Source: Pirellulales bacterium (lineage in GTDB: Bacteria > Planctomycetota > Planctomycetia > Pirellulales > Pirellulaceae). From it: 64,000 nt of DNA. Location: the NCBI GenBank assembly GCA_022451045.1, contig JAKUOW010000003.1:6224-70223 (forward strand), written 5' to 3'. The notes below the pieces were generated by a model. The model ran no database searches and had not been told where the DNA came from. It was given only the letters and a program-made list of their open reading frames with translations. Shown here in pieces: positions 1-64,000 of the stretch (position 1 is its first letter; every line of letters starts with the position of its first letter). The translations under genes were made by a program, and so were the position numbers.

Positions 1-365
1 TGTCGTTGCAAGGGCGAAGAATCGTCACATTTTGTGCTATAGGTAATCCGACGGCATTTGAAAAATCTATCCAATCCATCGGTGCACAAGTCGTTGAGTC
101 ACAGCAATTCCCAGATCACCACGTGTTCACTCAAGATGATATTGATTCTCTTGAGTCGATGATGGATGAAGGTGATGCAGAGATGCTTATTTGTACATGC
201 AAGGATTTAGTAAAGGTGGGAATTGATCGAATTGGCGATCACGAGATCTGGGCGCTGGAAATAGAAGTCGTGTTACAGTCTGGAGAAGATACACTAAATG
301 CGATGCTAGAGCAGACGGTTGGAATCAACAAACTACTACAATCAGCGGAAGTAAATGATGGCTGA
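1..365 (+). CDS. lpxK: tetraacyldisaccharide 4'-kinase (LpxK), C-terminal fragment; gene begins upstream of the window
   Basis: The frame is open from the window edge to TGA at 363-365. It carries C-terminal LpxK-like motifs FCAIGNPxxF and FPDHHxF...ICTxKD. The downstream neighbours are LPS-type genes. Confidence 0.7.
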   Translation, partial: SLQGRRIVTFCAIGNPTAFEKSIQSIGAQVVESQQFPDHHVFTQDDIDSLESMMDEGDAEMLICTCKDLVKVGIDRIGDHEIWALEIEVVLQSGEDTLNAMLEQTVGINKLLQSAEVNDG

Positions 366-1107
366 GAACCATGTCGTCGTCGGCGCCACATCCGGAATCG
401 CAAGTGCAATTTGTAAAGAGTTAGCAGGACAAGGTGCTAATCTGATTCTCCTTGGAAGAAATGCAGATGAGCTGGAGAAAATGTCCGCCGATTTGCAAAT
501 CCGTTATGAAGTCGATGTCCATATTGTCGAATTCCAGGCAACGGAATTCCGTTTGCATGCTGATGTCGCTCGCCGTTGCCATGATTTGGCTGATGGTGAT
601 CTGACAGCAGTTTACATATGTCATGGCAACTTAATCGATCAACAGGAATCACAAGAATCATGCGATCTGATGCTCAGTAGCTTGGAAGTAAACATGACAA
701 GCTTTGTTACTATTTGTGAACCATTTGCGGAGATACTTGAGTCGCAGGGTTATGGACGGCTCATCGGTATTTCATCGGTTGCAGGGGATCGCGGGCGGCA
801 AAGCAATTACATATACGGTGCGGCCAAAGCTGGTGTGACAGCCTACTTGTCAGGGCTGAGAAACCGACTATTTCACAAAGGTGTGCATGTGATGACGGTT
901 AAGCCCGGCTTCGTTGCAACGAAGATGACGGCAGGTCTTCTGGATCCGAAGTCTCCAATGGTTGCAACTCCGGAAAAGGTTGCACGGGACATTGTAAGAG
1001 CATCCAAACGTCGGAAGAATATTCTCTATACACCGCGCAGATGGTGTTTGATTATGACCATCATTGAATCGATTCCGGAATTCATTTTCAAACGCATGAA
1101 AATGTAA
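355..1107 (+). CDS. short-chain dehydrogenase/reductase (SDR) family oxidoreductase
   Basis: 250 aa with Rossmann motif VVVGATSGIASAI and catalytic YGAAK (YxxxK). The ATG overlaps the lpxK 3' end by 11 nt. Confidence 0.8.
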   Translation: MMAENHVVVGATSGIASAICKELAGQGANLILLGRNADELEKMSADLQIRYEVDVHIVEFQATEFRLHADVARRCHDLADGDLTAVYICHGNLIDQQESQESCDLMLSSLEVNMTSFVTICEPFAEILESQGYGRLIGISSVAGDRGRQSNYIYGAAKAGVTAYLSGLRNRLFHKGVHVMTVKPGFVATKMTAGLLDPKSPMVATPEKVARDIVRASKRRKNILYTPRRWCLIMTIIESIPEFIFKRMKM

Positions 1108-1212
1108 TTATGTGTTTTGGTATCGCTCGAAAATCGATCTAGGGATTTTTTCTTGATCTCGCTATAAACAGTCGACAGATAACTTTGGTTGACCAGCCAC
1201 AGGTACACATCG

Positions 1213-2022
1213 ATGAAGCAAAAACTAACAGTACTAATCCCGTGCCGTGACGAGCGCATGAATATCAGGCCGTGCGTTGAAGCGGCTCGTAAGGTTGCAG
1301 ATGAAGTACTGGTTGCTGACTCCGGTAGCATAGACGACACGATGGAAATCGTACGGAGTATGGGTGGTTGTAGATTGATTGAGCGCGAATGGAATGGCTA
1401 TGCGGCGTTTAAGAATTGGGCGATTCCTCAGGCAGAACATGAGTGGGTATTGATTATTGATGCGGATGAGCGAGTGACGGATGATCTTGCCGCAGAGATA
1501 AACCAGCTCATGCAGAACCCCCCGGAGCATATCGACGGTTATTGGATCAAACGCCGCAACTTTGTGATGGGACATGAAGTTAAGCGATGTGGGTTTAATA
1601 ACGACTCAGTATTTCGTTTGATTCGCCGCGATAAATGTCGATATAACGATCGTCTTGTCCACGAGGAGATATTCGTCGATCCGAAACGCGCCGGTACTCT
1701 CAAACATAAATTCGATCATTACATGTGTTGGTCCTATGACCAGTATTTAAAGAAGGTTGATAGCTATACCAAACTCGGTGCTCAGGAAAAGTGGCGTCGC
1801 GGTAAAAAGACTAGTTCCGTGAATTTGCTCGTGCGTCCGTTCTTTCGGTTCCTGCAGTTATACGTACTTCGAGGTGGCTTCCTCGATGGGCGACTGGGGA
1901 TACAGCTTTGTATGATCAGAGCCTTTGGTGATAGTTTTCTTAAGCAAGCCAGACTTTGGGAATTGGAATGTGCTCAATCACAGCCGGATCCCGAAGTCGA
2001 CCATATCAAACGAGCAGCATAG
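1213..2022 (+). CDS. glycosyltransferase family 2 (LPS-core KdtX/WaaE-like)
   Basis: The ORF opens at TTG 1189; the first ATG is at 1213 (MKQKLTVLIPCRDE). GT-A motifs are VADSGSIDDT and IIDADE (DXD). Confidence 0.8.
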   Translation: MKQKLTVLIPCRDERMNIRPCVEAARKVADEVLVADSGSIDDTMEIVRSMGGCRLIEREWNGYAAFKNWAIPQAEHEWVLIIDADERVTDDLAAEINQLMQNPPEHIDGYWIKRRNFVMGHEVKRCGFNNDSVFRLIRRDKCRYNDRLVHEEIFVDPKRAGTLKHKFDHYMCWSYDQYLKKVDSYTKLGAQEKWRRGKKTSSVNLLVRPFFRFLQLYVLRGGFLDGRLGIQLCMIRAFGDSFLKQARLWELECAQSQPDPEVDHIKRAA

Positions 2023-2091
2023 GCTGTTTGTAACTGCACACCGACCGCTATACCTGATGAATGTGTCAGGTCACGTGTATAATCATGAACT

Positions 2092-3180
2092 ATGAGTGTC
2101 ATTGAGCATATCGAGTCTCCTCTGTTGGATGAATTGTGTACGCGGCTGCGCGAATTGGGATCGGAGTTGGATCGGCCGGGCGACGACGGGCTATTTCCCT
2201 GGCCCGAACAGCAATTGGCATTGTGTGGTGAATATGGTGTCTTCCGATGGTTTATCGAAAAGGACCATGGCGGATTGGGTTGGTCGGATGAGGACCTCGT
2301 GCGTGGTTATCTGGCACTGAGCGCATCTTGTTTGACTACGACTTTTATCATTACGCAGCGTACTGGGGCATGTCGCCGGATTATCAACAGCGAAAGCGAT
2401 TTTGCTATAGGTAACTTACTTCCGGATCTCATTTCCGGCAGCGCTTTTTCGACGCTCGGTATTTCTCATTTAACGACAAGTCATCGTCACTTAGCAAAGC
2501 CTGTACTCACCGCGGAAGCATCTGATACTGGCTTCGTTCTAAACGGGTTTAGTCCGTGGGTCACCGGTGGTGATCAGGCAGATACAATCGTCGTCGGTGC
2601 TACGATGAGCGATGGACGACAGGTACTGACAATTTGTCCTACATCAATCCAAGGGGTAATTGCGGAGCGACCGGCAGACTTAGTTGCTTTGTCATCCAGC
2701 CATACGGGTCGAGTGATATTTGAAGATGTTGAAGTTGATAGAAAGTGGCTTCTCGGCGGTCCCGCTGAGAACGTCATGTCTACGGGTGTTGGGGCAAAGA
2801 CAGGTGGACTCCAGACATCGACACTTGCTGTTGGACTGGCATCCGGAGCGATTGAGTTTCTTGAAGCCGAATCAGCTAAGCGTGATGACTTGGTGCTAGC
2901 CATGGAAGCACTGAAGCAGGAACATGCCGAACTTCGTGATCAACTGATTCAGGCAGCTGCCGGTGAAATCGAATGCAGCAATGAACAGGTACGAACGTCA
3001 GCGAATAGTCTCGTATTGCGTGCTACTCAGGCATCACTTGCAGCGGCCAAGGGGGCAGGATTTGTAACAGGTCATCCAGCCGGTCGATGGTGCCGCGAAG
3101 CACTGTTCTTTATGGTCTGGAGTTGCCCGCAGCCGGTAATGAATGCACACTTATGCCAACTGGCTGGAATTGCGGAGTAA
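2092..3180 (+). CDS. acyl-CoA dehydrogenase family protein (family-level call only)
   Basis: 362 aa with ACAD-like N-terminal and middle-domain patterns (GGLGWSDEDL..., GFVLNGFSPWVTGG). Confidence 0.6.
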   Translation: MSVIEHIESPLLDELCTRLRELGSELDRPGDDGLFPWPEQQLALCGEYGVFRWFIEKDHGGLGWSDEDLVRGYLALSASCLTTTFIITQRTGACRRIINSESDFAIGNLLPDLISGSAFSTLGISHLTTSHRHLAKPVLTAEASDTGFVLNGFSPWVTGGDQADTIVVGATMSDGRQVLTICPTSIQGVIAERPADLVALSSSHTGRVIFEDVEVDRKWLLGGPAENVMSTGVGAKTGGLQTSTLAVGLASGAIEFLEAESAKRDDLVLAMEALKQEHAELRDQLIQAAAGEIECSNEQVRTSANSLVLRATQASLAAAKGAGFVTGHPAGRWCREALFFMVWSCPQPVMNAHLCQLAGIAE

Positions 3181-3188
3181 GACACGAG

Positions 3189-3845
3189 ATGGAAAAGACT
3201 GAGATTACATGGCATGACCATACCGTTTCTCGTAGCGACCGTGAGAACTTAAACGGACATAAAGGGTGTGTGATTTGGTTCACTGGACTCAGCGGTTGTG
3301 GAAAAAGCACGGTCGCAAACGCCGTAGATCATGTGCTACATCAGAAAGGCGTGCATACATTTGTTCTGGACGGAGACAATGTCCGTCATGGCTTGAATGC
3401 TAGCCCATCCATTCTTGAGAGTTATGGCGGGGATTTTGCAAATCGGTTTGGATTGGGATTTGCACCGGAAGATCGAACTGAAAATATCCGACGGGTTGGT
3501 GCGGTGGCGGAGTTGTTTGCGTCAGCAGGTATAGTGACGCTCGTTGCTTTTGTTAGCCCGTACCGGGAAGATCGTGATCAGGTCCGTAAACGGATTAATG
3601 ATTCGTGTGCAGGTACCTTTCTGGAAGTATATGTGAATGCACCGCTTGAGGTATGCGAAGCAAGAGATCCAAAGGGACTGTATAAGAAAGCACGTGCTGG
3701 CGAGTTAACAGGAATGACGGGAATTGATGCGCCGTATGAGCCACCGTTAGCACCGGAGATTCACTTAATGTCCGGTGACCAGAGTCCTGATGAACTTGCC
3801 GCTCTAGTGATTACATATTTGTCTGAGAATGGATTCATCCCCTGA
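3189..3845 (+). CDS. cysC: adenylyl-sulfate (APS) kinase
   Basis: P-loop FTGLSGCGKST and FVLDGDNVRHGLN match CysC. I moved the start to ATG 3189 because the upstream part of the ORF (3087-3188) overlaps the preceding gene. Confidence 0.85.
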   Translation: MEKTEITWHDHTVSRSDRENLNGHKGCVIWFTGLSGCGKSTVANAVDHVLHQKGVHTFVLDGDNVRHGLNASPSILESYGGDFANRFGLGFAPEDRTENIRRVGAVAELFASAGIVTLVAFVSPYREDRDQVRKRINDSCAGTFLEVYVNAPLEVCEARDPKGLYKKARAGELTGMTGIDAPYEPPLAPEIHLMSGDQSPDELAALVITYLSENGFIP

Positions 3846-3854
3846 CAAAGTTTG

Positions 3855-4328
3855 CTAGTCATTAGCTGCTTGGATAGCTTCAAGGACTTTCTGAGGATGG
3901 TCAGCAGCCTTGGGTACGCGCCGCCAGTGCCGTTTTACTTTTCCCTTTTCGTCTACCCATACGGTGGAACGAATAACGCCGATGGTTTTCTTGCCGTACA
4001 TCATTTTTTCACCATAGGCGCCGTACTTGGTCATGACTTTTTTATCAGTGTCACAAAGTAGAGTGTACGGGATGTCGTATTTGCAGATGAATTTATCATG
4101 CGATGCTTCATCATCCGGTGAGACGCCGAGGACAAGTGTGTTGAGTTTTTTGAACTCTTTATCCAAAGCGGTGAATCCGATGGCCTGTTTTGTGCATCCG
4201 GGTGTGTCATCTTTTGGGTAGAAGTAGACGATTACATTTTGCCCGCGAAGGTCCTTCAATGACACTTTGTCGCCATTTTGGTCCTTTAGCGTAAACAGCG
4301 GTGCTGCTTTTCCTTCTTCAACAGCCAT
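3855..4328 (-). CDS. bcp: thioredoxin-dependent thiol peroxidase (peroxiredoxin Bcp)
   Basis: 157 aa with peroxidatic motif FYPKDDTPGCT and a typical Bcp length. Confidence 0.85.
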   Translation of the reverse strand: MAVEEGKAAPLFTLKDQNGDKVSLKDLRGQNVIVYFYPKDDTPGCTKQAIGFTALDKEFKKLNTLVLGVSPDDEASHDKFICKYDIPYTLLCDTDKKVMTKYGAYGEKMMYGKKTIGVIRSTVWVDEKGKVKRHWRRVPKAADHPQKVLEAIQAAND

Positions 4329-4456
4329 GTTGTATGCTCCTTGCCGATCTCATCTTCAAACCGCCCTATTCTATAAAATCTCCTTCCCAATCATAGACAC
4401 CCACTTTTTCAATCGTCGTAAGACACGGATATACAACAACTTACAGTTTAGGAAAT

Positions 4457-4493
4457 TATAGACAGTCTATGTTTAATTCATGGACAGTCTATC
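4457..4493. promoter_or_regulatory. pair of 15-bp inverted-repeat motifs (TATAGACAGTCTATG and CATGGACAGTCTATC), candidate operator
   Basis: The copies lie at 4457-4471 and 4479-4493, with centres 22 bp apart. They sit in the bcp / DUF1080-PQQ divergent intergenic region. The same motif recurs at 12864-12911 and 53594-53608. Confidence 0.5.
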
Positions 4494-4498
4494 TTTTT

Positions 4499-4514
4499 TG
4501 GCGGGTGTGATGCC
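4499..4514 (+). promoter_or_regulatory. sigma-54-type -24/-12 promoter candidate (TGGCGGGTGTGATGCC)
   Basis: GG at 4500-4501 and GC at 4512-4513 give the exact GG-N10-GC spacing. The element starts 5 nt after the proximal palindrome and lies about 70 nt upstream of ATG 4583. Confidence 0.4.
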
Positions 4515-4582
4515 ATGAATAGATGATTTACAATGAACCGTTCGAGAATTATCAAGATCGTTCGCCATTTGGAGAAGAATCA

Positions 4583-6523
4583 ATGTCCTTGTTGAAAAAG
4601 ACGTCTTTGTCACTTGCTGTCATATTGTCACTCTGTGTCAGTAGTGACATTCTTGAGGCAAAAGTCCCTGCAAATGGTCTAACGCAAGCTGAACAAAGAA
4701 GTGGTTGGAAACTACTATTTGACGGTAAGTCAGCTGATCAATGGCGAAATTATCGCAAGGATACACTTGGTGATGGCTGGGAAATCAAAGATGGTTCGAT
4801 TGTGCGATCCAGTGGCGGTGCCGGCGACATAATCACAAAGGAACAGTTCCAGTACTTCGAATTGTCATTGCAATATCGTATTTCCAAGGGCGGAAATAGT
4901 GGAATCATGTTTCATGTCACTGAAGAGCTAGACGCACCGTGGCAGACTGGCCCAGAAATTCAGGTGCAGGACAATATTGATGGACACGATCCTCAGAAAG
5001 CTGGATGGCTATATCAACTCTATAAGCCAACTAAGCCAGACTGGGCCAAAATGTTTGAAGAGCAAGTGGGTTTTAAGAGTCCAGATACTGATGACTCAAC
5101 CCTTCCGGTTGGTGCATGGAACCACGTTTACCTGAGAATTGGACCAAAGAAATCCGAAGTCCAAATGAACGGTGTATCTTATTTCTACTTCAATGTTGGT
5201 GATGACGATTGGAATGAGCGAGTTGCAAAAAGTAAGTTTGCCAAGTACCCTCAATTCGGCAAAGCAGGTAAGGGCCATATATGTCTTCAGGATCATGGAA
5301 ATGAAGTTGCTTACCGTAACATCAAGATCAGGGTCATCCCGGAGGACGGTTCTGTAAAGAACCCAGTTGATTCTGAATTGCCACTTAAGTCCGTTGAAGC
5401 ATTTCCTCAACTGACTTTTGAAGGATTCGAAGGAGTGGATGAAGACGGTCGCATTCAGGCGATTCGACCACTTGAGATGATCCATGCAGGTGATGGTACT
5501 AATCGCCTGTTCATCGCTGCTCAGCGCGGCAAAGTCTATGTCATGGATAATGACCCACAGGCGAAAGAGGCTAAGGTTGTTCTCGATATTACGGATAGAG
5601 TTCAGGCGTTCGATGCAGCTCCCAACGTAAATGAAGAGGGGTTGTTAGGATTTGCGATTCACCCGGATTTTAAGGAGAACGGTAAATTCGTAATTTACTA
5701 CAGCTCATCAACCGAAGGACGCATTAGTTATCTTTCCAGCTTTATTGTTGATCATAAAACGAATAAAGCTGATCCAGCTTCGGAAGTGAAGATCATGCGG
5801 ATCCCACAACCGTTTTCAAATCATAATGGGGGTCCAATGGTCTTTGGGAACGATGGATATCTGTACCTTGGATTAGGTGATGGTGGTGGTCGTAACGATC
5901 CGACCAGACAAGGTCAGGATTTAAGTACGTGGATGGGGTCTATCCTCCGTATTGACGTTGATAATAGATCGGACGGGAAGAATTACTCCATACCCAAAGA
6001 CAATCCGTTTGTAGATGTCGAAGGTGCGCAACCGGAGATTTTCGCATATGGTGGCCGAAACCCATGGCGCATGTCAGTCGATCGAAAGACTGGAAATATT
6101 TGGTTCGCGGATGTTGGCCAGGACATGTGGGAAGAAGTGAACATAGTCAAAAAAGGCGCCAATTATGGTTGGAGCATGCGTGAAGGCAGTTATGGATTTA
6201 ATAACGGACATAAGCCTGCTACGACAGAGGCCACAGAACCGGTTTGGGAATATGATCACCAGATTGGAAAATCAATCACTGGAGGACACATTTACCGTGG
6301 CAAGGCGATTCCGGAATTGCGCGGTGCATACATCTACGCAGACTTCATCAGCGGAAGAGTGTGGGCACTTAAATACAATAATAAGAAAGGCGTAGTCACG
6401 GAAAACATCGGCTTACAAGACGCGGGCACACCGATCCTCTCATTCGGATTGGCTGAAGATGGTGAGATGTATTACACCGTAGAATCCGTGACAGGTAAGA
6501 GTATCTTCAAGCTTGTAAAGTAG
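4583..6523 (+). CDS. secreted fusion protein: DUF1080 (3-keto-disaccharide hydrolase-like) domain + PQQ-dependent sugar (glucose/sorbosone) dehydrogenase beta-propeller
   Basis: The start is ATG 4583 (MSLLKKTSLSLAVILSL signal peptide, GGAG upstream). The N-terminal half carries the DUF1080 pattern GWKLLFDGKS...WRNY...GNSGIMF...YRNIKI. The C-terminal half carries sGDH motifs GLLGFAIHPDF, HNGGPMVFGNDGYLYLGLGDGG and NYGW. Confidence 0.8.
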   Translation: MSLLKKTSLSLAVILSLCVSSDILEAKVPANGLTQAEQRSGWKLLFDGKSADQWRNYRKDTLGDGWEIKDGSIVRSSGGAGDIITKEQFQYFELSLQYRISKGGNSGIMFHVTEELDAPWQTGPEIQVQDNIDGHDPQKAGWLYQLYKPTKPDWAKMFEEQVGFKSPDTDDSTLPVGAWNHVYLRIGPKKSEVQMNGVSYFYFNVGDDDWNERVAKSKFAKYPQFGKAGKGHICLQDHGNEVAYRNIKIRVIPEDGSVKNPVDSELPLKSVEAFPQLTFEGFEGVDEDGRIQAIRPLEMIHAGDGTNRLFIAAQRGKVYVMDNDPQAKEAKVVLDITDRVQAFDAAPNVNEEGLLGFAIHPDFKENGKFVIYYSSSTEGRISYLSSFIVDHKTNKADPASEVKIMRIPQPFSNHNGGPMVFGNDGYLYLGLGDGGGRNDPTRQGQDLSTWMGSILRIDVDNRSDGKNYSIPKDNPFVDVEGAQPEIFAYGGRNPWRMSVDRKTGNIWFADVGQDMWEEVNIVKKGANYGWSMREGSYGFNNGHKPATTEATEPVWEYDHQIGKSITGGHIYRGKAIPELRGAYIYADFISGRVWALKYNNKKGVVTENIGLQDAGTPILSFGLAEDGEMYYTVESVTGKSIFKLVK

Positions 6524-6536
6524 TTGGCAGAACGGA

Positions 6537-7427
6537 TTACCCTGGTTCGCTCATGATCACACACAACGGGTCACTTGTATTTACTCCCGGAAACGTGTGA
6601 AGCAAGATTACTATGCCAGATGTTTCTGCCATGAGCTCAACGGATTTTGTGCCATCCATCGTCGTCAGTGTGCCGTAGATTTCGCCGGCTGATATCGAAT
6701 CGCCAAGTGATACCGATGCGATGAAAACCCCGTCAAATGGTGCTGGATTATTGATCTGTAAATGTCCGGCACCCGGCCTGGGGTCTTCAACAAAGTGTTC
6801 AATTTGAGAGTCAGGTTGGCTGTGTGCAATCATGTCTAGCCATCCCATGACGTTTTTACACCCATTCTCATATGCATTGATCCCATCGATTGAACATTGG
6901 GCACCGCCTAGATATTCGCAATAAATGGCAGGTACATTTGCATCTCTGGCAATTGAAAGTGAGCGTCCTTCAAGCCTCCAATCCGTACCCCAAATGATGG
7001 GCAGGTTAAATGCGCGAGCCATTTGTCGGGTTGGTTCTAGTACTTCCATGTTTGGATGCAATACATAGCCGGCTAATGGTGCTACTGATATACGTGTACC
7101 ACCTGTATGAAGGTCTATGTAGTAATCCGCTGAGCAAATCAACTCAGATAACTCATGAGCAGTTTGTTCAGTCACAGATCCATCTATGTTTCCCGGACAC
7201 GTACGTGCAAGATCCAATCCATCATCAGCAGTCCTATGACCTCTTAAGAAGGCTGCTTCATTTACGACGGGAACTAAAGTGACTGAACCGTGAAGGAGCT
7301 CATTTTGAATCCAAGTTTGAATGCGGTGAATGGTAGAGATTGACTCAAACTCATCACCGTGTACACCAGCTGTAATCAATAAGTGCGGGCCAGGTTTTCC
7401 GGAGTCATATGTGTGCTTGGTAAACAT
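6537..7427 (-). CDS. succinylglutamate desuccinylase/aspartoacylase (AstE/AspA, M14-like) family protein
   Basis: Zn-ligand motifs LLITAGVHGDEFES and DLHTGG are present. The ATG is at 7427; the ORF opens one codon earlier at a TTG. Confidence 0.75.
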   Translation of the reverse strand: MFTKHTYDSGKPGPHLLITAGVHGDEFESISTIHRIQTWIQNELLHGSVTLVPVVNEAAFLRGHRTADDGLDLARTCPGNIDGSVTEQTAHELSELICSADYYIDLHTGGTRISVAPLAGYVLHPNMEVLEPTRQMARAFNLPIIWGTDWRLEGRSLSIARDANVPAIYCEYLGGAQCSIDGINAYENGCKNVMGWLDMIAHSQPDSQIEHFVEDPRPGAGHLQINNPAPFDGVFIASVSLGDSISAGEIYGTLTTMDGTKSVELMAETSGIVILLHTFPGVNTSDPLCVIMSEPG

Positions 7428-7848
7428 CAAGTAATTCTTTCAACGAGAAAATATAGGAGGCCACATTATAGGTTTTCCATCGGTCAGATTTTACATTTGA
7501 GTTGCTGATCCGACAGAATAGAACTCACTTATTGAATCGTGATGAAAAGAAAGAACTAATGCTGAAACAACAGGAAGCTATGAGTAATGGCTCAGTTGCT
7601 TTCCTTTCTTACAGATCATCCTGTACTGTTGGATTTGGAATGTCTCTAGGCATCCAGTTTATCTGTGACCTTATCACGAATATGGTTACCCTTTGGAATT
7701 GGTTCGTGTTTTCGTCAGCTTATGGCAGAGTACATGCGATTTCCGTTCTTATAAACTGGGCGATTGCAGTTACGACTCTAATAAAGATGCATTAGAAGAT
7801 GACGTTGCGATGGAAATAGAACTGCAGATCTCGCGATCACAGACGTTT

Positions 7849-8673
7849 TTATTGCTTTAGCGAAGAGTAAAGCAGATAGGCGATTATTCCCCCAACGAGA
7901 ATAATGGTGAACAGCCCGGTTACTGCAAATTTGACGAGTTTCTTAGAATCACCTTCAAAACCGTCACCGACCCCTTGTTTCACATCGAACGCTGTACGTT
8001 TTACATCAGCGGTCGGATCTTCCCACTCTGGTGTGGATGTTGGTTTTGATGTTTGTTCTGCATTTAACTTCGGTGAAGATTGGGATGTTGCATCGATGCT
8101 AGCCGCTTCGCGACCAGTGTTGTGGATAGCAGGTGTTGATTGTTGCGATTGGTCGTCGACTGGATTTGTATCAGGCTGTTGGGCATGTTCGGCCGGAGCT
8201 TGGTTGTTTGCAGTTTCATTCGGTGAAGAATCTGAAGGAGCATCTTCAGCAGGTCGTTCTTCAAGGGCGTTTGTTTTTGGTTGGTCGATGGTACGGATAG
8301 TCGATTCTTCAGTAGCGGCCACAGCGCCGAACCGTTCATAGACGGTATCCCACTTCTCAATTATCAGTGTCGTTTGAAATTCATCATCCGGCATCATGTC
8401 ATGAATCGCATCATTCATTTCAGCGGGAAGGTCAACTGTTAGCTTGTGTTCAGTATCTTTGAGTCGTCCTGTGACACGACGTCCGCCTTTAAGGCTTGCA
8501 GATTCATATCGACCGTAACTAGCTTCATCCGACTCATAGATGATTACACAGTTAAAGGCAACAGATGCTGCCTTATCAAGCATGTCCGCACGTTCTCGTC
8601 CATACTCATCGAGCGAATGAAAATGCTTGATGAGCAAAACGAGGTTTTCGTGAGATTGAGTAGGTAGGGACAT
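7849..8673 (-). CDS. hypothetical tail-anchored membrane protein
   Basis: 274 aa: a globular N-terminal ~120 aa, a Q/P/S/T/D-rich low-complexity middle and a single C-terminal TM helix (FAVTGLFTIILVGGIIAYLLY). It lies 23 nt downstream of the WD40 gene on the same strand. Confidence 0.6.
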   Translation of the reverse strand: MSLPTQSHENLVLLIKHFHSLDEYGRERADMLDKAASVAFNCVIIYESDEASYGRYESASLKGGRRVTGRLKDTEHKLTVDLPAEMNDAIHDMMPDDEFQTTLIIEKWDTVYERFGAVAATEESTIRTIDQPKTNALEERPAEDAPSDSSPNETANNQAPAEHAQQPDTNPVDDQSQQSTPAIHNTGREAASIDATSQSSPKLNAEQTSKPTSTPEWEDPTADVKRTAFDVKQGVGDGFEGDSKKLVKFAVTGLFTIILVGGIIAYLLYSSLKQ

Positions 8674-8696
8674 AAATAACAGGAAGAAATAAGCGT

Positions 8697-9860
8697 TTAG
8701 CCTTCGGACTTCTTATCAGATTCGGATTCCGTTTCAGCTTTTTTATTCATTTCCAGAATCCGAAGCGTACCATCGGAACATGCGATGGCTATTTGCTTTC
8801 CATCCGGACTAAAGTCCATGCCGCGTACACATTTATCAACGGCGACGCTGAAATATGACTTTAGGGTCGGGGCGGCCGGTTTTGATTCTGAGGAATCTTC
8901 GTCAGTCTTGTCGCTAGTTTCAGATGAAGGTTGTTCATCATTTGTCTTCTCAGTTGTTTGCTCAACACGAGCGGAATCGATAGATTCCTTATCAACTTTA
9001 AAGAATTCTATGGTGCCACTGCCATTTTGCTTGGCGATTCCGCAAGCCACAAAGCCATTTGGATGGAAGGAGACTCCCCACATCACCCCGGTAGCTTTAT
9101 CTTTTGCCTCTAAATGGCATTCAATTTGTTTAGTATTCCAGTCAACAAGAATAGCGAGCGGATCTTGTTGGCCGGCAAACGAATTAACAACGTTGCTGAT
9201 TCCGGCACAAGCAAATCGACTGCCATCTGGATGAAACTCCATATCACGTGCGCCGCCCATATCGGCTGCAAACTTGTTGTCATATCCGGTCATGATGTCA
9301 GCGTGGATCTTGCTTGCTATGCGACGTCGACGAGTATCCCAAATATGAATCCATCCCATTAGATCTTCGGATGCGAGGTGATCTCCATCGGGATGATACA
9401 TTACTGCATACGGATGCCGATCGTGGCCACCCATATCGGCAGTCATCTTATAGTTTTTTAGTTTCCATGTTCGAACGCGTAGATCATTTCCGCATGTGGC
9501 AATCGACTTACCATCCGGGCTCGCATGCACCCATCGTGCAAAGCCGCGATGAGCTTGTAACATGTGATGCGGTTGAGGATTTTCACCGTCGGTTTCCCAA
9601 AACCCGATTTGGCCATCCCATCCAGCGGTAAGTAGTTGACTTCCGTCTACGGAGAAGTCTATTCGTCGAACCCAGCTTTCGTGGCCCTCGAGGGTAGTTG
9701 TCGTACCTGTGCTAACGTCCCACCGATGGACTGCAAGATCTTCCGCACCTGCAAAGACGTATCTTCCGTCGGGAGAAAATCGACATGTGGTTAAGGCTTC
9801 ACCATGTTCAAATCGTTTAATTTCATGGGTAGCTTCTGGGATTGCTGAGAAGGAGTTCAT
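8697..9860 (-). CDS. WD40-repeat beta-propeller protein
   Basis: It has repeated xSPDGxxxAxGxxDxxxxxW units (FSPDGRYVFAGAEDLAVHRWD, ASPDGKSIATCGNDLRVRTWK, FSPDGKQIAIACSDGTLRILE and others) and no signal peptide. The ATG overlaps the stop of the upstream DUF1501 gene (ATGA). Confidence 0.85.
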   Translation of the reverse strand: MNSFSAIPEATHEIKRFEHGEALTTCRFSPDGRYVFAGAEDLAVHRWDVSTGTTTTLEGHESWVRRIDFSVDGSQLLTAGWDGQIGFWETDGENPQPHHMLQAHRGFARWVHASPDGKSIATCGNDLRVRTWKLKNYKMTADMGGHDRHPYAVMYHPDGDHLASEDLMGWIHIWDTRRRRIASKIHADIMTGYDNKFAADMGGARDMEFHPDGSRFACAGISNVVNSFAGQQDPLAILVDWNTKQIECHLEAKDKATGVMWGVSFHPNGFVACGIAKQNGSGTIEFFKVDKESIDSARVEQTTEKTNDEQPSSETSDKTDEDSSESKPAAPTLKSYFSVAVDKCVRGMDFSPDGKQIAIACSDGTLRILEMNKKAETESESDKKSEG

Positions 9861-11116
9861 GCGAGTAATTCCTCGATAGCACTTGCCGCGGGGTCACCAA
9901 TTGGTACGCTGCGTCCAGGTATATCATGGTCACTAGTGGAATTGATACCGACGGCTTGCATATATGTGTGAAATAGATGGCCGCCATCAACTTCCCGATC
10001 AGAGACTTCAGTACCGTCGGCATTCGTTGCACCGATTATTGCTCCTGGCTGGATTCCAGCACCACCGAGTGCAATGGAACATGAAGCTCCCCAGTGATCT
10101 CTTCCGTACTTGTTATTTATTTTTGGTGTGCGACCAAATTCGGAATAGACCATGACCAGCACATTGTCGAGCATTCCACGGTCTTCGATATCACCGAGTA
10201 ATGTGGCAAACGTCTTGTCAAATTCATCTAGCTGTTCGATGTGGAAATTAAAGTTCTCAGCATGCGTGTCATAACCATGATGGGTTACTTTCACACAGGT
10301 TACTCCTTCTTCCAATAACCGCCGTGCCAGTAAGCAATTCTGGCCAAATGGGTGATGACCGTATCGGTTGAGGTCTTTTTCCGGCTGTGATTCGAACAGA
10401 TGCTTGCGAGCCATTAATTGGCTGGCTTGATCAAATGACGCATCATAGGAGTCGATTAAAGATTTTGAACGGCCAGTACCAAATTGCTTATTTAACTGTA
10501 AGCGAAATTGCTCGGACTTGGTGAGTACACTCTCAGGAATCCCAGTGCGTGGTAAGAGATTCTCCGGCGGAGCAACTCCCTCTAACTTCATTTGCCCATG
10601 CTGTGCTTCAAGAAACGCAGCTGTGTTATCGGTCAAGCCTCGAGTTGAAATATGTATGTATCCCGGTAACGGATCGTTTGCGTTTTTGAGATAACGCGAA
10701 GCAACCGAACCGATATACGGGTAGTCGCCAACTGTACGGCCTTTTTCCATGAAGAGGCGACCGACACCATGATCATTTGTTTTTAAGTTGATGCTACGAA
10801 TGATCGACAGCAGATGCATCTTTTGAGCAGTGTAGGGAAGAAGTTCACATATTTTCATCCCAGGAACAGTGGTTTGAATTTCCCTAAATGGTCCGCCGTA
10901 TTTTGTTCCCGGCTTACAGTCCCACGATTCAAATTGGCTTACTCCACCCTGCAGATAAACTTGCAGAATCTGCTTCTGTTGCCCTTTGGCCTGTTTGGCC
11001 ATGGCAGGTGTCAAAAGTGGACCAAATCCAGCAGCGGCACTCGCACCCATCACAAAATTGCGACGGGACATACGGTGATCTAAAACATTGCATCCTTGGT
11101 TTCGGTGTGAAGCCAT
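9857..11116 (-). CDS. DUF1501 domain protein (sulfatase/alkaline-phosphatase-fold, Tat-exported)
   Basis: Twin-arginine signal SRRNFVMGASAAAGF is present. The sequence is colinear with the three other DUF1501 paralogs in the window (HGYDTH..., EFGRTP..., GRDHW). Confidence 0.85.
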   Translation of the reverse strand: MASHRNQGCNVLDHRMSRRNFVMGASAAAGFGPLLTPAMAKQAKGQQKQILQVYLQGGVSQFESWDCKPGTKYGGPFREIQTTVPGMKICELLPYTAQKMHLLSIIRSINLKTNDHGVGRLFMEKGRTVGDYPYIGSVASRYLKNANDPLPGYIHISTRGLTDNTAAFLEAQHGQMKLEGVAPPENLLPRTGIPESVLTKSEQFRLQLNKQFGTGRSKSLIDSYDASFDQASQLMARKHLFESQPEKDLNRYGHHPFGQNCLLARRLLEEGVTCVKVTHHGYDTHAENFNFHIEQLDEFDKTFATLLGDIEDRGMLDNVLVMVYSEFGRTPKINNKYGRDHWGASCSIALGGAGIQPGAIIGATNADGTEVSDREVDGGHLFHTYMQAVGINSTSDHDIPGRSVPIGDPAASAIEELLA

Positions 11117-11126
11117 TGTTTGATTC

Positions 11127-12776
11127 CTAATGGTTGAAGCGGAATTCGGCGCTACAAATCAATAATCGAATTATATGTTGATATCCAGCTACTTGCTCAC
11201 TATCGAACTCCCGAACCAGATCGCTGGCTAAATCGAGCTCATCTGAGCTTGGATTTCTCGAGAGTACCGTTATATATACATGACTTACAGCCTCACTTAC
11301 ATTTTCGGCTGATTTGAGTTTCTTGATCAAGAGGTTTTCGGGCTGATCCAACCACTCTTGTATCAATGGACTGTTTAGTAGGAACAGTGCTTGATTTGCC
11401 GCTGCATCAAATCGTGATGATTGATTGGCTGACGCGAAAGTTGTCACGACCTTATCCAAGTGTGTGGCAGTCTCTTTATTTACGGCTGCTTCAAGATTAG
11501 TTTTGAATTCAGCTGTTGTTTCATCAATTGCGTCCTCACCTTCAGTCAATGCAACTCGATGCTTTTCATAAATTGTTTGCAACACCCCGGTGGCCTGTAA
11601 GAGACACAACCCGAGTTGTTCAGGGGAAAGTGGTTTGAGTTCGGCAATGACAAATGGTTCTGAGTTTTGAGATTCCGACGGCCTTTTACTTGGTTGTTGG
11701 TAAGTTTTGCTAAGAAGAATCTCACGAGTGAGCGTTCGTAAATCGTAGTTTTGGTCAACTAGAAATTGTGCCAATTCCTCTAGTAAGTGTGGATGCGATG
11801 GTGGATTATCAGCGTGGAACATATCGAGTGGCTCGACGATGCCTCTTCCCATATAGAGTGCCCATATCCGATTGGCAATATTGAGGCGAAATGCAGAATT
11901 AGCTTCCGATGTTAATTCGGAGGCCAGCTGCAGTCGTCGACTGTACTTTGGTACTCCTCGATTATTATTATCTGGTTTAACCACATATGGCTCTTCCTCA
12001 ATGGTCGGGTCATCGATCGCATCAAGATCAAGGATACGTGGCGAGGTAGCATCTTCTTCATTGGTAAATACAGATGTGAATTTCACATCGCCTTCTGCTT
12101 TTTCACCGATGGAAACTACTTTGGATTTGGGATCTGTGAACAGATAACTACGGCTGAGAAATGCTGAAATCCCGTAGTAGTGTCTTTGTAAATAGTCACC
12201 AACGGAAGGATGGTCATGACATTGTGCACATTGCAAATCTCTTCCGAGAAGTGTTTGTCCGATAGCCCGGACGGTCTCTTCACGCTTAAGTTCACGCGCA
12301 AGTATGAACCGCGCCGCAGGACGAGTAGCAGCATCAGTGCCATCTACTGTGAGCAATTCATGGACGAGTTGATTCCATGGCTTATTGGAGTGCATAGACT
12401 CGAAAAGGTATTGTTGCCAATTTGTTAGTTCGATCTGTTTCTTAGGTAGCCGTTGAAGTAGCATGACGTCGAAATGATGCTGAAGTCGCCGCGCATGCTC
12501 AGGCGAAGAAAGTAACTGGTCGATGAGTTGTTCGCGTTTTTTTTGGGACTGATCGGAGACAAATGTCACCACTGCCTCTGCAGTTGGGTGTCGCCCAGTG
12601 ACATCAATATAGACTCTGCGAATAAATTCAAAGTCCGTGCAAATCGACTGTGAGCCGTCATCTGTGACAGGATTTAAGCCAATTTCGGTGTCAATTCTGT
12701 CGCGCAGCAACTCCTGTCCTTCAACAGTAGTCACCAGTGCCAACATCACTAACAGCATTAACATTATGCGATTCAT
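11127..12776 (-). CDS. DUF1549/DUF1553 (PSCyt2/PSD1) domain protein
   Basis: It carries the CAQCHDHP motif (CXXCH, codons at 12216-12230) and a DUF1553-like C-terminus. The likely start is ATG 12776 (MNRIMLMLLVMLALVTTVEG signal peptide). The ORF itself extends to 12839, but that stretch holds promoter-like repeats. Confidence 0.8.
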   Translation of the reverse strand: MNRIMLMLLVMLALVTTVEGQELLRDRIDTEIGLNPVTDDGSQSICTDFEFIRRVYIDVTGRHPTAEAVVTFVSDQSQKKREQLIDQLLSSPEHARRLQHHFDVMLLQRLPKKQIELTNWQQYLFESMHSNKPWNQLVHELLTVDGTDAATRPAARFILARELKREETVRAIGQTLLGRDLQCAQCHDHPSVGDYLQRHYYGISAFLSRSYLFTDPKSKVVSIGEKAEGDVKFTSVFTNEEDATSPRILDLDAIDDPTIEEEPYVVKPDNNNRGVPKYSRRLQLASELTSEANSAFRLNIANRIWALYMGRGIVEPLDMFHADNPPSHPHLLEELAQFLVDQNYDLRTLTREILLSKTYQQPSKRPSESQNSEPFVIAELKPLSPEQLGLCLLQATGVLQTIYEKHRVALTEGEDAIDETTAEFKTNLEAAVNKETATHLDKVVTTFASANQSSRFDAAANQALFLLNSPLIQEWLDQPENLLIKKLKSAENVSEAVSHVYITVLSRNPSSDELDLASDLVREFDSEQVAGYQHIIRLLICSAEFRFNH

Positions 12777-12802
12777 ACACCCAATTATAATCCACATCCA
12801 CC

Positions 12803-12836
12803 TGCCAATCATGTGCCAATCATTGCCAATCATGGA
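12803..12836 (-). repeat. three tandem copies of ATGATTGGCA (10-11 bp period); copies 2+3 form a sigma-54-like TGGCAC-N5-TGGCA element (12803-12818)
   Basis: The minus-strand read is CCATGATTGGCAATGATTGGCACATGATTGGCAGG. GG (12817-12816) and GC (12805-12804) have GG-N10-GC spacing. Confidence 0.4.
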
Positions 12837-12911
12837 CACTCACTCTTTGTAAATTGAAATAAACATAGACTGTCCATGAATTTTTGAGCATAAAAACATA
12901 GACTGTCTATG
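12828..12911. promoter_or_regulatory. three copies of the palindrome family upstream of the DUF1553-DUF1501-WD40 operon
   Basis: CATAGACTGTCCATG at 12864-12878 and CATAGACTGTCTATG at 12897-12911 have centres 33 bp apart. A half-site variant AATCATGGACACTCACTCTTT lies at 12828-12848. Confidence 0.5.
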
Positions 12912-12913
12912 AT

Positions 12914-14371
12914 TTAGCGGATTTTGGTAGGGGGACGTTGGCCTTCGGGGATGAAGCTGAAGTATTTGCGGCCTTCCATGCGCTGCTGCCATTCCGCCTT
13001 CGCATTGGCTATCAATTCCGGTTTTTCCAGTAAATCGATCACGCTAATTGCCAATACTTTAGACGCATAAACAATCCCTTTTTCGCCAATCGTACTGCCA
13101 ATGGATGACACGTTTTGCCAGCTATGTCCCGGGCTGTCCGCCACGAAACAGGATGTCCTAATACCTGAAGTCGCTACTCGCCAACTAATGTCACCGACGT
13201 CTGTCGCTCCTTTAGATGGTTTAGGATTCTTTGTTACTGGATGTATCCGATCGTCAATCGCTAATGGATACTCCCGATTAAACTGAGCGACAAGCGGTGC
13301 TTGTAAGCGGCGTGCAAAGTTTTCCTCGTCCTGTGTAAAACTCGGTGCACCAACCAACTTCAGGTTGTCATATAGCATGTGTGAAAGTGAGTCATTCGGA
13401 ATGATTTCATGACAGTCGGTATCCACTTTCACCGTTAGCTCAGTCTTTGTCATGAGCGCCGCACCCTTGGCAATGTCTTTCAGCCAACGGAAGTTATATT
13501 CAACATCCTGATGGGTATTTGCTCGGCAAAAATACCAAACCGTTGCTTTAGGCGGCACGACATTCGGTGCTCCACCGCCGTCGATCACAACATAATGAAG
13601 TCTCGCATCTTCCTTGATATGCTCGCGCATATAATTCGCGCCGACATTCATTAACTCCACCGCATCCAGTGCACTTCGGCCATCTTCCGGGCTGCCGGAG
13701 GCATGTGCCGCAGTCCCGTCAAAAGTAAACTTGGCAGAAACAAGTGCCTTACTGCTGCCGGCAAATGTGTTGTTCTTTGTCCCGGGATGCCAGTGCAAAC
13801 AGATGTCTAAGTCATCAAACACGTTGTCCAGAGTCATGTAAACTTTACCAATCACTGTCTCTTCGGCAGGTGTCCCGTAAAATCGAATCGTGCCAGACAG
13901 CTTATGTTTATCCATTGCTTCCTTAATGGCGACTGCAGCACCAAGTGATCCAGCCCCCAATCCACTGTGCCCACAAGCATGCCCCGGAAGTCCTTCTTCA
14001 CGCGCGATTTTTACCGGCGATACTTGCTGGCTCATTCCCGGTAATGCGTCGTATTCTGCCAATAAGCCGATTACGGGCTTTCCTTTTCCATAGGTGGCGA
14101 CAAACGCAGTTGGCATTCCAGAGATTCCGGATTCAATTTTGAATCCGTTTTCCTTCAAGTGTTTCATCAATAGCGCAGATGATTTTGTTTCCTGAAGACC
14201 GACTTCGGCTGTTTCCCAAATCGTTTTATTCACTAATCTGATCGTGTTGGAAATCTCATCCACCTTTTTAATCGCTGTCTGCTGTGTTTCACGAATCTGT
14301 GCATCGCTACTTCCGCAAAAGAGATATGAGAACAGGAGAATGGTGAAAATCATTTTTGTCATTGGGCGCAT
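12914..14371 (-). CDS. M20-family amidohydrolase (AbgB / aminobenzoyl-glutamate utilisation protein B-like), secreted
   Basis: It carries HACGHSGLGAGSLGAA and other M20D motifs. The start is probably ATG 14371 (MRPMTKMIFTILLFSYLFCGSS signal), because the longer ORF (to 14455) overlaps the upstream gene. Confidence 0.75.
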   Translation of the reverse strand: MRPMTKMIFTILLFSYLFCGSSDAQIRETQQTAIKKVDEISNTIRLVNKTIWETAEVGLQETKSSALLMKHLKENGFKIESGISGMPTAFVATYGKGKPVIGLLAEYDALPGMSQQVSPVKIAREEGLPGHACGHSGLGAGSLGAAVAIKEAMDKHKLSGTIRFYGTPAEETVIGKVYMTLDNVFDDLDICLHWHPGTKNNTFAGSSKALVSAKFTFDGTAAHASGSPEDGRSALDAVELMNVGANYMREHIKEDARLHYVVIDGGGAPNVVPPKATVWYFCRANTHQDVEYNFRWLKDIAKGAALMTKTELTVKVDTDCHEIIPNDSLSHMLYDNLKLVGAPSFTQDEENFARRLQAPLVAQFNREYPLAIDDRIHPVTKNPKPSKGATDVGDISWRVATSGIRTSCFVADSPGHSWQNVSSIGSTIGEKGIVYASKVLAISVIDLLEKPELIANAKAEWQQRMEGRKYFSFIPEGQRPPTKIR

Positions 14372-14417
14372 TCGTAGACCTGCAATTACTGATGAAAGTT
14401 TGGTGTTAGATGAAGTA

Positions 14418-15866
14418 CTAGGTAAGAATGTCGTGGAGGACGTTTCCCGCAACATCGGTGAGCCGGAAGTCGCGGCCGCGATAGTGATATGTCAATTGTT
14501 CATGGTCTAATCCCAGACAATGAAGCATCGTTGCCTGAATGTCATGAACATGAACAGGGTTTTCAATAGGTGAATAGCCAATATCATCTGTCTTTCCGTA
14601 CACGAAGTCGCGTTTTATACCGCCACCAGCCATTAGCATCGTAAAGGCAAAGGGATGATGGTCACGTCCTTCGTTCCCCGCGTTGATACCGCGCCTCACT
14701 TCATTCATCGGCGTGCGTCCAAATTCACCGCCCCATACAACCAATGTCTCATCCAGCAGACCGCGCTGGTCTAGATCATTGATCAGGGCACCCACGCCTT
14801 TCTGCGTCATATCGCAGTTTTCCTTGAGCTTCTTATTTAATGCAGCATGGTCGTCCCATGTGTAATGGTAGAGCTGTACGAATCGGACACCTCGCTCCAC
14901 CATGCGGCGTGCCAGTAGGCAATTCGTGCCAAACGCGCTGGAAGTTTCGTCGTCGATCCCATATTGCTGAAGCGTCGTACGGGATTCATCTTTGAAGTCC
15001 AATAACTCAGGTGCAGCAACCTGCATTCGAAATGCCATTTCATAAGCAGCAATGCGTTGTTGGATTTCAGGGTCCATCTGTTTCTTAAATCGCAGCTCGT
15101 TCAAACGCACAATGCTATTCAGCCTCTTTGACTTAAGTTGTGTAGTAACCCCCCCCGGGTTTTTAAGATGTAGTATTGGATCACCGGAATTTCGCAGTGT
15201 GACGCCCCGGTGCATTGCTGGCAAGAATGCACTGTCCCAAAGTGCCGGCCCCCCCAAATCTCCCGAGCCGTTTCGTGAAAGCATGACGATAAATCCTGGT
15301 AGATTCTGAGACTCAGAACCGAGTCCGTAGGAAATCCAGGACCCCATGCTGGGAAGCCCAAACCGCGGTACGCCGCAATTCATAAACAACTGAGCAGGAT
15401 GGTGATTACTGATATCCGTGTGGACGGAGCGGACCATACACAGCTTTTCAGCGCACTCAGCAATATTCGGGATGAAGTCAGAAAAGTGCATCCCCGATTC
15501 GCCGTACTGCCGAAAGGATCTTGGCGAAGCAAAGATGCGAGCACTTCCACGGATCAGCGCGTCGTCGAGTCCTTCGAGAAAAGACCCCGGAACGGGCTCA
15601 CCGTGTAACGCTTTCATTTCAGGTTTTGGCTCAAACAAGTCAAGTTGGCTGGGTGCGCCCGCCATAAAAAGGAAAATCACATTCTTGGCACGCGGAGCAA
15701 AGTGTGCACGCTTGGGAAATGCCAATGCAGAAGCTGTTGGTGCGGCCTCGAGCGATTCGTCAGCGAGTAACGAATTCAACGCAAGTGCGCCAGCACTAAC
15801 TCCGGCTTGCCCGAGGAATTGCCGCCTTTGCATATTTAAGTCAAGTTGGTGCCTCGTATGTTTCAT
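14418..15866 (-). CDS. DUF1501 domain protein (Tat-exported)
   Basis: It has the Tat motif QRRQFLGQAGVSAGALAL and is paralogous to 9857-11116, 34160-35629 and 61665-62963. Confidence 0.85.
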   Translation of the reverse strand: MKHTRHQLDLNMQRRQFLGQAGVSAGALALNSLLADESLEAAPTASALAFPKRAHFAPRAKNVIFLFMAGAPSQLDLFEPKPEMKALHGEPVPGSFLEGLDDALIRGSARIFASPRSFRQYGESGMHFSDFIPNIAECAEKLCMVRSVHTDISNHHPAQLFMNCGVPRFGLPSMGSWISYGLGSESQNLPGFIVMLSRNGSGDLGGPALWDSAFLPAMHRGVTLRNSGDPILHLKNPGGVTTQLKSKRLNSIVRLNELRFKKQMDPEIQQRIAAYEMAFRMQVAAPELLDFKDESRTTLQQYGIDDETSSAFGTNCLLARRMVERGVRFVQLYHYTWDDHAALNKKLKENCDMTQKGVGALINDLDQRGLLDETLVVWGGEFGRTPMNEVRRGINAGNEGRDHHPFAFTMLMAGGGIKRDFVYGKTDDIGYSPIENPVHVHDIQATMLHCLGLDHEQLTYHYRGRDFRLTDVAGNVLHDILT

Positions 15867-15871
15867 TTAGA

Positions 15872-18145
15872 TCAATCCCGCGTAATGAATTCATGGAGGT
15901 TCATCATCACGCTGCATGTATGCACCCAAGCGGCAGTGTTTAGCTCAGCATTTTCTCTTCCAACCGTCGCATCAATTAACTCAGGGTGAGACTTGAAGAA
16001 CGTTCTATTTTCAGCAAGCAGTTGTTGAAGCAAACTTGCTTCTTCACGTTCTGGCAGTCGTTGCAGACATACGGTGAACAGCTTGTTTATCCTGTCGAGA
16101 TCATCTCCTGCTTCCGTATCAATTTGCCGTGCCAGATGCTGAGCAGCTTCGAAAAACACTTCATCATTTAGCAGTGTTAGCGCCTGAAGTGGGGTGTTTG
16201 AGCGTTCCCGACGCGCACAAGGTGATTGTGGGCTGGGTGCATCGAACACTGCAGTTTGTGCAAACGGGGTAGTACGTAATACAAACGTGTAAACCGCTCT
16301 GCGGTATCGATCCTCATCTTTACTTACGTCCCATGGATGTGAACCGAATGCCTCGAGTGTGACGCTTTCCGGTTGCGGTGGCCGGACTCCGGGGCCACCC
16401 ATTTTTGCGGAAAGCAATCCACTCGTGGCTAATGCCGAGTCACGGATGGTCTCCCCAGAAAGCCGCAGGCTGTTTTGACGTGCCAGGAGCTCATTTTCGG
16501 GATCTATGCTTGTTAGCTCTGGTCGATATGTTGAGGCCTGTTGATAGGTAGACGATAAAACAATTCGTCTTTGGAGTGCTTTTACATCCCAATTGGAGCT
16601 CATGAATTCTGACGCAAGAAAGTCCAGCAAATCGGGATGCGTGGGGGATGCACCTTGTATCCCGAAGTCTTCGCTCGTTAAGACTAGGCCTCGGCCGAAA
16701 AACTCCTGCCATATTCGATTCACAAAAACACGCGAGGTCAACGGATTCTTATCCGAGACTAACCACTGAGCTAATGTAAGCCGAGGATCAAGTTCGTCTG
16801 CAACGGCGAGCTTAGGCAATACTGACGGTACTGCGGGTTGTACTTGATCTCCCTTGTCGAGATATTCGCCACGAATATGAATTCGTGTCTTGCGTTTATT
16901 CACAGCGGCTTGCATTCCCGGAGCACGCAATGCAATTGGATACTCTTTCTTCAATTTCTCCAATTGACCGCGGAGTTCTGACAGACTCAGTTCACTAAAC
17001 TTCTCTGGATCAACAACACTTCCATACCGCAGAAAGTAGTCAAGTAAATCGTCCTTTTGTCGCTGAGTTCTCTTGGCCCAATCGAGTTTGGCAATTTCAA
17101 CACCTTCAAGTTGTCCTTCGCCTAAACCACCACCCCAGATTAGCCCTAGTAATTCGTACTGACGATCCCAGATATGATCTTCTCCGGGATTCTTATATGC
17201 GTGAAGTATCTTTTGTTCCCAAGTCTTTTGTAATTCATCAACGGCTAAACGGTTTGCAGCCAATAATTGTTGCCGGGCCTGATTGTAATCATCGCGGGAT
17301 TCCCAGAATTCCTGTGCTCGTCCACCTAGAGGTGCATCAATATTCACTTCATCAGCGTTATTTAGTAGTGAGTAAAACTGGAAGTACTCTTGCTGTGAAA
17401 TGTCGTCATATTTGTGATCGTGGCATCGTGCGCATCCAACGGTTAGTCCGAGCCACGTTGTACCAATCATGGTTACGCGTTCGATAACCTGAAGTACACG
17501 AAATTCCTCGATGTCCGCACCACCTTCACGGTTACTGAGAGTTTGACGAAGGAATCCAGTTGCAATGAACTGATCTTGTGAACGACTGGGAAGCAGATCT
17601 CCCGCGATTTGTTCAATGGTAAATTCATCGAATGGCTTGTTCTGATTTAAGGCGTCGATGAGCCAATCGCGATAGCGCCATGCTACCGGTCGCAACTGGT
17701 CCGTTAAGTACCCATCGGTATCTGCATAGTGGCATAAATCCAACCACGGTCGGGCCCACTTTTCACCATATCGCGGTGAAGCAAGTAAACGATCTACAAC
17801 TCTCTCGTACGCTCCCGGTTGGTCATCGTTAAGAAATGCTGATACTTGTGCCGGAGTAGGCGGAATCCCAATGAGGTCAAGCGTCACCCGCCGAATCAAT
17901 GTCTGTTTCATTGCACGTCGTGAAGGTTGGATATCATTATCCATAAGGCGACGCAAAATAAAATTATCTATCGAGCTTTTAACCCAATCCTTCTTCTCAG
18001 CAATACTTGGTACGGCGGGTCTCTCTATCGATTTATATGCCCAATGCACAGGTTCCGCACTGCTAGCGGATCCTGTCCCAAAGGCTAAGACAGTAGTGAA
18101 AACGCCGATCAAAGCGATCGAGATGTTATGGAATCGAAACGTCAT
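15872..18145 (-). CDS. DUF1549/DUF1553 (PSCyt2/PSD1) domain protein
   Basis: It carries the CARCHDHKYD (CXXCH) motif and the conserved RVFVNRIWQEFFGRGLV motif. The signal peptide starts at ATG 18145 (MTFRFHNISIALIGVF). The gap to the DUF1501 gene is 5 nt. Confidence 0.85.
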   Translation of the reverse strand: MTFRFHNISIALIGVFTTVLAFGTGSASSAEPVHWAYKSIERPAVPSIAEKKDWVKSSIDNFILRRLMDNDIQPSRRAMKQTLIRRVTLDLIGIPPTPAQVSAFLNDDQPGAYERVVDRLLASPRYGEKWARPWLDLCHYADTDGYLTDQLRPVAWRYRDWLIDALNQNKPFDEFTIEQIAGDLLPSRSQDQFIATGFLRQTLSNREGGADIEEFRVLQVIERVTMIGTTWLGLTVGCARCHDHKYDDISQQEYFQFYSLLNNADEVNIDAPLGGRAQEFWESRDDYNQARQQLLAANRLAVDELQKTWEQKILHAYKNPGEDHIWDRQYELLGLIWGGGLGEGQLEGVEIAKLDWAKRTQRQKDDLLDYFLRYGSVVDPEKFSELSLSELRGQLEKLKKEYPIALRAPGMQAAVNKRKTRIHIRGEYLDKGDQVQPAVPSVLPKLAVADELDPRLTLAQWLVSDKNPLTSRVFVNRIWQEFFGRGLVLTSEDFGIQGASPTHPDLLDFLASEFMSSNWDVKALQRRIVLSSTYQQASTYRPELTSIDPENELLARQNSLRLSGETIRDSALATSGLLSAKMGGPGVRPPQPESVTLEAFGSHPWDVSKDEDRYRRAVYTFVLRTTPFAQTAVFDAPSPQSPCARRERSNTPLQALTLLNDEVFFEAAQHLARQIDTEAGDDLDRINKLFTVCLQRLPEREEASLLQQLLAENRTFFKSHPELIDATVGRENAELNTAAWVHTCSVMMNLHEFITRD

Positions 18146-18284
18146 GCTATCAATGTAGCAGTGTTTAACAGCAGTCTCTAACAAAGGGCGTTAGTTTTAT
18201 CGTGAATTCAGGTTTCATAAAATGTGTAGGATTAAGAACATGCTCCTTACATAAAACAACAAAATCTGATGTCGGAAGGCAGTG

Positions 18285-19661
18285 ATGGTAAACGTATTTA
18301 ACTTTGGTGCTCAGGGTGATGGTGTAAATGATGACTGGGCCGCGCTGCAACATGCGATTGAAAGTGGTGATGGCGTACTTCATTTGAATAAGGGTACGTA
18401 TCGTATTACGAAGACCATCGAGCTGGATCTGACAAAACAGGGATTCGGTGGGATTCGTGGTGACAGCGGTGCAAGCCGAATCATTATGGACGGTGCAGGC
18501 CCAGCAATTCGAATCATTGGTGATCACGATGGCACAGCAAATCCCAAGACTTATGAAAACCATACATGGGAAAAGGAGAGGATGCCGATCATTGAAGGTC
18601 TTGAAATCTACGGGCGACATCCGGCATCTGTTGGTATTGAACTTCGCAAGACCACCAAGACAGTAATTACTCGAGTACTAGTAAGAGAATGTCAGCACGG
18701 AATTCACCTGGTCGAGAGGAATAGAGATTTCATCCTTTCGGACAGTCATCTGTTGAACAATACACACCATGGCCTGTACTTCGACAACTGTAACCTCCAC
18801 CAGATCATCGTTCATGGAAATCACATTAGTTGGAATAAACGGTCAGGCATAAAATCGCTAAACGGCGACGTACACAATCTCCAGATCACCGGAAATGATA
18901 TTGAGTACAACCACAATGCGGGTGTGGACAAGTCACCGAATGATGAACCACGTGGTGCAGAGATTTGGTTTGATGCGAGCGATGGTGTCATTAGTGAGGT
19001 GACAATCGCGAGTAATACGATACAGGCCACCATTCAGCCAGGTGGCTCAAACATTAGGATCTGGGGCGCTGATACTGATGGCGTAAAAGCTGCGCGCCTG
19101 TTTACCATTTCCGGCAATGTACTTGGTTCGCAGACCAGAGGTATCGAAATACGCCGCGCTCAGCGCATCGCTGTTACGGGCAACACGATATACGACTCTA
19201 AGGATAGATCCATCCTTTTCGAAGATTGTGGTGGGTTCGCAATCGGCTCGAACACGTTCGTTTGGCGTAGCGATGATGAAGCTGACCAGCGTGACGGAAT
19301 CTATTTAGAAGACTGTTATGACGGAACCATTACGGGCATAACCGCTACTCGGATGTGTTTTGGAAATGGCCAGCAGGGCGGCGCAGTGACGATGAACAAC
19401 TGCCATGATGTTTTGCTTGGGCAATCTCAGATCCTTGATAGTTTCACTCGCGGAGTCGACTTAATTGACTGTGAGCGATGTAGAGTGTCAGATTGTTCGA
19501 TTATTGATCGCCGTAAGGAGCCGAGATCTGCTCAGGCCGTTCGTGTGCGTGGTGGTCGGAATAATCTGATCCAAAACAACATGGTTGGTGGTGCCAGCGA
19601 TGAGTTGATAAGCATTTCAGATGGGGCGGGTGTGGCAGTAACCAATCACACGATATCCTAG
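18285..19661 (+). CDS. right-handed parallel beta-helix protein (pectate-lyase-3 / GH28-related N-terminus)
   Basis: The N-terminus is FNFGAQGDGVNDDWAALQHAI, followed by repeated beta-helix coils (xNxxIxGN...). No signal peptide is evident. Confidence 0.7.
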   Translation: MVNVFNFGAQGDGVNDDWAALQHAIESGDGVLHLNKGTYRITKTIELDLTKQGFGGIRGDSGASRIIMDGAGPAIRIIGDHDGTANPKTYENHTWEKERMPIIEGLEIYGRHPASVGIELRKTTKTVITRVLVRECQHGIHLVERNRDFILSDSHLLNNTHHGLYFDNCNLHQIIVHGNHISWNKRSGIKSLNGDVHNLQITGNDIEYNHNAGVDKSPNDEPRGAEIWFDASDGVISEVTIASNTIQATIQPGGSNIRIWGADTDGVKAARLFTISGNVLGSQTRGIEIRRAQRIAVTGNTIYDSKDRSILFEDCGGFAIGSNTFVWRSDDEADQRDGIYLEDCYDGTITGITATRMCFGNGQQGGAVTMNNCHDVLLGQSQILDSFTRGVDLIDCERCRVSDCSIIDRRKEPRSAQAVRVRGGRNNLIQNNMVGGASDELISISDGAGVAVTNHTIS

Positions 19662-19720
19662 GGGCTTACCAAAGCATTCTATTGAGTCGCTTCCATCGCG
19701 ATTAGCTGTTACTGTCACCC

Positions 19721-20953
19721 ATGAAGCAACCACACGCAGTCACGTCACCGCTCTTGAAGATTCTTGGTGTGTTAATATTTGCGCACTTGATTGTTGACTG
19801 GATCGCATCGACAGTTGTGCCCATCTTTCCGGACCTGGAACGTCAAATGGCGTTAGGCGAAGGCGGGTTTATCATCGGATACATCATTTGGAGAGTGGTG
19901 GACTCTGGTTCCCAAATGGTCTTCGGCTATCTCGGTGATCGATTTGATACAAGTCGCATGATCTGGCTTGGGCCGTGCATTTCTGTAGTGGCTTATTCCT
20001 TTCTAGGCTTTGTTACTTCGCCGGTGGTTGCGACGATTGTGTTAATGATTGGTGGTGCGGGAATCGCTGCATTTCATCCGGAAGCTGCAGTAATGGCAGG
20101 TTCATCGATGCCCAATGCACGTAATCGGGCGATGGCCCTATTTGCTTTGGCAGGATACATCGGACAATCTATCGGACCGTTTTACGCCGGTCGCCTAACG
20201 GCGGCACACGGTAATCTAAAAGTACTCGGCTGGTCGACCGTCTGGGCAATTCCGGCACTTGCTATCGTGGCATGGGGAATTCGTAATCGACCGAGAGCGC
20301 ACCCCGGAAGCTCGGCAGATGAGCACGACGACCAGCCAACAATAAAACGACCGGGATTGCGGGAGATGCTAAAAGATCGCGAGCGCATCATGGTTCAAGT
20401 TGTCGCGAGCGGAGCCTTACGAATTGTGCCGATCCTTGGTGTTCCCTTAGCTATTTCTTATATCCTTAAAGCAGCTGGTGAAACAAATGCATCCATTGGC
20501 GATTTCCAATCTGCATTCATGTTTGGATTGGGAGTTGGCGGAATGTTTTGTGCATTATTTGTGGGACCAAAGATAGAACGATTTATTCTTTGGTTTCCAC
20601 CGCTCCTTGCAGCGATTCCGGTTTTTGCCGTTGGATCGGTTACCGGGTTCAACCAGCTACTGATTATCGGTGTAGCGGGTGCGTTACTTGGCTGTACACT
20701 TCCGGTTTTCATTAGCTATGCACAACGCATGATGCCACAGGGGCAACGCCTGGCAAGCTCATTGACTATGGGTTTTAGCTGGGGAGTAGCATCTATCATT
20801 TCCGGGCTAGCCGTTAAGTTCTTGATGGCAAGTGGAAACTTAGACCAGATTTTTTGGTTCTTTGGAATCTGTTGCATCTTGTGTTCAATCGTGTGTATCG
20901 GATTACCAAATGCAACAGACGTCGAATCACCATCAGCAACGTCAGGAAAATAA
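19721..20953 (+). CDS. MFS transporter
   Basis: 410 aa with about 12 hydrophobic segments and a central charged loop. Confidence 0.75.
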   Translation: MKQPHAVTSPLLKILGVLIFAHLIVDWIASTVVPIFPDLERQMALGEGGFIIGYIIWRVVDSGSQMVFGYLGDRFDTSRMIWLGPCISVVAYSFLGFVTSPVVATIVLMIGGAGIAAFHPEAAVMAGSSMPNARNRAMALFALAGYIGQSIGPFYAGRLTAAHGNLKVLGWSTVWAIPALAIVAWGIRNRPRAHPGSSADEHDDQPTIKRPGLREMLKDRERIMVQVVASGALRIVPILGVPLAISYILKAAGETNASIGDFQSAFMFGLGVGGMFCALFVGPKIERFILWFPPLLAAIPVFAVGSVTGFNQLLIIGVAGALLGCTLPVFISYAQRMMPQGQRLASSLTMGFSWGVASIISGLAVKFLMASGNLDQIFWFFGICCILCSIVCIGLPNATDVESPSATSGK

Positions 20954-21697
20954 ATGGGACGTTACGACTTATTAATTTGTGACATAGACGGCTGCCTGGC
21001 GCCGGAGACTTCGGAGCCGATGAACATTGAGAAGCTGAGCTTGATTGCTGACCACAATCGCCGGGCAATAGCACGACAAGATCGGCCAATTATCACTCTA
21101 TGTAGCGGCAGGCCAATTCCATTTGTTGAAACCTTATGCCGTGTTCTGCAAAACACCACGGTTCCATGCGTAGCAGAAAACGGTGTATGGCTCTACGATC
21201 CATCCAACAACGGATATGCGATGGACGAGTCGATTGGCCCGGATGAAGTAAAGATAGTACATGCTGCTGAACAACGCATGATGGAGTTGTATCACGAGCA
21301 TGGTGTAAGGATTCAGCCCGGGAAATCAGCCTCGCTCTCGTTGTACCATCCGGATCCGAATTACCTTGAGAGTATTGCCCCGGCTGTTGAAAAGGAATTC
21401 CACTCACAGGGTTGGCCCCTTAGAGTGTCGCTAACCCTGTTCTATATCAACTGTGACTTCTCACAGATTTCGAAAGCGACAGGGATTCGCCGGTTACTCT
21501 CTCAAACCGGAATCGATCCTCATCGAACAGCAGGAATTGGTGACACATCCAGCGATCTGGGTATTGCTGAGGTGGTGGAGACATTCGGTTGCCCATCCAA
21601 CGCAATTGCAAGCGTAAAGGCTGCTGCGGATTTTATATCAGAGCATGAGCAAATCGACGGTGTATTGGACTTCATCCAATACCTTGAATCAAATTAG
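20954..21697 (+). CDS. HAD-superfamily (IIB-like) sugar-phosphate phosphatase
   Basis: It carries motif I LLICDIDGCL and motif IV GIGDTSSDL. The ATG immediately follows the MFS stop. Confidence 0.7.
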   Translation: MGRYDLLICDIDGCLAPETSEPMNIEKLSLIADHNRRAIARQDRPIITLCSGRPIPFVETLCRVLQNTTVPCVAENGVWLYDPSNNGYAMDESIGPDEVKIVHAAEQRMMELYHEHGVRIQPGKSASLSLYHPDPNYLESIAPAVEKEFHSQGWPLRVSLTLFYINCDFSQISKATGIRRLLSQTGIDPHRTAGIGDTSSDLGIAEVVETFGCPSNAIASVKAAADFISEHEQIDGVLDFIQYLESN

Positions 21698-22647
21698 AAA
21701 CCGACAGCCTGCATAAGTCCTTTCATGTAACCATATGCATACAGTCGGCCAAGTTGCGTATATCCGGGTTCACCCTCATCTTCCCCAAAAAGCTGTGGCA
21801 CGTGATCGGGGCGTATTGGACCGGTGTATCCAATGTCTTTATAAGCCTGCATTGCGGCAACCATATCGGTTGGCCCACTATCGTGCCATGTTTCGCGGAA
21901 ATCCTCCTTGGACCCTTCAATGTCACGGAAGTGAATATATCGGATGTGAGGTCCGAGTAGTCGAATGGTCTCCGGGATATTAGCACCAATTTCCGCAAAG
22001 CTACCCTGACAGAAACAGATACCGTTGCTAGGGCTGTCGACAATGTTCACGAGTCGCTCAAATCCTTCAACGGAATTCATTATTCTAGCGCGTCCCATAA
22101 ATTCATCGAGTGGCGGATCATCCGGGTGCATGGCAAGTGCGATGCCAAGATCTTCGGCGATGGGGATTACGCGAGTCAGGAAATACTCCAAATTTTCCCA
22201 GAGTTCATCTGCGTTTAGTGACTGGTGTTCCAATTGCTTTGATGGTTGATCCAGAGATTTAGCATCATCGATATCGGAAAGTTTGAATTCAGTGACTCTT
22301 GCTCCGCCACGGCTTGGAACGTCCAGTCGTGTTCTTACCCAATCCGTTCCGGCCATGAAGTTGTAACAAAGAACGGGAATCTCAAGTGAATCCATAATCC
22401 GGAGTAGATTGTGGATTCCCTCGATTTCATTATCACGATTCGGGCCGCCACAAATAATGTGTTCCGTTTCAAGCGCATCTTCCACAACCGCTGGAGTAAG
22501 GCCAAAATTTCGGATTTGTTCTACTACTGGTTTCCAGTCTTCGATATTTGGACCCTGATTACGCAGAGTGATATCCGTTACGCCGCATTGTGCTGCCAAT
22601 GCGAGGTTTTCATCTGATAAGGGTGTTAACACAGAACCTAGACGCAT
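21694..22647 (-). CDS. uxuA: mannonate dehydratase (UxuA) family protein
   Basis: The C-terminal pattern IHFRDI...FRETWHDSGPTDM...GPIRPDHVP...PGYTQLGRLYAYGY aligns with the UxuA C-terminus. Confidence 0.6.
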   Translation of the reverse strand: MRLGSVLTPLSDENLALAAQCGVTDITLRNQGPNIEDWKPVVEQIRNFGLTPAVVEDALETEHIICGGPNRDNEIEGIHNLLRIMDSLEIPVLCYNFMAGTDWVRTRLDVPSRGGARVTEFKLSDIDDAKSLDQPSKQLEHQSLNADELWENLEYFLTRVIPIAEDLGIALAMHPDDPPLDEFMGRARIMNSVEGFERLVNIVDSPSNGICFCQGSFAEIGANIPETIRLLGPHIRYIHFRDIEGSKEDFRETWHDSGPTDMVAAMQAYKDIGYTGPIRPDHVPQLFGEDEGEPGYTQLGRLYAYGYMKGLMQAVGF

Positions 22648-22668
22648 GTTGTTATTCCTCGTGGTCGA

Positions 22669-23457
22669 CTATTCTTTTGGTGGATCCGGTTGCTGCCACA
22701 CACTCATGCCGCCATCGACCATTAGCATGTGTCCGTGGACATGTCGAGCTGCGTCACTGACAAGATAAACAGCGCCCTCGCCGCAGACGTCAGCCGTTGG
22801 AACGGTTTTGTTCGGTGTATGGTGTTCCATCCAATTTTTGAATTCAGGGTCATCCAGTGCAGGTGCGGTCAGGGGCGTATAGAACAACCCCGGAGCGATT
22901 CCATTTACACGAATGTTCATTGGTGCGAGCGAGACGCACAATGACTTAACCATAGATTCAACCGCGCCTTTTGATGTGTCATAAGCTGTGTGAACATCCT
23001 CTGCGAGCTTGGCATTGATCGAGCCAACCATCAGCACACGCCCGTTGATTTCGTCAGCCACCCAGTTCCGACAGAACCTCTGGGTTAAAAAGTAATACGA
23101 ATAGACATTCAATCTCATCGTTTTCTCGAACGTCTCATGGTCCATTTCAAGATACGGCTTGTCGATATATGTTCCGGCATTATTCACGAGTATGTCTAGG
23201 TTGCTGTTTGCTGAAAGAGCATTTTGGTAGACATGATCCACACATTGCTGTGTGCTACCAGCTAAATCACCCGTGATAAGTTTAGCCTGCACACCTTCAG
23301 CCCGGCACATCTCAAGTGACTGAGCAGCTGCCGCATCGTCATGTAACCCATGCAGGACAAGATCCGCTCCAGCCTTTGCGAATGCCACTGCAATTGCCTG
23401 CCCGACACCCTGCGTGGCACCGGTGATTAATGCTGCATGTCCTATTAGGTCAATCAT
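22669..23457 (-). CDS. SDR family oxidoreductase
   Basis: It carries [13 protein letters not shown] (TGxxxGxG) and YDTSK (YxxxK). Confidence 0.8.
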
Positions 23458-24086
23458 GAAGTAACCTCAACATCCTCGAATCCATTTAGCATTAATTCAT
23501 CTGGACGGCGGGCGGCCATCGCTTTCTTGAAGTGCAATCGACAGACACTTGTATATTGGTCATTGCCCCCAATTTTGATTTGCGCGCCTTGTTTAATCAC
23601 GTTACCTTTTTCATCCAGACGCAGGACCATGGTGGCTTTGCGACCGCAATGGCAGATTGTTTTAATCTCTGTGATCGTATCTGCCCAGGCTAACAACTGC
23701 TCACTGCCCTCAAATAGGTTTCCTTGAAAGTCCGTGCGAAGCCCGTAACAGAGAACCGGTATATTAAGCGCGTCAGCAACGTCAGAAATCTGTTTTACCT
23801 GTTGCCGTGTCAAAAACTGAGCTTCATCAATCAGTACACAGTCGCGATGACAATTCTCATGGAGTTTCTCTACCAATGAGTACATGTCATCTGTTGGATT
23901 AAATGTAACTGCATCTGCTGAGATCCCGATTCTAGATACAACTTGTGCAGCACCGTCGCGATCATCCAATTCAGGACATAGCACAAGCGTCTGCATCCCG
24001 CGTTCCTGATAGTTGTAACTTGCCTGCAATAGTGTCGTCGACTTACCCGCATTCATACTGGAGTAGTAGAAGTACAGCTTTGACAT
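23454..24086 (-). CDS. tdk: thymidine kinase
   Basis: It starts [30 protein letters not shown] (P-loop) and has C-terminal Zn-ribbon Cys pairs. The start is ATG 24086, and its stop overlaps the SDR start by 4 nt. Confidence 0.9.
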
Positions 24087-24187
24087 ATGAATGGGAATTA
24101 TGAAGAACAAGGGGACGGTGTAGACCTACAAGGTGTTTGATCAGGAAAGTCTTTTTTAACACCCTCGTACAGCGTTGACTACAACGA

Positions 24188-25390
24188 TTAGCGTATTCCG
24201 TTACGGCCAAAGTACAAAACAGAGACGGCTGCCAATACTCCTGCGACCGTTAAGAACATGGCATCATAACTGACTTGCTTGGCGATGATCCCCAGAATCC
24301 AGGACATCAGTATATGGCCGCCGTCGAATGTCATTGTTGCTAAGGCCGTACCTGATCCACGTTCGCTTGGTGCGAATTCACTTAGAATGATGGAAGTCAT
24401 GGAGTGGTATATAAGTGCGTGGCCACTGCCGCAGAGAAATGCAGGTATCACAATTAAATATGGATTGTCTGCTGTAACCAGTGTGTATGTAAGCATGCCG
24501 AAAAACATCGAAACCACACCAGCCAAGAGTACTTTCCGTCTGCCAATACGGTCGGGTAGCTGCCGAGTTAAGATTCGAAGTGACATTCCCCAGCCGGCAT
24601 AAATTAAAAAGAAGAGAGTTACAAAAGACACCCCTTCAAGCTGGATGCCTTTGTCGTCAATCCATCTGGTGAAAAATGTCAGAGGAATCGTCATACACAT
24701 CCCAAAGCCGGCATTTACGGCGATAACCGTACCAGGCCAGTTCTTTCTGGCGATAGCAAAGAATGTCAGCAGGCCACTCGGACCACTTCTTTCTTCACGT
24801 TCGGGTACAGGCAAGATGAGAATTAGCAGTGCTGGAAGTGCGAGGCATCCCATGACGGTCATAAACATGCGGTCAAACACACCATCGGTGTATGGTCCAG
24901 TTCCAAGTACAAGATCCCAAAGTGCAGGTCCGACCATCAAGCCGATGAAACCGGCAACTCCAAGACTTCCGATCGCTTCAGCACGACGTGAATCCGGAGC
25001 GATAAGCGTTGCGTAGGTGAGCATGCTGGAAAACACAAATGCTGCACCTAAAGCTAAGCCGCCACGAAAGAGATAAATAGTCCAATGAAGATCATCGATC
25101 AGCAGGTTACCGGCCGTACCGCTGGCAAATACGACATATCCGATAGCAAGTGTATTCTTCGTGCCAAGGAAGTTGATGAGCTGTCCGATCCACGGTCGAA
25201 GTACCAGGCTAGCGACCATACCGCCGGCAGTAATCTGTCCAACCGTATCCACGGAGCCACCAAGATGCTTGATAAAGCGTCCATAGTGTGCAATGACCGC
25301 ATTGGACATCACAAATCCGATTTGGCCCAGAAACATCACCGCAAATGCAGGTGTATACAGCCGTTCTTGATTAGAGGTCGATGGTGTCAT
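24188..25390 (-). CDS. MFS transporter
   Basis: It is multi-pass hydrophobic. The first ATG is at 25390; the ORF opens at GTG 25408. Confidence 0.7.
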   Translation of the reverse strand: MTPSTSNQERLYTPAFAVMFLGQIGFVMSNAVIAHYGRFIKHLGGSVDTVGQITAGGMVASLVLRPWIGQLINFLGTKNTLAIGYVVFASGTAGNLLIDDLHWTIYLFRGGLALGAAFVFSSMLTYATLIAPDSRRAEAIGSLGVAGFIGLMVGPALWDLVLGTGPYTDGVFDRMFMTVMGCLALPALLILILPVPEREERSGPSGLLTFFAIARKNWPGTVIAVNAGFGMCMTIPLTFFTRWIDDKGIQLEGVSFVTLFFLIYAGWGMSLRILTRQLPDRIGRRKVLLAGVVSMFFGMLTYTLVTADNPYLIVIPAFLCGSGHALIYHSMTSIILSEFAPSERGSGTALATMTFDGGHILMSWILGIIAKQVSYDAMFLTVAGVLAAVSVLYFGRNGIR

Positions 25391-25413
25391 GCAATACTTG
25401 ACATGCACGGATT

Positions 25414-25429
25414 TGGCATGCTGGTGGCG
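25414..25429 (+). promoter_or_regulatory. weaker sigma-54-like element TGGCATGCTGGTGGCG
   Basis: It has GG-N10-GC spacing. The flank GGATTTGGCATG resembles GAATTTGGCATG at 53608-53619. No full palindrome accompanies it. Confidence 0.25.
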
Positions 25430-25618
25430 GGTAGGTAGCGGGCGGTGGGATAAAGCAGCAATATACAGCTAAAGTGCTAAATGAAATAGATGAACCGGTA
25501 GACCCAAAACTTCTTCAGCAAGATCCGTGTCTACAGATACAATGGTTGTATAAGCGTCTGAAACGTGTGTAACGGCACATCTCAGAAAGTACACCTTGTC
25601 ACGAGTGTCGACCTATAT

Positions 25619-27382
25619 ATGTGGACATCAAGAATATTTTGGCGACCGTTGGTGCTGTTTGTGCTGCTGATTGTGATCAGTGGTTTCATTGCGCATTCAA
25701 TGATGTCAATGTTGCAGCGTCAACAACTGATTGATCAGCTTGATCTTCGTTTGCGCAGTATTGCCGTAGCGATTAGACCTCAGGTCAATGAGCACCTGTC
25801 GGAGAATCAAGAAGTCGCGATCGACTCGTTTGTCGAAGACATTTCAGAGCAAACTAAGGCACGAATTACCATCATAAAACTCGATGGATTGGTGCTTGCT
25901 GATTCGCATCAAGATCCAACGAAAATGGAACGGCACAATCAACGAATGGAAATCGTGGCTGCCATTCGTAGTGGAGAGGGTAATTCTGAGCGGCATAGTT
26001 CCACATTGGATATGGACATGCGGTATTTCGCAATTCGCATCGGCTCAGAATCTAATCCAATAGGAACAGTGCGCGTGGCTTTGCCTACATCTGAAATCGA
26101 CCGCGAAGTGGCAGCGATTCAGAACTCTATTGCTCGATTGATTGGAATTGTAACGGCCAGTGGTGTGCTGATTTGCATGATTATAGTCGCGTGGATGACT
26201 CGCCCTCTGACTTTTCTTATAAACGAAACTCGCGAACTAACGATGGGACAGCTTGGAGAGACCGTAAACCTGACAGGTGGAAACGAAATTGATGAGCTTG
26301 GTCGGACTTTGAATGAGTTGAGCAGAGAATTGGCCACAAGGATGGCGATGCTTGAAGATAATCGTGGCCAATTACTCGCAACGCTTGAAGGGATGGATGA
26401 GGGAGTTGTCTCGGTCGATACCGATGAGCGGATCAGATTTGCCAACGAAGCAGCATGCAAGATATTTGACTTAAGCATGCCAGATGACGCAGGCAGGCCC
26501 GTATGGGAAGTGATGCGAAACCAGATTGTCGAATCGACTATTGTCGATGTGCTTGCTTCCGGTGAAACTCAACGAGTGGAAATAGAATTACTTGGCCCGC
26601 CACAACGATTCCTGTCGACAACGGTGTCCTCCGTGCCCGGAGCGTCTGACGGTGGTGTAATACTCGTGCTACACGATATTACTGATTTGCGAAGGCTCGA
26701 AAACATGCGTCGCGAGTTCGTTGCGAATGTTTCGCATGAGTTGAAGACTCCGCTAGCATCGATTCAAGCTTACTCTGAGACTCTATTATCCGGCGCATTG
26801 GATGATGAACAGAACAACGAGGGATTTGTACAGCGAATTGTGGAGCAAGCTGAACGATTGAGCGCACTCATTCAGGATCTTCTTAGCCTGGCCAGGGTGG
26901 AGGCTGGAAACCACCCGTTCGAATTTGTGGATCTGAATATGGCAAGCTTCCTTCAGGAATGTCTTGAATACCACAAGTCGCGTGCGCGAAAACGAGAGGT
27001 TGAATTGGGTCTTGTGCTACGTACACAAGATGTGTCCGCACACGTCGATCCAGAAGGCATGCGGCAGATCATGGATAACCTGATCGATAATGCAATCAAA
27101 TATACGCCTGCCGGTGGTAGTGTTGATGTTGAATTGGATGTCGATGGGGATGATGTGCACATTGTTGTAAGAGACAGCGGGATCGGAATTGGTCAGATTC
27201 ACATTGAGAGGATATTCGAGCGATTTTACCGCGTCGACAAGGCCAGGTCGCGAGAACTAGGTGGAACTGGATTGGGTCTAGCCATCGTCAAGCACTTGGC
27301 CGGTGCATTTGGTGGATCTGTAGAGGTTGAAAGTACCGCTGGCCAAGGCACTTCTTTTATCGTACGCCTTCCACAATGCTAA
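25619..27382 (+). CDS. phoR: phosphate-regulon sensor histidine kinase (TM-HAMP-PAS-HisKA-HATPase)
   Basis: It carries the H-box FVANVSHELKTPL, the N-box DNLIDNAIKY and G-boxes DSGIGI/GGTGLGLAIV. It is adjacent to phoB-phoU-pst. The start is ATG 25619 (MWTSRIFWRP + TM). Confidence 0.8.
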   Translation: MWTSRIFWRPLVLFVLLIVISGFIAHSMMSMLQRQQLIDQLDLRLRSIAVAIRPQVNEHLSENQEVAIDSFVEDISEQTKARITIIKLDGLVLADSHQDPTKMERHNQRMEIVAAIRSGEGNSERHSSTLDMDMRYFAIRIGSESNPIGTVRVALPTSEIDREVAAIQNSIARLIGIVTASGVLICMIIVAWMTRPLTFLINETRELTMGQLGETVNLTGGNEIDELGRTLNELSRELATRMAMLEDNRGQLLATLEGMDEGVVSVDTDERIRFANEAACKIFDLSMPDDAGRPVWEVMRNQIVESTIVDVLASGETQRVEIELLGPPQRFLSTTVSSVPGASDGGVILVLHDITDLRRLENMRREFVANVSHELKTPLASIQAYSETLLSGALDDEQNNEGFVQRIVEQAERLSALIQDLLSLARVEAGNHPFEFVDLNMASFLQECLEYHKSRARKREVELGLVLRTQDVSAHVDPEGMRQIMDNLIDNAIKYTPAGGSVDVELDVDGDDVHIVVRDSGIGIGQIHIERIFERFYRVDKARSRELGGTGLGLAIVKHLAGAFGGSVEVESTAGQGTSFIVRLPQC

Positions 27383-28062
27383 GCGTGCATACGATAGCCG
27401 ACGCCACGAACAGTCTCGATCAGAGCTGATTTATCACCGAGCTTTTTACGTAGCGCACGGATGTGAACGTCAATGGTGCGCTCTAGCACTAAAGTGTTAT
27501 CCCCCATCAGACTTTCCATGAGATCATATCGAGAATATGCTCGTCCCGGATGGACCATGAGTTGCCATAGGAGCTCGAATTCGGTTGGTGTCAGTTGAAA
27601 TGTGGCACCGTCATTGAGAGCTTTGTATTGAAGGCGGTCAAGAACTATGCCACGGTATTTCAATATGTCTTTTTCATCACTCGATGCTAACGTTCTGCGT
27701 AGCAGTGACTTGATACGGGCTAACAACAAAGCCACTTTAAAAGGCTTTGAAACATAGTCATCGGCCCCCGTTTGGAACCCGACTAATTCATCAATCTCTT
27801 CACTCTTAGCTGTGAGCATCACGATAGGAATATCCTGAGTCACCTGAGACGACTTCAGATTCCTACAAATCGCCAATCCATCAAGTCCAGGTAACATCAG
27901 ATCCAGAAGAACAAGGTCGGGGAGTAACTGCTTAACGGCAGCTAATCCATCAATGCCATTATCCCGTGAGTGCACAATATAACCTTGTGACTCGAGGTTA
28001 TATGTTAAGACGTCAATCAGCGTTGGTTCATCTTCGATGATTAAGATTGTCTCGCCAGCCAT
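27379..28062 (-). CDS. phoB: OmpR/PhoB-family response regulator
   Basis: It has a receiver domain (ILIIEDE...DLVLLDLMLPGLDG) plus a winged-helix C-terminus (RGVGYRM). It is the last gene of the pst-phoU operon. Confidence 0.8.
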   Translation of the reverse strand: MAGETILIIEDEPTLIDVLTYNLESQGYIVHSRDNGIDGLAAVKQLLPDLVLLDLMLPGLDGLAICRNLKSSQVTQDIPIVMLTAKSEEIDELVGFQTGADDYVSKPFKVALLLARIKSLLRRTLASSDEKDILKYRGIVLDRLQYKALNDGATFQLTPTEFELLWQLMVHPGRAYSRYDLMESLMGDNTLVLERTIDVHIRALRKKLGDKSALIETVRGVGYRMHA

Positions 28063-28123
28063 GACTCACATTCTCAATGAGTGGGGAAACATTGTTTCGA
28101 AATAAGGATGTACTCGCAGTATG

Positions 28124-28789
28124 TTAATGACCGTGTCGCACATCATCGCCTTTGACCATGTAGATCACTTCTTCGCACACATTGCACGCCTGATCACCAA
28201 TACGTTCGAGCGAGCGCCCGATAAGGATCTGCGACAATCGTCCAGCGATATCAGTTGGGCCGGAGATCATCTCGCGAACAACTTCATCGCTTAGAAGTTC
28301 TTTCATGATTTGATCATTCAGCGAATCGATCAATTCGTCATGGCCGAGAGTGGATTCTGCCAACTCTGCATCTTTGTTTACATAAGCCGTCACAGCATCG
28401 TGAACGATTTCCCGTGTCATCTTTCCCATTTGTAACAAGCGGTCCTGGGGTGATGCCACGCTCTTTAAGTGCATCATCTCCAGAGAATTAATGATATTCG
28501 TCGCCTGGTCTCCCATCCTTTCCAGGCTGGTTGCTATGTGCGAGGTAGTCAATAGATATCGCAGATCCGATGCAACCGGAGTGAAGACGGTGAGCATCCT
28601 CACAACTTCCTGATCGACGTCTATTTGCATCTGATCAAGTTCCTGCTCCTGCTGATGAATATTCTCTCGTGTCTCATCCTCAATTGACTCAAGGGAATCG
28701 ACAGCCAGAGCGAGCATGGATTCTGCTCGTTCAGCCATTTGTACGAGGCGATGTTGTAAATCAGTTAATTCCTGATCAAACCTTTTCAT
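28124..28789 (-). CDS. phoU: phosphate signalling complex protein PhoU
   Basis: 221 aa with two PhoU repeats (LERMGDQATNI / LERIGDQACNV). Confidence 0.9.
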   Translation of the reverse strand: MKRFDQELTDLQHRLVQMAERAESMLALAVDSLESIEDETRENIHQQEQELDQMQIDVDQEVVRMLTVFTPVASDLRYLLTTSHIATSLERMGDQATNIINSLEMMHLKSVASPQDRLLQMGKMTREIVHDAVTAYVNKDAELAESTLGHDELIDSLNDQIMKELLSDEVVREMISGPTDIAGRLSQILIGRSLERIGDQACNVCEEVIYMVKGDDVRHGH

Positions 28790-28847
28790 TTGGCTATCCC
28801 AATTCGTGGTCGTTCACAACGGAGCACGTTTTCGCTCCGTTGGAATC

Positions 28848-29684
28848 CTATCCGTAGCGTCCTTGAATGTACATTTCTGTTTTCTCGTTTTCGGGAGTCA
28901 TGAACAGGTCAGTGGTTGGCCGGTGTTCAATAATCTCACCAAGTAACATGAATACACATTCATCAGAGGCACGCCGCGCCTGTGCCATATTATGTGTGAC
29001 GACGACAATAGTGAAGTCTTCACGTAAACGTTCGATTAGATTCTCAATCTTCTCTGTGCCTTCGGCATCCAAAGCAGAGCAGGGTTCATCCATAAGAATG
29101 ATTTCGGGCTTTAAAGGCAGCAACCTCGCTATACACAGTTTCTGTTGCTGCTCGAGTGTGAGCCATGTTGCTCGTTGCTTTAGGCGATTTTTTACAGCAT
29201 CCCAAAGATCAACTTCTCTCAACGCTTCTTCGACTATTTGATCCCGTGCGGACCTACTTATGCCTTTATGCGCTGCATGAATATTGCTGCCAAACAGCAC
29301 GTTGTCGTAGATGGAAATCGGGAGAGGATTGGGTCGTTGAAAAACCATGCCAACCGATTTTCGTAACTGGCGAGTGGAAACATCAGGGTCGAGAATGTTC
29401 TTGTCGAGAATTCGAATCTCACCTGTGGTCGTTACATTACCATATCGCTCGTTAATACGATTAAAACATCGTAACAGCGTCGTTTTTCCACATCCGCTGG
29501 GTCCAATTAGGCTGGTGATAATTCCTTTGCGGATATTCAGCGTAACGTCTTCAAGTGCTTGAAAATCTCCATACCACAAGCTCAGATCTCGAGTTGTGAT
29601 ACTCACTTCCTGAGCCTGCGGTTCAGTAACCAGTGTCTCGACGTCAGGTTTTAGTGTTTTAGATTCCATGAGATCGACGGCCAT
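28848..29684 (-). CDS. pstB: phosphate ABC transporter ATP-binding protein PstB (canonical Walker A/Q/B/H, degenerate signature motif)
   Basis: It carries GPSGCGKTT, MVFQRPNP, ILMDEPCSALD and VVTHNM and ends ...YIQGRYG like PstB. The signature motif reads LTLEQ (29148-29162) instead of LSGGQ. Confidence 0.9.
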   Translation of the reverse strand: MAVDLMESKTLKPDVETLVTEPQAQEVSITTRDLSLWYGDFQALEDVTLNIRKGIITSLIGPSGCGKTTLLRCFNRINERYGNVTTTGEIRILDKNILDPDVSTRQLRKSVGMVFQRPNPLPISIYDNVLFGSNIHAAHKGISRSARDQIVEEALREVDLWDAVKNRLKQRATWLTLEQQQKLCIARLLPLKPEIILMDEPCSALDAEGTEKIENLIERLREDFTIVVVTHNMAQARRASDECVFMLLGEIIEHRPTTDLFMTPENEKTEMYIQGRYG

Positions 29685-30548
29685 TTAACCAAAATCTCCC
29701 ATTACGTAGTCCAATGTGATTTGTTGTTCCGGCTCCGAGAATATTTTTTCGGTCGGTCCAAATTCGATTAATTCTGATTTGTTAAAAAACGCAGTGTTGT
29801 CGGCCAAGCGGCGTGCCTGTTGTACGAGATTAGTAACAAGGACGATTGTTAATTCCTGCTTTAATTCCAAAAGTACATCTTCGATTTTCATCGTGGTGAC
29901 CGGGTCAATTGCAATTGAGAATTCATCCAGGCACAGGATTTCCGGTTGATGTGAAAGTGCGCGGGCGATGGTGAGTCGTTGTTGTTGTCCACCGGACAAT
30001 TTGGTGCCGAGCATGTCCAAACGGTCTTTAACCTCATCCCATAACATTGCTTGCCTTAGGCACTTCTCGACAAGCTCATCGAGAACCCGTCGATCATGCA
30101 TCCCTGCCCGGCGGGGAGCATAGGCTACGTTTTCATAGACCGACAAGGGCAATCCGACAGGAAGTGGGAATACCATCCCGATATGTCGTCTTAGTTGATG
30201 TACCCTCCGACCTCTGATTGCGCTGACATCTTGTCCATTTACCTTGACTGAACCGGAGACTTTCGCGGATGGGATGAAGTCTAATGTTCGGTTAATGGAC
30301 TTTAACAGCGTCGTCTTACCGGCATTGGCCGGGCCGATTATTCCAAAAATCTCATTACGTTTGATTTGCATGTCAAACGGTTGAAGTGCAACGTCCGAAC
30401 CATATTTGACGCTAACATTGTCAAAGGAAATATGGATATCGCTTGAGATTGGCAGGCTAGATTCGTGATGTACTTTGACGGCCGCAGGCGCATCTGTTGC
30501 TAGGTCACCGGTCAGTTGGGTTGTTTCGTTTTGATTCACAATTACCAC
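29685..30548 (-). CDS. second PstB-like ATP-binding protein (canonical LSGGQ signature, degenerate Q-loop and H-loop)
   Basis: It carries GPANAGKTT, LSGGQQQRL and LCLDEFSIAID. MVFP replaces MVFQ, and VTN replaces the H-loop VTH. Confidence 0.85.
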   Translation of the reverse strand: MVIVNQNETTQLTGDLATDAPAAVKVHHESSLPISSDIHISFDNVSVKYGSDVALQPFDMQIKRNEIFGIIGPANAGKTTLLKSINRTLDFIPSAKVSGSVKVNGQDVSAIRGRRVHQLRRHIGMVFPLPVGLPLSVYENVAYAPRRAGMHDRRVLDELVEKCLRQAMLWDEVKDRLDMLGTKLSGGQQQRLTIARALSHQPEILCLDEFSIAIDPVTTMKIEDVLLELKQELTIVLVTNLVQQARRLADNTAFFNKSELIEFGPTEKIFSEPEQQITLDYVMGDFG

Positions 30549-31654
30549 CTCTTACGTGCACGAAGATAAATGCGGAATCCAATTGAAATACTGTTTACCA
30601 TCAAGACCATTCCAATCAGTACAACCGCCGTACCAAATTGAAATGACTCTGGAACATCCTGAACCTGGGTTGCGACTGTGAACAGGTGGTACGAAAGAGC
30701 CATGAAACGGTCTTCGAGTCCATATGGCACAAAGGAATCAAAACCAGTATCTGCGATTTTCTTGTAGTAGAGTGCGCCGGTGAACAGGATGGGCGCAGTT
30801 TCACCGGCTGCTCTAGCCACTTGTAAGATTACGCCGGTGAGAATTCCGTTGATGGAGTTTGGTAGGACGAGTGTCCGAATGGTTTGCCATTTAGTCGCTC
30901 CCATGTTCCAGCATGCAGCACGAAATGACTGAGGTACAGAGGTCAATGCTTCCTTGGTACTTGTGATGATTACAGGAAGTGTCATCACAGCAACAGTGGA
31001 AGAAGCAGCCAGCAATGATCTGCCCATATCCATGAAGTAGACGAATGCGCCAACTCCAAACAGGCCATGCACGATACTCGGCACACCAGCGAGGTTGACC
31101 ACGGCAAGGTTTATGATTCGCGTAAACCAATTGTCATTAGCAAATTCGCTCAGATAAACACCCGCCAGGATGCCAATCGGTGCCGAAATAACCAGAGAGA
31201 GAAGCACTAATAAAAATGTTCCTATCAATGGCGCCCAGACACCACCGGCTGTCATACGCTTTTTTGGGTTGAGGGTAAGGAAGTCAAACCCACCGTTATC
31301 CATATTGAATACGGTGATACACACGATCCAAATCGAGATGCCTGCAAGAATAGCAATTGCAAGGCCCATGAAGAGCTTGCGTTTATGTTCATTGCGTTTC
31401 GCAGCTTCAATGAGAAAATATGGAATCAAAAGTCCAACGCAGCCAACGCCTATGACCATATAGGTGTATGACAAAACATCACTAGCACGATATGCGAGAT
31501 CCCACATGATCCAAAGCATGGGGATAACGAGCGCCATCGTCATCATCAGGAACGTAAATTGGGCTCCCAGTTCTATCCGCTTACGTTTGATTTCTTGCGG
31601 CGTTCTGGCAAAAGGATTGTTGCCGTCATTAGGATTGAGATTAACATTAGCCAT
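30542..31654 (-). CDS. pstA: phosphate ABC transporter permease PstA
   Basis: It is a multi-pass permease with an EAA-like loop (KEALTSVPQSFRAACWNMGATKWQ) and overlaps both neighbours. Confidence 0.85.
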   Translation of the reverse strand: MANVNLNPNDGNNPFARTPQEIKRKRIELGAQFTFLMMTMALVIPMLWIMWDLAYRASDVLSYTYMVIGVGCVGLLIPYFLIEAAKRNEHKRKLFMGLAIAILAGISIWIVCITVFNMDNGGFDFLTLNPKKRMTAGGVWAPLIGTFLLVLLSLVISAPIGILAGVYLSEFANDNWFTRIINLAVVNLAGVPSIVHGLFGVGAFVYFMDMGRSLLAASSTVAVMTLPVIITSTKEALTSVPQSFRAACWNMGATKWQTIRTLVLPNSINGILTGVILQVARAAGETAPILFTGALYYKKIADTGFDSFVPYGLEDRFMALSYHLFTVATQVQDVPESFQFGTAVVLIGMVLMVNSISIGFRIYLRARKRW

Positions 31655-32894
31655 GCTGTTCCGTCCTTATTCCTTTGACGATTACATCTGCGATGATGTT
31701 GATCAGGAATGCGAATGTGAACAAAACAATGCCGATAACAAACAGCACCAGATAGTGTTCGTCACCTGGTGCTGTCTCACCTAGTTCTGCGGCAATGGTT
31801 GCAGTGAGAGTTCTAACAGGATCTAACAATCCTTCTGGTATTTGAACGGCATGGCCAGTACACATAAGTACGGCCATAGTTTCACCAATTGCTCGGCCAA
31901 CCCCTAACAGAACTGCAGCCAGCAGACCATGTTTCGCCGCAGGAAAGAGCACCTTAAATACCATTTCAATTCGATTTGCACCGAGGGCCATCGCAGCTTC
32001 ACGATAGGAATCAGGTACAGCGCGTAGTGCATCTTCGGACATGGAAACGATCACCGGCACACTCATTAAAGCGAGGATGATTCCACCGTTTAGAAGGTTG
32101 ATTCCCACAACAGCTGAATCGAATGAATCCAGCAAGATCGGTCCGAGAATCATATATCCAACAAATCCCCAAACCACAGATGGTATTGCTGCGAGTAATT
32201 CGATGAGCACTTTGAGGGTTTCTCTGGTCTTACCTCCGGCGAATTCTGACACATATACTGCGGCGCCAAGACCGAGCGGCACAGCGATCAGCATTGATAG
32301 AATGGTAACGGACAGTGTTCCCATGAGCATTGCAAAGATCCCGAACTGAGGTTTCTTTGCGGACTCCGGCACCCACTTTTCGTTTGATGCAAAGTCAGTG
32401 GGGTTTAACTTGAATGGCTTGATTCTGCCAATTCTCAAATCAGACGTAAGCCGGTCCGATATCCACTGTTTTTGTATCGCGGTCAGACCGTCGACGTCTG
32501 TGACGAAAACCTCTTTCGGATGATCGTCGTTCGCTGTGTGATATTTATCAGGATCAAGTTGTTTCAGTACAACTGCAGAAATCTGATCCAGTTGTGAATC
32601 AGATACATCGAATCCATGTTGTTCCGAGATTTCCTTAACAGCTTTTTGGGTATTAGTTGTGATCTTATCACTGTTACCAAAAATTGCCGGTGCACCCTCT
32701 ACAAATACGAAGGCGAAAATCGCAAGTACAAAGAGGATCGCACTCCAACCGCAGAGGTAGATAAAGCCGACAAACAACCACTCGAATTTATCCACAATGA
32801 CGTTAGAGTAATAACGGAAACCGCGCTGGCTTTCGCCAGGTGGCTTGCTTCCACTATCAGTGGATTTGGGTGATTGCGTGGTTGTGCTTTCCAT
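31647..32894 (-). CDS. pstC: phosphate ABC transporter permease PstC (with long periplasmic insert)
   Basis: It carries the EAA loop SEDALRAVPDSYREAAMALGANRIE and overlaps pstA by 8 nt. Confidence 0.85.
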   Translation of the reverse strand: MESTTTQSPKSTDSGSKPPGESQRGFRYYSNVIVDKFEWLFVGFIYLCGWSAILFVLAIFAFVFVEGAPAIFGNSDKITTNTQKAVKEISEQHGFDVSDSQLDQISAVVLKQLDPDKYHTANDDHPKEVFVTDVDGLTAIQKQWISDRLTSDLRIGRIKPFKLNPTDFASNEKWVPESAKKPQFGIFAMLMGTLSVTILSMLIAVPLGLGAAVYVSEFAGGKTRETLKVLIELLAAIPSVVWGFVGYMILGPILLDSFDSAVVGINLLNGGIILALMSVPVIVSMSEDALRAVPDSYREAAMALGANRIEMVFKVLFPAAKHGLLAAVLLGVGRAIGETMAVLMCTGHAVQIPEGLLDPVRTLTATIAAELGETAPGDEHYLVLFVIGIVLFTFAFLINIIADVIVKGIRTEQHG

Positions 32895-32933
32895 CGCACT
32901 CCGCCGGCTAGATGTTGATCAGCGATGTAACAG

Positions 32934-33821
32934 TTACTTAACAGGAACGTATCCCATCTCTGTTACAACTGCCTGACCGGCATCTGACATGATCCAGTCC
33001 AGGTATTCCTTTACATTTCCAGTTGCTTCACCAATGGTATAGATGTGCAAGGGTCTCGCAATTGGGTAAGTGTTGTTTATAACGTTTTCTGCATTCGGCT
33101 CAACAGCTTCTCCATCATCAGAAGATTTTATTTTGAGCATCTTTACATCAGGAGTTGCATAGCCCATCCCACTGTAACCGATGGAGTTGAGCGTTGTACT
33201 TACAAGAGCGACTACATCTTTAGAGCCACTTTGGTCGATGGAGCCGAGTTTAAAGTCTTCTTCATCCAAGACGGACTCCCGGAAATATGCATACGTTCCG
33301 GAATTGTTTTGGCGGCTAACACGGGTGATTTCATCAGCAGTGCCTTCAGGCATTGTGATCCCAATATCACTCCAGTTGGTGATGCTTCCGCTATCGGCAT
33401 AAATCGCTTTGAGTTGGCTAAGTGAGATTTCATCAATCGGATTGTCTTTATGAACGTAAACAGCGAGTGCGTCACGCCCTACAATTAGCTCGACAGGCTC
33501 TTTTCCTAGCTCATCCTTCGCTCTTGCCTTTTCTGAGTCCTTTACTTTACGGCTGGCATTTGCCATATCTGCCTGACCGCTAATAAGACTCTTAATGCCA
33601 ACGCCGCTACCGCCGCCAGAGACTTCGATTTCGACACTTGAATTGGACTCTTGATACTGTTCTGCCCATGCCTGAGCTAGATTGACCATTGTGTCAGAAC
33701 CTTCAATCCTGATTGCCGATTCAGCTTCGTCTTTGGTGGATCCATTGTCACCACTGCCGCCACATCCTGTGATCATGATTGCCACTGCAAGTAACGCGGC
33801 AAACTGCTTTATTCGTTTCAT
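32934..33821 (-). CDS. pstS: phosphate-binding lipoprotein PstS
   Basis: It has the lipobox AIMITGC and PBP-like motifs GSDTM, GGGSGVG and NNSGTY. It is the first gene of the pst operon. Confidence 0.85.
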   Translation of the reverse strand: MKRIKQFAALLAVAIMITGCGGSGDNGSTKDEAESAIRIEGSDTMVNLAQAWAEQYQESNSSVEIEVSGGGSGVGIKSLISGQADMANASRKVKDSEKARAKDELGKEPVELIVGRDALAVYVHKDNPIDEISLSQLKAIYADSGSITNWSDIGITMPEGTADEITRVSRQNNSGTYAYFRESVLDEEDFKLGSIDQSGSKDVVALVSTTLNSIGYSGMGYATPDVKMLKIKSSDDGEAVEPNAENVINNTYPIARPLHIYTIGEATGNVKEYLDWIMSDAGQAVVTEMGYVPVK

Positions 33822-33951
33822 TTCTTATTCCTACATTCTTTCTACGTCAACACACAGCTTCTCGAACCGCTTCGAGTGATATTGCTAGTAGCTGTGAAAC
33901 CATTTAATACGAGCATCGACAGCTCATATCACTTATGTGTATCACCACTAA

Positions 33952-33991
33952 GTTAAGAAAATGTTAAGAATTACTCATCGCATGGTAAGAA
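33952..33991 (-). promoter_or_regulatory. candidate Pho box: direct repeats TTCTTAAC / TTCTTAAC / TTCTTACC (minus-strand reading)
   Basis: On the plus strand, GTTAAGAA lies at 33952-33959 and 33963-33970 (11-bp period), and GGTAAGAA at 33984-33991 (21 bp further). The repeats sit 130-170 nt upstream of the pstS ATG. Confidence 0.45.
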
Positions 33992-34159
33992 ACAGGATGT
34001 TGATGTGAACAGCTAACGGTACCCACATTTAGCCACGACTTGGTGGATAGGCACCGATAACAAAGCTCCCAATTATTCAGAGTGAAATAGTTGACAGAAA
34101 GCCGTGAAAATCACGGATAATCCATCCAAAACAGGCTGCTTTGAATACTTGATTGAATC

Positions 34160-35629
34160 CTAAGCTAGCGCTTCTTCGACGATGTGTGCCTCATCCGGCC
34201 CAGTTAGACGCTGGTCAAGACCCTGGTAATAGAACGACAAGAGATTGTGATCCAATCCCATCAAGTGCAGTATCGTTGCATGGAAATCTGAAACGTGCAC
34301 GGGCCGATCAGCTATTCCAAATCCCAGGTCATCACTTGCGCCGATGGCCTGCCCGCCTTTGACTCCGCCACCAGCTAGCCACATGGTAAAGGCATGCCAG
34401 TTGTGATCACGACCAGGTTTCCCGATTCCTTCACTTGTCGGTGTGCGACCGAATTCACCACCCCAAACAAACAGCGTTTCATCCCACAGGCCAATATCTT
34501 TCATATCTTGCATTAAGGCTGCCATGGGCTTATCTGTTTCACCGGCATGAAGTTTGTGATTGGTGATACAGTCAGTGTGACCATCCCAGGTATCTTCGAT
34601 ATGGCCACCACCGGAGTAAAGTTGAATAAACCGCACTCCGCTCTCAAGTAAACGCTTGGTTATTAAACATTTTCTGCCAAAGTCGGCGGTGATTTTGTCG
34701 TTCAATCCATAACGTTCATGCGTCTTTGCTGATTCCTGAGACAAATCAACAACGTCCTTAGCGGCCACCTGCATGCGATATGCCAATTCGTAGGACTCGA
34801 TACGGGCTTCCAGTTCAGACTCGAATTTTCGAGTGCGTCGGTGTTGCTGATTGAGTGCTCCAAGTAAGTCCAATGACTTGCGCTGGCCACGATCGGTAAC
34901 TCCCTTTGGATTCTCCATGTTTAACAAAGGTGTGCCGCTGCTTCGGAACATGGTTCCCTGATATGCTGCCGGGATGTAACCACTACTCCAGTTTGAAGCG
35001 CTTCCAATTGGGCCGCCACGTGGATCGGTCATTACAACGTAGCCTGGTAGATCCTGGCTGATCGTTCCGAGTCCATAGTTTACCCATGAACCGATCGACG
35101 GGCTGCCGATTCCCACTTTCCCGGTATTCATCTGAATGCAACCGGAGGCATGTGCTGCGGTATCGGTGTAGCAACTACGAAACAGGCATAGGTCATCAGC
35201 ATGCGTGGATAGATGAGGATAGAGGTCGCTGATCTCCAATCCACTCTCGCCATGTTTCTGAAACTTGAATGGTGACTTCATTAAGTAACCAATGGCTCTT
35301 CCATTGGATCCAACTTCGAGCTCTCCCTTGTACTCTTCGCCATGGTGTTTATCCAGAACGGGTTTGGGATCAAACGTGTCAATTTGACTTGGGCCGCCAT
35401 TCATAAAAAAGAAGACACAGCGACTTGCTTTGGCTTCAAAGTGCGGCTTTTTCGGCGCCAACAATCCACTCAATCCCTCTTTGTCTTCAGCTCGCAATTT
35501 ATCAAAGAATCCGTCGCGACTGAGTAAGTCCAGCATCGCAAGACCTGTAAAACCCGCGCCGGTTTCCCAGAGAAACTCTCTACGCGAATTCCTACACGGT
35601 GTTTGATTTGGACTCATAAATCGATTCAT
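34160..35629 (-). CDS. DUF1501 domain protein (Tat-exported)
   Basis: It has the Tat motif SRREFLWETGAGFTGLAML and is paralogous to the other DUF1501 genes. Confidence 0.85.
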   Translation of the reverse strand: MNRFMSPNQTPCRNSRREFLWETGAGFTGLAMLDLLSRDGFFDKLRAEDKEGLSGLLAPKKPHFEAKASRCVFFFMNGGPSQIDTFDPKPVLDKHHGEEYKGELEVGSNGRAIGYLMKSPFKFQKHGESGLEISDLYPHLSTHADDLCLFRSCYTDTAAHASGCIQMNTGKVGIGSPSIGSWVNYGLGTISQDLPGYVVMTDPRGGPIGSASNWSSGYIPAAYQGTMFRSSGTPLLNMENPKGVTDRGQRKSLDLLGALNQQHRRTRKFESELEARIESYELAYRMQVAAKDVVDLSQESAKTHERYGLNDKITADFGRKCLITKRLLESGVRFIQLYSGGGHIEDTWDGHTDCITNHKLHAGETDKPMAALMQDMKDIGLWDETLFVWGGEFGRTPTSEGIGKPGRDHNWHAFTMWLAGGGVKGGQAIGASDDLGFGIADRPVHVSDFHATILHLMGLDHNLLSFYYQGLDQRLTGPDEAHIVEEALA

Positions 35630-35667
35630 GTCTTACTTTCACTAGCGTGAGACGAGTTATCTCTCGG

Positions 35668-37920
35668 TTAATCCGGATACGCGAACTCGTTGAGGTTGAA
35701 AATGACTCTGCAGATTTGAACGAGGGCTCTATATTCGGGTGACGTGGCCAACTTTCCATCCGCATCCTCTTCCCTGAACTTTTTTGTTTCCGTAGCGAGA
35801 AAGTCAGTCATAACTTGCAACTCCGTGGCTGTTGGTTCACGGCAAAGTGCAAGTTTAAATGCAAGCGTTATTTGCGCTGCTGAGCCATCACCGGCTTCAG
35901 TTTCTAATCGTTTGGCAAAATACTCTGCCTGTCGATTAACGAACTTGCCGTTAAAGAGAGTCAACGCCTGAGGCGCTACGCTGGTAACAATCCTTTGTGG
36001 CGTGGATTTGGTCGTATCACATAAATCCAGAACTTCTAAAAATGGCACAATCAGTGACCGCTTTACATAACTGTATATGGTGCGTCGATTTGCCTCTTCT
36101 TCATTAAACGCAGGCCAGATTTTCTGTTTGTCAGCATGGTTATCTAGAGCGTCGGACGGCACATATGGGTACATGCTGGGGCCGTACATTTTTCGGTTGA
36201 TTTGACCGCTGACTGCCAAAATACTATCGCGGATTGCTTCAACCTCTAGTCGGCGATACGGGCGTCTCCACAGTAAGTTGTTTTCCGGATCTTCTGCAGC
36301 ATATGACTCGTTCCATTCTGAGCTCATGCGATACGCATTACTCGAGAGAATCAATGCATGTAGCTTTTTCAGAGACCATTCGCCTTCATTGACAAACCAA
36401 TCTGCCAACCAGTCAAGTAACGCTTCGTGTGTCGGAGCTGCGCCCATTACACCGAAGTCGTTCGGTGTGCGAACAATACCAACGCCAAAGTGATGTTGCC
36501 AAACACGATTAACCAACACTCTCGCGGTCAGTGGGTTGGCATCACTGGCAATCCAATTCGCCAACGCCAATCTTCGACCGGTCGTGTGGTTTGTAGGATT
36601 ATCAAAATCCGGCTGCACGCTTGTAAGTACTGTCGGTACACCAGGTTGCACAACGGGTCCGGGACTGGACGCTTTGCCACGCACGAGAAGATTTGTTTCC
36701 GGTACGTTTTCAAGAGACTCGGTAAAGAAGTATCCACGCGGTAAATCGGGTGTTTCTTCTCTTAGGGCTTTGATAGCCTGCTTCGCCTGAGATAGTTGGT
36801 CCCGTTGTTCGTCGTTCAACCCGGAATCTGCATCTGCTGCAATCTCGTTGCGTTTGCTTGCAATCAACTTAACAGCATCTGAATCTCGATCGCCAGCCGG
36901 GGTCTTAAGTGCCTTCTGGATTGCATCATCCAGTTTGGATGTGCCATCTTGGATACGCTTCAGAGCAACCGCCAAATTGATCGAGTCGATGTTACTGTTA
37001 TGCTTTGCAATCTCACCATTTCGCTTCTGCTCATTGGCCAGTTGCTCAACACTACCAGCCGGCAAATCCAGATCTGACCTTCCGGATTGCGGTCGCGTTA
37101 GCGGATTGAAGATCGCGATCATCTTGTAATAGTCATGTTGCGTGAGTGCTTCAAACTTGTGATCGTGACAGCGGGCACAAGCAAGGGTGATCCCAAGAAA
37201 AACCTGACTCGTTGTGTTAAGCATGTCGTCGAGTTGATCGAACCGATCTTCAGCGAAATCAGCAGGCTCATCGTCAAATGGTCCCAGTCGATAGTAACCA
37301 GTAGCAATCACCGTACGTGAGTCAGCAGTTTCCAATTCATCGCCAGCAAGTTGTTCGAGGATGAATTGATTGAAGGGTACATCATCGTTGAGTGCTCGAA
37401 TGATATAGTCACGATATCTCCAAACATTTGGTTTCATACCATCACGTTCGTACCCGTTTGTTTCTGCATATCGCACGATATCCAACCAGTGGCGAGCCCA
37501 TCGTTCTCCGTATGCTTCACTTGCCAACAGTTTTTTAACAAGGTGATCAAATTGTTCCGGATCGCTGTTTGCATCGATGGCTGCCTGTTGCTTGAGCGTA
37601 GGTGGTAAACCGGTTAGCCCCAGGTAGAGACGTCGCCCAAGCGTTCCTGGAACAGCGGCAGGTGCAGGCTTCCAACCCTTTCGTTCCAACTTTTGCAGGA
37701 TAAACGCGTCGATGGGATTTCTTACCCAACGATCATTTTTCACTTGGGGAACGTCAGGCCGTTCGACTTTTTTGAATGCCCAGTGATCACGATCATCCTG
37801 CGTGATCTTTGCATCGCTCGCTTTAAGGTCAATGCTCACCTCCGGCATTTTGCCAGGTTCTTCAGCCAGCAGCGGAAAGGATATAAGTAGACAGAGCGTT
37901 ATAGAAAGTGATCTTTTCAT
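35668..37920 (-). CDS. DUF1549/DUF1553 (PSCyt2/PSD1) domain protein
   Basis: It carries CARCHDHKFE (CXXCH) and RVLVNRVWQHHFGVGIV. The start is ATG 37920 (MKRSLSITLCLLISFPLLAEE). The longer ORF to 38022 overlaps the upstream gene. Confidence 0.85.
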   Translation of the reverse strand: MKRSLSITLCLLISFPLLAEEPGKMPEVSIDLKASDAKITQDDRDHWAFKKVERPDVPQVKNDRWVRNPIDAFILQKLERKGWKPAPAAVPGTLGRRLYLGLTGLPPTLKQQAAIDANSDPEQFDHLVKKLLASEAYGERWARHWLDIVRYAETNGYERDGMKPNVWRYRDYIIRALNDDVPFNQFILEQLAGDELETADSRTVIATGYYRLGPFDDEPADFAEDRFDQLDDMLNTTSQVFLGITLACARCHDHKFEALTQHDYYKMIAIFNPLTRPQSGRSDLDLPAGSVEQLANEQKRNGEIAKHNSNIDSINLAVALKRIQDGTSKLDDAIQKALKTPAGDRDSDAVKLIASKRNEIAADADSGLNDEQRDQLSQAKQAIKALREETPDLPRGYFFTESLENVPETNLLVRGKASSPGPVVQPGVPTVLTSVQPDFDNPTNHTTGRRLALANWIASDANPLTARVLVNRVWQHHFGVGIVRTPNDFGVMGAAPTHEALLDWLADWFVNEGEWSLKKLHALILSSNAYRMSSEWNESYAAEDPENNLLWRRPYRRLEVEAIRDSILAVSGQINRKMYGPSMYPYVPSDALDNHADKQKIWPAFNEEEANRRTIYSYVKRSLIVPFLEVLDLCDTTKSTPQRIVTSVAPQALTLFNGKFVNRQAEYFAKRLETEAGDGSAAQITLAFKLALCREPTATELQVMTDFLATETKKFREEDADGKLATSPEYRALVQICRVIFNLNEFAYPD

Positions 37921-37921
37921 T

Positions 37922-39268
37922 TTACTTTCGACGTTGGTCGATGATCTTGGTGGCGACGCCTTCAATGCTGTTTTCACCCAGGGTGACATTGCCAACACCG
38001 TCGTTGATTTTGATGCCAACACGTTTCATCGGATTTCGATTTTCTTGGATGATATTATTTCGAATCAGGGTGTCTTTCGTTTGACCCTGGATTTCGATTG
38101 CAACACCTTCGCCATCACCGCTGTTGACCACGCGGTTGTCTTCAATCACATTTCGGTTTGCCCAAAAATCCTTTCCACGTGCATCGTCCCTGAAAAGGAT
38201 TCCGATGCGTCCACTGTCGATGACGTCGTTTCTCCGCATCACGTTGTCGGTATCACAGTGTCCAATGGAAATACCGTACTGGCTATTGCCTTTGATTTTG
38301 TTATCAACCGCCAGACCATATCGCACGCCCCAGCACCAGAAAATTCCAATGCCGTTGTTTTCAATTGTTGTGTTTTTGATGACGGGTCGTTGTGAGCCGG
38401 AGCCCGGATGCACTCCTAAATCGCCGTTGTCATGACTGTGACATCCATCAACGACTACGTCGTGGCAGATTTGAAAACTCAGCCCATCCCCGTTGTAATT
38501 CCGCATCGTGCAGTTGTTAAATGTGTAGCGGTTGCAGTCTTGCAGGAATACACAGCCCCCATAGTTGCCGTTCATGTTGGCATTGTTCTCTTTGTTACCG
38601 TCAAACGTCAGATTTTCAATCAGCACGTCTTCCGTGTATTCGCTGGTAAATAAAGGAAATAAGGAGGAGACGGTTGGCTTGCCGGTCAGCCAGATGTTTT
38701 TACGTAAGCCATCGTTGAGCTTGAAGCGATTACCACTTCGTGCAACCAGTGTTCGCTTGATCGTTGTTTGACCGCCATTGTGAGGATTCTTAGCCACGAT
38801 GAAGACTCCATCACCAACGCGAAATCCGGAGCGTTTTTCCAGCGTGATCTCCTGGTCGTACCAGTCAGAATCTTCCGAGACATTGACTTGCTCTGATGCT
38901 ATTTTCGTCACGATACTCTCATCGCCACTTCCCTGGATTCGTATTCGGGATGGCAGATGCACAGCATTTCTTAGTGTATAAGTGCCGGGCAGGATTTTCA
39001 CGGTACCGCCGCCAAGTCGTGCTATATAGTCGACAGCTGCCTGAAGAACACGATCGGATGAACCAACGAGGTCTGCCTTCTTTGGGCCAACCGTGATGGT
39101 CATTCGTTCTTCCCAATTCGGTTCGAATCGGTCGTCACCATCTGTCGCGCGAGGATTCGTTACGCTCGGTCGCTCGTCTTCTTTTCCAAAAAGGGGAGAT
39201 GCAATCGTCCCGGTCAACAGTGCTGAAGATGCGAGGAATTGACGCCGTTTGATTTGAGATAAATGCAT
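37922..39268 (-). CDS. Tat-exported right-handed parallel beta-helix protein
   Basis: It has the Tat motif IKRRQFLASSALLTG and beta-helix repeats with HCDTDN/NNGIGIF-type coils. Its stop lies 1 nt from the start of the DUF1553 gene. Confidence 0.75.
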   Translation of the reverse strand: MHLSQIKRRQFLASSALLTGTIASPLFGKEDERPSVTNPRATDGDDRFEPNWEERMTITVGPKKADLVGSSDRVLQAAVDYIARLGGGTVKILPGTYTLRNAVHLPSRIRIQGSGDESIVTKIASEQVNVSEDSDWYDQEITLEKRSGFRVGDGVFIVAKNPHNGGQTTIKRTLVARSGNRFKLNDGLRKNIWLTGKPTVSSLFPLFTSEYTEDVLIENLTFDGNKENNANMNGNYGGCVFLQDCNRYTFNNCTMRNYNGDGLSFQICHDVVVDGCHSHDNGDLGVHPGSGSQRPVIKNTTIENNGIGIFWCWGVRYGLAVDNKIKGNSQYGISIGHCDTDNVMRRNDVIDSGRIGILFRDDARGKDFWANRNVIEDNRVVNSGDGEGVAIEIQGQTKDTLIRNNIIQENRNPMKRVGIKINDGVGNVTLGENSIEGVATKIIDQRRK

Positions 39269-39424
39269 GATGATTTCATCCTTGCTGAACGTGAGAGTCA
39301 ACATAGCAACGCGATGGCAGAGAATGAATCTGCGTGCGTGGCAGTATGTTTATTTTACAGGGCTTTTAACAGCAATGCTCGTTTCAATTGCTGTTGGGAT
39401 CGAGCTTTAGAAATGTAAAGCGGG

Positions 39425-42400
39425 TTAGTTTAAAACCAAACCACAATACCCGACAACTTTTTCGTAGGAGCCTGTAATTTTACCACTGGTGTAATAGCCA
39501 ACTTCCGTGCATTGGTTTAACTCACCGCGATCTAAAAGTGCTTGCATCACAATTACGGCGGGAATCATTCCACACATGGAAATTTGATTTGTCTTTACCG
39601 TGTCGAATAACTGTTCAGGGTTAAGTGAATGCATGGCATCAATCGCTTTTCGATCAAGCGAGTTGTTTACCTCTTGGGTGCCGAAATGATGCATGTCACT
39701 TGAGATGATCAGTAGTGGTTTATTATCCAATGCATTGAGAACTGTATTTAATTCGTTAGCAAAGGTTGTGCATTCCTGAAGCGTTGCATTGCCCATGGCG
39801 ATTCCAACTACCTTGGTCTTTGGTGCTAACTTGGCAAGCAGAATCAACTCCATTTCAATACAGTGTTCCGACGCGTGAGCCCCAGCATCGAATTCCAATC
39901 CGGAGATGCCATCTACTAACTGAGTTGCCAAGCCCGTATCGGACTGCAATTCACATCCCGGCAAACTCCAACTGCTACATGGCGAAACGGCCCATGGCAA
40001 ACCGACCCGCGTGTGTTTTGGCCCAATGATGATTACAGTCTCTGGAATGTCAACTTGCCCTAATACATCGGCAGCAAGTTGTCCTGAGTAAATCAAGCCA
40101 GCGTGAGGCACCATGACAGCAGAAGCGGTAACTTTTGTATCCGGTGCATCTTGGATTAAGTCCTCCACCACTCTATCAAGTTCCTCTTTTGTGCCTGGAT
40201 AAAAGGCACCCGCAACAGCGGGAGGTCTTGGGCCCTCAAAAGATCTGGCCTTGGGAATGCGTGTGTAGTGGAGTCTTTCGGTTGTGCTGTTCACCGCAAA
40301 ACTAATTAATTGGGCATGCTCGATACTTGTCGAGGGTAACTTGCTGCGGATGGTGTCAATTAGTGACTTGATGTCGCTGGAACTATCGTATGCGGCGATG
40401 AGCACATTCTCATCCATGGCGACAAGCATCCGGGTGGTTGTGTCCAGCGACAAATCGCTTACGTCGGACAGTCGACCGTGTATGGCCGGATCATCGAGAA
40501 GGGCGAGGCTTGGTGTTGAAGTTGATACAAAATCACTTGCACCAGTATGGGACTGTGACAATTGGCCGGCCAGGTTTTGTGCGTTTTGCAGGAGCGTGGA
40601 ATGGAGTGGCACTGTCTTGTTCATTGCGAACTGCATTACGCCAATGGTCGATCCATCCTCGTGTGTTAGTTGGTAAAGCAGGCCTTTTACATTTCCATCG
40701 GGGATACCGGGCATCACATAACTTGGTGTGGCACCCGTCAACATTGCATCGATATTCTGATGAGTCATCAGGGCAAGCTGTCGGAGTGACTGGTTGTTTA
40801 TAAAGCTGCACGCTTGTTGAGATGGCAGTTGGGTAAGGTACGCATTTGGCATTGGGCCTTCTGTGACGATCGTTTCAAAGGTTTCCAATGAGGCATCATC
40901 TGATTGCCAGGCGTCAATTGGTATGCCTGCTTTTCGACAGACCATTTCCAGAAATGCACGTTCGTCGGCGTGGTGTTCAACAGCCACCACCGGTAACAAG
41001 AGACCACGCTTACCAGACTGCTCGATGATCAAGCCGTGCTTGCCAATTTCAATATGTTCGTGTCTCTCTTGTGCATTGCAGGTCACCGGCTGGATGTTGT
41101 GAAGTAGTGACACATCGACATCAAGTTCAGGCAATTCAGAGGGTGAAACCGGTGGAAATCGCGGATCACTGGTCGCAGTCCTTCGCGCGGATTGATCGAG
41201 AGCGTGGATTAGCTTCATGGGTTGCCCTAGTACACCACAGCAGCTTCTTAGAGTTCCGTTTTTCTTGAGCGTGACAAATGCCCCCATCACCATCTCTTTG
41301 TCTGCTCCTTCAAGAGCAGCGACACTTCTCGTCTCCTTGCTTGCACACACTTCATCGCAGACTACCTGACATGCGAGTGCATGAATCGCCTGTTCCTGAC
41401 TCGAGCTCAATTCGATTGCAGCGGTGTTTTCCATTTTCTGGGACTCGGAAGGAGGTGGAGTTTGCTCTTGTGCGTTTTGCGGTAGCTCTAGCGTAACAAA
41501 ATCACGGATTTTTATTGGCTGTCGCCCGGCTCCCCATGTACCTGGCTGTGGAGCAAAACAGCCGGGTATCTCTGAACTACATTTGCTACAGGCATTGAGA
41601 TTGAGATTGTATACGCCCAATTTGTACCAATCGCGCTCAATTAGTAACTCCCCGCACGATGCGCAAAATGTACTTTGGTGTTTCACATCATGTACGTTTC
41701 CTACATAGGGATATTTGATTCCTTGACGACGTGCGACTTCGTAAGCCCTGAGAAGCGTCTCATGTGACGTTCTTGGCCGGTCTTGCATTTTGAAGTCTGG
41801 ATGAAAGGCCGTGAAATGAACTGGTACTTCGTCACCGCAATGTTCCAGGATCCAGTCGCAAAGCTCTCGTAGCTCCTCGGTACTGTCATTGGCGTCGGGG
41901 ATCACGAGATTAGTGATTTCAAACCATGTTTGCTGGAATTCGCTGAGCCACTTTAGTGTTTCCAGCACAGGCTTGATGTGTGAGTACGTGAGGTTGAAGT
42001 AAAACTCTTCGGTGAAAGCCTTTAGGTCGATGTTTGCCGCGCTCATGTGAGAGAAAAATTCTTCACGAGGCTCATCGGAAATGTACCCCGCGGTAACCGC
42101 AATGGTCTCGATATCGCGCTGATGGCATTCGATGGCGGTATCAATTGCATACTCTGCCCAAATCACCGGGTCGTTATATGTGAATGCAACACTTTTGCAT
42201 TGGTGGTGTTGGGCAGCTGTGGCAATGGCCTCCGGCATCGCGACTTCACTGAGTCGCTGCACTTCACGGGATTTGGAAATATCCCAATTCTGACAGAATT
42301 TACACCCAAGATTACAACCGGCTGTCCCAAAGCTGAGCACACTGGTACCAGGGTAGAAGTGATTCAACGGCTTCTTTTCGATTGGATCGATACAAAAACC

Positions 42401-42610
42401 AGTGCTACGACCATATGTCGTTAGCATCATTTCGCCATTGATGTTTTGGCGAACAAAACAGAATCCGCGGTCACCCTCCTTTAGATTGCACTCTCTTGGG
42501 CATAATTCGCATAAGATGCGTCCCTTCTCGGCATCACGCCACCAACCACCACTTAAGTGTCCATCACTCGTTGGAGTTGATGGCGGAGGTGTTGTGATAA
42601 TTCGTTGCAT
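39425..42610 (-). CDS. AmmeMemoRadiSam triple fusion: radical SAM enzyme + AMMECR1 domain + unassigned domain + Memo-like domain
   Basis: - Radical SAM: CNLGCKFC (CX3CX2C) at aa 99-106 (42293-42316), with flanks typical of the PflA-like AmmeMemoRadiSam radical SAM enzyme.
- AMMECR1 (about aa 405-585): GAFVTLKKNGTLRSCCG, DPRFPP, GKHGLII, RGLLLP.
- Memo (about aa 796-1061): AGAFYPG, VPHAGLIYSG, GPKH, SSDMHH, SMCG. Confidence 0.85.
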   Translation of the reverse strand: MQRIITTPPPSTPTSDGHLSGGWWRDAEKGRILCELCPRECNLKEGDRGFCFVRQNINGEMMLTTYGRSTGFCIDPIEKKPLNHFYPGTSVLSFGTAGCNLGCKFCQNWDISKSREVQRLSEVAMPEAIATAAQHHQCKSVAFTYNDPVIWAEYAIDTAIECHQRDIETIAVTAGYISDEPREEFFSHMSAANIDLKAFTEEFYFNLTYSHIKPVLETLKWLSEFQQTWFEITNLVIPDANDSTEELRELCDWILEHCGDEVPVHFTAFHPDFKMQDRPRTSHETLLRAYEVARRQGIKYPYVGNVHDVKHQSTFCASCGELLIERDWYKLGVYNLNLNACSKCSSEIPGCFAPQPGTWGAGRQPIKIRDFVTLELPQNAQEQTPPPSESQKMENTAAIELSSSQEQAIHALACQVVCDEVCASKETRSVAALEGADKEMVMGAFVTLKKNGTLRSCCGVLGQPMKLIHALDQSARRTATSDPRFPPVSPSELPELDVDVSLLHNIQPVTCNAQERHEHIEIGKHGLIIEQSGKRGLLLPVVAVEHHADERAFLEMVCRKAGIPIDAWQSDDASLETFETIVTEGPMPNAYLTQLPSQQACSFINNQSLRQLALMTHQNIDAMLTGATPSYVMPGIPDGNVKGLLYQLTHEDGSTIGVMQFAMNKTVPLHSTLLQNAQNLAGQLSQSHTGASDFVSTSTPSLALLDDPAIHGRLSDVSDLSLDTTTRMLVAMDENVLIAAYDSSSDIKSLIDTIRSKLPSTSIEHAQLISFAVNSTTERLHYTRIPKARSFEGPRPPAVAGAFYPGTKEELDRVVEDLIQDAPDTKVTASAVMVPHAGLIYSGQLAADVLGQVDIPETVIIIGPKHTRVGLPWAVSPCSSWSLPGCELQSDTGLATQLVDGISGLEFDAGAHASEHCIEMELILLAKLAPKTKVVGIAMGNATLQECTTFANELNTVLNALDNKPLLIISSDMHHFGTQEVNNSLDRKAIDAMHSLNPEQLFDTVKTNQISMCGMIPAVIVMQALLDRGELNQCTEVGYYTSGKITGSYEKVVGYCGLVLN

Positions 42611-42826
42611 TTAATAGTAATCCTGTACGGGAATCCAACCGCTAATAGCGACGACATCTGAATTTGAACTGATCGAATCGCGATAACGTATGGGATGATA
42701 ATCAGGGTGTTTTAGCTGAGAGTTCATCGTATAAAATAGACGAATTACGATGTTAGAATCCATGGTTGTCTGTGAAAGTCAGCAATCAGTTTGATGTTTT
42801 GAGTTGATCACGCTAGGAGAATACTC

Positions 42827-44335
42827 ATGGCAAAGTCACAAAATCGCACACTTTTCGGTTTCTTGTTTTTCTGTGCCATCGTTACCGGTACTGTAATTAG
42901 CATTTCATTTCCCCAGTTATTTACGGACTGGGCATATGCTCAACAGCGTGACGTGGCAGTAGATGCTCAAAGAGAAATTGCATCTGCAAAGGATCTCTCC
43001 TCAGCATTTAAAGCTGTGGCCAAGCGCATGCGCCCATCAGTCGTGAGTATCACCAGTAAATTTGAACGCAGGACGTCGAATCAAAACCCGTTTGGTGGGC
43101 AGCAGATCCCAGAACGATTTCGTGACTTTTTCAACGACGAATTCTTTGGGCGTCTTCCTCAGTCTCCAGGTCAACGACCTCAACCAGAAGGTGTGGGAAG
43201 TGGTACTGGATTCATCGTCAGTGGTGACGGCTACATATTGACTAATAATCATGTAGTCAGTGGTGCGACATCGATTACCGTCACTCTTTCTACATCCAGG
43301 GAATTAGAGGCACAGGTTGTTGGAAGTGATAAGGCGACGGATCTGGCAGTCTTGAAAGTACCAGCCGGTGATTTGTTGCCAGCGAAATTAGGTAGCTCGG
43401 ATGCCATGGAGGTTGGTGATTGGGTGCTCGCAATTGGAAGCCCCTTTGGTCTGGACCAGACGGTTACCGCAGGCATCATTAGTGCCAAAGGCCGTAGTCG
43501 TGTTGGTATCACTGACTATGAAGATTTCATCCAAACGGATGCTGCCATCAACCCTGGCAATAGTGGTGGGCCTCTTGTAAACCTCAACGGTGAGGTGATT
43601 GGGATCAACACTGCAATTGCATCGAAGACCGGCTCGTATATGGGTATTGGATTTTCCATACCGAGCGATATGGCGAAATTCATTAAAGACAGCATCATCA
43701 AGAGTGGAACAGTTGAGCGAGGATATCTGGGTGTGTTAATCCAGGATCTTGACGAGAATCTGGCTGATTCATTCGGCTACTCCAGCACCGAAGGTGCACT
43801 TGTTGGGCAGGTTGTTGAGAGTGGTCCCGGGGCTATGGCTGGTCTGAAGGAAGGCGATATTATCACTCATTTGGGTGATACCAAAATCCTCACGATGCCT
43901 CAGCTCAGAAACACGGTTGCAGCAACTGTGCCAGGTACGGAATTGCAGTTAAAGGTGTTCCGTGATGGCAAGACGATAGATGTTGTCGTTACCGTTGGTA
44001 AGCTCGACACAGAGGCTGTTGCAGCATCGACTCAGGCGGATAATACAACAGATGAAGTTCTTGGAATCAGCGTTGAGTCTCTCACACCTGACAAATCCAA
44101 GATGCTCGGGTATAGTGCAGACCTTAAAGGCGTACTTGTTGCCGATGTGAAACAACGCAGTTTAGCTTCGCAGGTTGGCGTCCAGCCTGGTGATATTATC
44201 CTTCAAGTTGGCAATACGAAGGTAAAAACAGCTGATGAATTCACCAAGGTGATGAGCGAGAGTGATGTAAAGCAAGGTATTCGTATTCACATACTGCGTG
44301 GTGGAGTAACTAGGTTCATCTTTATTCGAACCTAA
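42827..44335 (+). CDS. Do/DegP/HtrA-family periplasmic serine protease with two PDZ domains
   Basis: The catalytic triad context is TNNHVV, DLAVLK and GNSGGPLVN, followed by two PDZ-like segments and preceded by an N-terminal signal/TM. Confidence 0.9.
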   Translation: MAKSQNRTLFGFLFFCAIVTGTVISISFPQLFTDWAYAQQRDVAVDAQREIASAKDLSSAFKAVAKRMRPSVVSITSKFERRTSNQNPFGGQQIPERFRDFFNDEFFGRLPQSPGQRPQPEGVGSGTGFIVSGDGYILTNNHVVSGATSITVTLSTSRELEAQVVGSDKATDLAVLKVPAGDLLPAKLGSSDAMEVGDWVLAIGSPFGLDQTVTAGIISAKGRSRVGITDYEDFIQTDAAINPGNSGGPLVNLNGEVIGINTAIASKTGSYMGIGFSIPSDMAKFIKDSIIKSGTVERGYLGVLIQDLDENLADSFGYSSTEGALVGQVVESGPGAMAGLKEGDIITHLGDTKILTMPQLRNTVAATVPGTELQLKVFRDGKTIDVVVTVGKLDTEAVAASTQADNTTDEVLGISVESLTPDKSKMLGYSADLKGVLVADVKQRSLASQVGVQPGDIILQVGNTKVKTADEFTKVMSESDVKQGIRIHILRGGVTRFIFIRT

Positions 44336-44386
44336 TCTCTAAATGCCATTCAGCCGAATACGATTACGGCAACTATAGGAATCGTA

Positions 44387-45226
44387 ATGGAGTACACTGT
44401 CTGGCACTATGCTTGCCTGGCGACGACGCTATTCGGCAGTAGCTTACTTCAAGCTGTGGTCGGATTCGGTGCAGGTGTGTTTGGCATCCCGATATTGATG
44501 CTTTGCGGATTCGATGCACACGTGGCAATTATCGCTGTCAGCGTGGGTTCCATGTGCCAGGCAATGATGGGATCGATGAGCCTCAAGGGTGACATCGAAT
44601 GGCATCGAGCATTTAGGCCAGCTATTTTTCGCCTGATTTGGATGCCACTGGGTGGCTATTGCCTCTGGCTCGTCGGTAACATGGGTCAACAACAAGTGCG
44701 TCAAGCGATCGGCATTGTCTTGTTGCTGATCGTATTTGTACGTGTACGGGTTAAAGTCATACCGACGGAAGAACTCCACATCAAATGGGAGTATATTGCT
44801 TTCTCGATTAGCGGCGTTTTGTTGGGATTCTGTGGAATGGGTGGACCAGCAGTTGCACTCTGGGTCATGGCGCAACCTTGGAATCCCAGAAAGTCCCGGG
44901 CATTTCTGTTTGCCATAATGTTTCTGGGAATGATTCCGCTTTTTATCCAGTTCTATGTCATGTACCCGGATGATGCGCTCTATGCAATGTTGCTCGGACT
45001 GGCGACATTTCCCACTGTATTAATAGGTGGTGTCGTGGGGATGAAAGTCGGGAATAAACTTGAGCGAGATCGATTGCAAAAATATACGCTGGTCCTGCTC
45101 ACTGTGATCGGTATAAGTGCATTGCTTTCACCCTACTTGCGACCTGCCTCAGAAGGTGCTGCTAAGCCTTCTGTTGAAGACGCAGCAGAGCATCAGGTAA
45201 TTCCTGGATTGCCGAATAAGTGTTGA
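44387..45226 (+). CDS. TauE/SafE-family (sulfite exporter-like) membrane protein
   Basis: 279 aa, multi-pass, with GFGAGVFGIPIL / GMGGPAVALW repeats typical of the family. Confidence 0.6.
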   Translation: MEYTVWHYACLATTLFGSSLLQAVVGFGAGVFGIPILMLCGFDAHVAIIAVSVGSMCQAMMGSMSLKGDIEWHRAFRPAIFRLIWMPLGGYCLWLVGNMGQQQVRQAIGIVLLLIVFVRVRVKVIPTEELHIKWEYIAFSISGVLLGFCGMGGPAVALWVMAQPWNPRKSRAFLFAIMFLGMIPLFIQFYVMYPDDALYAMLLGLATFPTVLIGGVVGMKVGNKLERDRLQKYTLVLLTVIGISALLSPYLRPASEGAAKPSVEDAAEHQVIPGLPNKC

Positions 45227-45268
45227 GCGATTGGTACTGAAACGTGAGTTTTGTTCCGCGATGAATGA

Positions 45269-46117
45269 CTAGATATCCAGCCGGTAGAAGTCGATGGCAG
45301 TGCCACCAAAGAGCCGGTCCATTTCGGAGTCGCTGAGTGGACCGATGACCTGACAAAGAGCATCGTAAACTTGATCATATGTTCCAGCCAGTTCGCAGAC
45401 TGGCCAGTCTGAGCCAAACATACATCGTTCGACTCCAAAGGCCTCGAGTGCCACTTCAACGTATGGCTTTAAGTCTGAAGGCCTCCAATGTTGCCAATCT
45501 GCTTCTGTGATCATGCCAGATAGTTTGCAATACACATGCTCGTGTTTTGCTGCATCCTGGATGTGCTGTGTCCAGTTGTCCATTCTTCCAGCTTTAATTT
45601 CCGGCTTGGAAATATGATCAATCACGAGAGGCAGGTTCGGTAATAAACTTGCTACAGTCTTCGCATGATGCACGTGTTGGACATAAAAGAGCAGATCGAA
45701 AGGGATGTTATGTTTTTCCAGTACCTTTAGCCCCGTAATGATCTCATCTCGAACGATGAAATCTACATCCGGTTCATCCTGCGTAATGTGCCTGATTCCG
45801 ACGAACTTCGGATCGTCAACAAATTGTGCCAATTGTTCTTCGCAAACATCGCTTGCTAAATCTACCCAGCCGACGACACCAGCAATAAATGGATTTTTAT
45901 TTGCCAACTCCAATGCCCATGTGTTTTCACGTATATCATGTTGCGTTTGCACAAAGACGGTCTTGTCGATTCCAACCTGAGATATACGAGACACGAGATC
46001 ACTGGGCATGAATGACCGATTGATGGCCTCATTTCCTTCAGCGCCTAGCCAGCCGTATTCGAATTCAGTTCTGTTTAAATCCCAGAAATGTTGATGAGCG
46101 TCGACGCGTATGGTCAT
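45269..46117 (-). CDS. amidohydrolase-2 family lactonase (L-fucono-1,5-lactonase-like, COG3618)
   Basis: It has the N-terminal metal motif RVDAHQHFWDL and a typical length of 282 aa. Confidence 0.7.
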   Translation of the reverse strand: MTIRVDAHQHFWDLNRTEFEYGWLGAEGNEAINRSFMPSDLVSRISQVGIDKTVFVQTQHDIRENTWALELANKNPFIAGVVGWVDLASDVCEEQLAQFVDDPKFVGIRHITQDEPDVDFIVRDEIITGLKVLEKHNIPFDLLFYVQHVHHAKTVASLLPNLPLVIDHISKPEIKAGRMDNWTQHIQDAAKHEHVYCKLSGMITEADWQHWRPSDLKPYVEVALEAFGVERCMFGSDWPVCELAGTYDQVYDALCQVIGPLSDSEMDRLFGGTAIDFYRLDI

Positions 46118-46126
46118 TAGGTTTAC

Positions 46127-47071
46127 CTATATGATCGGAGTGTCGTTATTCTCTTCCCGACCCTCGATATAAAACCAGTTGTGAATGGGCTTTAGGATTT
46201 CTTGAACTTCCGATACCAACTGGGTATCGAGGGGGTCGTTAATCCAGTCAGCCCATTGGCGAATTCGCCCGGGATTGGCAGAACCAGTCACGCAAGTTGT
46301 CATGTCTGGATTTGCAATCGAGTATTGCAAGGCTAGTTGTGCGATATCAATGCCTGCCTGGCTACAGTGGTCAGCGGCTTGCTTGCAGATGTTACGGACC
46401 TGATCGGTTGCTTTGTGCCATGGAGGGAGACCCGCATTAGTGAGCAGACGAGCTGAAAACGGTGCCGCGTTTAGGATACCGACTCCCTTTTCCTTCAGAT
46501 ACGGAGCAAGATCGCCAAACATGGTGTTTTGAAGAGTGTAGTGATTGTAAGAAAGTACAACATCAAGATCTGTTTGATCCAGGACAAACTTAAAGATCTT
46601 CATCGGATATCCGGACAGGCCGATGTAGCGAACTTTTCCTTGCTGCTGAATTTCACGCAGTGCAGGGATTGTCTCATCAACCACCTGTTGCATCTCAACA
46701 AACTCGATGTCGTGGCACAGGATAATATCTAGATAGTCCGTGCCAAGGCGGTGTAGTGATACATCGACGCTTTCGCGCACTCTCTTAGCAGAGAATTCAA
46801 AATGCGATTCATGGTACCGTCCGAGTTTAGTTCCCAGATAGTATTGGTCACGCGGGATGCCCTTCAGCGCGATTCCCAACAGTACTTCTCCGATTCCTCG
46901 TCCGTAATACGGAGAGGTGTCGATGAAATTCATGCCGCAATCAAGTGCAGTTGGGACGGATTGAAGTGCATCCTGTAAATCGACAGGTACAAACTCTGAC
47001 CCAAGTGATGAGGCTCCAAAACTAATGACCGACAGTTGCATGTCGGTATTTCCAAGCTGTCTGAATTCCAT
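46127..47071 (-). CDS. aldo/keto reductase (aldose 1-dehydrogenase-like)
   Basis: It shows the AKR pattern GASSLG...IDTSPYYG...LGTKLGR...HD. Confidence 0.75.
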   Translation of the reverse strand: MEFRQLGNTDMQLSVISFGASSLGSEFVPVDLQDALQSVPTALDCGMNFIDTSPYYGRGIGEVLLGIALKGIPRDQYYLGTKLGRYHESHFEFSAKRVRESVDVSLHRLGTDYLDIILCHDIEFVEMQQVVDETIPALREIQQQGKVRYIGLSGYPMKIFKFVLDQTDLDVVLSYNHYTLQNTMFGDLAPYLKEKGVGILNAAPFSARLLTNAGLPPWHKATDQVRNICKQAADHCSQAGIDIAQLALQYSIANPDMTTCVTGSANPGRIRQWADWINDPLDTQLVSEVQEILKPIHNWFYIEGREENNDTPII

Positions 47072-47099
47072 CAGAGATCCTCTGATCTACGGGTGCTTG

Positions 47100-47549
47100 T
47101 TAGCCATCCATGCGGACGCCGATTGACAACAGCAAATTAGCAAATCGTTGTTGGTCTGCTGTTTGGATGGTTAACACATGGTCTGGCGTATCTACTGCTT
47201 TATAGAAGTCCCATTTTTCAATGGGTTCCAGTTCCACTCCAATATTTGAATTAGCGAATACATCACGATATTCATTCCAAACAGGTGGATCACCATCCAG
47301 AGCATACGGTCCTGTTGTTTCATAATTCATCGTGTTTGCTGCTTCGATTGGAATAGCCGTCACGAGTGCTTGTAACACCTGTGTGCATGTCACTAGCCCC
47401 GGCGAGAGGTTGAGACTGACCAATTCAGCATTCGGTCCTAGCGTTGAGGAACATGGGTAATTGCCATCGGCGATAAGAATCTTACCGTGATGCCCGGCGC
47501 GTCCCAGTACTTCGTTGATTTTCGGATGGATTAGTTGGTGCTTTAACAT
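47100..47549 (-). CDS. fucU: RbsD/FucU-family sugar mutarotase (L-fucose mutarotase-like)
   Basis: 149 aa, starting MLKHQLIHPKINEVLGRAGHHGKILIADGNYP, which matches the FucU/RbsD N-terminus. Confidence 0.65.
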   Translation of the reverse strand: MLKHQLIHPKINEVLGRAGHHGKILIADGNYPCSSTLGPNAELVSLNLSPGLVTCTQVLQALVTAIPIEAANTMNYETTGPYALDGDPPVWNEYRDVFANSNIGVELEPIEKWDFYKAVDTPDHVLTIQTADQQRFANLLLSIGVRMDG

Positions 47550-47582
47550 GCTTTAATTCCTATCTCCCGTAACAGGTAACAA

Positions 47583-48884
47583 CTACATCCCGGACTGTAG
47601 AGCATCAAGATGACGTGCAAAGTGATCCTCTAATACATCCGCATATGTATCGGGATGTTGAACTAATATGTCACGTACAAGCGGTCCCAGTTTCTCATCA
47701 GTAAGAACAGATCCAAATGTGCAGTGAAGAATCTGTCGTCCTGCAAAGGTAAAGCCTTTGCCTTGCGGTACTTCATCCCAAAGTTCCAGATATTGCCTCT
47801 CAAGCTCGACGATATCAGAATCTTCCTGAACCGGAGGTGCAGTATCTTACGTTGCATGTACGTGGTACGTCGCGTTGTCGGTTAAATACCGACCACGTGC
47901 AAAATCAACGATCTCCCGAAATAGAGATTCATCATGACGTGCGACGACGCGTAGAGCTTCAAGGTAGCTCGTCCCAGCCGTTTTGACATGGAATAGTCCA
48001 CCGGTTGCTTTGGCCAGCAGGCCGTACATGGAAATCTTATCACTACCAGAGTGCAAGCTTAGCTTGTAAGGGCCCAGTTCTTTTGCCAACGCTGCATGGT
48101 CATGTAGCGAGATATCTAATGCATCCAGATCACCGATGAAATCCACTCCTTTTTCGAAGTGACCAATGAATCGAGGTGCAAGGCTAACAAGTTTCATACC
48201 GTTACTTAAGCAACGATCCGCGATGATATAGTGTTCTGCAAGAGTAGTAGGTTGCTCTGTTTCATCTACACTCAACTCGATTTCATAGTCACGACCGAGA
48301 CCTTCGTGTACCTCGTCGATGTAGTTGCAAAGTGAAAGTGCTTCGTTAAGTGCGATACCGTATTTCACGGCTGCTCGCAGGCAGGCTTCTTCATCCAATT
48401 GAAACGAAGTGCCTGTACTTAGTGTTACTGATTTCCCGCGGTAGCTATCGATCCAGCTAACCTGGTCACGAATGTCAGCAAACTTTGATTCCAATGTGGC
48501 CTGATCATATGTGTCGGAATGTTCATCAACGTGATCAGAAGGATCAATAGTAAAAAAGGTAAATCCGACGGCGGCAGTTACATCTACGTCCTCTGGAGTC
48601 TTTAGATGATCTGCATCAGCACCTGTGACATCAGTCCATCCCGATGCAACCATGTCGCGCAAGGCATCTTCCATTACTCCTGTCGGCGTGCGTTGTGTGC
48701 GTGTCATTTCCCGAATGGACTGCTGCGGGTAAATGGCCTTTATCCCGGCACCGGATCGTTTCATGGAGGCAACGTGACCTGGAGTTGCTAATCCGGTGCG
48801 ATCTCCGAATCCGAAACTCGGCTCCAGCCCTAGTGTGACGGGTTTTGGAAGTTGTTCTAGGTTGTTGTTCATCAAGTGATCCAA
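47583..48884 (-). pseudogene. UxaE-like (tagaturonate/fructuronate epimerase family, tentative) gene interrupted by an in-frame TAA at 47847-47849
   Basis: A 345-aa ORF (47847-48884, with an SFGFGDRTGLATPGH motif) is followed in the same frame by 87 further sense codons (47586-47846), reading ...RQILHCTFGSVLTDEKLGPLVRDILVQHPDTYADVLEDHFARHLDALQSGM. These end at TAG 47583-47585, 33 nt before fucU. Confidence 0.6.
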
Positions 48885-48924
48885 ACTCTGTTAATGGGTG
48901 TGTTGTGTGTAAGTCGGTCTGCTA

Positions 48925-49740
48925 CTAGCCGAAGTACTTATTGAATGAGTCGATCGTCTGTTTTGCAGCAGCATCCGGATCTGGATATGCAAATGCTTCA
49001 GCGCTGATGAAACGATCGTATTGGATGCTTCGAAGCGCATCGACGATTGGTTCGTATGACATGTGTCCGAGTCCGGCAGGCCGGCGGTTGGAGTCAACAA
49101 AGTGTACGTGGCCGATTGCTGAACCAGCATCACGAATCGCCTGCGAGATACATGTTTCCTCGATGTTCATGTGGAAGAGATCCGCTAGCAGGACGCAATT
49201 GTGGCCATCATTTAACGAACTAAGGAATTCGACTCCGTCAGCCATCGTGTTACACAAATTTGTTTCGTAGCGATTGAGCGGCTCATAAATAAGTGAAGCG
49301 CCATACTGAGAAGCGTGTGGACCAAGCTCATTGATCGCTTCCCCTAACAATGCCAAAGCATCTGCCTTGGGTAAGTCCGCATTCCATCGGCCCTGCATCG
49401 AACCGATAATTGCAGAAGCACCAAATTGCCCAGCCAAATCAATAATGCTTCGAACAAAGTCCTTTGCTCGTTGCCGTTCGGTGGCATCTGTGGATGTTAA
49501 GGACAATCCATGTTTGACCATGCCTGCACCCGTACCAACAGCCGCTAATTCCAGACCGTGGTCAGACAGTAATGATTGAAGCAAGTCGGTGTCGACGGCT
49601 TCAACGCCCGGTGGAAATACTTCTACTGCATCAAAGCCTAATGCCTTGGCTTTCTCGCAGCCATCGCGTAGACCGTTCCAGAATATAAAGGGGCCACCTC
49701 GTGCTTCTTCCACGAGACTAATAGTTACACATGATTTCAT
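48925..49740 (-). CDS. sugar phosphate isomerase/epimerase (xylose-isomerase-like TIM barrel)
   Basis: 271 aa with the AP_endonuc_2-type pattern (FDAVEV..., YEPLNRYETN, HVHFVDSNR). Confidence 0.7.
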   Translation of the reverse strand: MKSCVTISLVEEARGGPFIFWNGLRDGCEKAKALGFDAVEVFPPGVEAVDTDLLQSLLSDHGLELAAVGTGAGMVKHGLSLTSTDATERQRAKDFVRSIIDLAGQFGASAIIGSMQGRWNADLPKADALALLGEAINELGPHASQYGASLIYEPLNRYETNLCNTMADGVEFLSSLNDGHNCVLLADLFHMNIEETCISQAIRDAGSAIGHVHFVDSNRRPAGLGHMSYEPIVDALRSIQYDRFISAEAFAYPDPDAAAKQTIDSFNKYFG

Positions 49741-49782
49741 TGGTGATTTTCCAGAGAGAGAGTTTCGACCGAAGTTGTTAGT

Positions 49783-50811
49783 TTATTGAACTTCGACAAT
49801 TGCCTTTAGGACACCAGTTTCGGGCTTGGTGTATGAGTCAAAAACACTGGGTAGCTCATTAAAGGATGTGCGATGTGTGATCCATGGATTGGTATCGATT
49901 TGACCGTCTTCGATGAGCTGAATGATGCGGCCAAAGTCTTTCGGTAGGGCATTTCTTGATGACAGCAAGTTCATTTCTTTAGCGTGGAGTAACTTGTGGG
50001 GAAATGAAACTTCACCCATCGTAATTCCAACGTAAACAAGTGTGCCGGTGTGTGCCACGTAATTCAGTGCATTCGACATCGATTGAGCATTGCCAGTTGC
50101 ATCGATAACGATCGTTGGAAGATTACCGTTAGTGAGTTCCTCTAGGGCACTAAGTTCACTGCCATCACCTTTGAAGTGCACCGTGTGATTAACACCCATC
50201 GTGTTCTTGGCGAAATCAAGTCGCTGCTCGTTAATATCCATCATGATAGACGTAGCAGATGTGAGTTTAACGAACTCGAGTACACTGAGCCCAATGGGGC
50301 CGGCACCAATGATCAAAACATGGTCTTCGCCAGTTGGATTGCATCGATCAACCGCATGACAGCCGATCGCCAATGTCTCGACCAATGCAAGTTGTTCCAT
50401 CGCCAAGCCACCAGAGGAGGCGTGGAGTTTTCTTGCTGGAACAATAAACCGGTCTCTCATACCACCATCTGTATGGACTCCAAGCACTTGCAGGTTATCG
50501 CAACAATTGCCCCGATCTCGCTGGCTGGCAAAGCTGCCTACGTCATTGATGTAAGGTTCTACACTACAGTGATCGCCGGCCTTGATATTTTCGACACCAT
50601 CTCCGACTTCTAGTACTTCTACCCCCAATTCATGTCCGGGTATGCGTGGATAACTATAAAATGGGAATTTCCCAAGGTATCCACTCAGATCGGTACCGCA
50701 GATTCCAACGCGGTGTACAGCTACAAGTGCTTCACCAGCACCAGGTGCAGCAGCTTCTTCGATTTCTACTTGTTCAAAGTGTTTGGGTTCTTGTAAGACG
50801 ATTGCCTTCAT
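49783..50811 (-). CDS. Zn-dependent medium-chain alcohol/polyol dehydrogenase
   Basis: It carries GICGTDL, GHELGVEV and the Rossmann motif LIIGAGPIGL. The ATG is at 50811; the ORF opens at GTG 50835. Confidence 0.8.
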   Translation of the reverse strand: MKAIVLQEPKHFEQVEIEEAAAPGAGEALVAVHRVGICGTDLSGYLGKFPFYSYPRIPGHELGVEVLEVGDGVENIKAGDHCSVEPYINDVGSFASQRDRGNCCDNLQVLGVHTDGGMRDRFIVPARKLHASSGGLAMEQLALVETLAIGCHAVDRCNPTGEDHVLIIGAGPIGLSVLEFVKLTSATSIMMDINEQRLDFAKNTMGVNHTVHFKGDGSELSALEELTNGNLPTIVIDATGNAQSMSNALNYVAHTGTLVYVGITMGEVSFPHKLLHAKEMNLLSSRNALPKDFGRIIQLIEDGQIDTNPWITHRTSFNELPSVFDSYTKPETGVLKAIVEVQ

Positions 50812-51335
50812 GGAGCAATGGATCCTTTTGGTCACATCGATTTAGACGGGCTCTGGCCACGATCAGCCATAACAGCACAGCGAACCCTCATTATGACGCT
50901 GCATCAGCAACCGGAAAAGGTAGTACAAACGAACTATGAATTGATTATCCGACTTCGTTTTGCATTAAGTCCCTGAATCAACTTAGTACGTCTTGAGATT
51001 AGCTGGCCCCATGGTGGAAGCACGGTAGTGGATTCTTCGACCAGATCATCTGTCGATGGGATATCGATACCACATTGAATAACCGCATCTCTGGTCGCTG
51101 AAATGATAGCAGCAGCGATTCAATTAAGTCCGCTGGAATTGTGTAGCAGTCTGCTGCTTCTATATATAGAAGTGAATAAATAGAGGTGACAGTTTCTCGT
51201 TCTTCGTGCGTATCGATCCAATCAACTGGTACTTCGATTTTTGGTGAATTTGAAGCAGCTAAAGACTAAATGTGATTATTGATAACCTGAGTAACACCGC
51301 CACTCTCAAGATGGTAATGGATGACTAGTCTCAAG

Positions 51336-52139
51336 TCATTGCTCCCGCGCCGTAGGTGAATGTCTTGCTAATCCTCTGCCGGAGTCGATGTTAATAACTT
51401 GGCCGGTCGTCATCTTGTTTCTTAGGAAGAACTCAACTGTTTCCGCAAATGCCATCGGATCATCTACATGCTTAAGAAGGGTCTCTTGCTGAATGCGGTC
51501 GCGTGTTTTCTGGTCGAAGCGGTCTGGAAATAGAACTGGACCCGGATTGATGCAATTGACTCGGATTTTTGGGTTGAGAGATGCTAGGTCAACGGCAAGA
51601 GATCTGGTTGCAGCTACGACAGCACCTTTGGCAGCGAAGTAGCCCACATGATCTTCGTAAGGCTGCTCAACGGCCCAATCCCCAACAGTGATTATGCTGC
51701 CGCCACTAGGTTGTTCGGACATCATTAAACCAATGATCTGGCAGCAATGTATAGTGCCGATCGCATTTACTTGAATCTGTTGTGAAATACCATCGGAGAT
51801 CTTATTGATTGGTGTTGGTTCCCAAATTGACGCCGTTGTTACAAGACCATCGATTGACCCCATTTCGCTTTTGACTGCCGTGCCAAGTTGTTCTATTTCA
51901 CTTTGGCTGGTGATGTCAGCTTGAAATGATCTGGCGGTAATTCCAGATGCGATTAGCTCGACTAGAGACTGCTGTGCTTCTTGCTGCGATTTGTTGAAGT
52001 GCAGTGCAATGGAATAACCACATTCGCCAAGATATTTCGCAGTTTCGAAACCTAGACGCCGTTTTCCAGCTCCGGTGATCAATACCACACCTTTCGAGGA
52101 GGTTTTACAGGTTTTGGTGTTTGAATTTGACTGATTCAT
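51336..52139 (-). CDS. SDR family oxidoreductase (pteridine-reductase/FolM-like, tentative)
   Basis: It carries VVLITGAGKRRLG and YFAAK (YxxxK). Confidence 0.7.
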   Translation of the reverse strand: MNQSNSNTKTCKTSSKGVVLITGAGKRRLGFETAKYLGECGYSIALHFNKSQQEAQQSLVELIASGITARSFQADITSQSEIEQLGTAVKSEMGSIDGLVTTASIWEPTPINKISDGISQQIQVNAIGTIHCCQIIGLMMSEQPSGGSIITVGDWAVEQPYEDHVGYFAAKGAVVAATRSLAVDLASLNPKIRVNCINPGPVLFPDRFDQKTRDRIQQETLLKHVDDPMAFAETVEFFLRNKMTTGQVINIDSGRGLARHSPTAREQ

Positions 52140-52369
52140 TTAGCGATTTAATGTAAATACCAGTGGTAATCTGGTAGAGTTTCTTGATGAATGCGTAATT
52201 CCGCTATTGAAGATTGCCCATTTTGTCGAAAAAAGCTCGAAACTTGCCCATATTCTAAGGGGTTTATATTTGATGAATGGCCAATCACACCGTAGGTTAG
52301 TGTTTGTGTCATTTTAATTAGATAGAGTTTAGTGCGTACCGCACATTACATTGATTCAGGGATAAACCA

Positions 52370-53179
52370 ATGAAACGAAACAGCATCTTAATCTTGGCGA
52401 CGGCAGTTCTGTCGCTTTCAGTCGTTGCAGCTGATGTTGTAGCGCAACCACAAGGTCAGCGCCCGCAAGGTCAGCGTCCAGGTGGCCAAGGTGGATTCGG
52501 CCAACGAGGCAGTAATCCTATTCAGCTTCTTCGAGTTGCCGAAGTTCGGGAAGAAGTAGAACTTCTTGATGAGCAGTACGAAGAATTGCAAACAAAAGCT
52601 CGCAAAATTCAGGAAGAAGCTCGCGGTACAGGCGAACGACCTAACTTCCGTGAATTGTCCGAAGAAGAGCGAAACAAGCTAATTGCAGAGTTCCGCAAGA
52701 GGTCTGAGGAGACCAATAAAAAGATTGCTAAGCTAGTGGAAGATGTGCTTCTCCCGCATCAAAAAGAGCGATTAGATCAGATCGCACTTCAGATGCAGGG
52801 AACAGCTGCTCTGTTTACCCCGAAGGTGCGTGAAGCGCTGAAAATCACTGCTGAAACCGGTGAAAAGATGCAAAACGTGTCACGTGAAGTAATGGAAGGT
52901 GTTCGCGATAAAGCACGTGAAGCTTTCCAGAGCGGAAATCGTGATGGCATCCGAGAGTTGTTTGAAAACGCTCAAAAAGAAGTGAATGAGAAGGTTTTGG
53001 GTCTCCTGAGCGATTCTCAGAAGAAGAAATTTGAGGAAATGAAGGGTAAGCCATTCAAGCTACCTGAAGGCGCACTTCGACGTCCTGGTGGTGGTCAAGG
53101 TGGGCAACGACCTGGTGGTCAGGGTGGCCAACGCCCAGGTGGTCAAGGCGGAGAACGTCCAGCACGTCCTGCAACATAA
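52370..53179 (+). CDS. secreted Spy/CpxP-like (LTXXQ-motif) protein flanked by G/Q/R/P repeats (tentative)
   Basis: It has the signal peptide MKRNSILILATAVLSLSVVAADV and helical K/E-rich repeats with LLDEQYEEL, LLPHQKERL and LSDSQKKKF. QRPGGQGG repeats occur at both termini. Confidence 0.5.
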   Translation: MKRNSILILATAVLSLSVVAADVVAQPQGQRPQGQRPGGQGGFGQRGSNPIQLLRVAEVREEVELLDEQYEELQTKARKIQEEARGTGERPNFRELSEEERNKLIAEFRKRSEETNKKIAKLVEDVLLPHQKERLDQIALQMQGTAALFTPKVREALKITAETGEKMQNVSREVMEGVRDKAREAFQSGNRDGIRELFENAQKEVNEKVLGLLSDSQKKKFEEMKGKPFKLPEGALRRPGGGQGGQRPGGQGGQRPGGQGGERPARPAT

Positions 53180-53250
53180 TGCCCCATTTGTCATCCGATG
53201 ACAAAGCGATTCACTGATTCATGCAATAATCTGCATGCGACAATTGCTGC

Positions 53251-53286
53251 AAGCCTCTTGGTTAATCCAGCCAAGAGGCTTTTTTC
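53251..53286 (+). terminator. rho-independent terminator
   Basis: A perfect 11-bp stem AAGCCTCTTGG / CCAAGAGGCTT has a 9-nt loop and is followed by TTTTT. It lies 72 nt after the stop at 53179. Confidence 0.8.
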
Positions 53287-53307
53287 ATGCGCGATTAACC
53301 CCCGCTC

Positions 53308-53326
53308 AATCATGGACACCTACTTT
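53308..53326 (-). promoter_or_regulatory. half-site variant of the palindrome family (minus-strand reading AAAGTAGGTGTCCATGATT)
   Basis: It is near-identical to 53551-53569 (AAAGTGGGTGTCTATGATT) and 12828-12848. Confidence 0.4.
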
Positions 53327-53406
53327 GTACTCGAATTTGTCAACTTTATAGTAGTTCTTAAAGGGGGGTATTATATACCACCTTTAATAGTGCCAAAAAA
53401 GCATAT

Positions 53407-53425
53407 AAATGCCAATTTGGCATTT
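53407..53425. repeat. perfect 19-bp palindrome AAATGCCAA-T-TTGGCATTT
   Basis: I read it directly from the sequence. It lies in the 510-nt intergenic region upstream of hsp20. Confidence 0.6.
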
Positions 53426-53550
53426 TAAGTCGATGGCAAGTTTGAATCTAATAGAGGCTTAGACTTCTTTCGAGAATTATCTAAGGCAGGCATAAAGTGA
53501 GTTCTCTGGATCAAAAATGACTGAAAACAAGCTGTTTTTGGTCAAAATAA

Positions 53551-53608
53551 AAAGTGGGTGTCTATGATTAAGCACGCTTGATGGCGGGGAGAACATGGAC
53601 TGTCTATG
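53551..53608. promoter_or_regulatory. palindrome-family copies upstream of hsp20 (half-site variant 53551-53569; full palindrome CATGGACTGTCTATG 53594-53608)
   Basis: This is the same motif family as at 4457-4493 and 12864-12911. Confidence 0.5.
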
Positions 53609-53612
53609 AATT

Positions 53613-53628
53613 TGGCATGACGATTGCA
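53613..53628 (+). promoter_or_regulatory. sigma-54-type -24/-12 promoter candidate TGGCATGACGATTGCA
   Basis: It matches TGGCAC-N5-TTGCW, with GG at 53614-53615 and GC at 53626-53627. It lies 63 nt upstream of the hsp20 ATG and starts 4 nt after the palindrome. Confidence 0.55.
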
Positions 53629-53690
53629 TTTTGGTTGGTCAGAACTTGAGCGTGAGCCAAGTTGGCAATTTGAAATGAGAGGAGAATGTC

Positions 53691-54131
53691 ATGTTGATTA
53701 AATGGAACGATCCCTGGACAGCACTGCAAAGCGAAATGCACTCGTTGCGTGATGAAATGCAACAGGTCTTTGGTGGGCTTTTGTCATCGAGTGGTAGTCG
53801 AAGGCATGCCGATGACATTTCTGCTGTGCGAATTCTCGAAGACCAAACTGGCTACATCATAGAAATGGCTATGCCTGGTATCGCCAAAGATGCAATTGAT
53901 TTGGAAGTGGACACTGATAACCAACTCATCATAAAAGCACATCGAAAACGAGAGTCAGAAGATGTGATTCTTCACCGACACGAACGCGCATTTGGAGATA
54001 TTTGTCACGGTTTTGACTTGCCAAATGACGTAGATCGAGAGCAGATCGATGCTGAACTTCGAGATGGATTACTGCATGTATCCGTTTCAAAAAGGCCAGA
54101 ACTACAACACCGATCTATCGAAGTGAACTAG
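53691..54131 (+). CDS. Hsp20/alpha-crystallin small heat-shock protein
   Basis: 146 aa with the alpha-crystallin domain pattern (YIIEMAMPGIAKDAIDLEVDTDNQLIIKA...GLLHVSV). GGAG precedes the ATG. Confidence 0.9.
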   Translation: MLIKWNDPWTALQSEMHSLRDEMQQVFGGLLSSSGSRRHADDISAVRILEDQTGYIIEMAMPGIAKDAIDLEVDTDNQLIIKAHRKRESEDVILHRHERAFGDICHGFDLPNDVDREQIDAELRDGLLHVSVSKRPELQHRSIEVN

Positions 54132-54198
54132 GTCTATCCAATAGGTGATCTCACATCGTCTAACGATGATCTCATAACCAATCGAGGAGTAATAAGTC

Positions 54199-54576
54199 AT
54201 GACGAAATCCAAAGAAACAACCACCAAAACGCAACCATCGGATCGCGCGAATTATGTGTCGCCACGCGTGGATATCCTTGAGTTGTATACCGAATTCCAT
54301 CTCTTTGCAGATATGCCCGGCGTGCAAAAGCACACGGTGGAATTGACATGTGCCAATGGTGAATTGAGTATCAGTGCTCCGGTTGCTTTCATTCATAACT
54401 CAAAACGGGTTGTCCTCGGGAATTCATTGCCAGAGGGTTATCGCCGTCTATTCACCGTTGACGATACAGTAGAAATTGAGAAGATTGCCGCAGAGATGAA
54501 CAATGGCGTATTGAAAGTCACACTTCCCAAGAAAGAGTCTGCACAGTCAAGACGCATTGCCATTAGTGTCAACTAG
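54199..54576 (+). CDS. Hsp20-family small heat-shock protein (second copy)
   Basis: 125 aa with FHLFADMPGVQKHTVELTCANGELSISA...NGVLKVTLPK. Confidence 0.85.
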   Translation: MTKSKETTTKTQPSDRANYVSPRVDILELYTEFHLFADMPGVQKHTVELTCANGELSISAPVAFIHNSKRVVLGNSLPEGYRRLFTVDDTVEIEKIAAEMNNGVLKVTLPKKESAQSRRIAISVN

Positions 54577-54672
54577 CTTAGGATATCAACGAGGTAGTCC
54601 ATTAGCTGTTTTATTTGCACCGTGGATTAATCCAGCGCTAGAATAGGACGTGTACTCAAACAGGAGATTGAT

Positions 54673-55392
54673 ATGAGCAGTTTGGCATTAATGGGGTTCT
54701 TTTTTATAGATCCTGTGTATGTGGTCATGGTTCTCATTCCCGGGCTAGTAATTGCTGGCGGTGCGAGCCTGCTGGTGAAATCCAGATTCGCGAAGTATTC
54801 GCGTCGCATGACCAGATCTCGTATCACAGGTGCTCAAGCTGCTCAAATTGTCATGGAACGAGCCGGCATCACTGATGTGACCATTGAGCAAAGCCGAGGA
54901 TTTCTATCAGATCATTACGACCCGAGAACTAAAACTCTTCGGTTATCACATGAGAATTATGTTGGAAGTTCTGTGGCGGCGGTGAGCGTTGCAGCTCACG
55001 AAGCTGGTCATGCGTTACAGCATGCCAAGGGCTACGCACCACTTTCGCTTCGCAGTTCACTCGTGCCGTTGGCCGGATTTGGTTCCAACATCGGTTACTT
55101 CGTCATGTTGATTGGCTTAATCATGCAGGCAAGTGGCGTCGTACTAATTGGTGCCGGATTATTCTCGTTGGTTTTGTTGTTTCAAGTAGTAACACTTCCA
55201 GTGGAATTTGATGCATCGAGCCGAGCCAAGGTGGAATTGGAAAACGCTGGAATCATCGCTCTAGAGGAACGTGAAGGTGTCTCTAAAGTTCTAAACGCTG
55301 CTGCACTGACATATGTCGCGGCTGTCGTGAATACCTTGCTACTGCTTCTCTATTTTCTGATGCGTTCCGGCCTTCTGAATTCGGATGACTAG
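54673..55392 (+). CDS. YugP-type membrane zinc metallopeptidase (Zn_peptidase_2)
   Basis: It carries HEAGHALQH, DHYDPRTKTLRLS, VTLPVEFDASSRA and AAALTYVAA, which are colinear with the family. Confidence 0.85.
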   Translation: MSSLALMGFFFIDPVYVVMVLIPGLVIAGGASLLVKSRFAKYSRRMTRSRITGAQAAQIVMERAGITDVTIEQSRGFLSDHYDPRTKTLRLSHENYVGSSVAAVSVAAHEAGHALQHAKGYAPLSLRSSLVPLAGFGSNIGYFVMLIGLIMQASGVVLIGAGLFSLVLLFQVVTLPVEFDASSRAKVELENAGIIALEEREGVSKVLNAAALTYVAAVVNTLLLLLYFLMRSGLLNSDD

Positions 55393-55437
55393 TCGCGTAT
55401 AAAAAAACGCGCCATACTAGCAATCAGTATCATTACA

Positions 55438-55471
55438 CCTAAAACACAGACAGCAAAATCTGTGTTTTAGG
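55438..55471 (+). terminator. terminator-like hairpin
   Basis: A perfect 13-bp stem CCTAAAACACAGA / TCTGTGTTTTAGG has an 8-nt loop. The T-tract is weak. Confidence 0.5.
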
Positions 55472-55505
55472 CCTTTAAGACGACTACACTTTGTGGAAAT
55501 CAAAT

Positions 55506-57227
55506 ATGAAACGTCTGCCGTTATTCAGCGCTATTCTCACTTTCATTCTTCTTTTTGTGAGTGGCCTGCAGGCTGCAAAACCTAACGTGGTTTTGATCAT
55601 TACGGATGATCAGGGGTATGGAGACGTTGGAGTTCATGGAAATGAGATGATCCAAACTCCTTCTCTGGATGCCTTGTATAAGCAGAGTGTGCACCTAACG
55701 GATTTCCACGTAGATCCAACATGTAGTCCGACCCGGAGTGCGTTGATGAGCGGTCGGTATTCAACTCGCACTGGAGTCTGGCACACCATTATGGGGCGTT
55801 CTCTCATGAGCACACACGAGTGGACGGTGGCTGAGGTCTTTCAGGCGAACGGTTATCAAACAGGAATGTTTGGTAAGTGGCATCTTGGTGACAACTACCC
55901 ACTACGACCGCTTGATCAAGGATTCTCATTTGCCTTCAATCACGGGGGTGGTGGAGTAGGTCAGGGTCCGGATTATTGGGGAAATGACTACTTTGATGAC
56001 ACGTATTGGCGTAATGCTAAACCGGAGGCAACAGAAGGTTATTGCACTGACGTTTGGTTTGATAATGCAATCGACTATATCCGCGAACATAAAGACGAGC
56101 CGTTTTTTGTGTACCTGTCGACGAATGCTCCTCACGGACCTTACCTGGTAGACGAGAAATACTCCAAGCCATACGAGGAAAAAGGTGTTGCACAGCCGAT
56201 GGCCAACTTCTACGGCATGATTACCAACATCGACGAAAACGTGGGCCGACTCGACAAAGAGCTACACGATCTGGGTTTGGCCAATAACACGATTCTCATC
56301 TTCATGACGGATAATGGTTCGGCAGCGGGTTGGCGGGCGCCCAAAAATGCAAAATGGCCCGGCTTTAATAGTGGTATGCGTGGTGGAAAAGGATCCGAAT
56401 ATGACGGTGGACACCGTGTGCCATTTTTCATCCGCTGGCCTGACGGAAAGCTGGAAGGCGGTCGCGACGTCAATCAGCTATCCGCACATATTGATGTACT
56501 TCCAACACTCACAGACCTATGCGACATAAAAGACAAGGCATCGAAGTCTCGCGATGGAGTAAGCCTGGCACGTGCGCTTGCTGGTAATAACAAAGTGCTG
56601 CAAGATCGCACAATCCTAGTGCACTCTCAACGAGTCGAATACCCACAAAAGCTACGTAAGTGCAGCGTGATGACGTCGCAATGGCGGCTCGTAAATGGCA
56701 AAGAGTTGTTCGACATTAAGGCAGACCCCGGCCAGCAACAGGATGTGAGTGAAGAGCATCCGGAAGTTGTTAAACAGCTACAGCAGGAATACGAGAATTG
56801 GTGGACAGGCCTGTCCACCGTTTTTGATGACTTCGTCAGGATAGGACTTGGGAGCCATGATGAACCAGAGTCGCTTCTCCATTCACATGATTGGCACACG
56901 ACCGGCAATAGTACTCCCTGGCACCAAAACCACGTACGCAATGGAACCATGGGTACCGGTTACTGGGCTGTGGACGTTACCGCGTCAGGTAAATATCAGA
57001 TCGAGTTGCGACGTTGGCCAAGACAGGAAGAGAAACCACTAGAGGCCATAAAGGCATCGATAAAGATTGGTGATTACAGTAAAGAGGTCGAAGTCGCGGC
57101 GGATCAGGTTAAGGTAGTTTTTGAGGTGGAACTGCCTAAGGGTCCGGCAGATTTGGAGAGCTTGTTCACACTTGAAAATGGTAAGCAACGCGGTGCTTAC
57201 TTTGCATATATTCGTCGTATCGACTAG
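55506..57227 (+). CDS. arylsulfatase (Cys-type, formylglycine-dependent)
   Basis: It has a signal peptide, DDQGYGDVGVHGN and the FGly motif CSPTRSALMSGRY. Confidence 0.9.
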   Translation: MKRLPLFSAILTFILLFVSGLQAAKPNVVLIITDDQGYGDVGVHGNEMIQTPSLDALYKQSVHLTDFHVDPTCSPTRSALMSGRYSTRTGVWHTIMGRSLMSTHEWTVAEVFQANGYQTGMFGKWHLGDNYPLRPLDQGFSFAFNHGGGGVGQGPDYWGNDYFDDTYWRNAKPEATEGYCTDVWFDNAIDYIREHKDEPFFVYLSTNAPHGPYLVDEKYSKPYEEKGVAQPMANFYGMITNIDENVGRLDKELHDLGLANNTILIFMTDNGSAAGWRAPKNAKWPGFNSGMRGGKGSEYDGGHRVPFFIRWPDGKLEGGRDVNQLSAHIDVLPTLTDLCDIKDKASKSRDGVSLARALAGNNKVLQDRTILVHSQRVEYPQKLRKCSVMTSQWRLVNGKELFDIKADPGQQQDVSEEHPEVVKQLQQEYENWWTGLSTVFDDFVRIGLGSHDEPESLLHSHDWHTTGNSTPWHQNHVRNGTMGTGYWAVDVTASGKYQIELRRWPRQEEKPLEAIKASIKIGDYSKEVEVAADQVKVVFEVELPKGPADLESLFTLENGKQRGAYFAYIRRID

Positions 57228-57511
57228 ATGGGTCAGCTCTTTCTACACCGTCAATTGCGAGCCAGGCGTAGGGTTATAAGGAATTTACGGGCGCGGGTAG
57301 CGGCACGGCTATAATTCTGTGCTATCTTAGCTAAATTACCCAATCGTTAAATATTCACAGAGTGTTGATAGTAATTAATCTAAAAGCTATCAGCCGTGTA
57401 CGCTGTTTTACAAAGCACGACAATTCAACAGGCACTTATGCATTGATTGCACGGGTCGCCAACTCAATTAATCCGAACGACTCCACATTGTGGACGGAGG
57501 TAAAGCGGAAG

Positions 57512-60400
57512 ATGATGCGTCTTACCAGAACACTTGTACTTGTCATTGCAGTTCTAATCTCACCAAGCATCCAAGCTCAGGATGCTCCGTCGCCACCAAA
57601 ACCCGAATTTCCACCGTTTACGGAAGTTCTAAAGGGATATGACAAAGTCGTATCGACTGCTGATGGTGTAAGGAGCTTATACACGTTGTACGTCCGCAAA
57701 AAGGATAACCAGATTTTTGCTGAGCTTCCTCCAAATTACATGGCGAAGAAGTACTTCATTGCATTAACGCAGGCTAGTGGTGACAAACGTGCCGGGTTAC
57801 AGGGGAATGATCAACTGGTGTACTGGCGACGGTATGACAAAAAACTGGCGTTGATAGCACCTGAATTAGATATTCGCTCCAGTGGTGAACCGGAATCGGT
57901 ATCATCCATCAAGAGACTCTTTACCGACTCAGTAATTCTAAACGTACCAATTGTCACAATCGGGCCAGGTGGTGGACCTATCATCGATCTTGACTACTTG
58001 CTCGTCGGCAAGGCGACGAAGTTCTTTGGCCTAAGTGCGATCAATCGCGAGCATGTTGGAATTTTCGCTATTCAGGTTGCCAAGGCATTTCCGGAGAACA
58101 TCGAAGTAGCATTTGAGATTCCCTCGGCGAGTGGCAAGCTGCAGTCACTTCACTACAGCATTAGTGAGTTGCCGATGAAGTCAACTTATAAACCACGTAA
58201 AGCAGATGCACGAGTTGGATACTTCACAACGATCTATAGTGACTATGGAAAATACTCGGATGATGAAACCAATGTGCGTTTTATCAACCGCTGGCATCTT
58301 GAGAAACGGGATCCATCGCTAAAGGTGAGTCCACCGAAAAACCCAATTGTTTTCTATATCGAACACACAACACCAGTTCGTTATCGACGATGGGTTCGAG
58401 AAGGTGTGTTGTACTGGAATGACGCGTTTGAAAAGGTCGGAATCTCAAATGCGATTGAGGTTTACTATCAGGACGCTCAAACAGGTGCACACATGGACAA
58501 GGATCCAGAAGATGTTCGCTATAACTTTGTGCGTTGGTTAAATAATGATGAAGGGACAGCAATTGGTCCGAGTCGTGTTAATCCGATGACTGGCGAGATT
58601 TTAGATGCGGATATTATCCTTACGGATGGCTGGATCCGCTATTTCGAATATGAATTCGACAAACTACTTCCAAAGATCGCGATGGAAGGCTACAGCGCTG
58701 AAACTTTGGCCTGGCTAGCCAAACACCCAGACTGGGATCCTCGTGTAAGATTTGCTCATCCTGGTGACCGCGAACGCGTACGTCGGGAATTAGTCGAGAA
58801 GGCTCAACTGCCATTTAGCGGGCACCCGTTTGCAACTGTCGATAACACTCTCTTAGGTGACGACAAGTATGACGGGTTGGTTGGTCGCGTTAGCCAGATC
58901 AATGGTGGTTGCATGGCGGCTGAAGGTTTATCGATGGACGTTGCCATGATGCGGATGATGTATTCCATGCAATTCAATCGAGCTCTTCAGGAAGAAGCAA
59001 AAGAGGGCGATGACGCTGATAAAGACGACGAAAAGGAAGAAAAGCAGGAGAAGGAAGAGAAGGAAGAGAAGCCCGAAGTGGTCATTATTGACGGTATGCC
59101 TGAATCATATATCGGGCCACAGCTAGCTCACGTTGTCGCTCACGAAGTTGGGCACACGATTGGTCTTCGTCACAACTTCAAGGCATCATCTGTCTACTCC
59201 CTAGACGAAGTTAATTCAAAGGATGCACATGGCAAACCAAATGCTGGAAGTGTAATGGACTACGTCGGAACTAACTTCCGAGTTGAAGCTGGTGATGCTC
59301 AAGGTGACTACAACATGATTGGACTTGGACCATATGACTATTGGGCAGTGGAATATGGCTATTCATTTACAAACGACCTTTCTTCGATACTCAAGCGTGT
59401 AAACGAACCGGAGTTAGCTTATGCAACGGACGAAGATCTCGATGGTCCGGATCCTCTCGCACGCATTTACGATTTCGGAAAAGAGCCCATCAAATATGCG
59501 AATGAAAGAGTGAAGCTTGCAAATTTACATCGAGGCCATCTCACTGACCACTTTGTAGGTAAAGGCGAAAGCTGGGGCAAAGCACGTCGTGGTTACGAGA
59601 TAACACTTGGTATGCAATCACGTGCGATCAGCATGATGGCCAACTGGCTTGGTGGTATTCACGTTGTCCGTGATAAGAAAGGTGACCCAGGTGATCGTGC
59701 TCCGCTTACGGTTGTTTCAGCTGAAAAGCAGCGTGAAGCACTGAAATTCATTATCGATAATGCATTCCAAGATTCAGCCTATGGATTGAGCCCGGAGATT
59801 CTAAAGTACATGTCGGTTGAAAAGTGGTCTGGCGAATCGCGTCGGAGTTACGCACGTGACTATGACTGGCCAATTCATGACCGTGTCATGGCTATTCAGG
59901 CATCAGCTTTGACGTCAGTGCTTACACCAACAACATTGCGACGCGTCTTTGATAACGAGCTTCGTGTTCCAGAAGATGAAGATGCGTTCACATTACCGGA
60001 ATTACTCGACACGGTAACAGCCGGAATCTGGGGTGAGTTAGATGCAGAAGTCGCAGAGAAAGGTACGGCACGTAAGCCGACAATCTCCAGCCTTCGCAGA
60101 AACCTTCAGCGTGAACATGTGAAACGCCTGATTGATCTCTCCATGGCTAGTCGTGGAAGCAATGAGTCATTCAAGCCGATTTCAAATCTGTCACGTGCTC
60201 AATTGCGAGCGATTGCTGCTAAGGTTGCAACCTATGTTGAGAATAACGGAGAGAATCTTGATCCGTATACGTCCGCTCACATGGTTGAACTTGGTGAACA
60301 GATCGAAAAAGCACTGGATGCCAATTACATCTACAACACTGATAAGATTGGTGGCGGCGGTGGTGGATTTAGCCTGTTCTTTGCCGAAACCGGTGAATAA
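57512..60400 (+). CDS. large secreted zinc-dependent metalloprotease (DUF4953/DUF5117-type)
   Basis: It carries HEXXH as VAHEVGHTIGLRHNF. The start is ATG 57512 (MMRLTRTLVLVIAVL signal), preceded by GGAGG. Confidence 0.8.
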   Translation: MMRLTRTLVLVIAVLISPSIQAQDAPSPPKPEFPPFTEVLKGYDKVVSTADGVRSLYTLYVRKKDNQIFAELPPNYMAKKYFIALTQASGDKRAGLQGNDQLVYWRRYDKKLALIAPELDIRSSGEPESVSSIKRLFTDSVILNVPIVTIGPGGGPIIDLDYLLVGKATKFFGLSAINREHVGIFAIQVAKAFPENIEVAFEIPSASGKLQSLHYSISELPMKSTYKPRKADARVGYFTTIYSDYGKYSDDETNVRFINRWHLEKRDPSLKVSPPKNPIVFYIEHTTPVRYRRWVREGVLYWNDAFEKVGISNAIEVYYQDAQTGAHMDKDPEDVRYNFVRWLNNDEGTAIGPSRVNPMTGEILDADIILTDGWIRYFEYEFDKLLPKIAMEGYSAETLAWLAKHPDWDPRVRFAHPGDRERVRRELVEKAQLPFSGHPFATVDNTLLGDDKYDGLVGRVSQINGGCMAAEGLSMDVAMMRMMYSMQFNRALQEEAKEGDDADKDDEKEEKQEKEEKEEKPEVVIIDGMPESYIGPQLAHVVAHEVGHTIGLRHNFKASSVYSLDEVNSKDAHGKPNAGSVMDYVGTNFRVEAGDAQGDYNMIGLGPYDYWAVEYGYSFTNDLSSILKRVNEPELAYATDEDLDGPDPLARIYDFGKEPIKYANERVKLANLHRGHLTDHFVGKGESWGKARRGYEITLGMQSRAISMMANWLGGIHVVRDKKGDPGDRAPLTVVSAEKQREALKFIIDNAFQDSAYGLSPEILKYMSVEKWSGESRRSYARDYDWPIHDRVMAIQASALTSVLTPTTLRRVFDNELRVPEDEDAFTLPELLDTVTAGIWGELDAEVAEKGTARKPTISSLRRNLQREHVKRLIDLSMASRGSNESFKPISNLSRAQLRAIAAKVATYVENNGENLDPYTSAHMVELGEQIEKALDANYIYNTDKIGGGGGGFSLFFAETGE

Positions 60401-60451
60401 CACTTATTACAAACTGGCCTAATGATACGGCCTAAAAGTCAGGCATAGCAA

Positions 60452-60488
60452 AAGGGCCATCCGGTATTCCGGATGGCCCTTCTTTTTC
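60452..60488. terminator. bidirectional rho-independent terminator between convergent genes
   Basis: A perfect 13-bp stem AAGGGCCATCCGG / CCGGATGGCCCTT has a 4-nt loop, with an A-run before it and CTTTTTC after it. Confidence 0.85.
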
Positions 60489-60517
60489 AGCAGGATCGGT
60501 CTTGGGATTGACGTGGA

Positions 60518-61294
60518 TTACGCCGCAAATTCTCCACGCCTGTCACCGAGTTGCCCCTGCAGTCGCTGAACGAGGCTACTGTGCATTTGGCTCACCCGGC
60601 TTTCACTCAGGTCAAGCGTTGCACCAATCTCTTTCATAGTCATTTCTTCATAGTAATAGAGGATGATAATTAGCCGTTCGTTACGGTTGAGTCCTTTAGT
60701 TACCAGTCGCAGCAGATCATATTTCTGACCACGTGTGGTGGGATCTTCGCCCTTCTTATCATCGAGAATATCAATTTCGCTGACATCCTTTTCACTGTCT
60801 GTCTGATACCACTTTTTATTTAGGCTGATCAGGCTAACAGCGTTCGCATCCCGCATCATCTTTTCAAGTTCGGGAACGGTAAGTTCCATGAACTCGGCCA
60901 GTTCCTGTGGAGTTGCCGGTCGTCCCAGCTTATCTTCCATTTTTTTCGTTGCGGTATTGAGCTTGGTCGCTTTACTTCGCACCAGGCGTGGAACCCAGTC
61001 CATACTTCTCAGTTCATCGAGCATGGCTCCTCGGATACGCGGCACGCAATAGGTTTCGAATTTAACGCCACGCGTTAAATCGAATGCGTCAATCGCATCC
61101 ATGAGTCCAAACACTCCGGCAGAGATCAGGTCATCGAGCTCCACACCATCTGGAAGTCTAGCCCATACCCGTTCACCGTGATATTTCACTAGCGGATGAT
61201 ATTGAGTCATCAACCGGTTGCGCAATTCAGTGGTGGGCTTTGTCTTGTAGCTCTTCCAGAGCTTAAGAACCTCTTCAGGTACCTTAGATGCCAT
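60518..61294 (-). CDS. fliA: FliA/WhiG-type (sigma-28) RNA polymerase sigma factor
   Basis: RIRGAMLDELRSMDWVPR and LYYYEEMTMKEIGATLDLSESRVSQMHS align closely with FliA. The ATG at 61294 is preceded by GGAGGA. Confidence 0.8.
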   Translation of the reverse strand: MASKVPEEVLKLWKSYKTKPTTELRNRLMTQYHPLVKYHGERVWARLPDGVELDDLISAGVFGLMDAIDAFDLTRGVKFETYCVPRIRGAMLDELRSMDWVPRLVRSKATKLNTATKKMEDKLGRPATPQELAEFMELTVPELEKMMRDANAVSLISLNKKWYQTDSEKDVSEIDILDDKKGEDPTTRGQKYDLLRLVTKGLNRNERLIIILYYYEEMTMKEIGATLDLSESRVSQMHSSLVQRLQGQLGDRRGEFAA

Positions 61295-61664
61295 ACATTC
61301 CTCCATGACAGACAGGCGTACAATTATCATGCAGCCGTCTGGCTCCCCAGACGTCGCGGTGTGCGCGCACCGGAGACGCTCTCCGTGTACACGATCTTTA
61401 ATACTTTTTGCCTGCCGTTGCGCGTCACGGAGTAGCTGATGTCTGCGATTGACCCAAAATTGCAGACGGTGAACGCATCTTCCGTAGATAAGTTGTTCAC
61501 GGTATGTGTGAAGTACCGTAGGTATGCGAATCGACCTAGAACGCCGACTTGGTTAGAGATTATCGGGATTTTTCAGAAATCAGTTACGTGCACAAACACC
61601 AAGCGGCAGAATTCATCAGCAGTGATCTATAAAACCGCTGTAAAACGCGAGTAAGTTCAGTGGC

Positions 61665-62963
61665 TTAGACAAATAAGTCACGTACAGGAGTGCCCATATC
61701 TGTTGTCGGGATAGGGCGATCATCATCAAATACTAGCTTCCTTGGATTAATTCCAAGGGCAAAGTGCATGGACGCATGAAGGTCAGGAACGGAAACAGGC
61801 TGTTCAAGTGTTTTCATGCCAAGCTCATCTGTGACACCAATGGTGCGCCCATTTTGGAGTCCGCCTCCGGCTAAGACAGTACTAAAACATTTGGAGTGGT
61901 GGCCACGTCCACCACCACCATCAAATGCAGCCGGTCGACCGAATTCAGTGGCAACACAAATCAGCGTCTTATCCAGTAGTTTCTTACTTTCCAGATCCAT
62001 AACGAGGGACGAGAGTGCACTATCGAGCTCACGAATTAGCAGGTGCTGAGCATCTTGACCGGCGTTATGAGTGTCCCATCCAGTCCCATTTACGAAGTTT
62101 AGATTATGTGAAACCTCGATAAACCTCACACCACGCTCGACAAGTCTACGGGACAATAAGCATCGTTGTCCGAACTCACCACCATATTGTTCACGAAGCG
62201 CGTCAGGTTCATTTTCCAACTTGAATGCGGACATGAAGTCTGGGCTAGCGAGCTTGAGTGCCTGGCCGATAGCGCCGTCATATTGCTGGATCACCTTTGA
62301 CGGTTGCTTATTCAGGAACGAATCTCGAAGAGCTTTAAGTGCATCTTCACGTCGCTTCTGTCGTTGATTAGTGATAGTAGCTGGACGTGCCAAACCACTT
62401 GGACCCTCTCTCGTATCAGTTAGATATACAAAACCGTGTTTGGACCCAAGGAATCCAGCATTTCTTGAAACGGTTGGGTAACCGATTAAGACATACGGTG
62501 GTGCCGATTCATTCACTGCCCCTTTGTGATACGTCATCAGTGATCCGATCGAGGGGTATGTAACCGTACCTGAGACATGTCGTCCGGTGTGCATCATGTT
62601 GGTAGCAATGGCGTGCTCATCAATAAGTTCGTGATACGTAGTGCGGACGATGTTCATGCGATCTAAGACCGATGCGCATTTTTCCAGATGTTCACATACT
62701 TGTGTGCCATCGACGGCGGTATCAATTGCAGCATAGTCTGATCCGGGTTTTCTGGTTGCAGGGTCTCCCTGCCGCTTGGGATCCCAGGTATCGATGTGAC
62801 AGGCACCTCCACCAAGCCAAATCATAATGCAGTGTTCAGCCTTCCCCGGAGCGAAGCCAAAAGGCGACTCTTCCTGAGCCTGCGACACGTCGAGTGCAGC
62901 AAGTGCTCCTGCTGCGCCTGCGGTAGCCATAAACTGTCGCCTGGATGGATTAGTGATTGTCAC
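61665..62963 (-). CDS. DUF1501 domain protein (Tat-exported)
   Basis: It has the Tat motif SRRQFMATAGAAGALAAL and is paralogous to the other three DUF1501 genes. Confidence 0.85.
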   Translation of the reverse strand: MTITNPSRRQFMATAGAAGALAALDVSQAQEESPFGFAPGKAEHCIMIWLGGGACHIDTWDPKRQGDPATRKPGSDYAAIDTAVDGTQVCEHLEKCASVLDRMNIVRTTYHELIDEHAIATNMMHTGRHVSGTVTYPSIGSLMTYHKGAVNESAPPYVLIGYPTVSRNAGFLGSKHGFVYLTDTREGPSGLARPATITNQRQKRREDALKALRDSFLNKQPSKVIQQYDGAIGQALKLASPDFMSAFKLENEPDALREQYGGEFGQRCLLSRRLVERGVRFIEVSHNLNFVNGTGWDTHNAGQDAQHLLIRELDSALSSLVMDLESKKLLDKTLICVATEFGRPAAFDGGGGRGHHSKCFSTVLAGGGLQNGRTIGVTDELGMKTLEQPVSVPDLHASMHFALGINPRKLVFDDDRPIPTTDMGTPVRDLFV

Positions 62964-62975
62964 GTTGTATTCCCA

Positions 62976-64000
62976 TTAGGGTGAAAAGACAAACTCGGGT
63001 GAATTGTATAAGGCCCAAACCAGATCTTCCATTTGAGTCCGCCATGGAGGATTCAGCTCAGGAGTTGGCTTTGGTCCGGCCTTTACGTATTTACGAAGCT
63101 CGAGCTTTACTGAGTTCGCATCTTTACTATTGTGATTGGACCACGAGATTAAATTTCTAGGTGCTGGATCCGGATAGACCATCTCCTCTCGTTCTGTCGA
63201 CGTTAACTCAACAACACGGGATTCAAACCCATCAGCAACAAGCGTTGAGATAAGGTCACGTTCTGCGATTGAAGGTGTCCGTCCAAGGATGTGCTGGAAT
63301 GTTGAATCGAGCAATTCATTTACAGTCTCAGACTGCAGAGCAATTCTAGTAAAGTTACTGTCCACCGTTAGCGTTGTAATCTGTTGGGCGAGGATTCCAT
63401 TATGCAGGATTGCCGGTTGAAGCACATTCATTTCATCTTGCCGCTGGCTAATCGGGCTTTGGCGAGCGCCGTTCCAGCCAAATAGCTCCATCACTGTTAC
63501 GAAGGGTTGGGCGAAGGGCAGGGTCAGGCTAGGACGGTCGCGTTCGTTGGATGTGTCCGAGAATTGCCAGGCTCGTCTTGGAAACCCGAGGTGCAACGAG
63601 TTGGTCACACGTCGAGCGCCGTCGATATCCACGCTCATGGCACCAGCATCAAATGGTTGACCACTGCTGCTAAACAGTGAATCTACGAGTTGCTCAGCGC
63701 TCAATCGCCTTGTAACCGGTCCTGCAAACAGTGAGTGGCCGTCTTCATCCATTACAAGGTCGGTGCTGGTTCGCTGGTATAAATCTGATACGAATATGGT
63801 TCGAGCAAGATGTTTGAGATCATATCCGTTTCCAGCAAGTTCTCTTGCCAGGAAGTCTAGCAAGTGGGGGTGACTGCTGCTGGAGTCCTGCCAATCATCA
63901 ATTGGTTCCCGCAGACCATAACCAATAAGCTTTTTCCACATCCGATTTACGATCACCTGGCTGAACCGAATATTCAGTGGTTGAGTGATAAGTCGTGCAA
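62976..64000 (-). CDS. DUF1553 (PSD1) domain protein, C-terminal part; gene starts beyond the window
   Basis: The frame stays open to position 64000. The motif QVIVNRMWKKLIGYGL matches RVxVNRxWxxxFGxGLV in the paralogs. The gap to the DUF1501 gene is 12 nt. Confidence 0.8.
   Translation of the reverse strand, partial: ARLITQPLNIRFSQVIVNRMWKKLIGYGLREPIDDWQDSSSSHPHLLDFLARELAGNGYDLKHLARTIFVSDLYQRTSTDLVMDEDGHSLFAGPVTRRLSAEQLVDSLFSSSGQPFDAGAMSVDIDGARRVTNSLHLGFPRRAWQFSDTSNERDRPSLTLPFAQPFVTVMELFGWNGARQSPISQRQDEMNVLQPAILHNGILAQQITTLTVDSNFTRIALQSETVNELLDSTFQHILGRTPSIAERDLISTLVADGFESRVVELTSTEREEMVYPDPAPRNLISWSNHNSKDANSVKLELRKYVKAGPKPTPELNPPWRTQMEDLVWALYNSPEFVFSP

Follow-up and report, generated by a model that had tools for sequence, protein, structure and literature searches.

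The window, a 64,000-nt stretch of DNA from a Pirellulales bacterium (GCA_022451045.1 JAKUOW010000003.1:6224-70223), carries on its minus strand a gene for a fused AmmeMemoRadiSam protein. The 1061-aa product contains all three components of the system, a radical SAM (rSAM) domain, an AMMECR1 domain and a Memo domain, and in addition a domain that we call A'. The features are as follows, with positions counted along the window:

39425-42610, minus strand: fused AmmeMemoRadiSam gene, a single complete ORF of 1061 aa plus stop, with an ATG start
41507-42544, minus strand: radical SAM domain, aa 23-368 (TIGR04337, 570 bits against a cut-off of 220)
42461-42514, minus strand: N-terminal four-Cys site of the rSAM domain, C33, C36, C40 and C50 (CX2CX3C...C), identified by invariance
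42296-42319, minus strand: CX3CX2C [4Fe-4S] motif, C98-C102-C105 (CNLGCKFC), identified by invariance
41582-41668, minus strand: C-terminal CX2C...CX2C site of the rSAM domain, C315, C318, C340 and C343, identified by invariance
41381-41506, minus strand: low-complexity flexible linker between rSAM and AMMECR1, aa 369-410, identified by length variation and pLDDT
41435-41437, minus strand: codon of Met392 in the linker, a conserved Met position
40868-41380, minus strand: AMMECR1 domain, aa 411-581 (TIGR04335, 139.7 bits against a cut-off of 99)
40229-40822, minus strand: A' domain, aa ~597-794, in the predicted structure a second, degenerate AMMECR1 fold
39434-40228, minus strand: Memo domain, aa 795-1059 (TIGR04336, 237.4 bits against a cut-off of 26)

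The order of modules is thus rSAM, linker, AMMECR1, A' and Memo. All three curated models of the system are passed in an HMM search of the 1061-aa protein (TIGR04337, TIGR04335 and TIGR04336), and the Pfam models PF04055, PF01871 and PF01875 agree with these calls. The genetic linkage expected of an AmmeMemoRadiSam system is present here as covalent joining of the components in one ORF. A sequence-only reading of this DNA had described an uninterrupted ORF with three modules; the ORF and the three modules stand, and the motifs it quoted (CNLGCKFC and those of AMMECR1 and Memo) are all present, on invariant columns of an alignment of 40 fused homologues in which residue invariance was scored, but the count does not, as four folded modules are present. 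None of the cluster, catalytic and metal-ligand residues of rSAM, AMMECR1 and Memo is lost in the window protein. The AMMECR1, A' and Memo domains are joined by short connections only, and rSAM is tethered through a disordered stretch of about 40 aa; the predicted structure of the fused protein has a pTM of only 0.57. Promoter and terminator scans gave counts at or below shuffled expectation.

The rSAM domain matches the TIGR04337 profile over its full length (3-349 of 349). The three cysteines of the CX3CX2C motif, C98, C102 and C105, are invariant in the 40 fused homologues and in 61 stand-alone rSAM homologues. Two further cysteine sites are kept in all of 62 sequences, stand-alone rSAM genes of other phyla being among them. 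The N-terminal one is probably an auxiliary metal or Fe-S site, and the C-terminal one, with a predicted beta-hairpin (321-333) between its Cys pairs, appears to be zinc-ribbon-like; in both, the nature of the metal is deduced. The stand-alone rSAM proteins of three-gene systems, for example in Gammaproteobacteria, are 55-64% identical to the window domain over the best aligned segment and have all 11 conserved cysteines in common with it. By sequence and predicted fold, the nearest characterised radical SAM relative is the activase of pyruvate formate-lyase, PFL-AE (PflA; 3cb8, 8fo0), and 3cb8 is also the best match among solved folds (TM 0.71 on target). The two additional invariant four-Cys sites set the window domain apart from PFL-AE and lie outside the segment that matches the PFL-AE model. 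That model, TIGR02493, hits the domain with an E-value of 2.5e-15 and 56.5 bits, far under its cut-off of 231.75, and a scan of the genes around (window 32934-49740) turned up no glycyl-radical enzyme. The rSAM domain is therefore a relative, and not a member, of the glycyl-radical enzyme activases.

The AMMECR1 domain (PF01871, 143.6 bits) carries the two active-site motifs of its family, L-R454-S-C456-C457-G458 and D481-P-R483-F, of which R454, C456, G458, D481 and R483 are invariant in the 40 homologues. Motifs of the R-G-C-h-G and D-x-R-aromatic types line the AMMECR1 cleft (Balaji and Aravind, 2007; PMC2034487). Its fold matches the archaeal protein 1vaj (TM 0.84 on target); this and other archaeal AMMECR1 structures (1zq7, 1wsc) have the same fold and the same Cys cleft motifs, but are single-domain proteins with 28-35% identity in structural alignment. 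The Memo domain (PF01875, 188.1 bits) matches human MEMO1 in fold (TM 0.81 on target). Its metal-ligand positions H835, H865, D971, H974 and C1012 are invariant in the 40 homologues and correspond to the ligands His49, His81, Asp189, His192 and Cys244 of MEMO1; in the alignment with 3bcz they fall on its motifs PHAG, GPSH, SSDFCH and ICG. MEMO1 (3bcz, 7kq8, 7l5c) thus shares fold and metal-ligand positions with the window domain, but is a single-domain protein and only 22-23% identical in structural alignment. The comparison with MEMO1 and AMMECR1 yields no reaction.

Positions ~40226-40860 had been taken for a mere junction between AMMECR1 and Memo. The stretch is instead occupied by a folded domain, A', of ~200 aa, which is conserved across homologues and predicted by AlphaFold with a pLDDT of 92.9. 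Significant structural matches of A' in the PDB are to AMMECR1 proteins only, and the five best Foldseek matches are all AMMECR1 (probability 1.00, E-values of 2e-6 to 2e-4, 193-223 aligned columns). The relationship is much fainter in sequence: hhalign of A' against the adjoining AMMECR1 domain gives a colinear, weak match (E ~1e-3, probability 10-16%), Pfam searches with 23 members of A' gave no significant match and only scattered single ones at E >= 0.017, and a profile search of the PDB gave one chance match (E 0.35), so that the fold came to light through the predicted structure alone. A' has neither the conserved Cys nor the DxR motif, both AMMECR1 motif positions being replaced, and has conserved residues of its own (N618, P628, D706, H710 and G711). 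As modelled, A' has the AMMECR1 fold, yet is no member of the family by sequence or active site, and the structural comparison indicates that it arose as a duplicated AMMECR1 fold that lost both active-site motifs. It occurs in 227 clusters among 1.84 billion representatives, and all architectures checked were AMMECR1-A'-Memo. No earlier description of A' in the fused protein was found in the literature searched, Burroughs et al. (2019) lying outside that scope.

The fused form is usual in Planctomycetota, where it is found in Pirellulaceae, Planctomycetaceae, Fuerstiella, Gimesia and Singulisphaera. More than 120 full-length homologues (protein clusters), ~50% identical, have the same architecture, and the fused ORF is single and uninterrupted at about 20 genome loci. 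Other planctomycete fused proteins (1042-1185 aa) have the same four-module order and invariant catalytic residues, and differ in gene neighbourhood. They are 48-53% identical to the window protein, and the best match among GTDB species representatives reaches 49% full-length identity. The lineage of the window is thus without a close sequenced relative, save for the metagenome contig L085 (99% identical). Outside the phylum, the three families are neighbours or partially fused in Proteobacteria and Verrucomicrobiales. Gammaproteobacterial three-gene systems have no A' and keep their genes separate; these run Memo-AMMECR1-rSAM, or else rSAM is divergent from a Memo-AMMECR1 pair. Memo-AMMECR1 fusions in Alpha- and Gammaproteobacteria and related MAGs have the reverse order to the window protein and likewise no A', while the AMMECR1-Memo fusion of Verrucomicrobiales has a spacer of just ~20 aa. 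A' is confined to planctomycete forms, and some Planctomycetota have AMMECR1-A'-Memo, with rSAM in only some of those forms.

The fusion had been presented as remarkable; it is instead standard across Planctomycetota, occurs in the complete genome of the cultured Fuerstiella marisgermanici as a 1071-aa protein (P0042, CP017641.1), and already bears a JGI label, 'radical SAM enzyme/protein B/protein A'. Linkage of rSAM, AMMECR1 and dioxygenase genes and AMMECR1-dioxygenase fusions have been known since 2007 (PMC2034487), so that the triple fusion adds little beyond the operon evidence; linkage of the three families has also been published elsewhere (PMC7159879). The triple fusion is thus already known and labelled in databases, and what is added here is the A' domain and the marks of a start site at the fusion junction.

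These marks lie in the linker between rSAM and AMMECR1 (aa ~369-410), which is the only true flexible linker of the protein, the AMMECR1-Memo stretch not being one. It varies between 41 and 84 aa across aligned homologues without sequence conservation, and aa 373-394 have a pLDDT below 50 in the predicted structure. A Met nevertheless stands 5-40 residues ahead of the AMMECR1 domain in 112 of 120 homologues, with modes at -25 and -14, followed mostly by S, T or A; composition alone would give a linker Met in about half of them. Shine-Dalgarno (SD)-like motifs lie 4-16 nt 5' of the linker Met in 8 of 19 relatives, as against 24 of 450 other Met codons of the same ORFs, which served as control (5%; Fisher p = 8.6e-6), although the counts for both Met and motif overstate independence because the sequences are phylogenetically related. 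In the window itself, no SD-like motif precedes Met392. Three homologues that lack the linker Met (P0106, P0009 and P0011) have a Val in a similar linker context, judged by eye on the protein level. In one relative, L020, the gene is split precisely within the linker, and free-standing AMMECR1-A'-Memo genes exist without an adjoining rSAM gene. One protein of the ~670-aa class considered as such a two-gene form, P0123, was set aside as a gene call at a contig edge; others are genuine. The linker Met is probably the former start of a separate AMMECR1-A'-Memo gene, either a relic or still in use. The conserved Met, the SD-like motifs, the split in L020 and the free-standing genes together argue for an origin by gene fusion, in which an rSAM gene would have been read through into a downstream AMMECR1-A'-Memo gene.

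On balance, we favour the reading that the gene is a genuine four-domain, single-polypeptide version of AmmeMemoRadiSam, with an architecture typical of Planctomycetota, with this fusion origin and with the mechanism proposed below. That the single ORF is instead an artefact, with two or three neighbouring genes run together through misassembly or a frameshift in sequencing, is hardly credible. The genes are indeed separate in other phyla, L020 is split in the linker and L031, a long-read MAG, has frameshifts; however, L085 was assembled independently from a metagenome, and its 3186-nt ORF differs by 31 substitutions and lacks indels, and the architecture recurs uninterrupted in the loci and protein clusters described above. 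A simple merger of a proteobacterial operon could not give the window protein either, because the domain order differs (rSAM-A-A'-B as against B-A-rSAM or B-A divergent from rSAM, where A and B stand for AMMECR1 and Memo). An assembly chimera is ruled out by L085 and the orthologues, the artefact reading is effectively refuted, and the claim of a natural fusion holds. A reading that is compatible with the favoured one, though we think it unlikely, is that the gene has two products, a second start at Met392 giving a free AMMECR1-A'-Memo protein of ~670 aa beside the 1061-aa protein. Retention of the Met, with S, T or A after it, in an otherwise unconserved linker, the enrichment of SD-like motifs and the Val in place of Met in the three homologues speak for it. 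The missing motif at Met392, the absence of the Met in 8 of 120 homologues, the kinship that inflates the counts and the finding that at least one database protein of '668-aa' is merely a contig-edge gene call speak against it, and the pattern could also be the decaying relic of a pre-fusion start. If there were a second product, which we again think unlikely, rSAM and the other modules would not be bound to a 1:1 ratio.

No substrate or reaction of AMMECR1, Memo or their rSAM partner was reported in the literature reached. Published predictions for the substrate of the system are an RNA base, a nucleotide or an isoprenoid-type molecule. The sequence-only reading had proposed one shared substrate acted on in fixed stoichiometry. 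The parts are separate neighbouring genes in other phyla, and a Rosetta-stone inference of functional coupling is therefore reasonable; fixed stoichiometry is overstated and insecure, given AMMECR1-A'-Memo genes without an adjacent rSAM gene and a start-like linker Met with SD-like motifs. In the mechanism that we propose, the rSAM domain would reductively cleave SAM, and the resulting 5'-deoxyadenosyl radical would take a hydrogen from a substrate bound in the cleft of AMMECR1, where Cys456 would serve as nucleophile or radical relay. A redox or oxygen-dependent step coupled to this would take place on the same molecule at the mononuclear metal centre of Memo. A' may be a non-catalytic scaffold or substrate-binding partner that sets Memo beside the active AMMECR1 domain, and possibly stands in for the partner subunit in a dimer of AMMECR1. 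The order of steps and the roles of Cys456 and A' are inferred. The substrate would be encoded or made elsewhere. All-against-all comparison of flanking ORFs revealed no conserved neighbour or substrate gene in more than 4 of 24 fused loci, which bears out the earlier remark that no candidate substrate gene is adjacent. The window neighbours (a divergent HtrA-type protease, a TauE-family gene, a beta-helix/NosD-like gene, and PSCyt2/PSD1 and DUF1501 genes) are not conserved beside the fused gene elsewhere. DUF3467 lies near the fused gene at 5 loci after tblastn, and was not found in the 64-kb window. DUF1501-like ORFs recur near the fused gene in 4 of the 24 loci, but neither their side nor their strand is constant.

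The substrate may also be the protein itself. A PFL-AE-like rSAM domain would then modify the tethered AMMECR1 or Memo domain in cis, for example at the R-x-C-C-G loop, a reading to which we give a small chance; that a radical or post-translational modification is so installed, and the AMMECR1-A'-Memo body then acts on the real metabolite, is an equally long shot. The sole characterised rSAM relatives are activases of glycyl-radical enzymes, with protein substrates (TIGR02493; 3cb8, 8fo0), and since these nearest relatives act on proteins, a substrate that is RNA or a small molecule fits no better than self-modification. The lack of a conserved substrate gene beside the 24 fused loci is in keeping with this, and the long flexible tether would suit an activase working in cis. 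Against it stand the free-standing AMMECR1-A'-Memo genes that are not beside an rSAM gene and the eukaryotic proteins, AMMECR1 and MEMO1 there functioning, to our knowledge, without an AmmeMemoRadiSam rSAM partner. The fuller version is slightly more improbable still. In it, no neighbourhood contains the substrate because the protein itself comes first as substrate, the Cys-Cys-Gly loop being modified or radicalised in cis while A' mimics the dimer mate and docks Memo. If this were true, AMMECR1 would represent a new class of enzymes, activated by a radical or matured post-translationally, and the human disease proteins AMMECR1 and MEMO1 would gain a concrete hypothesis.

Conservation of AMMECR1 and Memo reaches from archaea and bacteria to humans, in whom both have links to disease. 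A list of top-priority uncharacterised families of archaea includes AMMECR1 (PMC6393860). The inactive AMMECR1 copy in planctomycete forms is a hint of paired action, two AMMECR1 units being docked to Memo, and traces of an internal start persist at the fusion junction. A polypeptide that carries all partners lends itself to expression, to solving a structure and to screening for activity, and this handle is not special to the window, as cultured Planctomycetes such as F. marisgermanici have the same protein.

The fused gene almost certainly encodes a protein of the AmmeMemoRadiSam system. The sequence-only reading had described one ORF with three modules and proposed a domain HMM check. When this was run, TIGR04335, TIGR04336 and TIGR04337 all matched over full length and above their curated cut-offs, and a Pfam scan gave the identical three domains, confirming the description.

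Fused gene and NCBIfam matches
39425-42610, minus strand: fused AmmeMemoRadiSam ORF, single frame, 1061 aa, ATG start
aa 23-368: TIGR04337, radical SAM (rSAM) enzyme, 570 bits against a curated cut-off of 220
aa 411-581: TIGR04335, protein A (AMMECR1), 139.7 bits against 99
aa 795-1059: TIGR04336, protein B (Memo), 237.4 bits against 26

The motifs quoted earlier are all present, on invariant columns of a 40-sequence alignment of full-length homologues: C98, C102 and C105 (CNLGCKFC) in the rSAM domain, R454, C456 and G458 with D481 and R483 in AMMECR1, and H835, H865, D971, H974 and C1012 in Memo. In an alignment with human MEMO1, the five residues of the Memo domain fall on the PHAG, GPSH, SSDFCH and ICG motifs, their equivalents being His49, His81, Asp189, His192 and Cys244. 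The rSAM domain has two extra four-Cys sites (C33/36/40/50 and C315/318/340/343), both invariant also in 61 stand-alone rSAM genes of other phyla. Judged from the alignment, the predicted cofactor and active-site residues are intact in three of four folded modules.

The fourth module, A' (aa ~597-794), lies between AMMECR1 and Memo. The sequence-only reading had taken this stretch (40226-40860) for a mere junction and overlooked a conserved, folded domain: its length is near-constant in homologues (206-214 aa), three residues (N618, P628, H710) are invariant, and D706, G711, R663, P667-Q669, R726 and W738 almost invariant. Neither Pfam nor the PDB gave a match to A' by sequence. Modelled alone from a 23-sequence alignment, A' reaches a mean pLDDT of 92.9 and a pTM of 0.86, and a fold search of the PDB gives no matches at E <= 0.001 other than 1zq7, 1wsc and 1vaj, the three solved AMMECR1 proteins (probability 1.00, E 2e-6 to 2e-4, 193-223 aligned columns, TM 0.41-0.58, identity 10-14%); the next match has E 0.03 and probability 0.07. 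The A' profile aligns with the adjoining canonical AMMECR1 domain colinearly over the entire domain but weakly (E ~1e-3, probability 10-16%), and in this weak alignment the R-x-C-x-G and D-x-R positions are substituted. A' has no conserved Cys. According to the structural model, A' is a duplicate of the AMMECR1 fold that has lost the predicted catalytic site.

Among 1.84 billion representative proteins, the A' profile finds only 227 clusters. All ten architectures checked are AMMECR1-A'-Memo or fragments of that, the single rSAM-bearing one being a 943-aa truncated form; match lengths correspond to forms with rSAM (~1050-1150 aa) and without it (~656-730 aa). A' is absent from the AMMECR1-Memo fusion of Verrucomicrobiales and from Memo-AMMECR1 fusions in Alpha- and Gammaproteobacteria and related MAGs. 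One Phycisphaerae locus (L021) has a ~217-aa spacer at the A' position, which the A' profile does not detect.

The fusion is not rare or new: it is widespread in Planctomycetota and already labelled by JGI. The same domain order recurs in ~20 genome loci and in at least 120 clusters from a search of 5.8 billion proteins (1042-1185 aa, 48-53% identity over essentially full length), all sharing the three Pfam domains. Fused genes were found in Pirellulaceae, Planctomycetaceae, Fuerstiella, Gimesia, Planctomyces, Singulisphaera and one Phycisphaerae MAG, and the cultured Fuerstiella marisgermanici, whose genome is complete, has one (P0042). A locus labelled uncultured Alcaligenaceae (L015) bears the planctomycete-type four-domain fusion, which suggests mis-binning. 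The JGI product name is 'AmmeMemoRadiSam system radical SAM enzyme/protein B/protein A', and NCBI names the proteins after the rSAM part alone. A 2007 study (PMC2034487) described AMMECR1 as linked to a radical SAM enzyme and a ring-opening-dioxygenase-like protein, reported AMMECR1-dioxygenase fusions, and predicted RNA base modification. A 2020 paper mentions 'recently-described Memo-Ammecr1 systems', citing Burroughs et al. 2019 (PMC7159879), and AMMECR1 is still among priority uncharacterised families (PMC6393860). No biochemical study of the AmmeMemoRadiSam system turned up in our literature search. Given the database naming and the published linkage, the triple fusion is a database-known architecture of a functionally uncharacterised system, of which the window holds one further, fairly divergent member.

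Merging of separate genes by an assembly or frameshift error is excluded by an independent contig, by homologues and by the domain order. The independent ENA metagenome contig L085 has the same ORF (3186 nt) with 31 substitutions and no indels, the changes affecting 16 synonymous and 14 non-synonymous codons, and at ~20 loci in species-representative genomes the whole architecture lies in one unbroken frame. In Proteobacteria the genes run Memo, AMMECR1, rSAM, or Memo-AMMECR1 is divergent from rSAM, whereas the order in the window is rSAM, AMMECR1, Memo, so that erroneous merging of such an operon cannot give this ORF. In a Planctomycetaceae long-read MAG (L031) the fused gene is broken over three frames, which looks like the product of long-read frameshift errors.

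The full-length model (mean pLDDT 83.4, pTM 0.57) has a Memo part matching MEMO1 (3bcz, TM 0.81 on target), an AMMECR1 part matching AMMECR1 (1vaj, TM 0.84) and an rSAM part matching the PFL-activating enzyme (3cb8, TM 0.71). Its confidence collapses at the cluster-binding loop (aa 95-119), as expected of a model without the cluster, and at aa 373-394, inside the rSAM-AMMECR1 linker. This sole true linker has an unconserved sequence with many P, S, T, Q and E residues and spans 41-84 aa among the 40 aligned homologues (up to ~154 aa in a wider set of 120). AMMECR1, A' and Memo are joined by connections of only a few residues, and the model therefore suggests a compact AMMECR1-A'-Memo body with the rSAM domain on a flexible tether.

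The linker may also record the origin of the fusion. In 112 of 120 homologues a Met stands 5-40 residues ahead of the AMMECR1 domain in the otherwise unconserved linker (composition predicts about half), and a Shine-Dalgarno (SD)-like GGAG/GAGG/AGGA lies 4-16 nt upstream of it in 8 of the 19 fused loci having such a Met, compared with 24 of 450 (5%) other Met codons of the same ORFs (Fisher p = 8.6e-6), counts whose independence is overstated as the sequences are related. The Met positions cluster at -25 and -14, followed mostly by S, T or A. In the window the residue is Met392, with no SD-like motif upstream:

41435-41437: Met392 codon, position -14, within the linker (41381-41506)

In one relative (L020) the gene falls into two frames, with the break exactly in the linker, and three loci (L087, L088 and L089) have stand-alone AMMECR1-A'-Memo genes without an adjacent rSAM gene; a '668-aa' database entry considered as another such form was rejected as a contig-edge gene call. 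These observations are most simply explained by read-through of an rSAM gene into a downstream AMMECR1-A'-Memo gene. The linker Met resembles the start of that ancestral gene, and internal translation could still begin there. The fusion is conserved across a phylum and the same three families are linked in other phyla; functional coupling of the three activities, as claimed from sequence, is reasonable, but the fixed stoichiometry claimed with it is not assured.

The claim that no substrate gene is adjacent holds, both for the window neighbours and in a flank comparison of 24 fused loci.

Window neighbours
42827-44335: divergent HtrA-type protease
44387-45226: TauE-family gene
37922-39304, minus strand: beta-helix/NosD-like gene, downstream on the strand of the fused gene
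35668-38022, minus strand: PSCyt2/PSD1 ORF (mechanical call)

The adjoining PSCyt2/PSD1 and DUF1501 genes (34160-38022) belong to families typical of Planctomycetota, as are the surroundings at 45269-49740, a sugar-acid-type cluster of amidohydrolase, aldo/keto reductase, UxaE-like epimerase and xylose-isomerase-like TIM barrel. These neighbours are not kept beside the fusion in the other genomes compared. Of the 24 loci, 4 have a DUF1501-like ORF in the vicinity of the fusion, on varying sides and strands, and amidohydrolase-like ORFs also recur there (3-4 of 24 for the two); no family exceeds 4-5 loci. Just one neighbour is recurrent, a DUF3467 protein of ~210 aa whose gene immediately precedes the fused one in five Pirellulaceae-type loci; the 64-kb window has no homologue. 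It is a possible partner or substrate of the system.

DUF3467 genes
L003:5259-5906, L004:5237-5869, L005:1380-1943, L009:5332-5859, L023:5355-5903: directly upstream of the fused gene
L087:5067-5699, L088:5067-5699: directly downstream of the stand-alone AMMECR1-A'-Memo gene

A mechanism can be proposed only tentatively. The rSAM domain would generate a 5'-deoxyadenosyl radical to attack a substrate held in the cleft of AMMECR1, where Cys456 would act as nucleophile or relay, and the Memo metal site would carry out a coupled redox step; A' would be a scaffold, perhaps imitating a second AMMECR1 subunit, that docks Memo. Memo was reportedly linked to nucleotide-base and isoprenoid modification by Burroughs et al. 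in 2019. The substrate would be made elsewhere in the cell; following published predictions, candidates are an RNA base, a nucleotide and an isoprenoid. Alternatively, the PFL-AE-like rSAM domain may act in cis on its own AMMECR1 or Memo domain. The only characterised relatives of this domain modify proteins, and action in cis would also account for the missing substrate gene; we nevertheless consider it improbable and prefer a separate substrate held by AMMECR1. The underlying question is important; the window gives no handle on it beyond that of cultured Planctomycetes.

A hairpin lies 30 nt past the stop codon of the fused gene (39368-39395, minus strand), with a perfect 9-bp stem, AACAGCAAT ... 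ATTGCUGUU, and a 10-nt loop; the 70-nt segment folds with -13.5 kcal/mol (z = -2.7 relative to shuffles). Lacking a U-tract, the hairpin was rejected as a classical intrinsic terminator. Further downstream, ~100 nt are shared by the PSCyt2/PSD1 ORF and the beta-helix/NosD-like ORF upstream of it. The call for the PSCyt2 gene on L085, a near-identical contig, lies past the end of the NosD-like gene, so the true PSCyt2 start in the window is probably an internal codon.

Follow-up and report, generated by a model that had tools for sequence, protein, structure and literature searches.

A predicted sigma-54-type hsp20 promoter lies beside units of a dispersed, RayT-linked repeat family in a marine planctomycete

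Introduction

The repeats described here most closely resemble the RAYT/REP systems (REPINs) and the BIMEs of E. coli, in which inverted copies of a short repeat lie on either side of an HUH/Y1 enzyme gene and further copies are scattered extragenically, singly, as inverted pairs or in mosaic clusters that combine several unit types. REP units persist at orthologous loci in changing numbers, form stable imperfect hairpins with a 5′ GTAG (or CGTC) tag, and reach hundreds of copies. A related arrangement is the TIRYT or TIRtron, a RAYT-like gene flanked at a roughly fixed distance by inverted repeats other than REPs, some of which form moderately abundant families including dimers and clusters (Di Nocera et al., 2013, PMC3733652). 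TIRYTs were equated with TnpA_REP subclass 2.1, with subclass 2.3 embedded, and subclass 2.3 proteins were described as about 325 aa long with ~110 aa between HuH and Y and a specific C-terminal domain (Quentin et al., 2018, PMC6006769); for the subclass-2.3-like RayT clade, the literature passages dealing with it describe no identifiable flanking REP-like structures.

Sigma-54-type promoters of small heat-shock genes are the second point of comparison. In E. coli, ibpB is likewise under a sigma-54 promoter. An in-silico survey found predicted sigma-54 promoters upstream of the IbpA/COG0071 chaperone cluster to be enriched in Planctomycetia (PMC12316311), and R. baltica possesses rpoN and a heat-induced hsp20 pair (PMC2754498).

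Here, we analyzed a window, that is, the whole stretch of 64,000 nucleotides from a marine planctomycete, in which a palindrome (type A unit hereafter) and half-sites (type B units) lie near a sigma-54-type element upstream of hsp20. A preliminary description had read these sequences as a possible shared operator or activator module joining hsp20, a DUF1553/DUF1501 operon and a PQQ dehydrogenase. In our analysis, the supposed module dissolves into units of RayT-linked dispersed repeats, and the reading that we favor, and hold to be fairly probable, is that two separate things stand side by side: these repeats and a candidate sigma-54 promoter of hsp20.

Results and discussion

Palindrome and half-site as units of one dispersed intergenic repeat family

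The canonical form of type A is CATAGACTGTCCATGAWTT and that of type B is AAAGTGGGTGTCCATGATT; together with a third variant, type C, they have the core TGTCCATGAWT in common. The 15-bp palindrome reported earlier is present and enriched, with five sites in the window matching CATRGACWGTCYATG at ≤2 mismatches against 0.43 expected (0 of 100 shuffles reached five), but its symmetry is imperfect: approximately 40 copies are consistently asymmetric (CATAGAC-T-GTCCATG), which means that the unit has an orientation. Type A is a dyad of two lineage-specific type B tails (AATCATGGAC) and is devoid of the clade-wide core of type B.

Scanning 185,579 species genomes for the exact B sequence yielded 50 matched loci, and the B-hit genomes were examined as 8-kb loci around the matches. 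The hits clustered in two sister Pirellulaceae MAGs, with 11 and 9 loci, in single MAGs of Verrucomicrobiales and Acidobacteriota, and in Alteromonas aquimaris. One of these MAGs, SAT12, is 95–98% identical to the window. In two related Pirellulaceae, each genome has clustered intergenic arrays at approximately 10 loci or more, and an intergenic bias of the motif was evident, as 70 of the 87 units fell within the ~13% of sequence lying outside even crude ORF calls. Some units lie directly past the stop codons of upstream genes or in a convergent gap. The neighboring genes are functionally unrelated (Bcp, GSDH, several DUF1549/1553 genes, sulfatase, BNR, DHDPS, RsmE, ferredoxin and an SSF transporter), which contradicts the functional coherence expected of the targets of a shared module.

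Within the arrays, the unit spacing is mostly 22, 33 or 66 bp, the 33-bp value reflecting a tandem unit of this length whose spacer is semi-conserved. Gene-proximal B units face the downstream gene, and at several loci inverted B pairs occur 140–290 bp apart upstream of genes. Comparison of orthologous loci revealed that units were gained and lost between species, gene-proximal B being kept even where distal units were lost, and that B units were 95% conserved versus 52–62% in the surrounding spacers. Replacement of A by B was seen both at the hsp20 promoter and at the window locus around 4457–4493 (locus 1), where an A unit was also flipped. From their sequences, A, B and C are units of one short dispersed intergenic repeat family in this marine planctomycete.

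In their extragenic dispersal, whether singly, in inverted pairs or in mosaics of several unit types, and in their persistence at orthologous loci with changing number, these units are similar to those of RAYT/REP systems, the former likeness extending to BIMEs. They differ in three respects. First, when A, B and C were folded as single-stranded DNA, the energies were −0.1 to −1.4 kcal/mol, no better than those of shuffled sequences; no stable hairpin was thus found in the three unit types, a REP-like hairpin structure was ruled out, and the GTAG tag is absent from the units. Second, the inverted pairs are 140–290 bp apart with unrelated interiors and are therefore not REPIN hairpins. Third, the copy number is in the tens per genome rather than in the hundreds.

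The inverted pairs upstream of genes would also suit a reading of B(−)...B(+) as the terminal inverted repeats of a MITE mobilized by a DDE enzyme, or as the ends of an invertible promoter segment undergoing phase variation. We consider this highly improbable, because the interiors vary in length and sequence with no visible target-site duplication, many B units stand alone or form direct tandems, the orientation of the hsp20 interior does not change across the >10 independent assemblies, and the gene flanked by B units (see below) encodes an HUH/Y1 enzyme, neither a DDE transposase nor an invertase.

Several simpler roles of the units were tried and rejected. The ATG in type B does not behave as a start codon, since only 5 of ~50 B units open a long ORF and the others run into a stop after 3–60 codons. 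On inspection, no conserved −35 element was seen at a constant spacing from B, which disfavors a sigma-70, sigma-32 or ECF promoter as well as an extended Shine-Dalgarno sequence. The OxyR, PerR, Fur, LexA, CIRCE and HAIR boxes, as generally described, do not appear to fit the sequence.

Type B units flank a RayT-like transposase gene

At one of the repeat loci (L012), a 322-aa ORF is located between two B units on one side (B− B−) and two on the other (B+ B+), that is, between inverted short repeat copies as in RAYT/REP systems and BIMEs. The encoded protein matches NCBIfam NF047646 (REP-associated tyrosine transposase) with E = 2e-9, which is below the curated cut-off, its homologues are named RayT in the source records, and the HuH (H71-x-H73) and Y-x3-NP (Y183-VDL-N187-P188) motifs are invariant. 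As sequence searches of the PDB, both single-sequence and profile, returned nothing significant, a fold search was needed, and the best Foldseek match of the AlphaFold model (pLDDT 84.6) was E. coli TnpA_REP (4ER8_A, E = 3.4e-5, TM 0.72), which is a further likeness to the RAYT/REP system.

The association extends well beyond this locus. Among metagenomic RayT-like homologues, the B core GACACCC occurs within 300 nt upstream in 46 of 69, mostly at −50 to −95, and the inverse GGGTGTC occurs downstream in 26 of 70, mostly 140–290 nt past the end of the tblastn match, with an estimated chance rate of ~0.02 per locus. The B core GGACACCCA flanks genes of this RayT-like clade in many phyla, and the scoring of 8000 candidates gave 2965 homologues for the clade at E ≤ 1e-10. 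The RayT-like gene itself is present in 4 of the 50 exact-B loci and was located in two relatives, namely the sister species and a third lineage (L012 and L143); it was found neither in the window nor in the SAT12 loci examined (8 kb around the matches), so we infer its presence in this genome from those relatives. Type A would be tied to the transposase through shared sequence, through the intermediates GGCTGTCC that adjoin the RayT-like gene at L012, and through the A/B swaps.

The enzyme departs from those of RAYT/REP systems in its length of ~320 aa, its 112 aa between HuH and Y and its long C-terminal extension. The same properties, namely 322 aa, a 112-aa HuH-to-Y distance, a helical C-terminal extension and also presence in Alteromonadales, agree with the description of subclass 2.3 (PMC6006769), to which the protein would belong as judged by that published description. 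With TIRYTs, the present system shares a RAYT-like gene with non-hairpin inverted flanks at a fairly constant distance, here with the proximal unit mostly at −50 to −95, and moderately abundant repeats that occur in dimers or clusters. The motifs appear to differ: the published TIR motif GGGG[AT][CG]A[CG] fits the core rGGACACCCAy in few loci, since few of the 45 units carry the two additional G residues on which the register GGGGACAC depends.

The link to the RayT-like gene, the dispersal and the turnover of the units can all be read from the genome sequences compared, and the family is best described as a new variant of RAYT/TIRYT-type dispersed repeats, with a RayT-like HUH/Y1 tyrosine transposase as the putative partner enzyme. 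The RayT-like enzyme would bind the units and probably nick and copy them, which could yield arrays such as B(−)...A...A...B(+), the 33-bp tandem A units and expansions of 10-nt tails; the unit arrays would afterwards persist for long at orthologous sites. Because the units do not fold into hairpins, unlike classical REPs, recognition by the HUH enzyme is put forward as a proposal, and hairpin-less units raise the question of how an HUH enzyme recognizes them. Arrays of ~20-nt units with the core rGGACACCCAy are candidate cognate DNA for a large RayT-like clade.

Repeat units and sigma-54-like elements at the other window loci

A window scan for the palindrome confirmed the two pairs previously noted outside the hsp20 region, beginning at 4457/4479 and at 12864/12897. 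At locus 1, a type B unit (4389–4407, −) faces the Bcp/PrxQ peroxiredoxin gene (3855–4328, −) and is identical in five lineages, and two type A units follow 22 bp apart (4457–4471 and 4479–4493); in lineages L144/L145, a B-type unit stands in for the first of these, and the second has the reverse orientation. A conserved GG-N10-GC element, TGGCGGGTGTGATGCC (4499–4514, +), lies 5′ of the GSDH/3-keto-disaccharide-hydrolase gene, and within it GGCGGGTGTGATGC is invariant in five lineages. A 12-nt insertion shifts the distance between the A unit and this element, which may be a weak sigma-54 promoter.

A type B unit (12828–12846, −) upstream of the DUF1549/DUF1553-DUF1501 operon is followed by three tandem copies of ATGATTGGCA (12803–12833), and two type A units are located 33 bp apart (12864–12878 and 12897–12911); the sister species has three additional units at this locus. 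The sigma-54-like sequence TGGCACATGATTGGCA (12803–12818, −) matches 10/12 positions and is missing at the orthologous locus of the sister species LRMED-194. Rather than a promoter, it is probably an incidental product of the tandem ATGATTGGCA array. Thus, the earlier statement that the palindromes each adjoin a GG-N10-GC element is literally true, but the element at 4499–4514 matches only 8/12 consensus positions and that at 12803–12818 abuts a B unit, not the palindromes.

These loci bear on whether a transcription factor, be it a repressor or an enhancer-binding activator, binds A and B and together with sigma-54 promoters co-regulates hsp20, Bcp/GSDH and the DUF1553/DUF1501 genes as a stress regulon. 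The intergenic position of the units and their better conservation than that of the spacers would be expected of such sites, as would the preferred spacings and the gene-facing B units, and two of the three window loci have a conserved GG-N10-GC beside an A unit. Nevertheless, we regard a regulon as rather unlikely. B is a flanking repeat of RayT-like genes across phyla, the neighboring genes have no common function, and units also occur past stop codons and in a convergent gap, differ in number between sister species, and owe their 33-bp spacing to the tandem unit; moreover, the distance from unit to GG-N10-GC shifts by 12 nt at locus 1, and the hsp20 promoter does not retain palindromy across lineages (see below). 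Nor did co-occurrence point to a joint module: over ~200 kb of related sequence, 5 of 82 repeat units lay ≤12 bp from a sigma-54-like site (≥9/12 positions with GG and GC) versus ~4 expected from an estimated background of 0.71 sites per kb, that is, without enrichment. A recurrent palindrome beside a promoter looks like a regulon operator and is here a transposase-linked repeat unit; a regulon deduced from it would wrongly join heat shock, peroxide defense and DUF1553/DUF1501 genes.

A predicted sigma-54-type promoter of the hsp20 operon

The hsp20 operon comprises two small heat-shock protein genes (53691–54131 and 54199–54576, +; Pfam HSP20, E = 4.8e-18 and 4.3e-13) and a Zn-peptidase gene. 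As stated before, the sigma-54-type element TGGCATGACGATTGCA (53613–53628, +) has exactly N10 between the −24 GG (53614–53615) and the −12 GC (53626–53627); it is co-oriented with hsp20, the ATG of which is 62 nt further 3′. When TGGCAYG-N4-TTGCW was searched with ≤1 mismatch allowed, this element was the single match in the window and was perfect, versus an estimated chance expectation of ~0.03 perfect matches per window. A perfect match alone is no proof of a promoter, since a second one was found antisense within an ORF (L012, position 7373). The window's hsp20 protein has no identical entry on record, and its orthologues were gathered via homologues. Among them, the synteny around the hsp20 pair is retained in related lineages, and the sigma-54 consensus positions are 11/12 identical in lineage L131 and 10/12 in L141. 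Across the three lineages, the GG, the GC and flanking consensus bases are kept in surrounding DNA of 52–62% identity, while the 4-nt spacer of the element differs (ACGA, ATGA and GGGA). The element is therefore probably a genuine promoter, as had been proposed.

A fortuitous sigma-54 match, with the operon transcribed from a sigma-70-type or other promoter, is an alternative of low but appreciable probability. One such candidate, TGGTCA-18-TATGAT (53539–53568), matches 9/12 positions with its −10 box inside a B unit; in addition, TTTGG, which forms part of the −24 box, is similar to the sequence that commonly follows A units on the 3′ side, GTCCATGAATTTGG, and the antisense perfect match within an ORF fits a chance origin. 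However, the −35 box of this candidate varies (TGGTCA, TAGTCA, TGATCA and TGGGAT) and its −10 box is CATGAT in other lineages, against the conservation of the sigma-54 consensus positions around a variable spacer and the low chance expectation of a perfect match.

From the predicted sigma-54 promoter, the hsp20-hsp20-Zn-peptidase operon would be transcribed with a start at about 53638–53640 (~53639). In its TGGCAYG-N4-TTGCW sequence, its correct distance from hsp20 and its retention in orthologues, the element is like the promoters of the IbpA/COG0071 type (PMC12316311), and related planctomycetes with rpoN and a heat-induced hsp20 pair (PMC2754498) add to the likeness; unlike in those, a repeat unit here fills the DNA directly 5′ of −24. 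The 5′ UTR of hsp20 contains a hairpin with an invariant stem. An RNA thermometer or other covarying structure was considered for this UTR and rejected, as covariation is absent; the Rfam search of the whole window gave no match at the gathering threshold, and 53150–53750 gave only chance-level hits (E ≥ 0.7).

Repeat units adjoining the −24 box

Five repeat units occupy the region upstream of hsp20, of which the palindrome and both half-sites were confirmed at their reported positions. The type A unit CATGGACTGTCTATG (53594–53608) lies 4 nt 5′ of the −24 box. In L141, a non-palindromic B-type unit, AAGTGGGTGTCTATG, takes its position, so dyad symmetry is not what is conserved there; whether it is type A or B, the unit located 4 nt from the −24 box has the tail TGTCYATGAnTT in all three lineages. 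The type B unit AAAGTGGGTGTCTATGATT (53551–53569, +), which contains the clade-wide core GGGTGTC (reverse complement GACACCC), is 18/19 identical in L141 and likewise in L131 except for a 10-nt tandem insertion, compared with 52–62% in the remaining intergenic region; the 10-nt tail at this locus is present in one to three copies depending on the assembly. A variant B unit in the opposite orientation (53308–53326, −), past the terminator of the upstream gene, is 18/19 conserved in L131 and L141 and is broken by an insertion in SAT12, the closest genome. Two type C units (consensus TCTAAGACAGGCATG; 53447–53494, +), a degenerate one at 53447–53461 and TCTAAGGCAGGCATA at 53480–53494, complete the set, and type C was found again in four other repeat clusters (L008, L033, L032 and L038).

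The adjacency of a unit to the −24 box is conserved, yet it is not specific to sigma-54 promoters. The far better conservation of B than of the spacers, together with the orientation of gene-proximal B toward the gene, suggests that B units may have a host-level, possibly regulatory, function. On this basis, the repeats may have arisen with RayT and then been co-opted, such that a RayT-like protein or a host factor binds the units and modulates neighboring genes, occupying the DNA 5′ of −24 at hsp20. The strong purifying conservation of B at orthologous sites, the tailed unit 4 nt from −24 in three lineages, and the retention of proximal B despite distal-unit loss would agree with it, whereas homogenization by the enzyme could equally give conservation, the adjacent genes are heterogeneous, and the geometry of unit and promoter is not fixed at locus 1; we give such co-option a small probability. 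A still more specific form, in which the widespread subclass-2.3-like RayT clade recognizes a non-hairpin site built on the invariant core GGACACCCA, the host has co-opted the arrays and the unit 4 nt 5′ of −24 tunes hsp20, would be a speculative extension and is slightly less probable again.

A candidate enhancer upstream of the hsp20 promoter

Under the favored reading of a sigma-54 promoter standing next to unrelated repeats, transcription of hsp20 would depend on an enhancer-binding ATPase from another part of the genome; searches for GAFTGA and RpoN-box signatures found no enhancer-binding activator gene in the window. The most plausible sites of the activator would be not the palindrome at ~−38 but conserved TGCCAA-N3-TGGCA dyads ~205–230 bp upstream of the predicted start. 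These dyads, gTGCCAAaaaaGCAt (53390–53404) and ATGCCAATTTGGCAT (53409–53423), together form a candidate enhancer (UAS, 53390–53423) for a sigma-54 activator. With the promoter, it provides a testable conserved case of a small heat-shock operon predicted to be sigma-54-driven in Planctomycetes, in agreement with the published in-silico trend. The candidate UAS is the sole match in the window at ≤1 mismatch, and its TGCCAA halves are invariant across the three lineages, with the right half partly broken in the L131 group.

Palindromes and half-site variants form one family of short intergenic repeats

The sequences quoted in the preliminary description were all found in place, and the degenerate palindrome CATRGACWGTCYATG occurs at five sites with ≤2 mismatches in the 64-kb window, against 0.43 expected, a count reached in 0 of 100 shuffles. 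Alignment of all copies from the window and related genomes revealed that the palindrome is asymmetric throughout, with the canonical form CATAGAC-T-GTCCATGAWTT (type A), and that the supposed half-site variant is a distinct, near-invariant 19–21-nt unit, AAAGTGGGTGTCCATGATTGG (type B). Both have the core TGTCCATGAWT, and a third relative, TCTAAGACAGGCATGATTT (type C), is one base shorter; A, B and C units thus constitute one family. Type A is interpretable as two copies of the B tail AATCATGGAC in inverted arrangement. The B copies closest to a transposase-like gene at locus L012 of the Pirellulaceae MAG LRMED-194, TGGCTGTCCATGATT, are between B (GGGTGTCC) and A (GACTGTCC) in form. Folding of A, B and C units gave no stable single-strand hairpin for any type.

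Scanning 185,579 species genomes for the exact B pattern returned 50 loci. LRMED-194 accounted for 11 and Rhodopirellula sp. SAT12 for nine; a Verrucomicrobiales MAG contributed three, an Acidobacteriota MAG two and Alteromonas aquimaris a single locus with two matches, and each remaining genome had one hit; the MAG taxonomy behind these counts is possibly distorted by mis-binning. The window is 95–98% identical to SAT12 contig PAXU01000006.1 and ~85% identical to LRMED-194. Clusters holding both A and B were found in both of these Pirellulaceae genomes, frequently as B(−)...A...A...B(+), together with direct tandems and solitary units. Adjacent A units are mostly spaced by 22, 33 or 66 bp, the 33-bp spacing resulting from a tandem unit of that length composed of A and a semi-conserved 18-nt spacer. 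The clusters lie overwhelmingly outside genes, 70 of 87 units being placed in the ~13% of sequence that crude ORF calls leave uncovered, and occupy divergent gaps, tandem gaps, sites just past stop codons and one convergent gap. The adjoining genes have no common theme; among their products are Bcp/PrxQ peroxiredoxin, GSDH/3-keto-disaccharide hydrolase, several DUF1549/DUF1553(+DUF1501) proteins, a sulfatase, a BNR protein, a DHDPS-family enzyme, RsmE, a ferredoxin, a thioesterase, and DUF3311 with a Na/solute symporter.

In the Acidobacteriota MAG (L043, 1150–1290), the gap separating nrdR from an ECF sigma-factor gene holds B-like units arranged as a long near-perfect inverted repeat, adjoining DnaA-box-like TCCACAATT repeats. 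A stretch of ~130 nt located 3′ of a gene-proximal B unit is almost 100% identical between two species (L008, ~1091–1230; L014, reverse strand, below the B unit at 4066); non-coding in appearance, it could represent either a small RNA or a structured 5′ UTR.

Repeat units turn over at orthologous loci

Lineages differ by gains, losses, swaps and expansions of units. At the hsp20 promoter, an A unit is present in the window, SAT12 and the L131 group, and is replaced by the B-type AAGTGGGTGTCTATG in L141. At the Bcp/GSDH locus (~4389–4514), the first A is replaced by a B-type unit in L144 and L145 and the second A is flipped, with 12 nt added between the latter and the downstream conserved element. 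LRMED-194 has additional units at the DUF1549/DUF1553-DUF1501 locus (~12803–12911) and far larger arrays at two other loci; its two A units at the DUF3311 locus are missing in SAT12, where the upstream B at 53308 is also broken. The 10-nt tail ATGATTGGCG/A directly following B units varies from one to three copies upstream of hsp20 between assemblies of one population (L131/L132/L133). Since units are swapped, flipped, gained or lost and their tail is expanded, this turnover is the behaviour of a repeat family and not a fixed operator architecture. The earlier proposal of a shared operator is not supported: the adjacent genes are functionally heterogeneous, and a B-type unit stands where A would be in L141.

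The same 10-nt unit stands in three copies at 12803–12833, behaving as a small variable-number tandem repeat able to create spurious TGGCA boxes.

Conservation of B units between lineages stands at 95%, compared with 52–62% identity in the spacers around them. Gene-proximal B units are so strongly conserved that a function co-opted by the host is conceivable, though we consider it improbable beside the repeat-family reading.

B units flank RayT-like transposase genes

At L012, a 322-aa ORF is bordered by two B(−) units on its upstream side and two B(+) units on its downstream side. Its product matches the NCBIfam 'REP-associated tyrosine transposase' (E = 2e-9, under the curated cut-off), carries invariant HuH (H71, H73) and Y183-x3-N187-P188 motifs, and has thousands of homologues named 'REP element-mobilizing transposase RayT' or 'Transposase IS200-like' in source records. 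The top fold match of its AlphaFold model (pLDDT 84.6) is the E. coli REP-associated tyrosine transposase 4ER8 (E = 3.4e-5, target TM 0.72), followed by the IS200, IS608 and ISDra2 transposases.

The link between RayT-like genes and B holds in both directions. From gene to repeat, 80 metagenomic loci encoding 33–40%-identical homologues were inspected, 69 of them with sufficient upstream flank. GACACCC was found ≤300 nt upstream of the gene in 46/69 loci, mostly at −50 to −95 and in the opposite orientation in three loci only, and the inverse GGGTGTC downstream in 26/70, where by our estimate chance would place the core at ~0.02 per locus. The gene-proximal unit has the consensus rGGACACCCAy with lineage-specific flanks, and arrays are frequent. 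From repeat to gene, RayT-like genes were present at four of the 50 loci hit with B, namely L012, L016 (Verrucomicrobiales), L025 (Alteromonas) and L035 (a gammaproteobacterial MAG), and a third Pirellulaceae lineage (L143) has such a gene with two B units upstream; neither the window nor the SAT12 loci examined yielded any. B is thus the flanking and dispersed repeat of a clade of RayT-like HUH/Y1 genes. The enzyme would recognise the GGACACCCA core and propagate or homogenise the units, A having presumably arisen as a dyad of B tails.

The present system works like RAYT/REP and more closely resembles the TIRYT/TIRtron class (PMC3733652), although the published TIRYT motif GGGG[AT][CG]A[CG] fits the core at few loci only, and the units lack the hairpin and GTAG of classical REPs. 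The length and 112-aa HuH-to-Y spacing of the L012 protein are compatible with TnpA_REP subclass 2.3 of Quentin et al. (PMC6006769), as is its Alteromonas homologue; that study reports subclass 2.3 genes without identifiable flanking REP-like structures. The repeats are best regarded as a variant of RAYT/TIRYT-type repeats, and the probable hsp20 promoter as an expected case of an already known promoter type.

A conserved, probable sigma-54 promoter precedes hsp20 independently of the repeats

The element TGGCATGACGATTGCA (53613–53628), described previously as a sigma-54-type promoter, is perfect and the sole match to TGGCAYG-N4-TTGCW at ≤1 mismatch in the window. It lies 62 nt before the first of two HSP20-family genes, which are followed by a Zn-peptidase gene. 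Orthologues with 87% and 83% protein identity have the same synteny, and their upstream regions were aligned (window, TTGGCATGACGATTGCA; L131 group, TTGGCATGATGATTGCG; L141, TCGGCATGGGGATTGCG). GGCATG and ATTGC are invariant in all three, differences being confined to the spacer, −26 and the last position, with 11/12 and 10/12 consensus positions kept. A published survey reports enrichment in Planctomycetia of sigma-54 promoters predicted ahead of the IbpA (COG0071)/GroEL/DnaK cluster (PMC12316311). In R. baltica, which has rpoN, heat shock induces two adjacent hsp20 genes (PMC2754498). With the element conserved in orthologues and this published background, the promoter was accepted as probable, with a predicted start at ~53639. 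No activator or rpoN signature was detected in the window. A second perfect match, TGGCATGAGGATTGCA (L012, 7373–7388), occurs antisense within a TPR-like ORF (325 aa) in the sister species. It could be a chance occurrence or mark a sigma-54 site inside a gene, so a match alone is no proof of a promoter.

Repeats and sigma-54 promoters are not coupled. The co-occurrence suggested in the preliminary description came to five of 82 units with a sigma-54-like site ≤12 bp away, against ~4 expected from background density. Of the elements it had placed beside the palindromes at the two other loci, that upstream of the GSDH/3-keto-disaccharide-hydrolase gene (GGCGGGTGTGATGC, 4499–4514) is invariant in five lineages, though it agrees with the consensus at 8/12 positions and includes GGGTGT, a string resembling B; this could be a sigma-54 promoter of low strength, or the remnant of a B unit that has gained an insertion. 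The candidate at the DUF1549/DUF1553-DUF1501 locus, composed of tandem ATGATTGGCA copies, is missing in the sister species, and the other orthologous cluster pairs had no conserved sigma-54-like element.

Between the two B units, ~205–230 nt upstream, stand two dyads, gTGCCAAaaaaGCAt and ATGCCAATTTGGCAT (53390–53423), spaced by 21 nt and with TGCCAA halves that do not vary among three lineages. The pair is a better candidate for the hsp20 sigma-54 enhancer than the palindrome at about −38. Transcription of hsp20 would require an activator bound at these dyads, and the repeat beside −24 would be a long-standing neighbour rather than a regulatory site.

Other elements around hsp20

A further dyad, GGTATTATATACC (53367–53379), is preceded by a G-run, and a GGTAT-N-ATACC-like form is kept upstream of hsp20 in all lineages. 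The hsp20 5′ UTR contains a hairpin, ACTTG...CAAGT (53644–53662), whose stem is invariant and loop variable in four lineages, with no covariation across them; it could serve in stability or thermosensing. The product of the upstream 269-aa gene (52370–53179) looks secreted, with a charged helical central part between Gly/Gln/Pro-rich repeats (GGQRPGGQGG) at either end; no Pfam or NCBIfam family was found for it, and the gene keeps its synteny in all related lineages. The intrinsic terminator of this gene (53251–53281) stays paired in the L131 group, where a T:A pair is replaced by A:T in a compensatory change.
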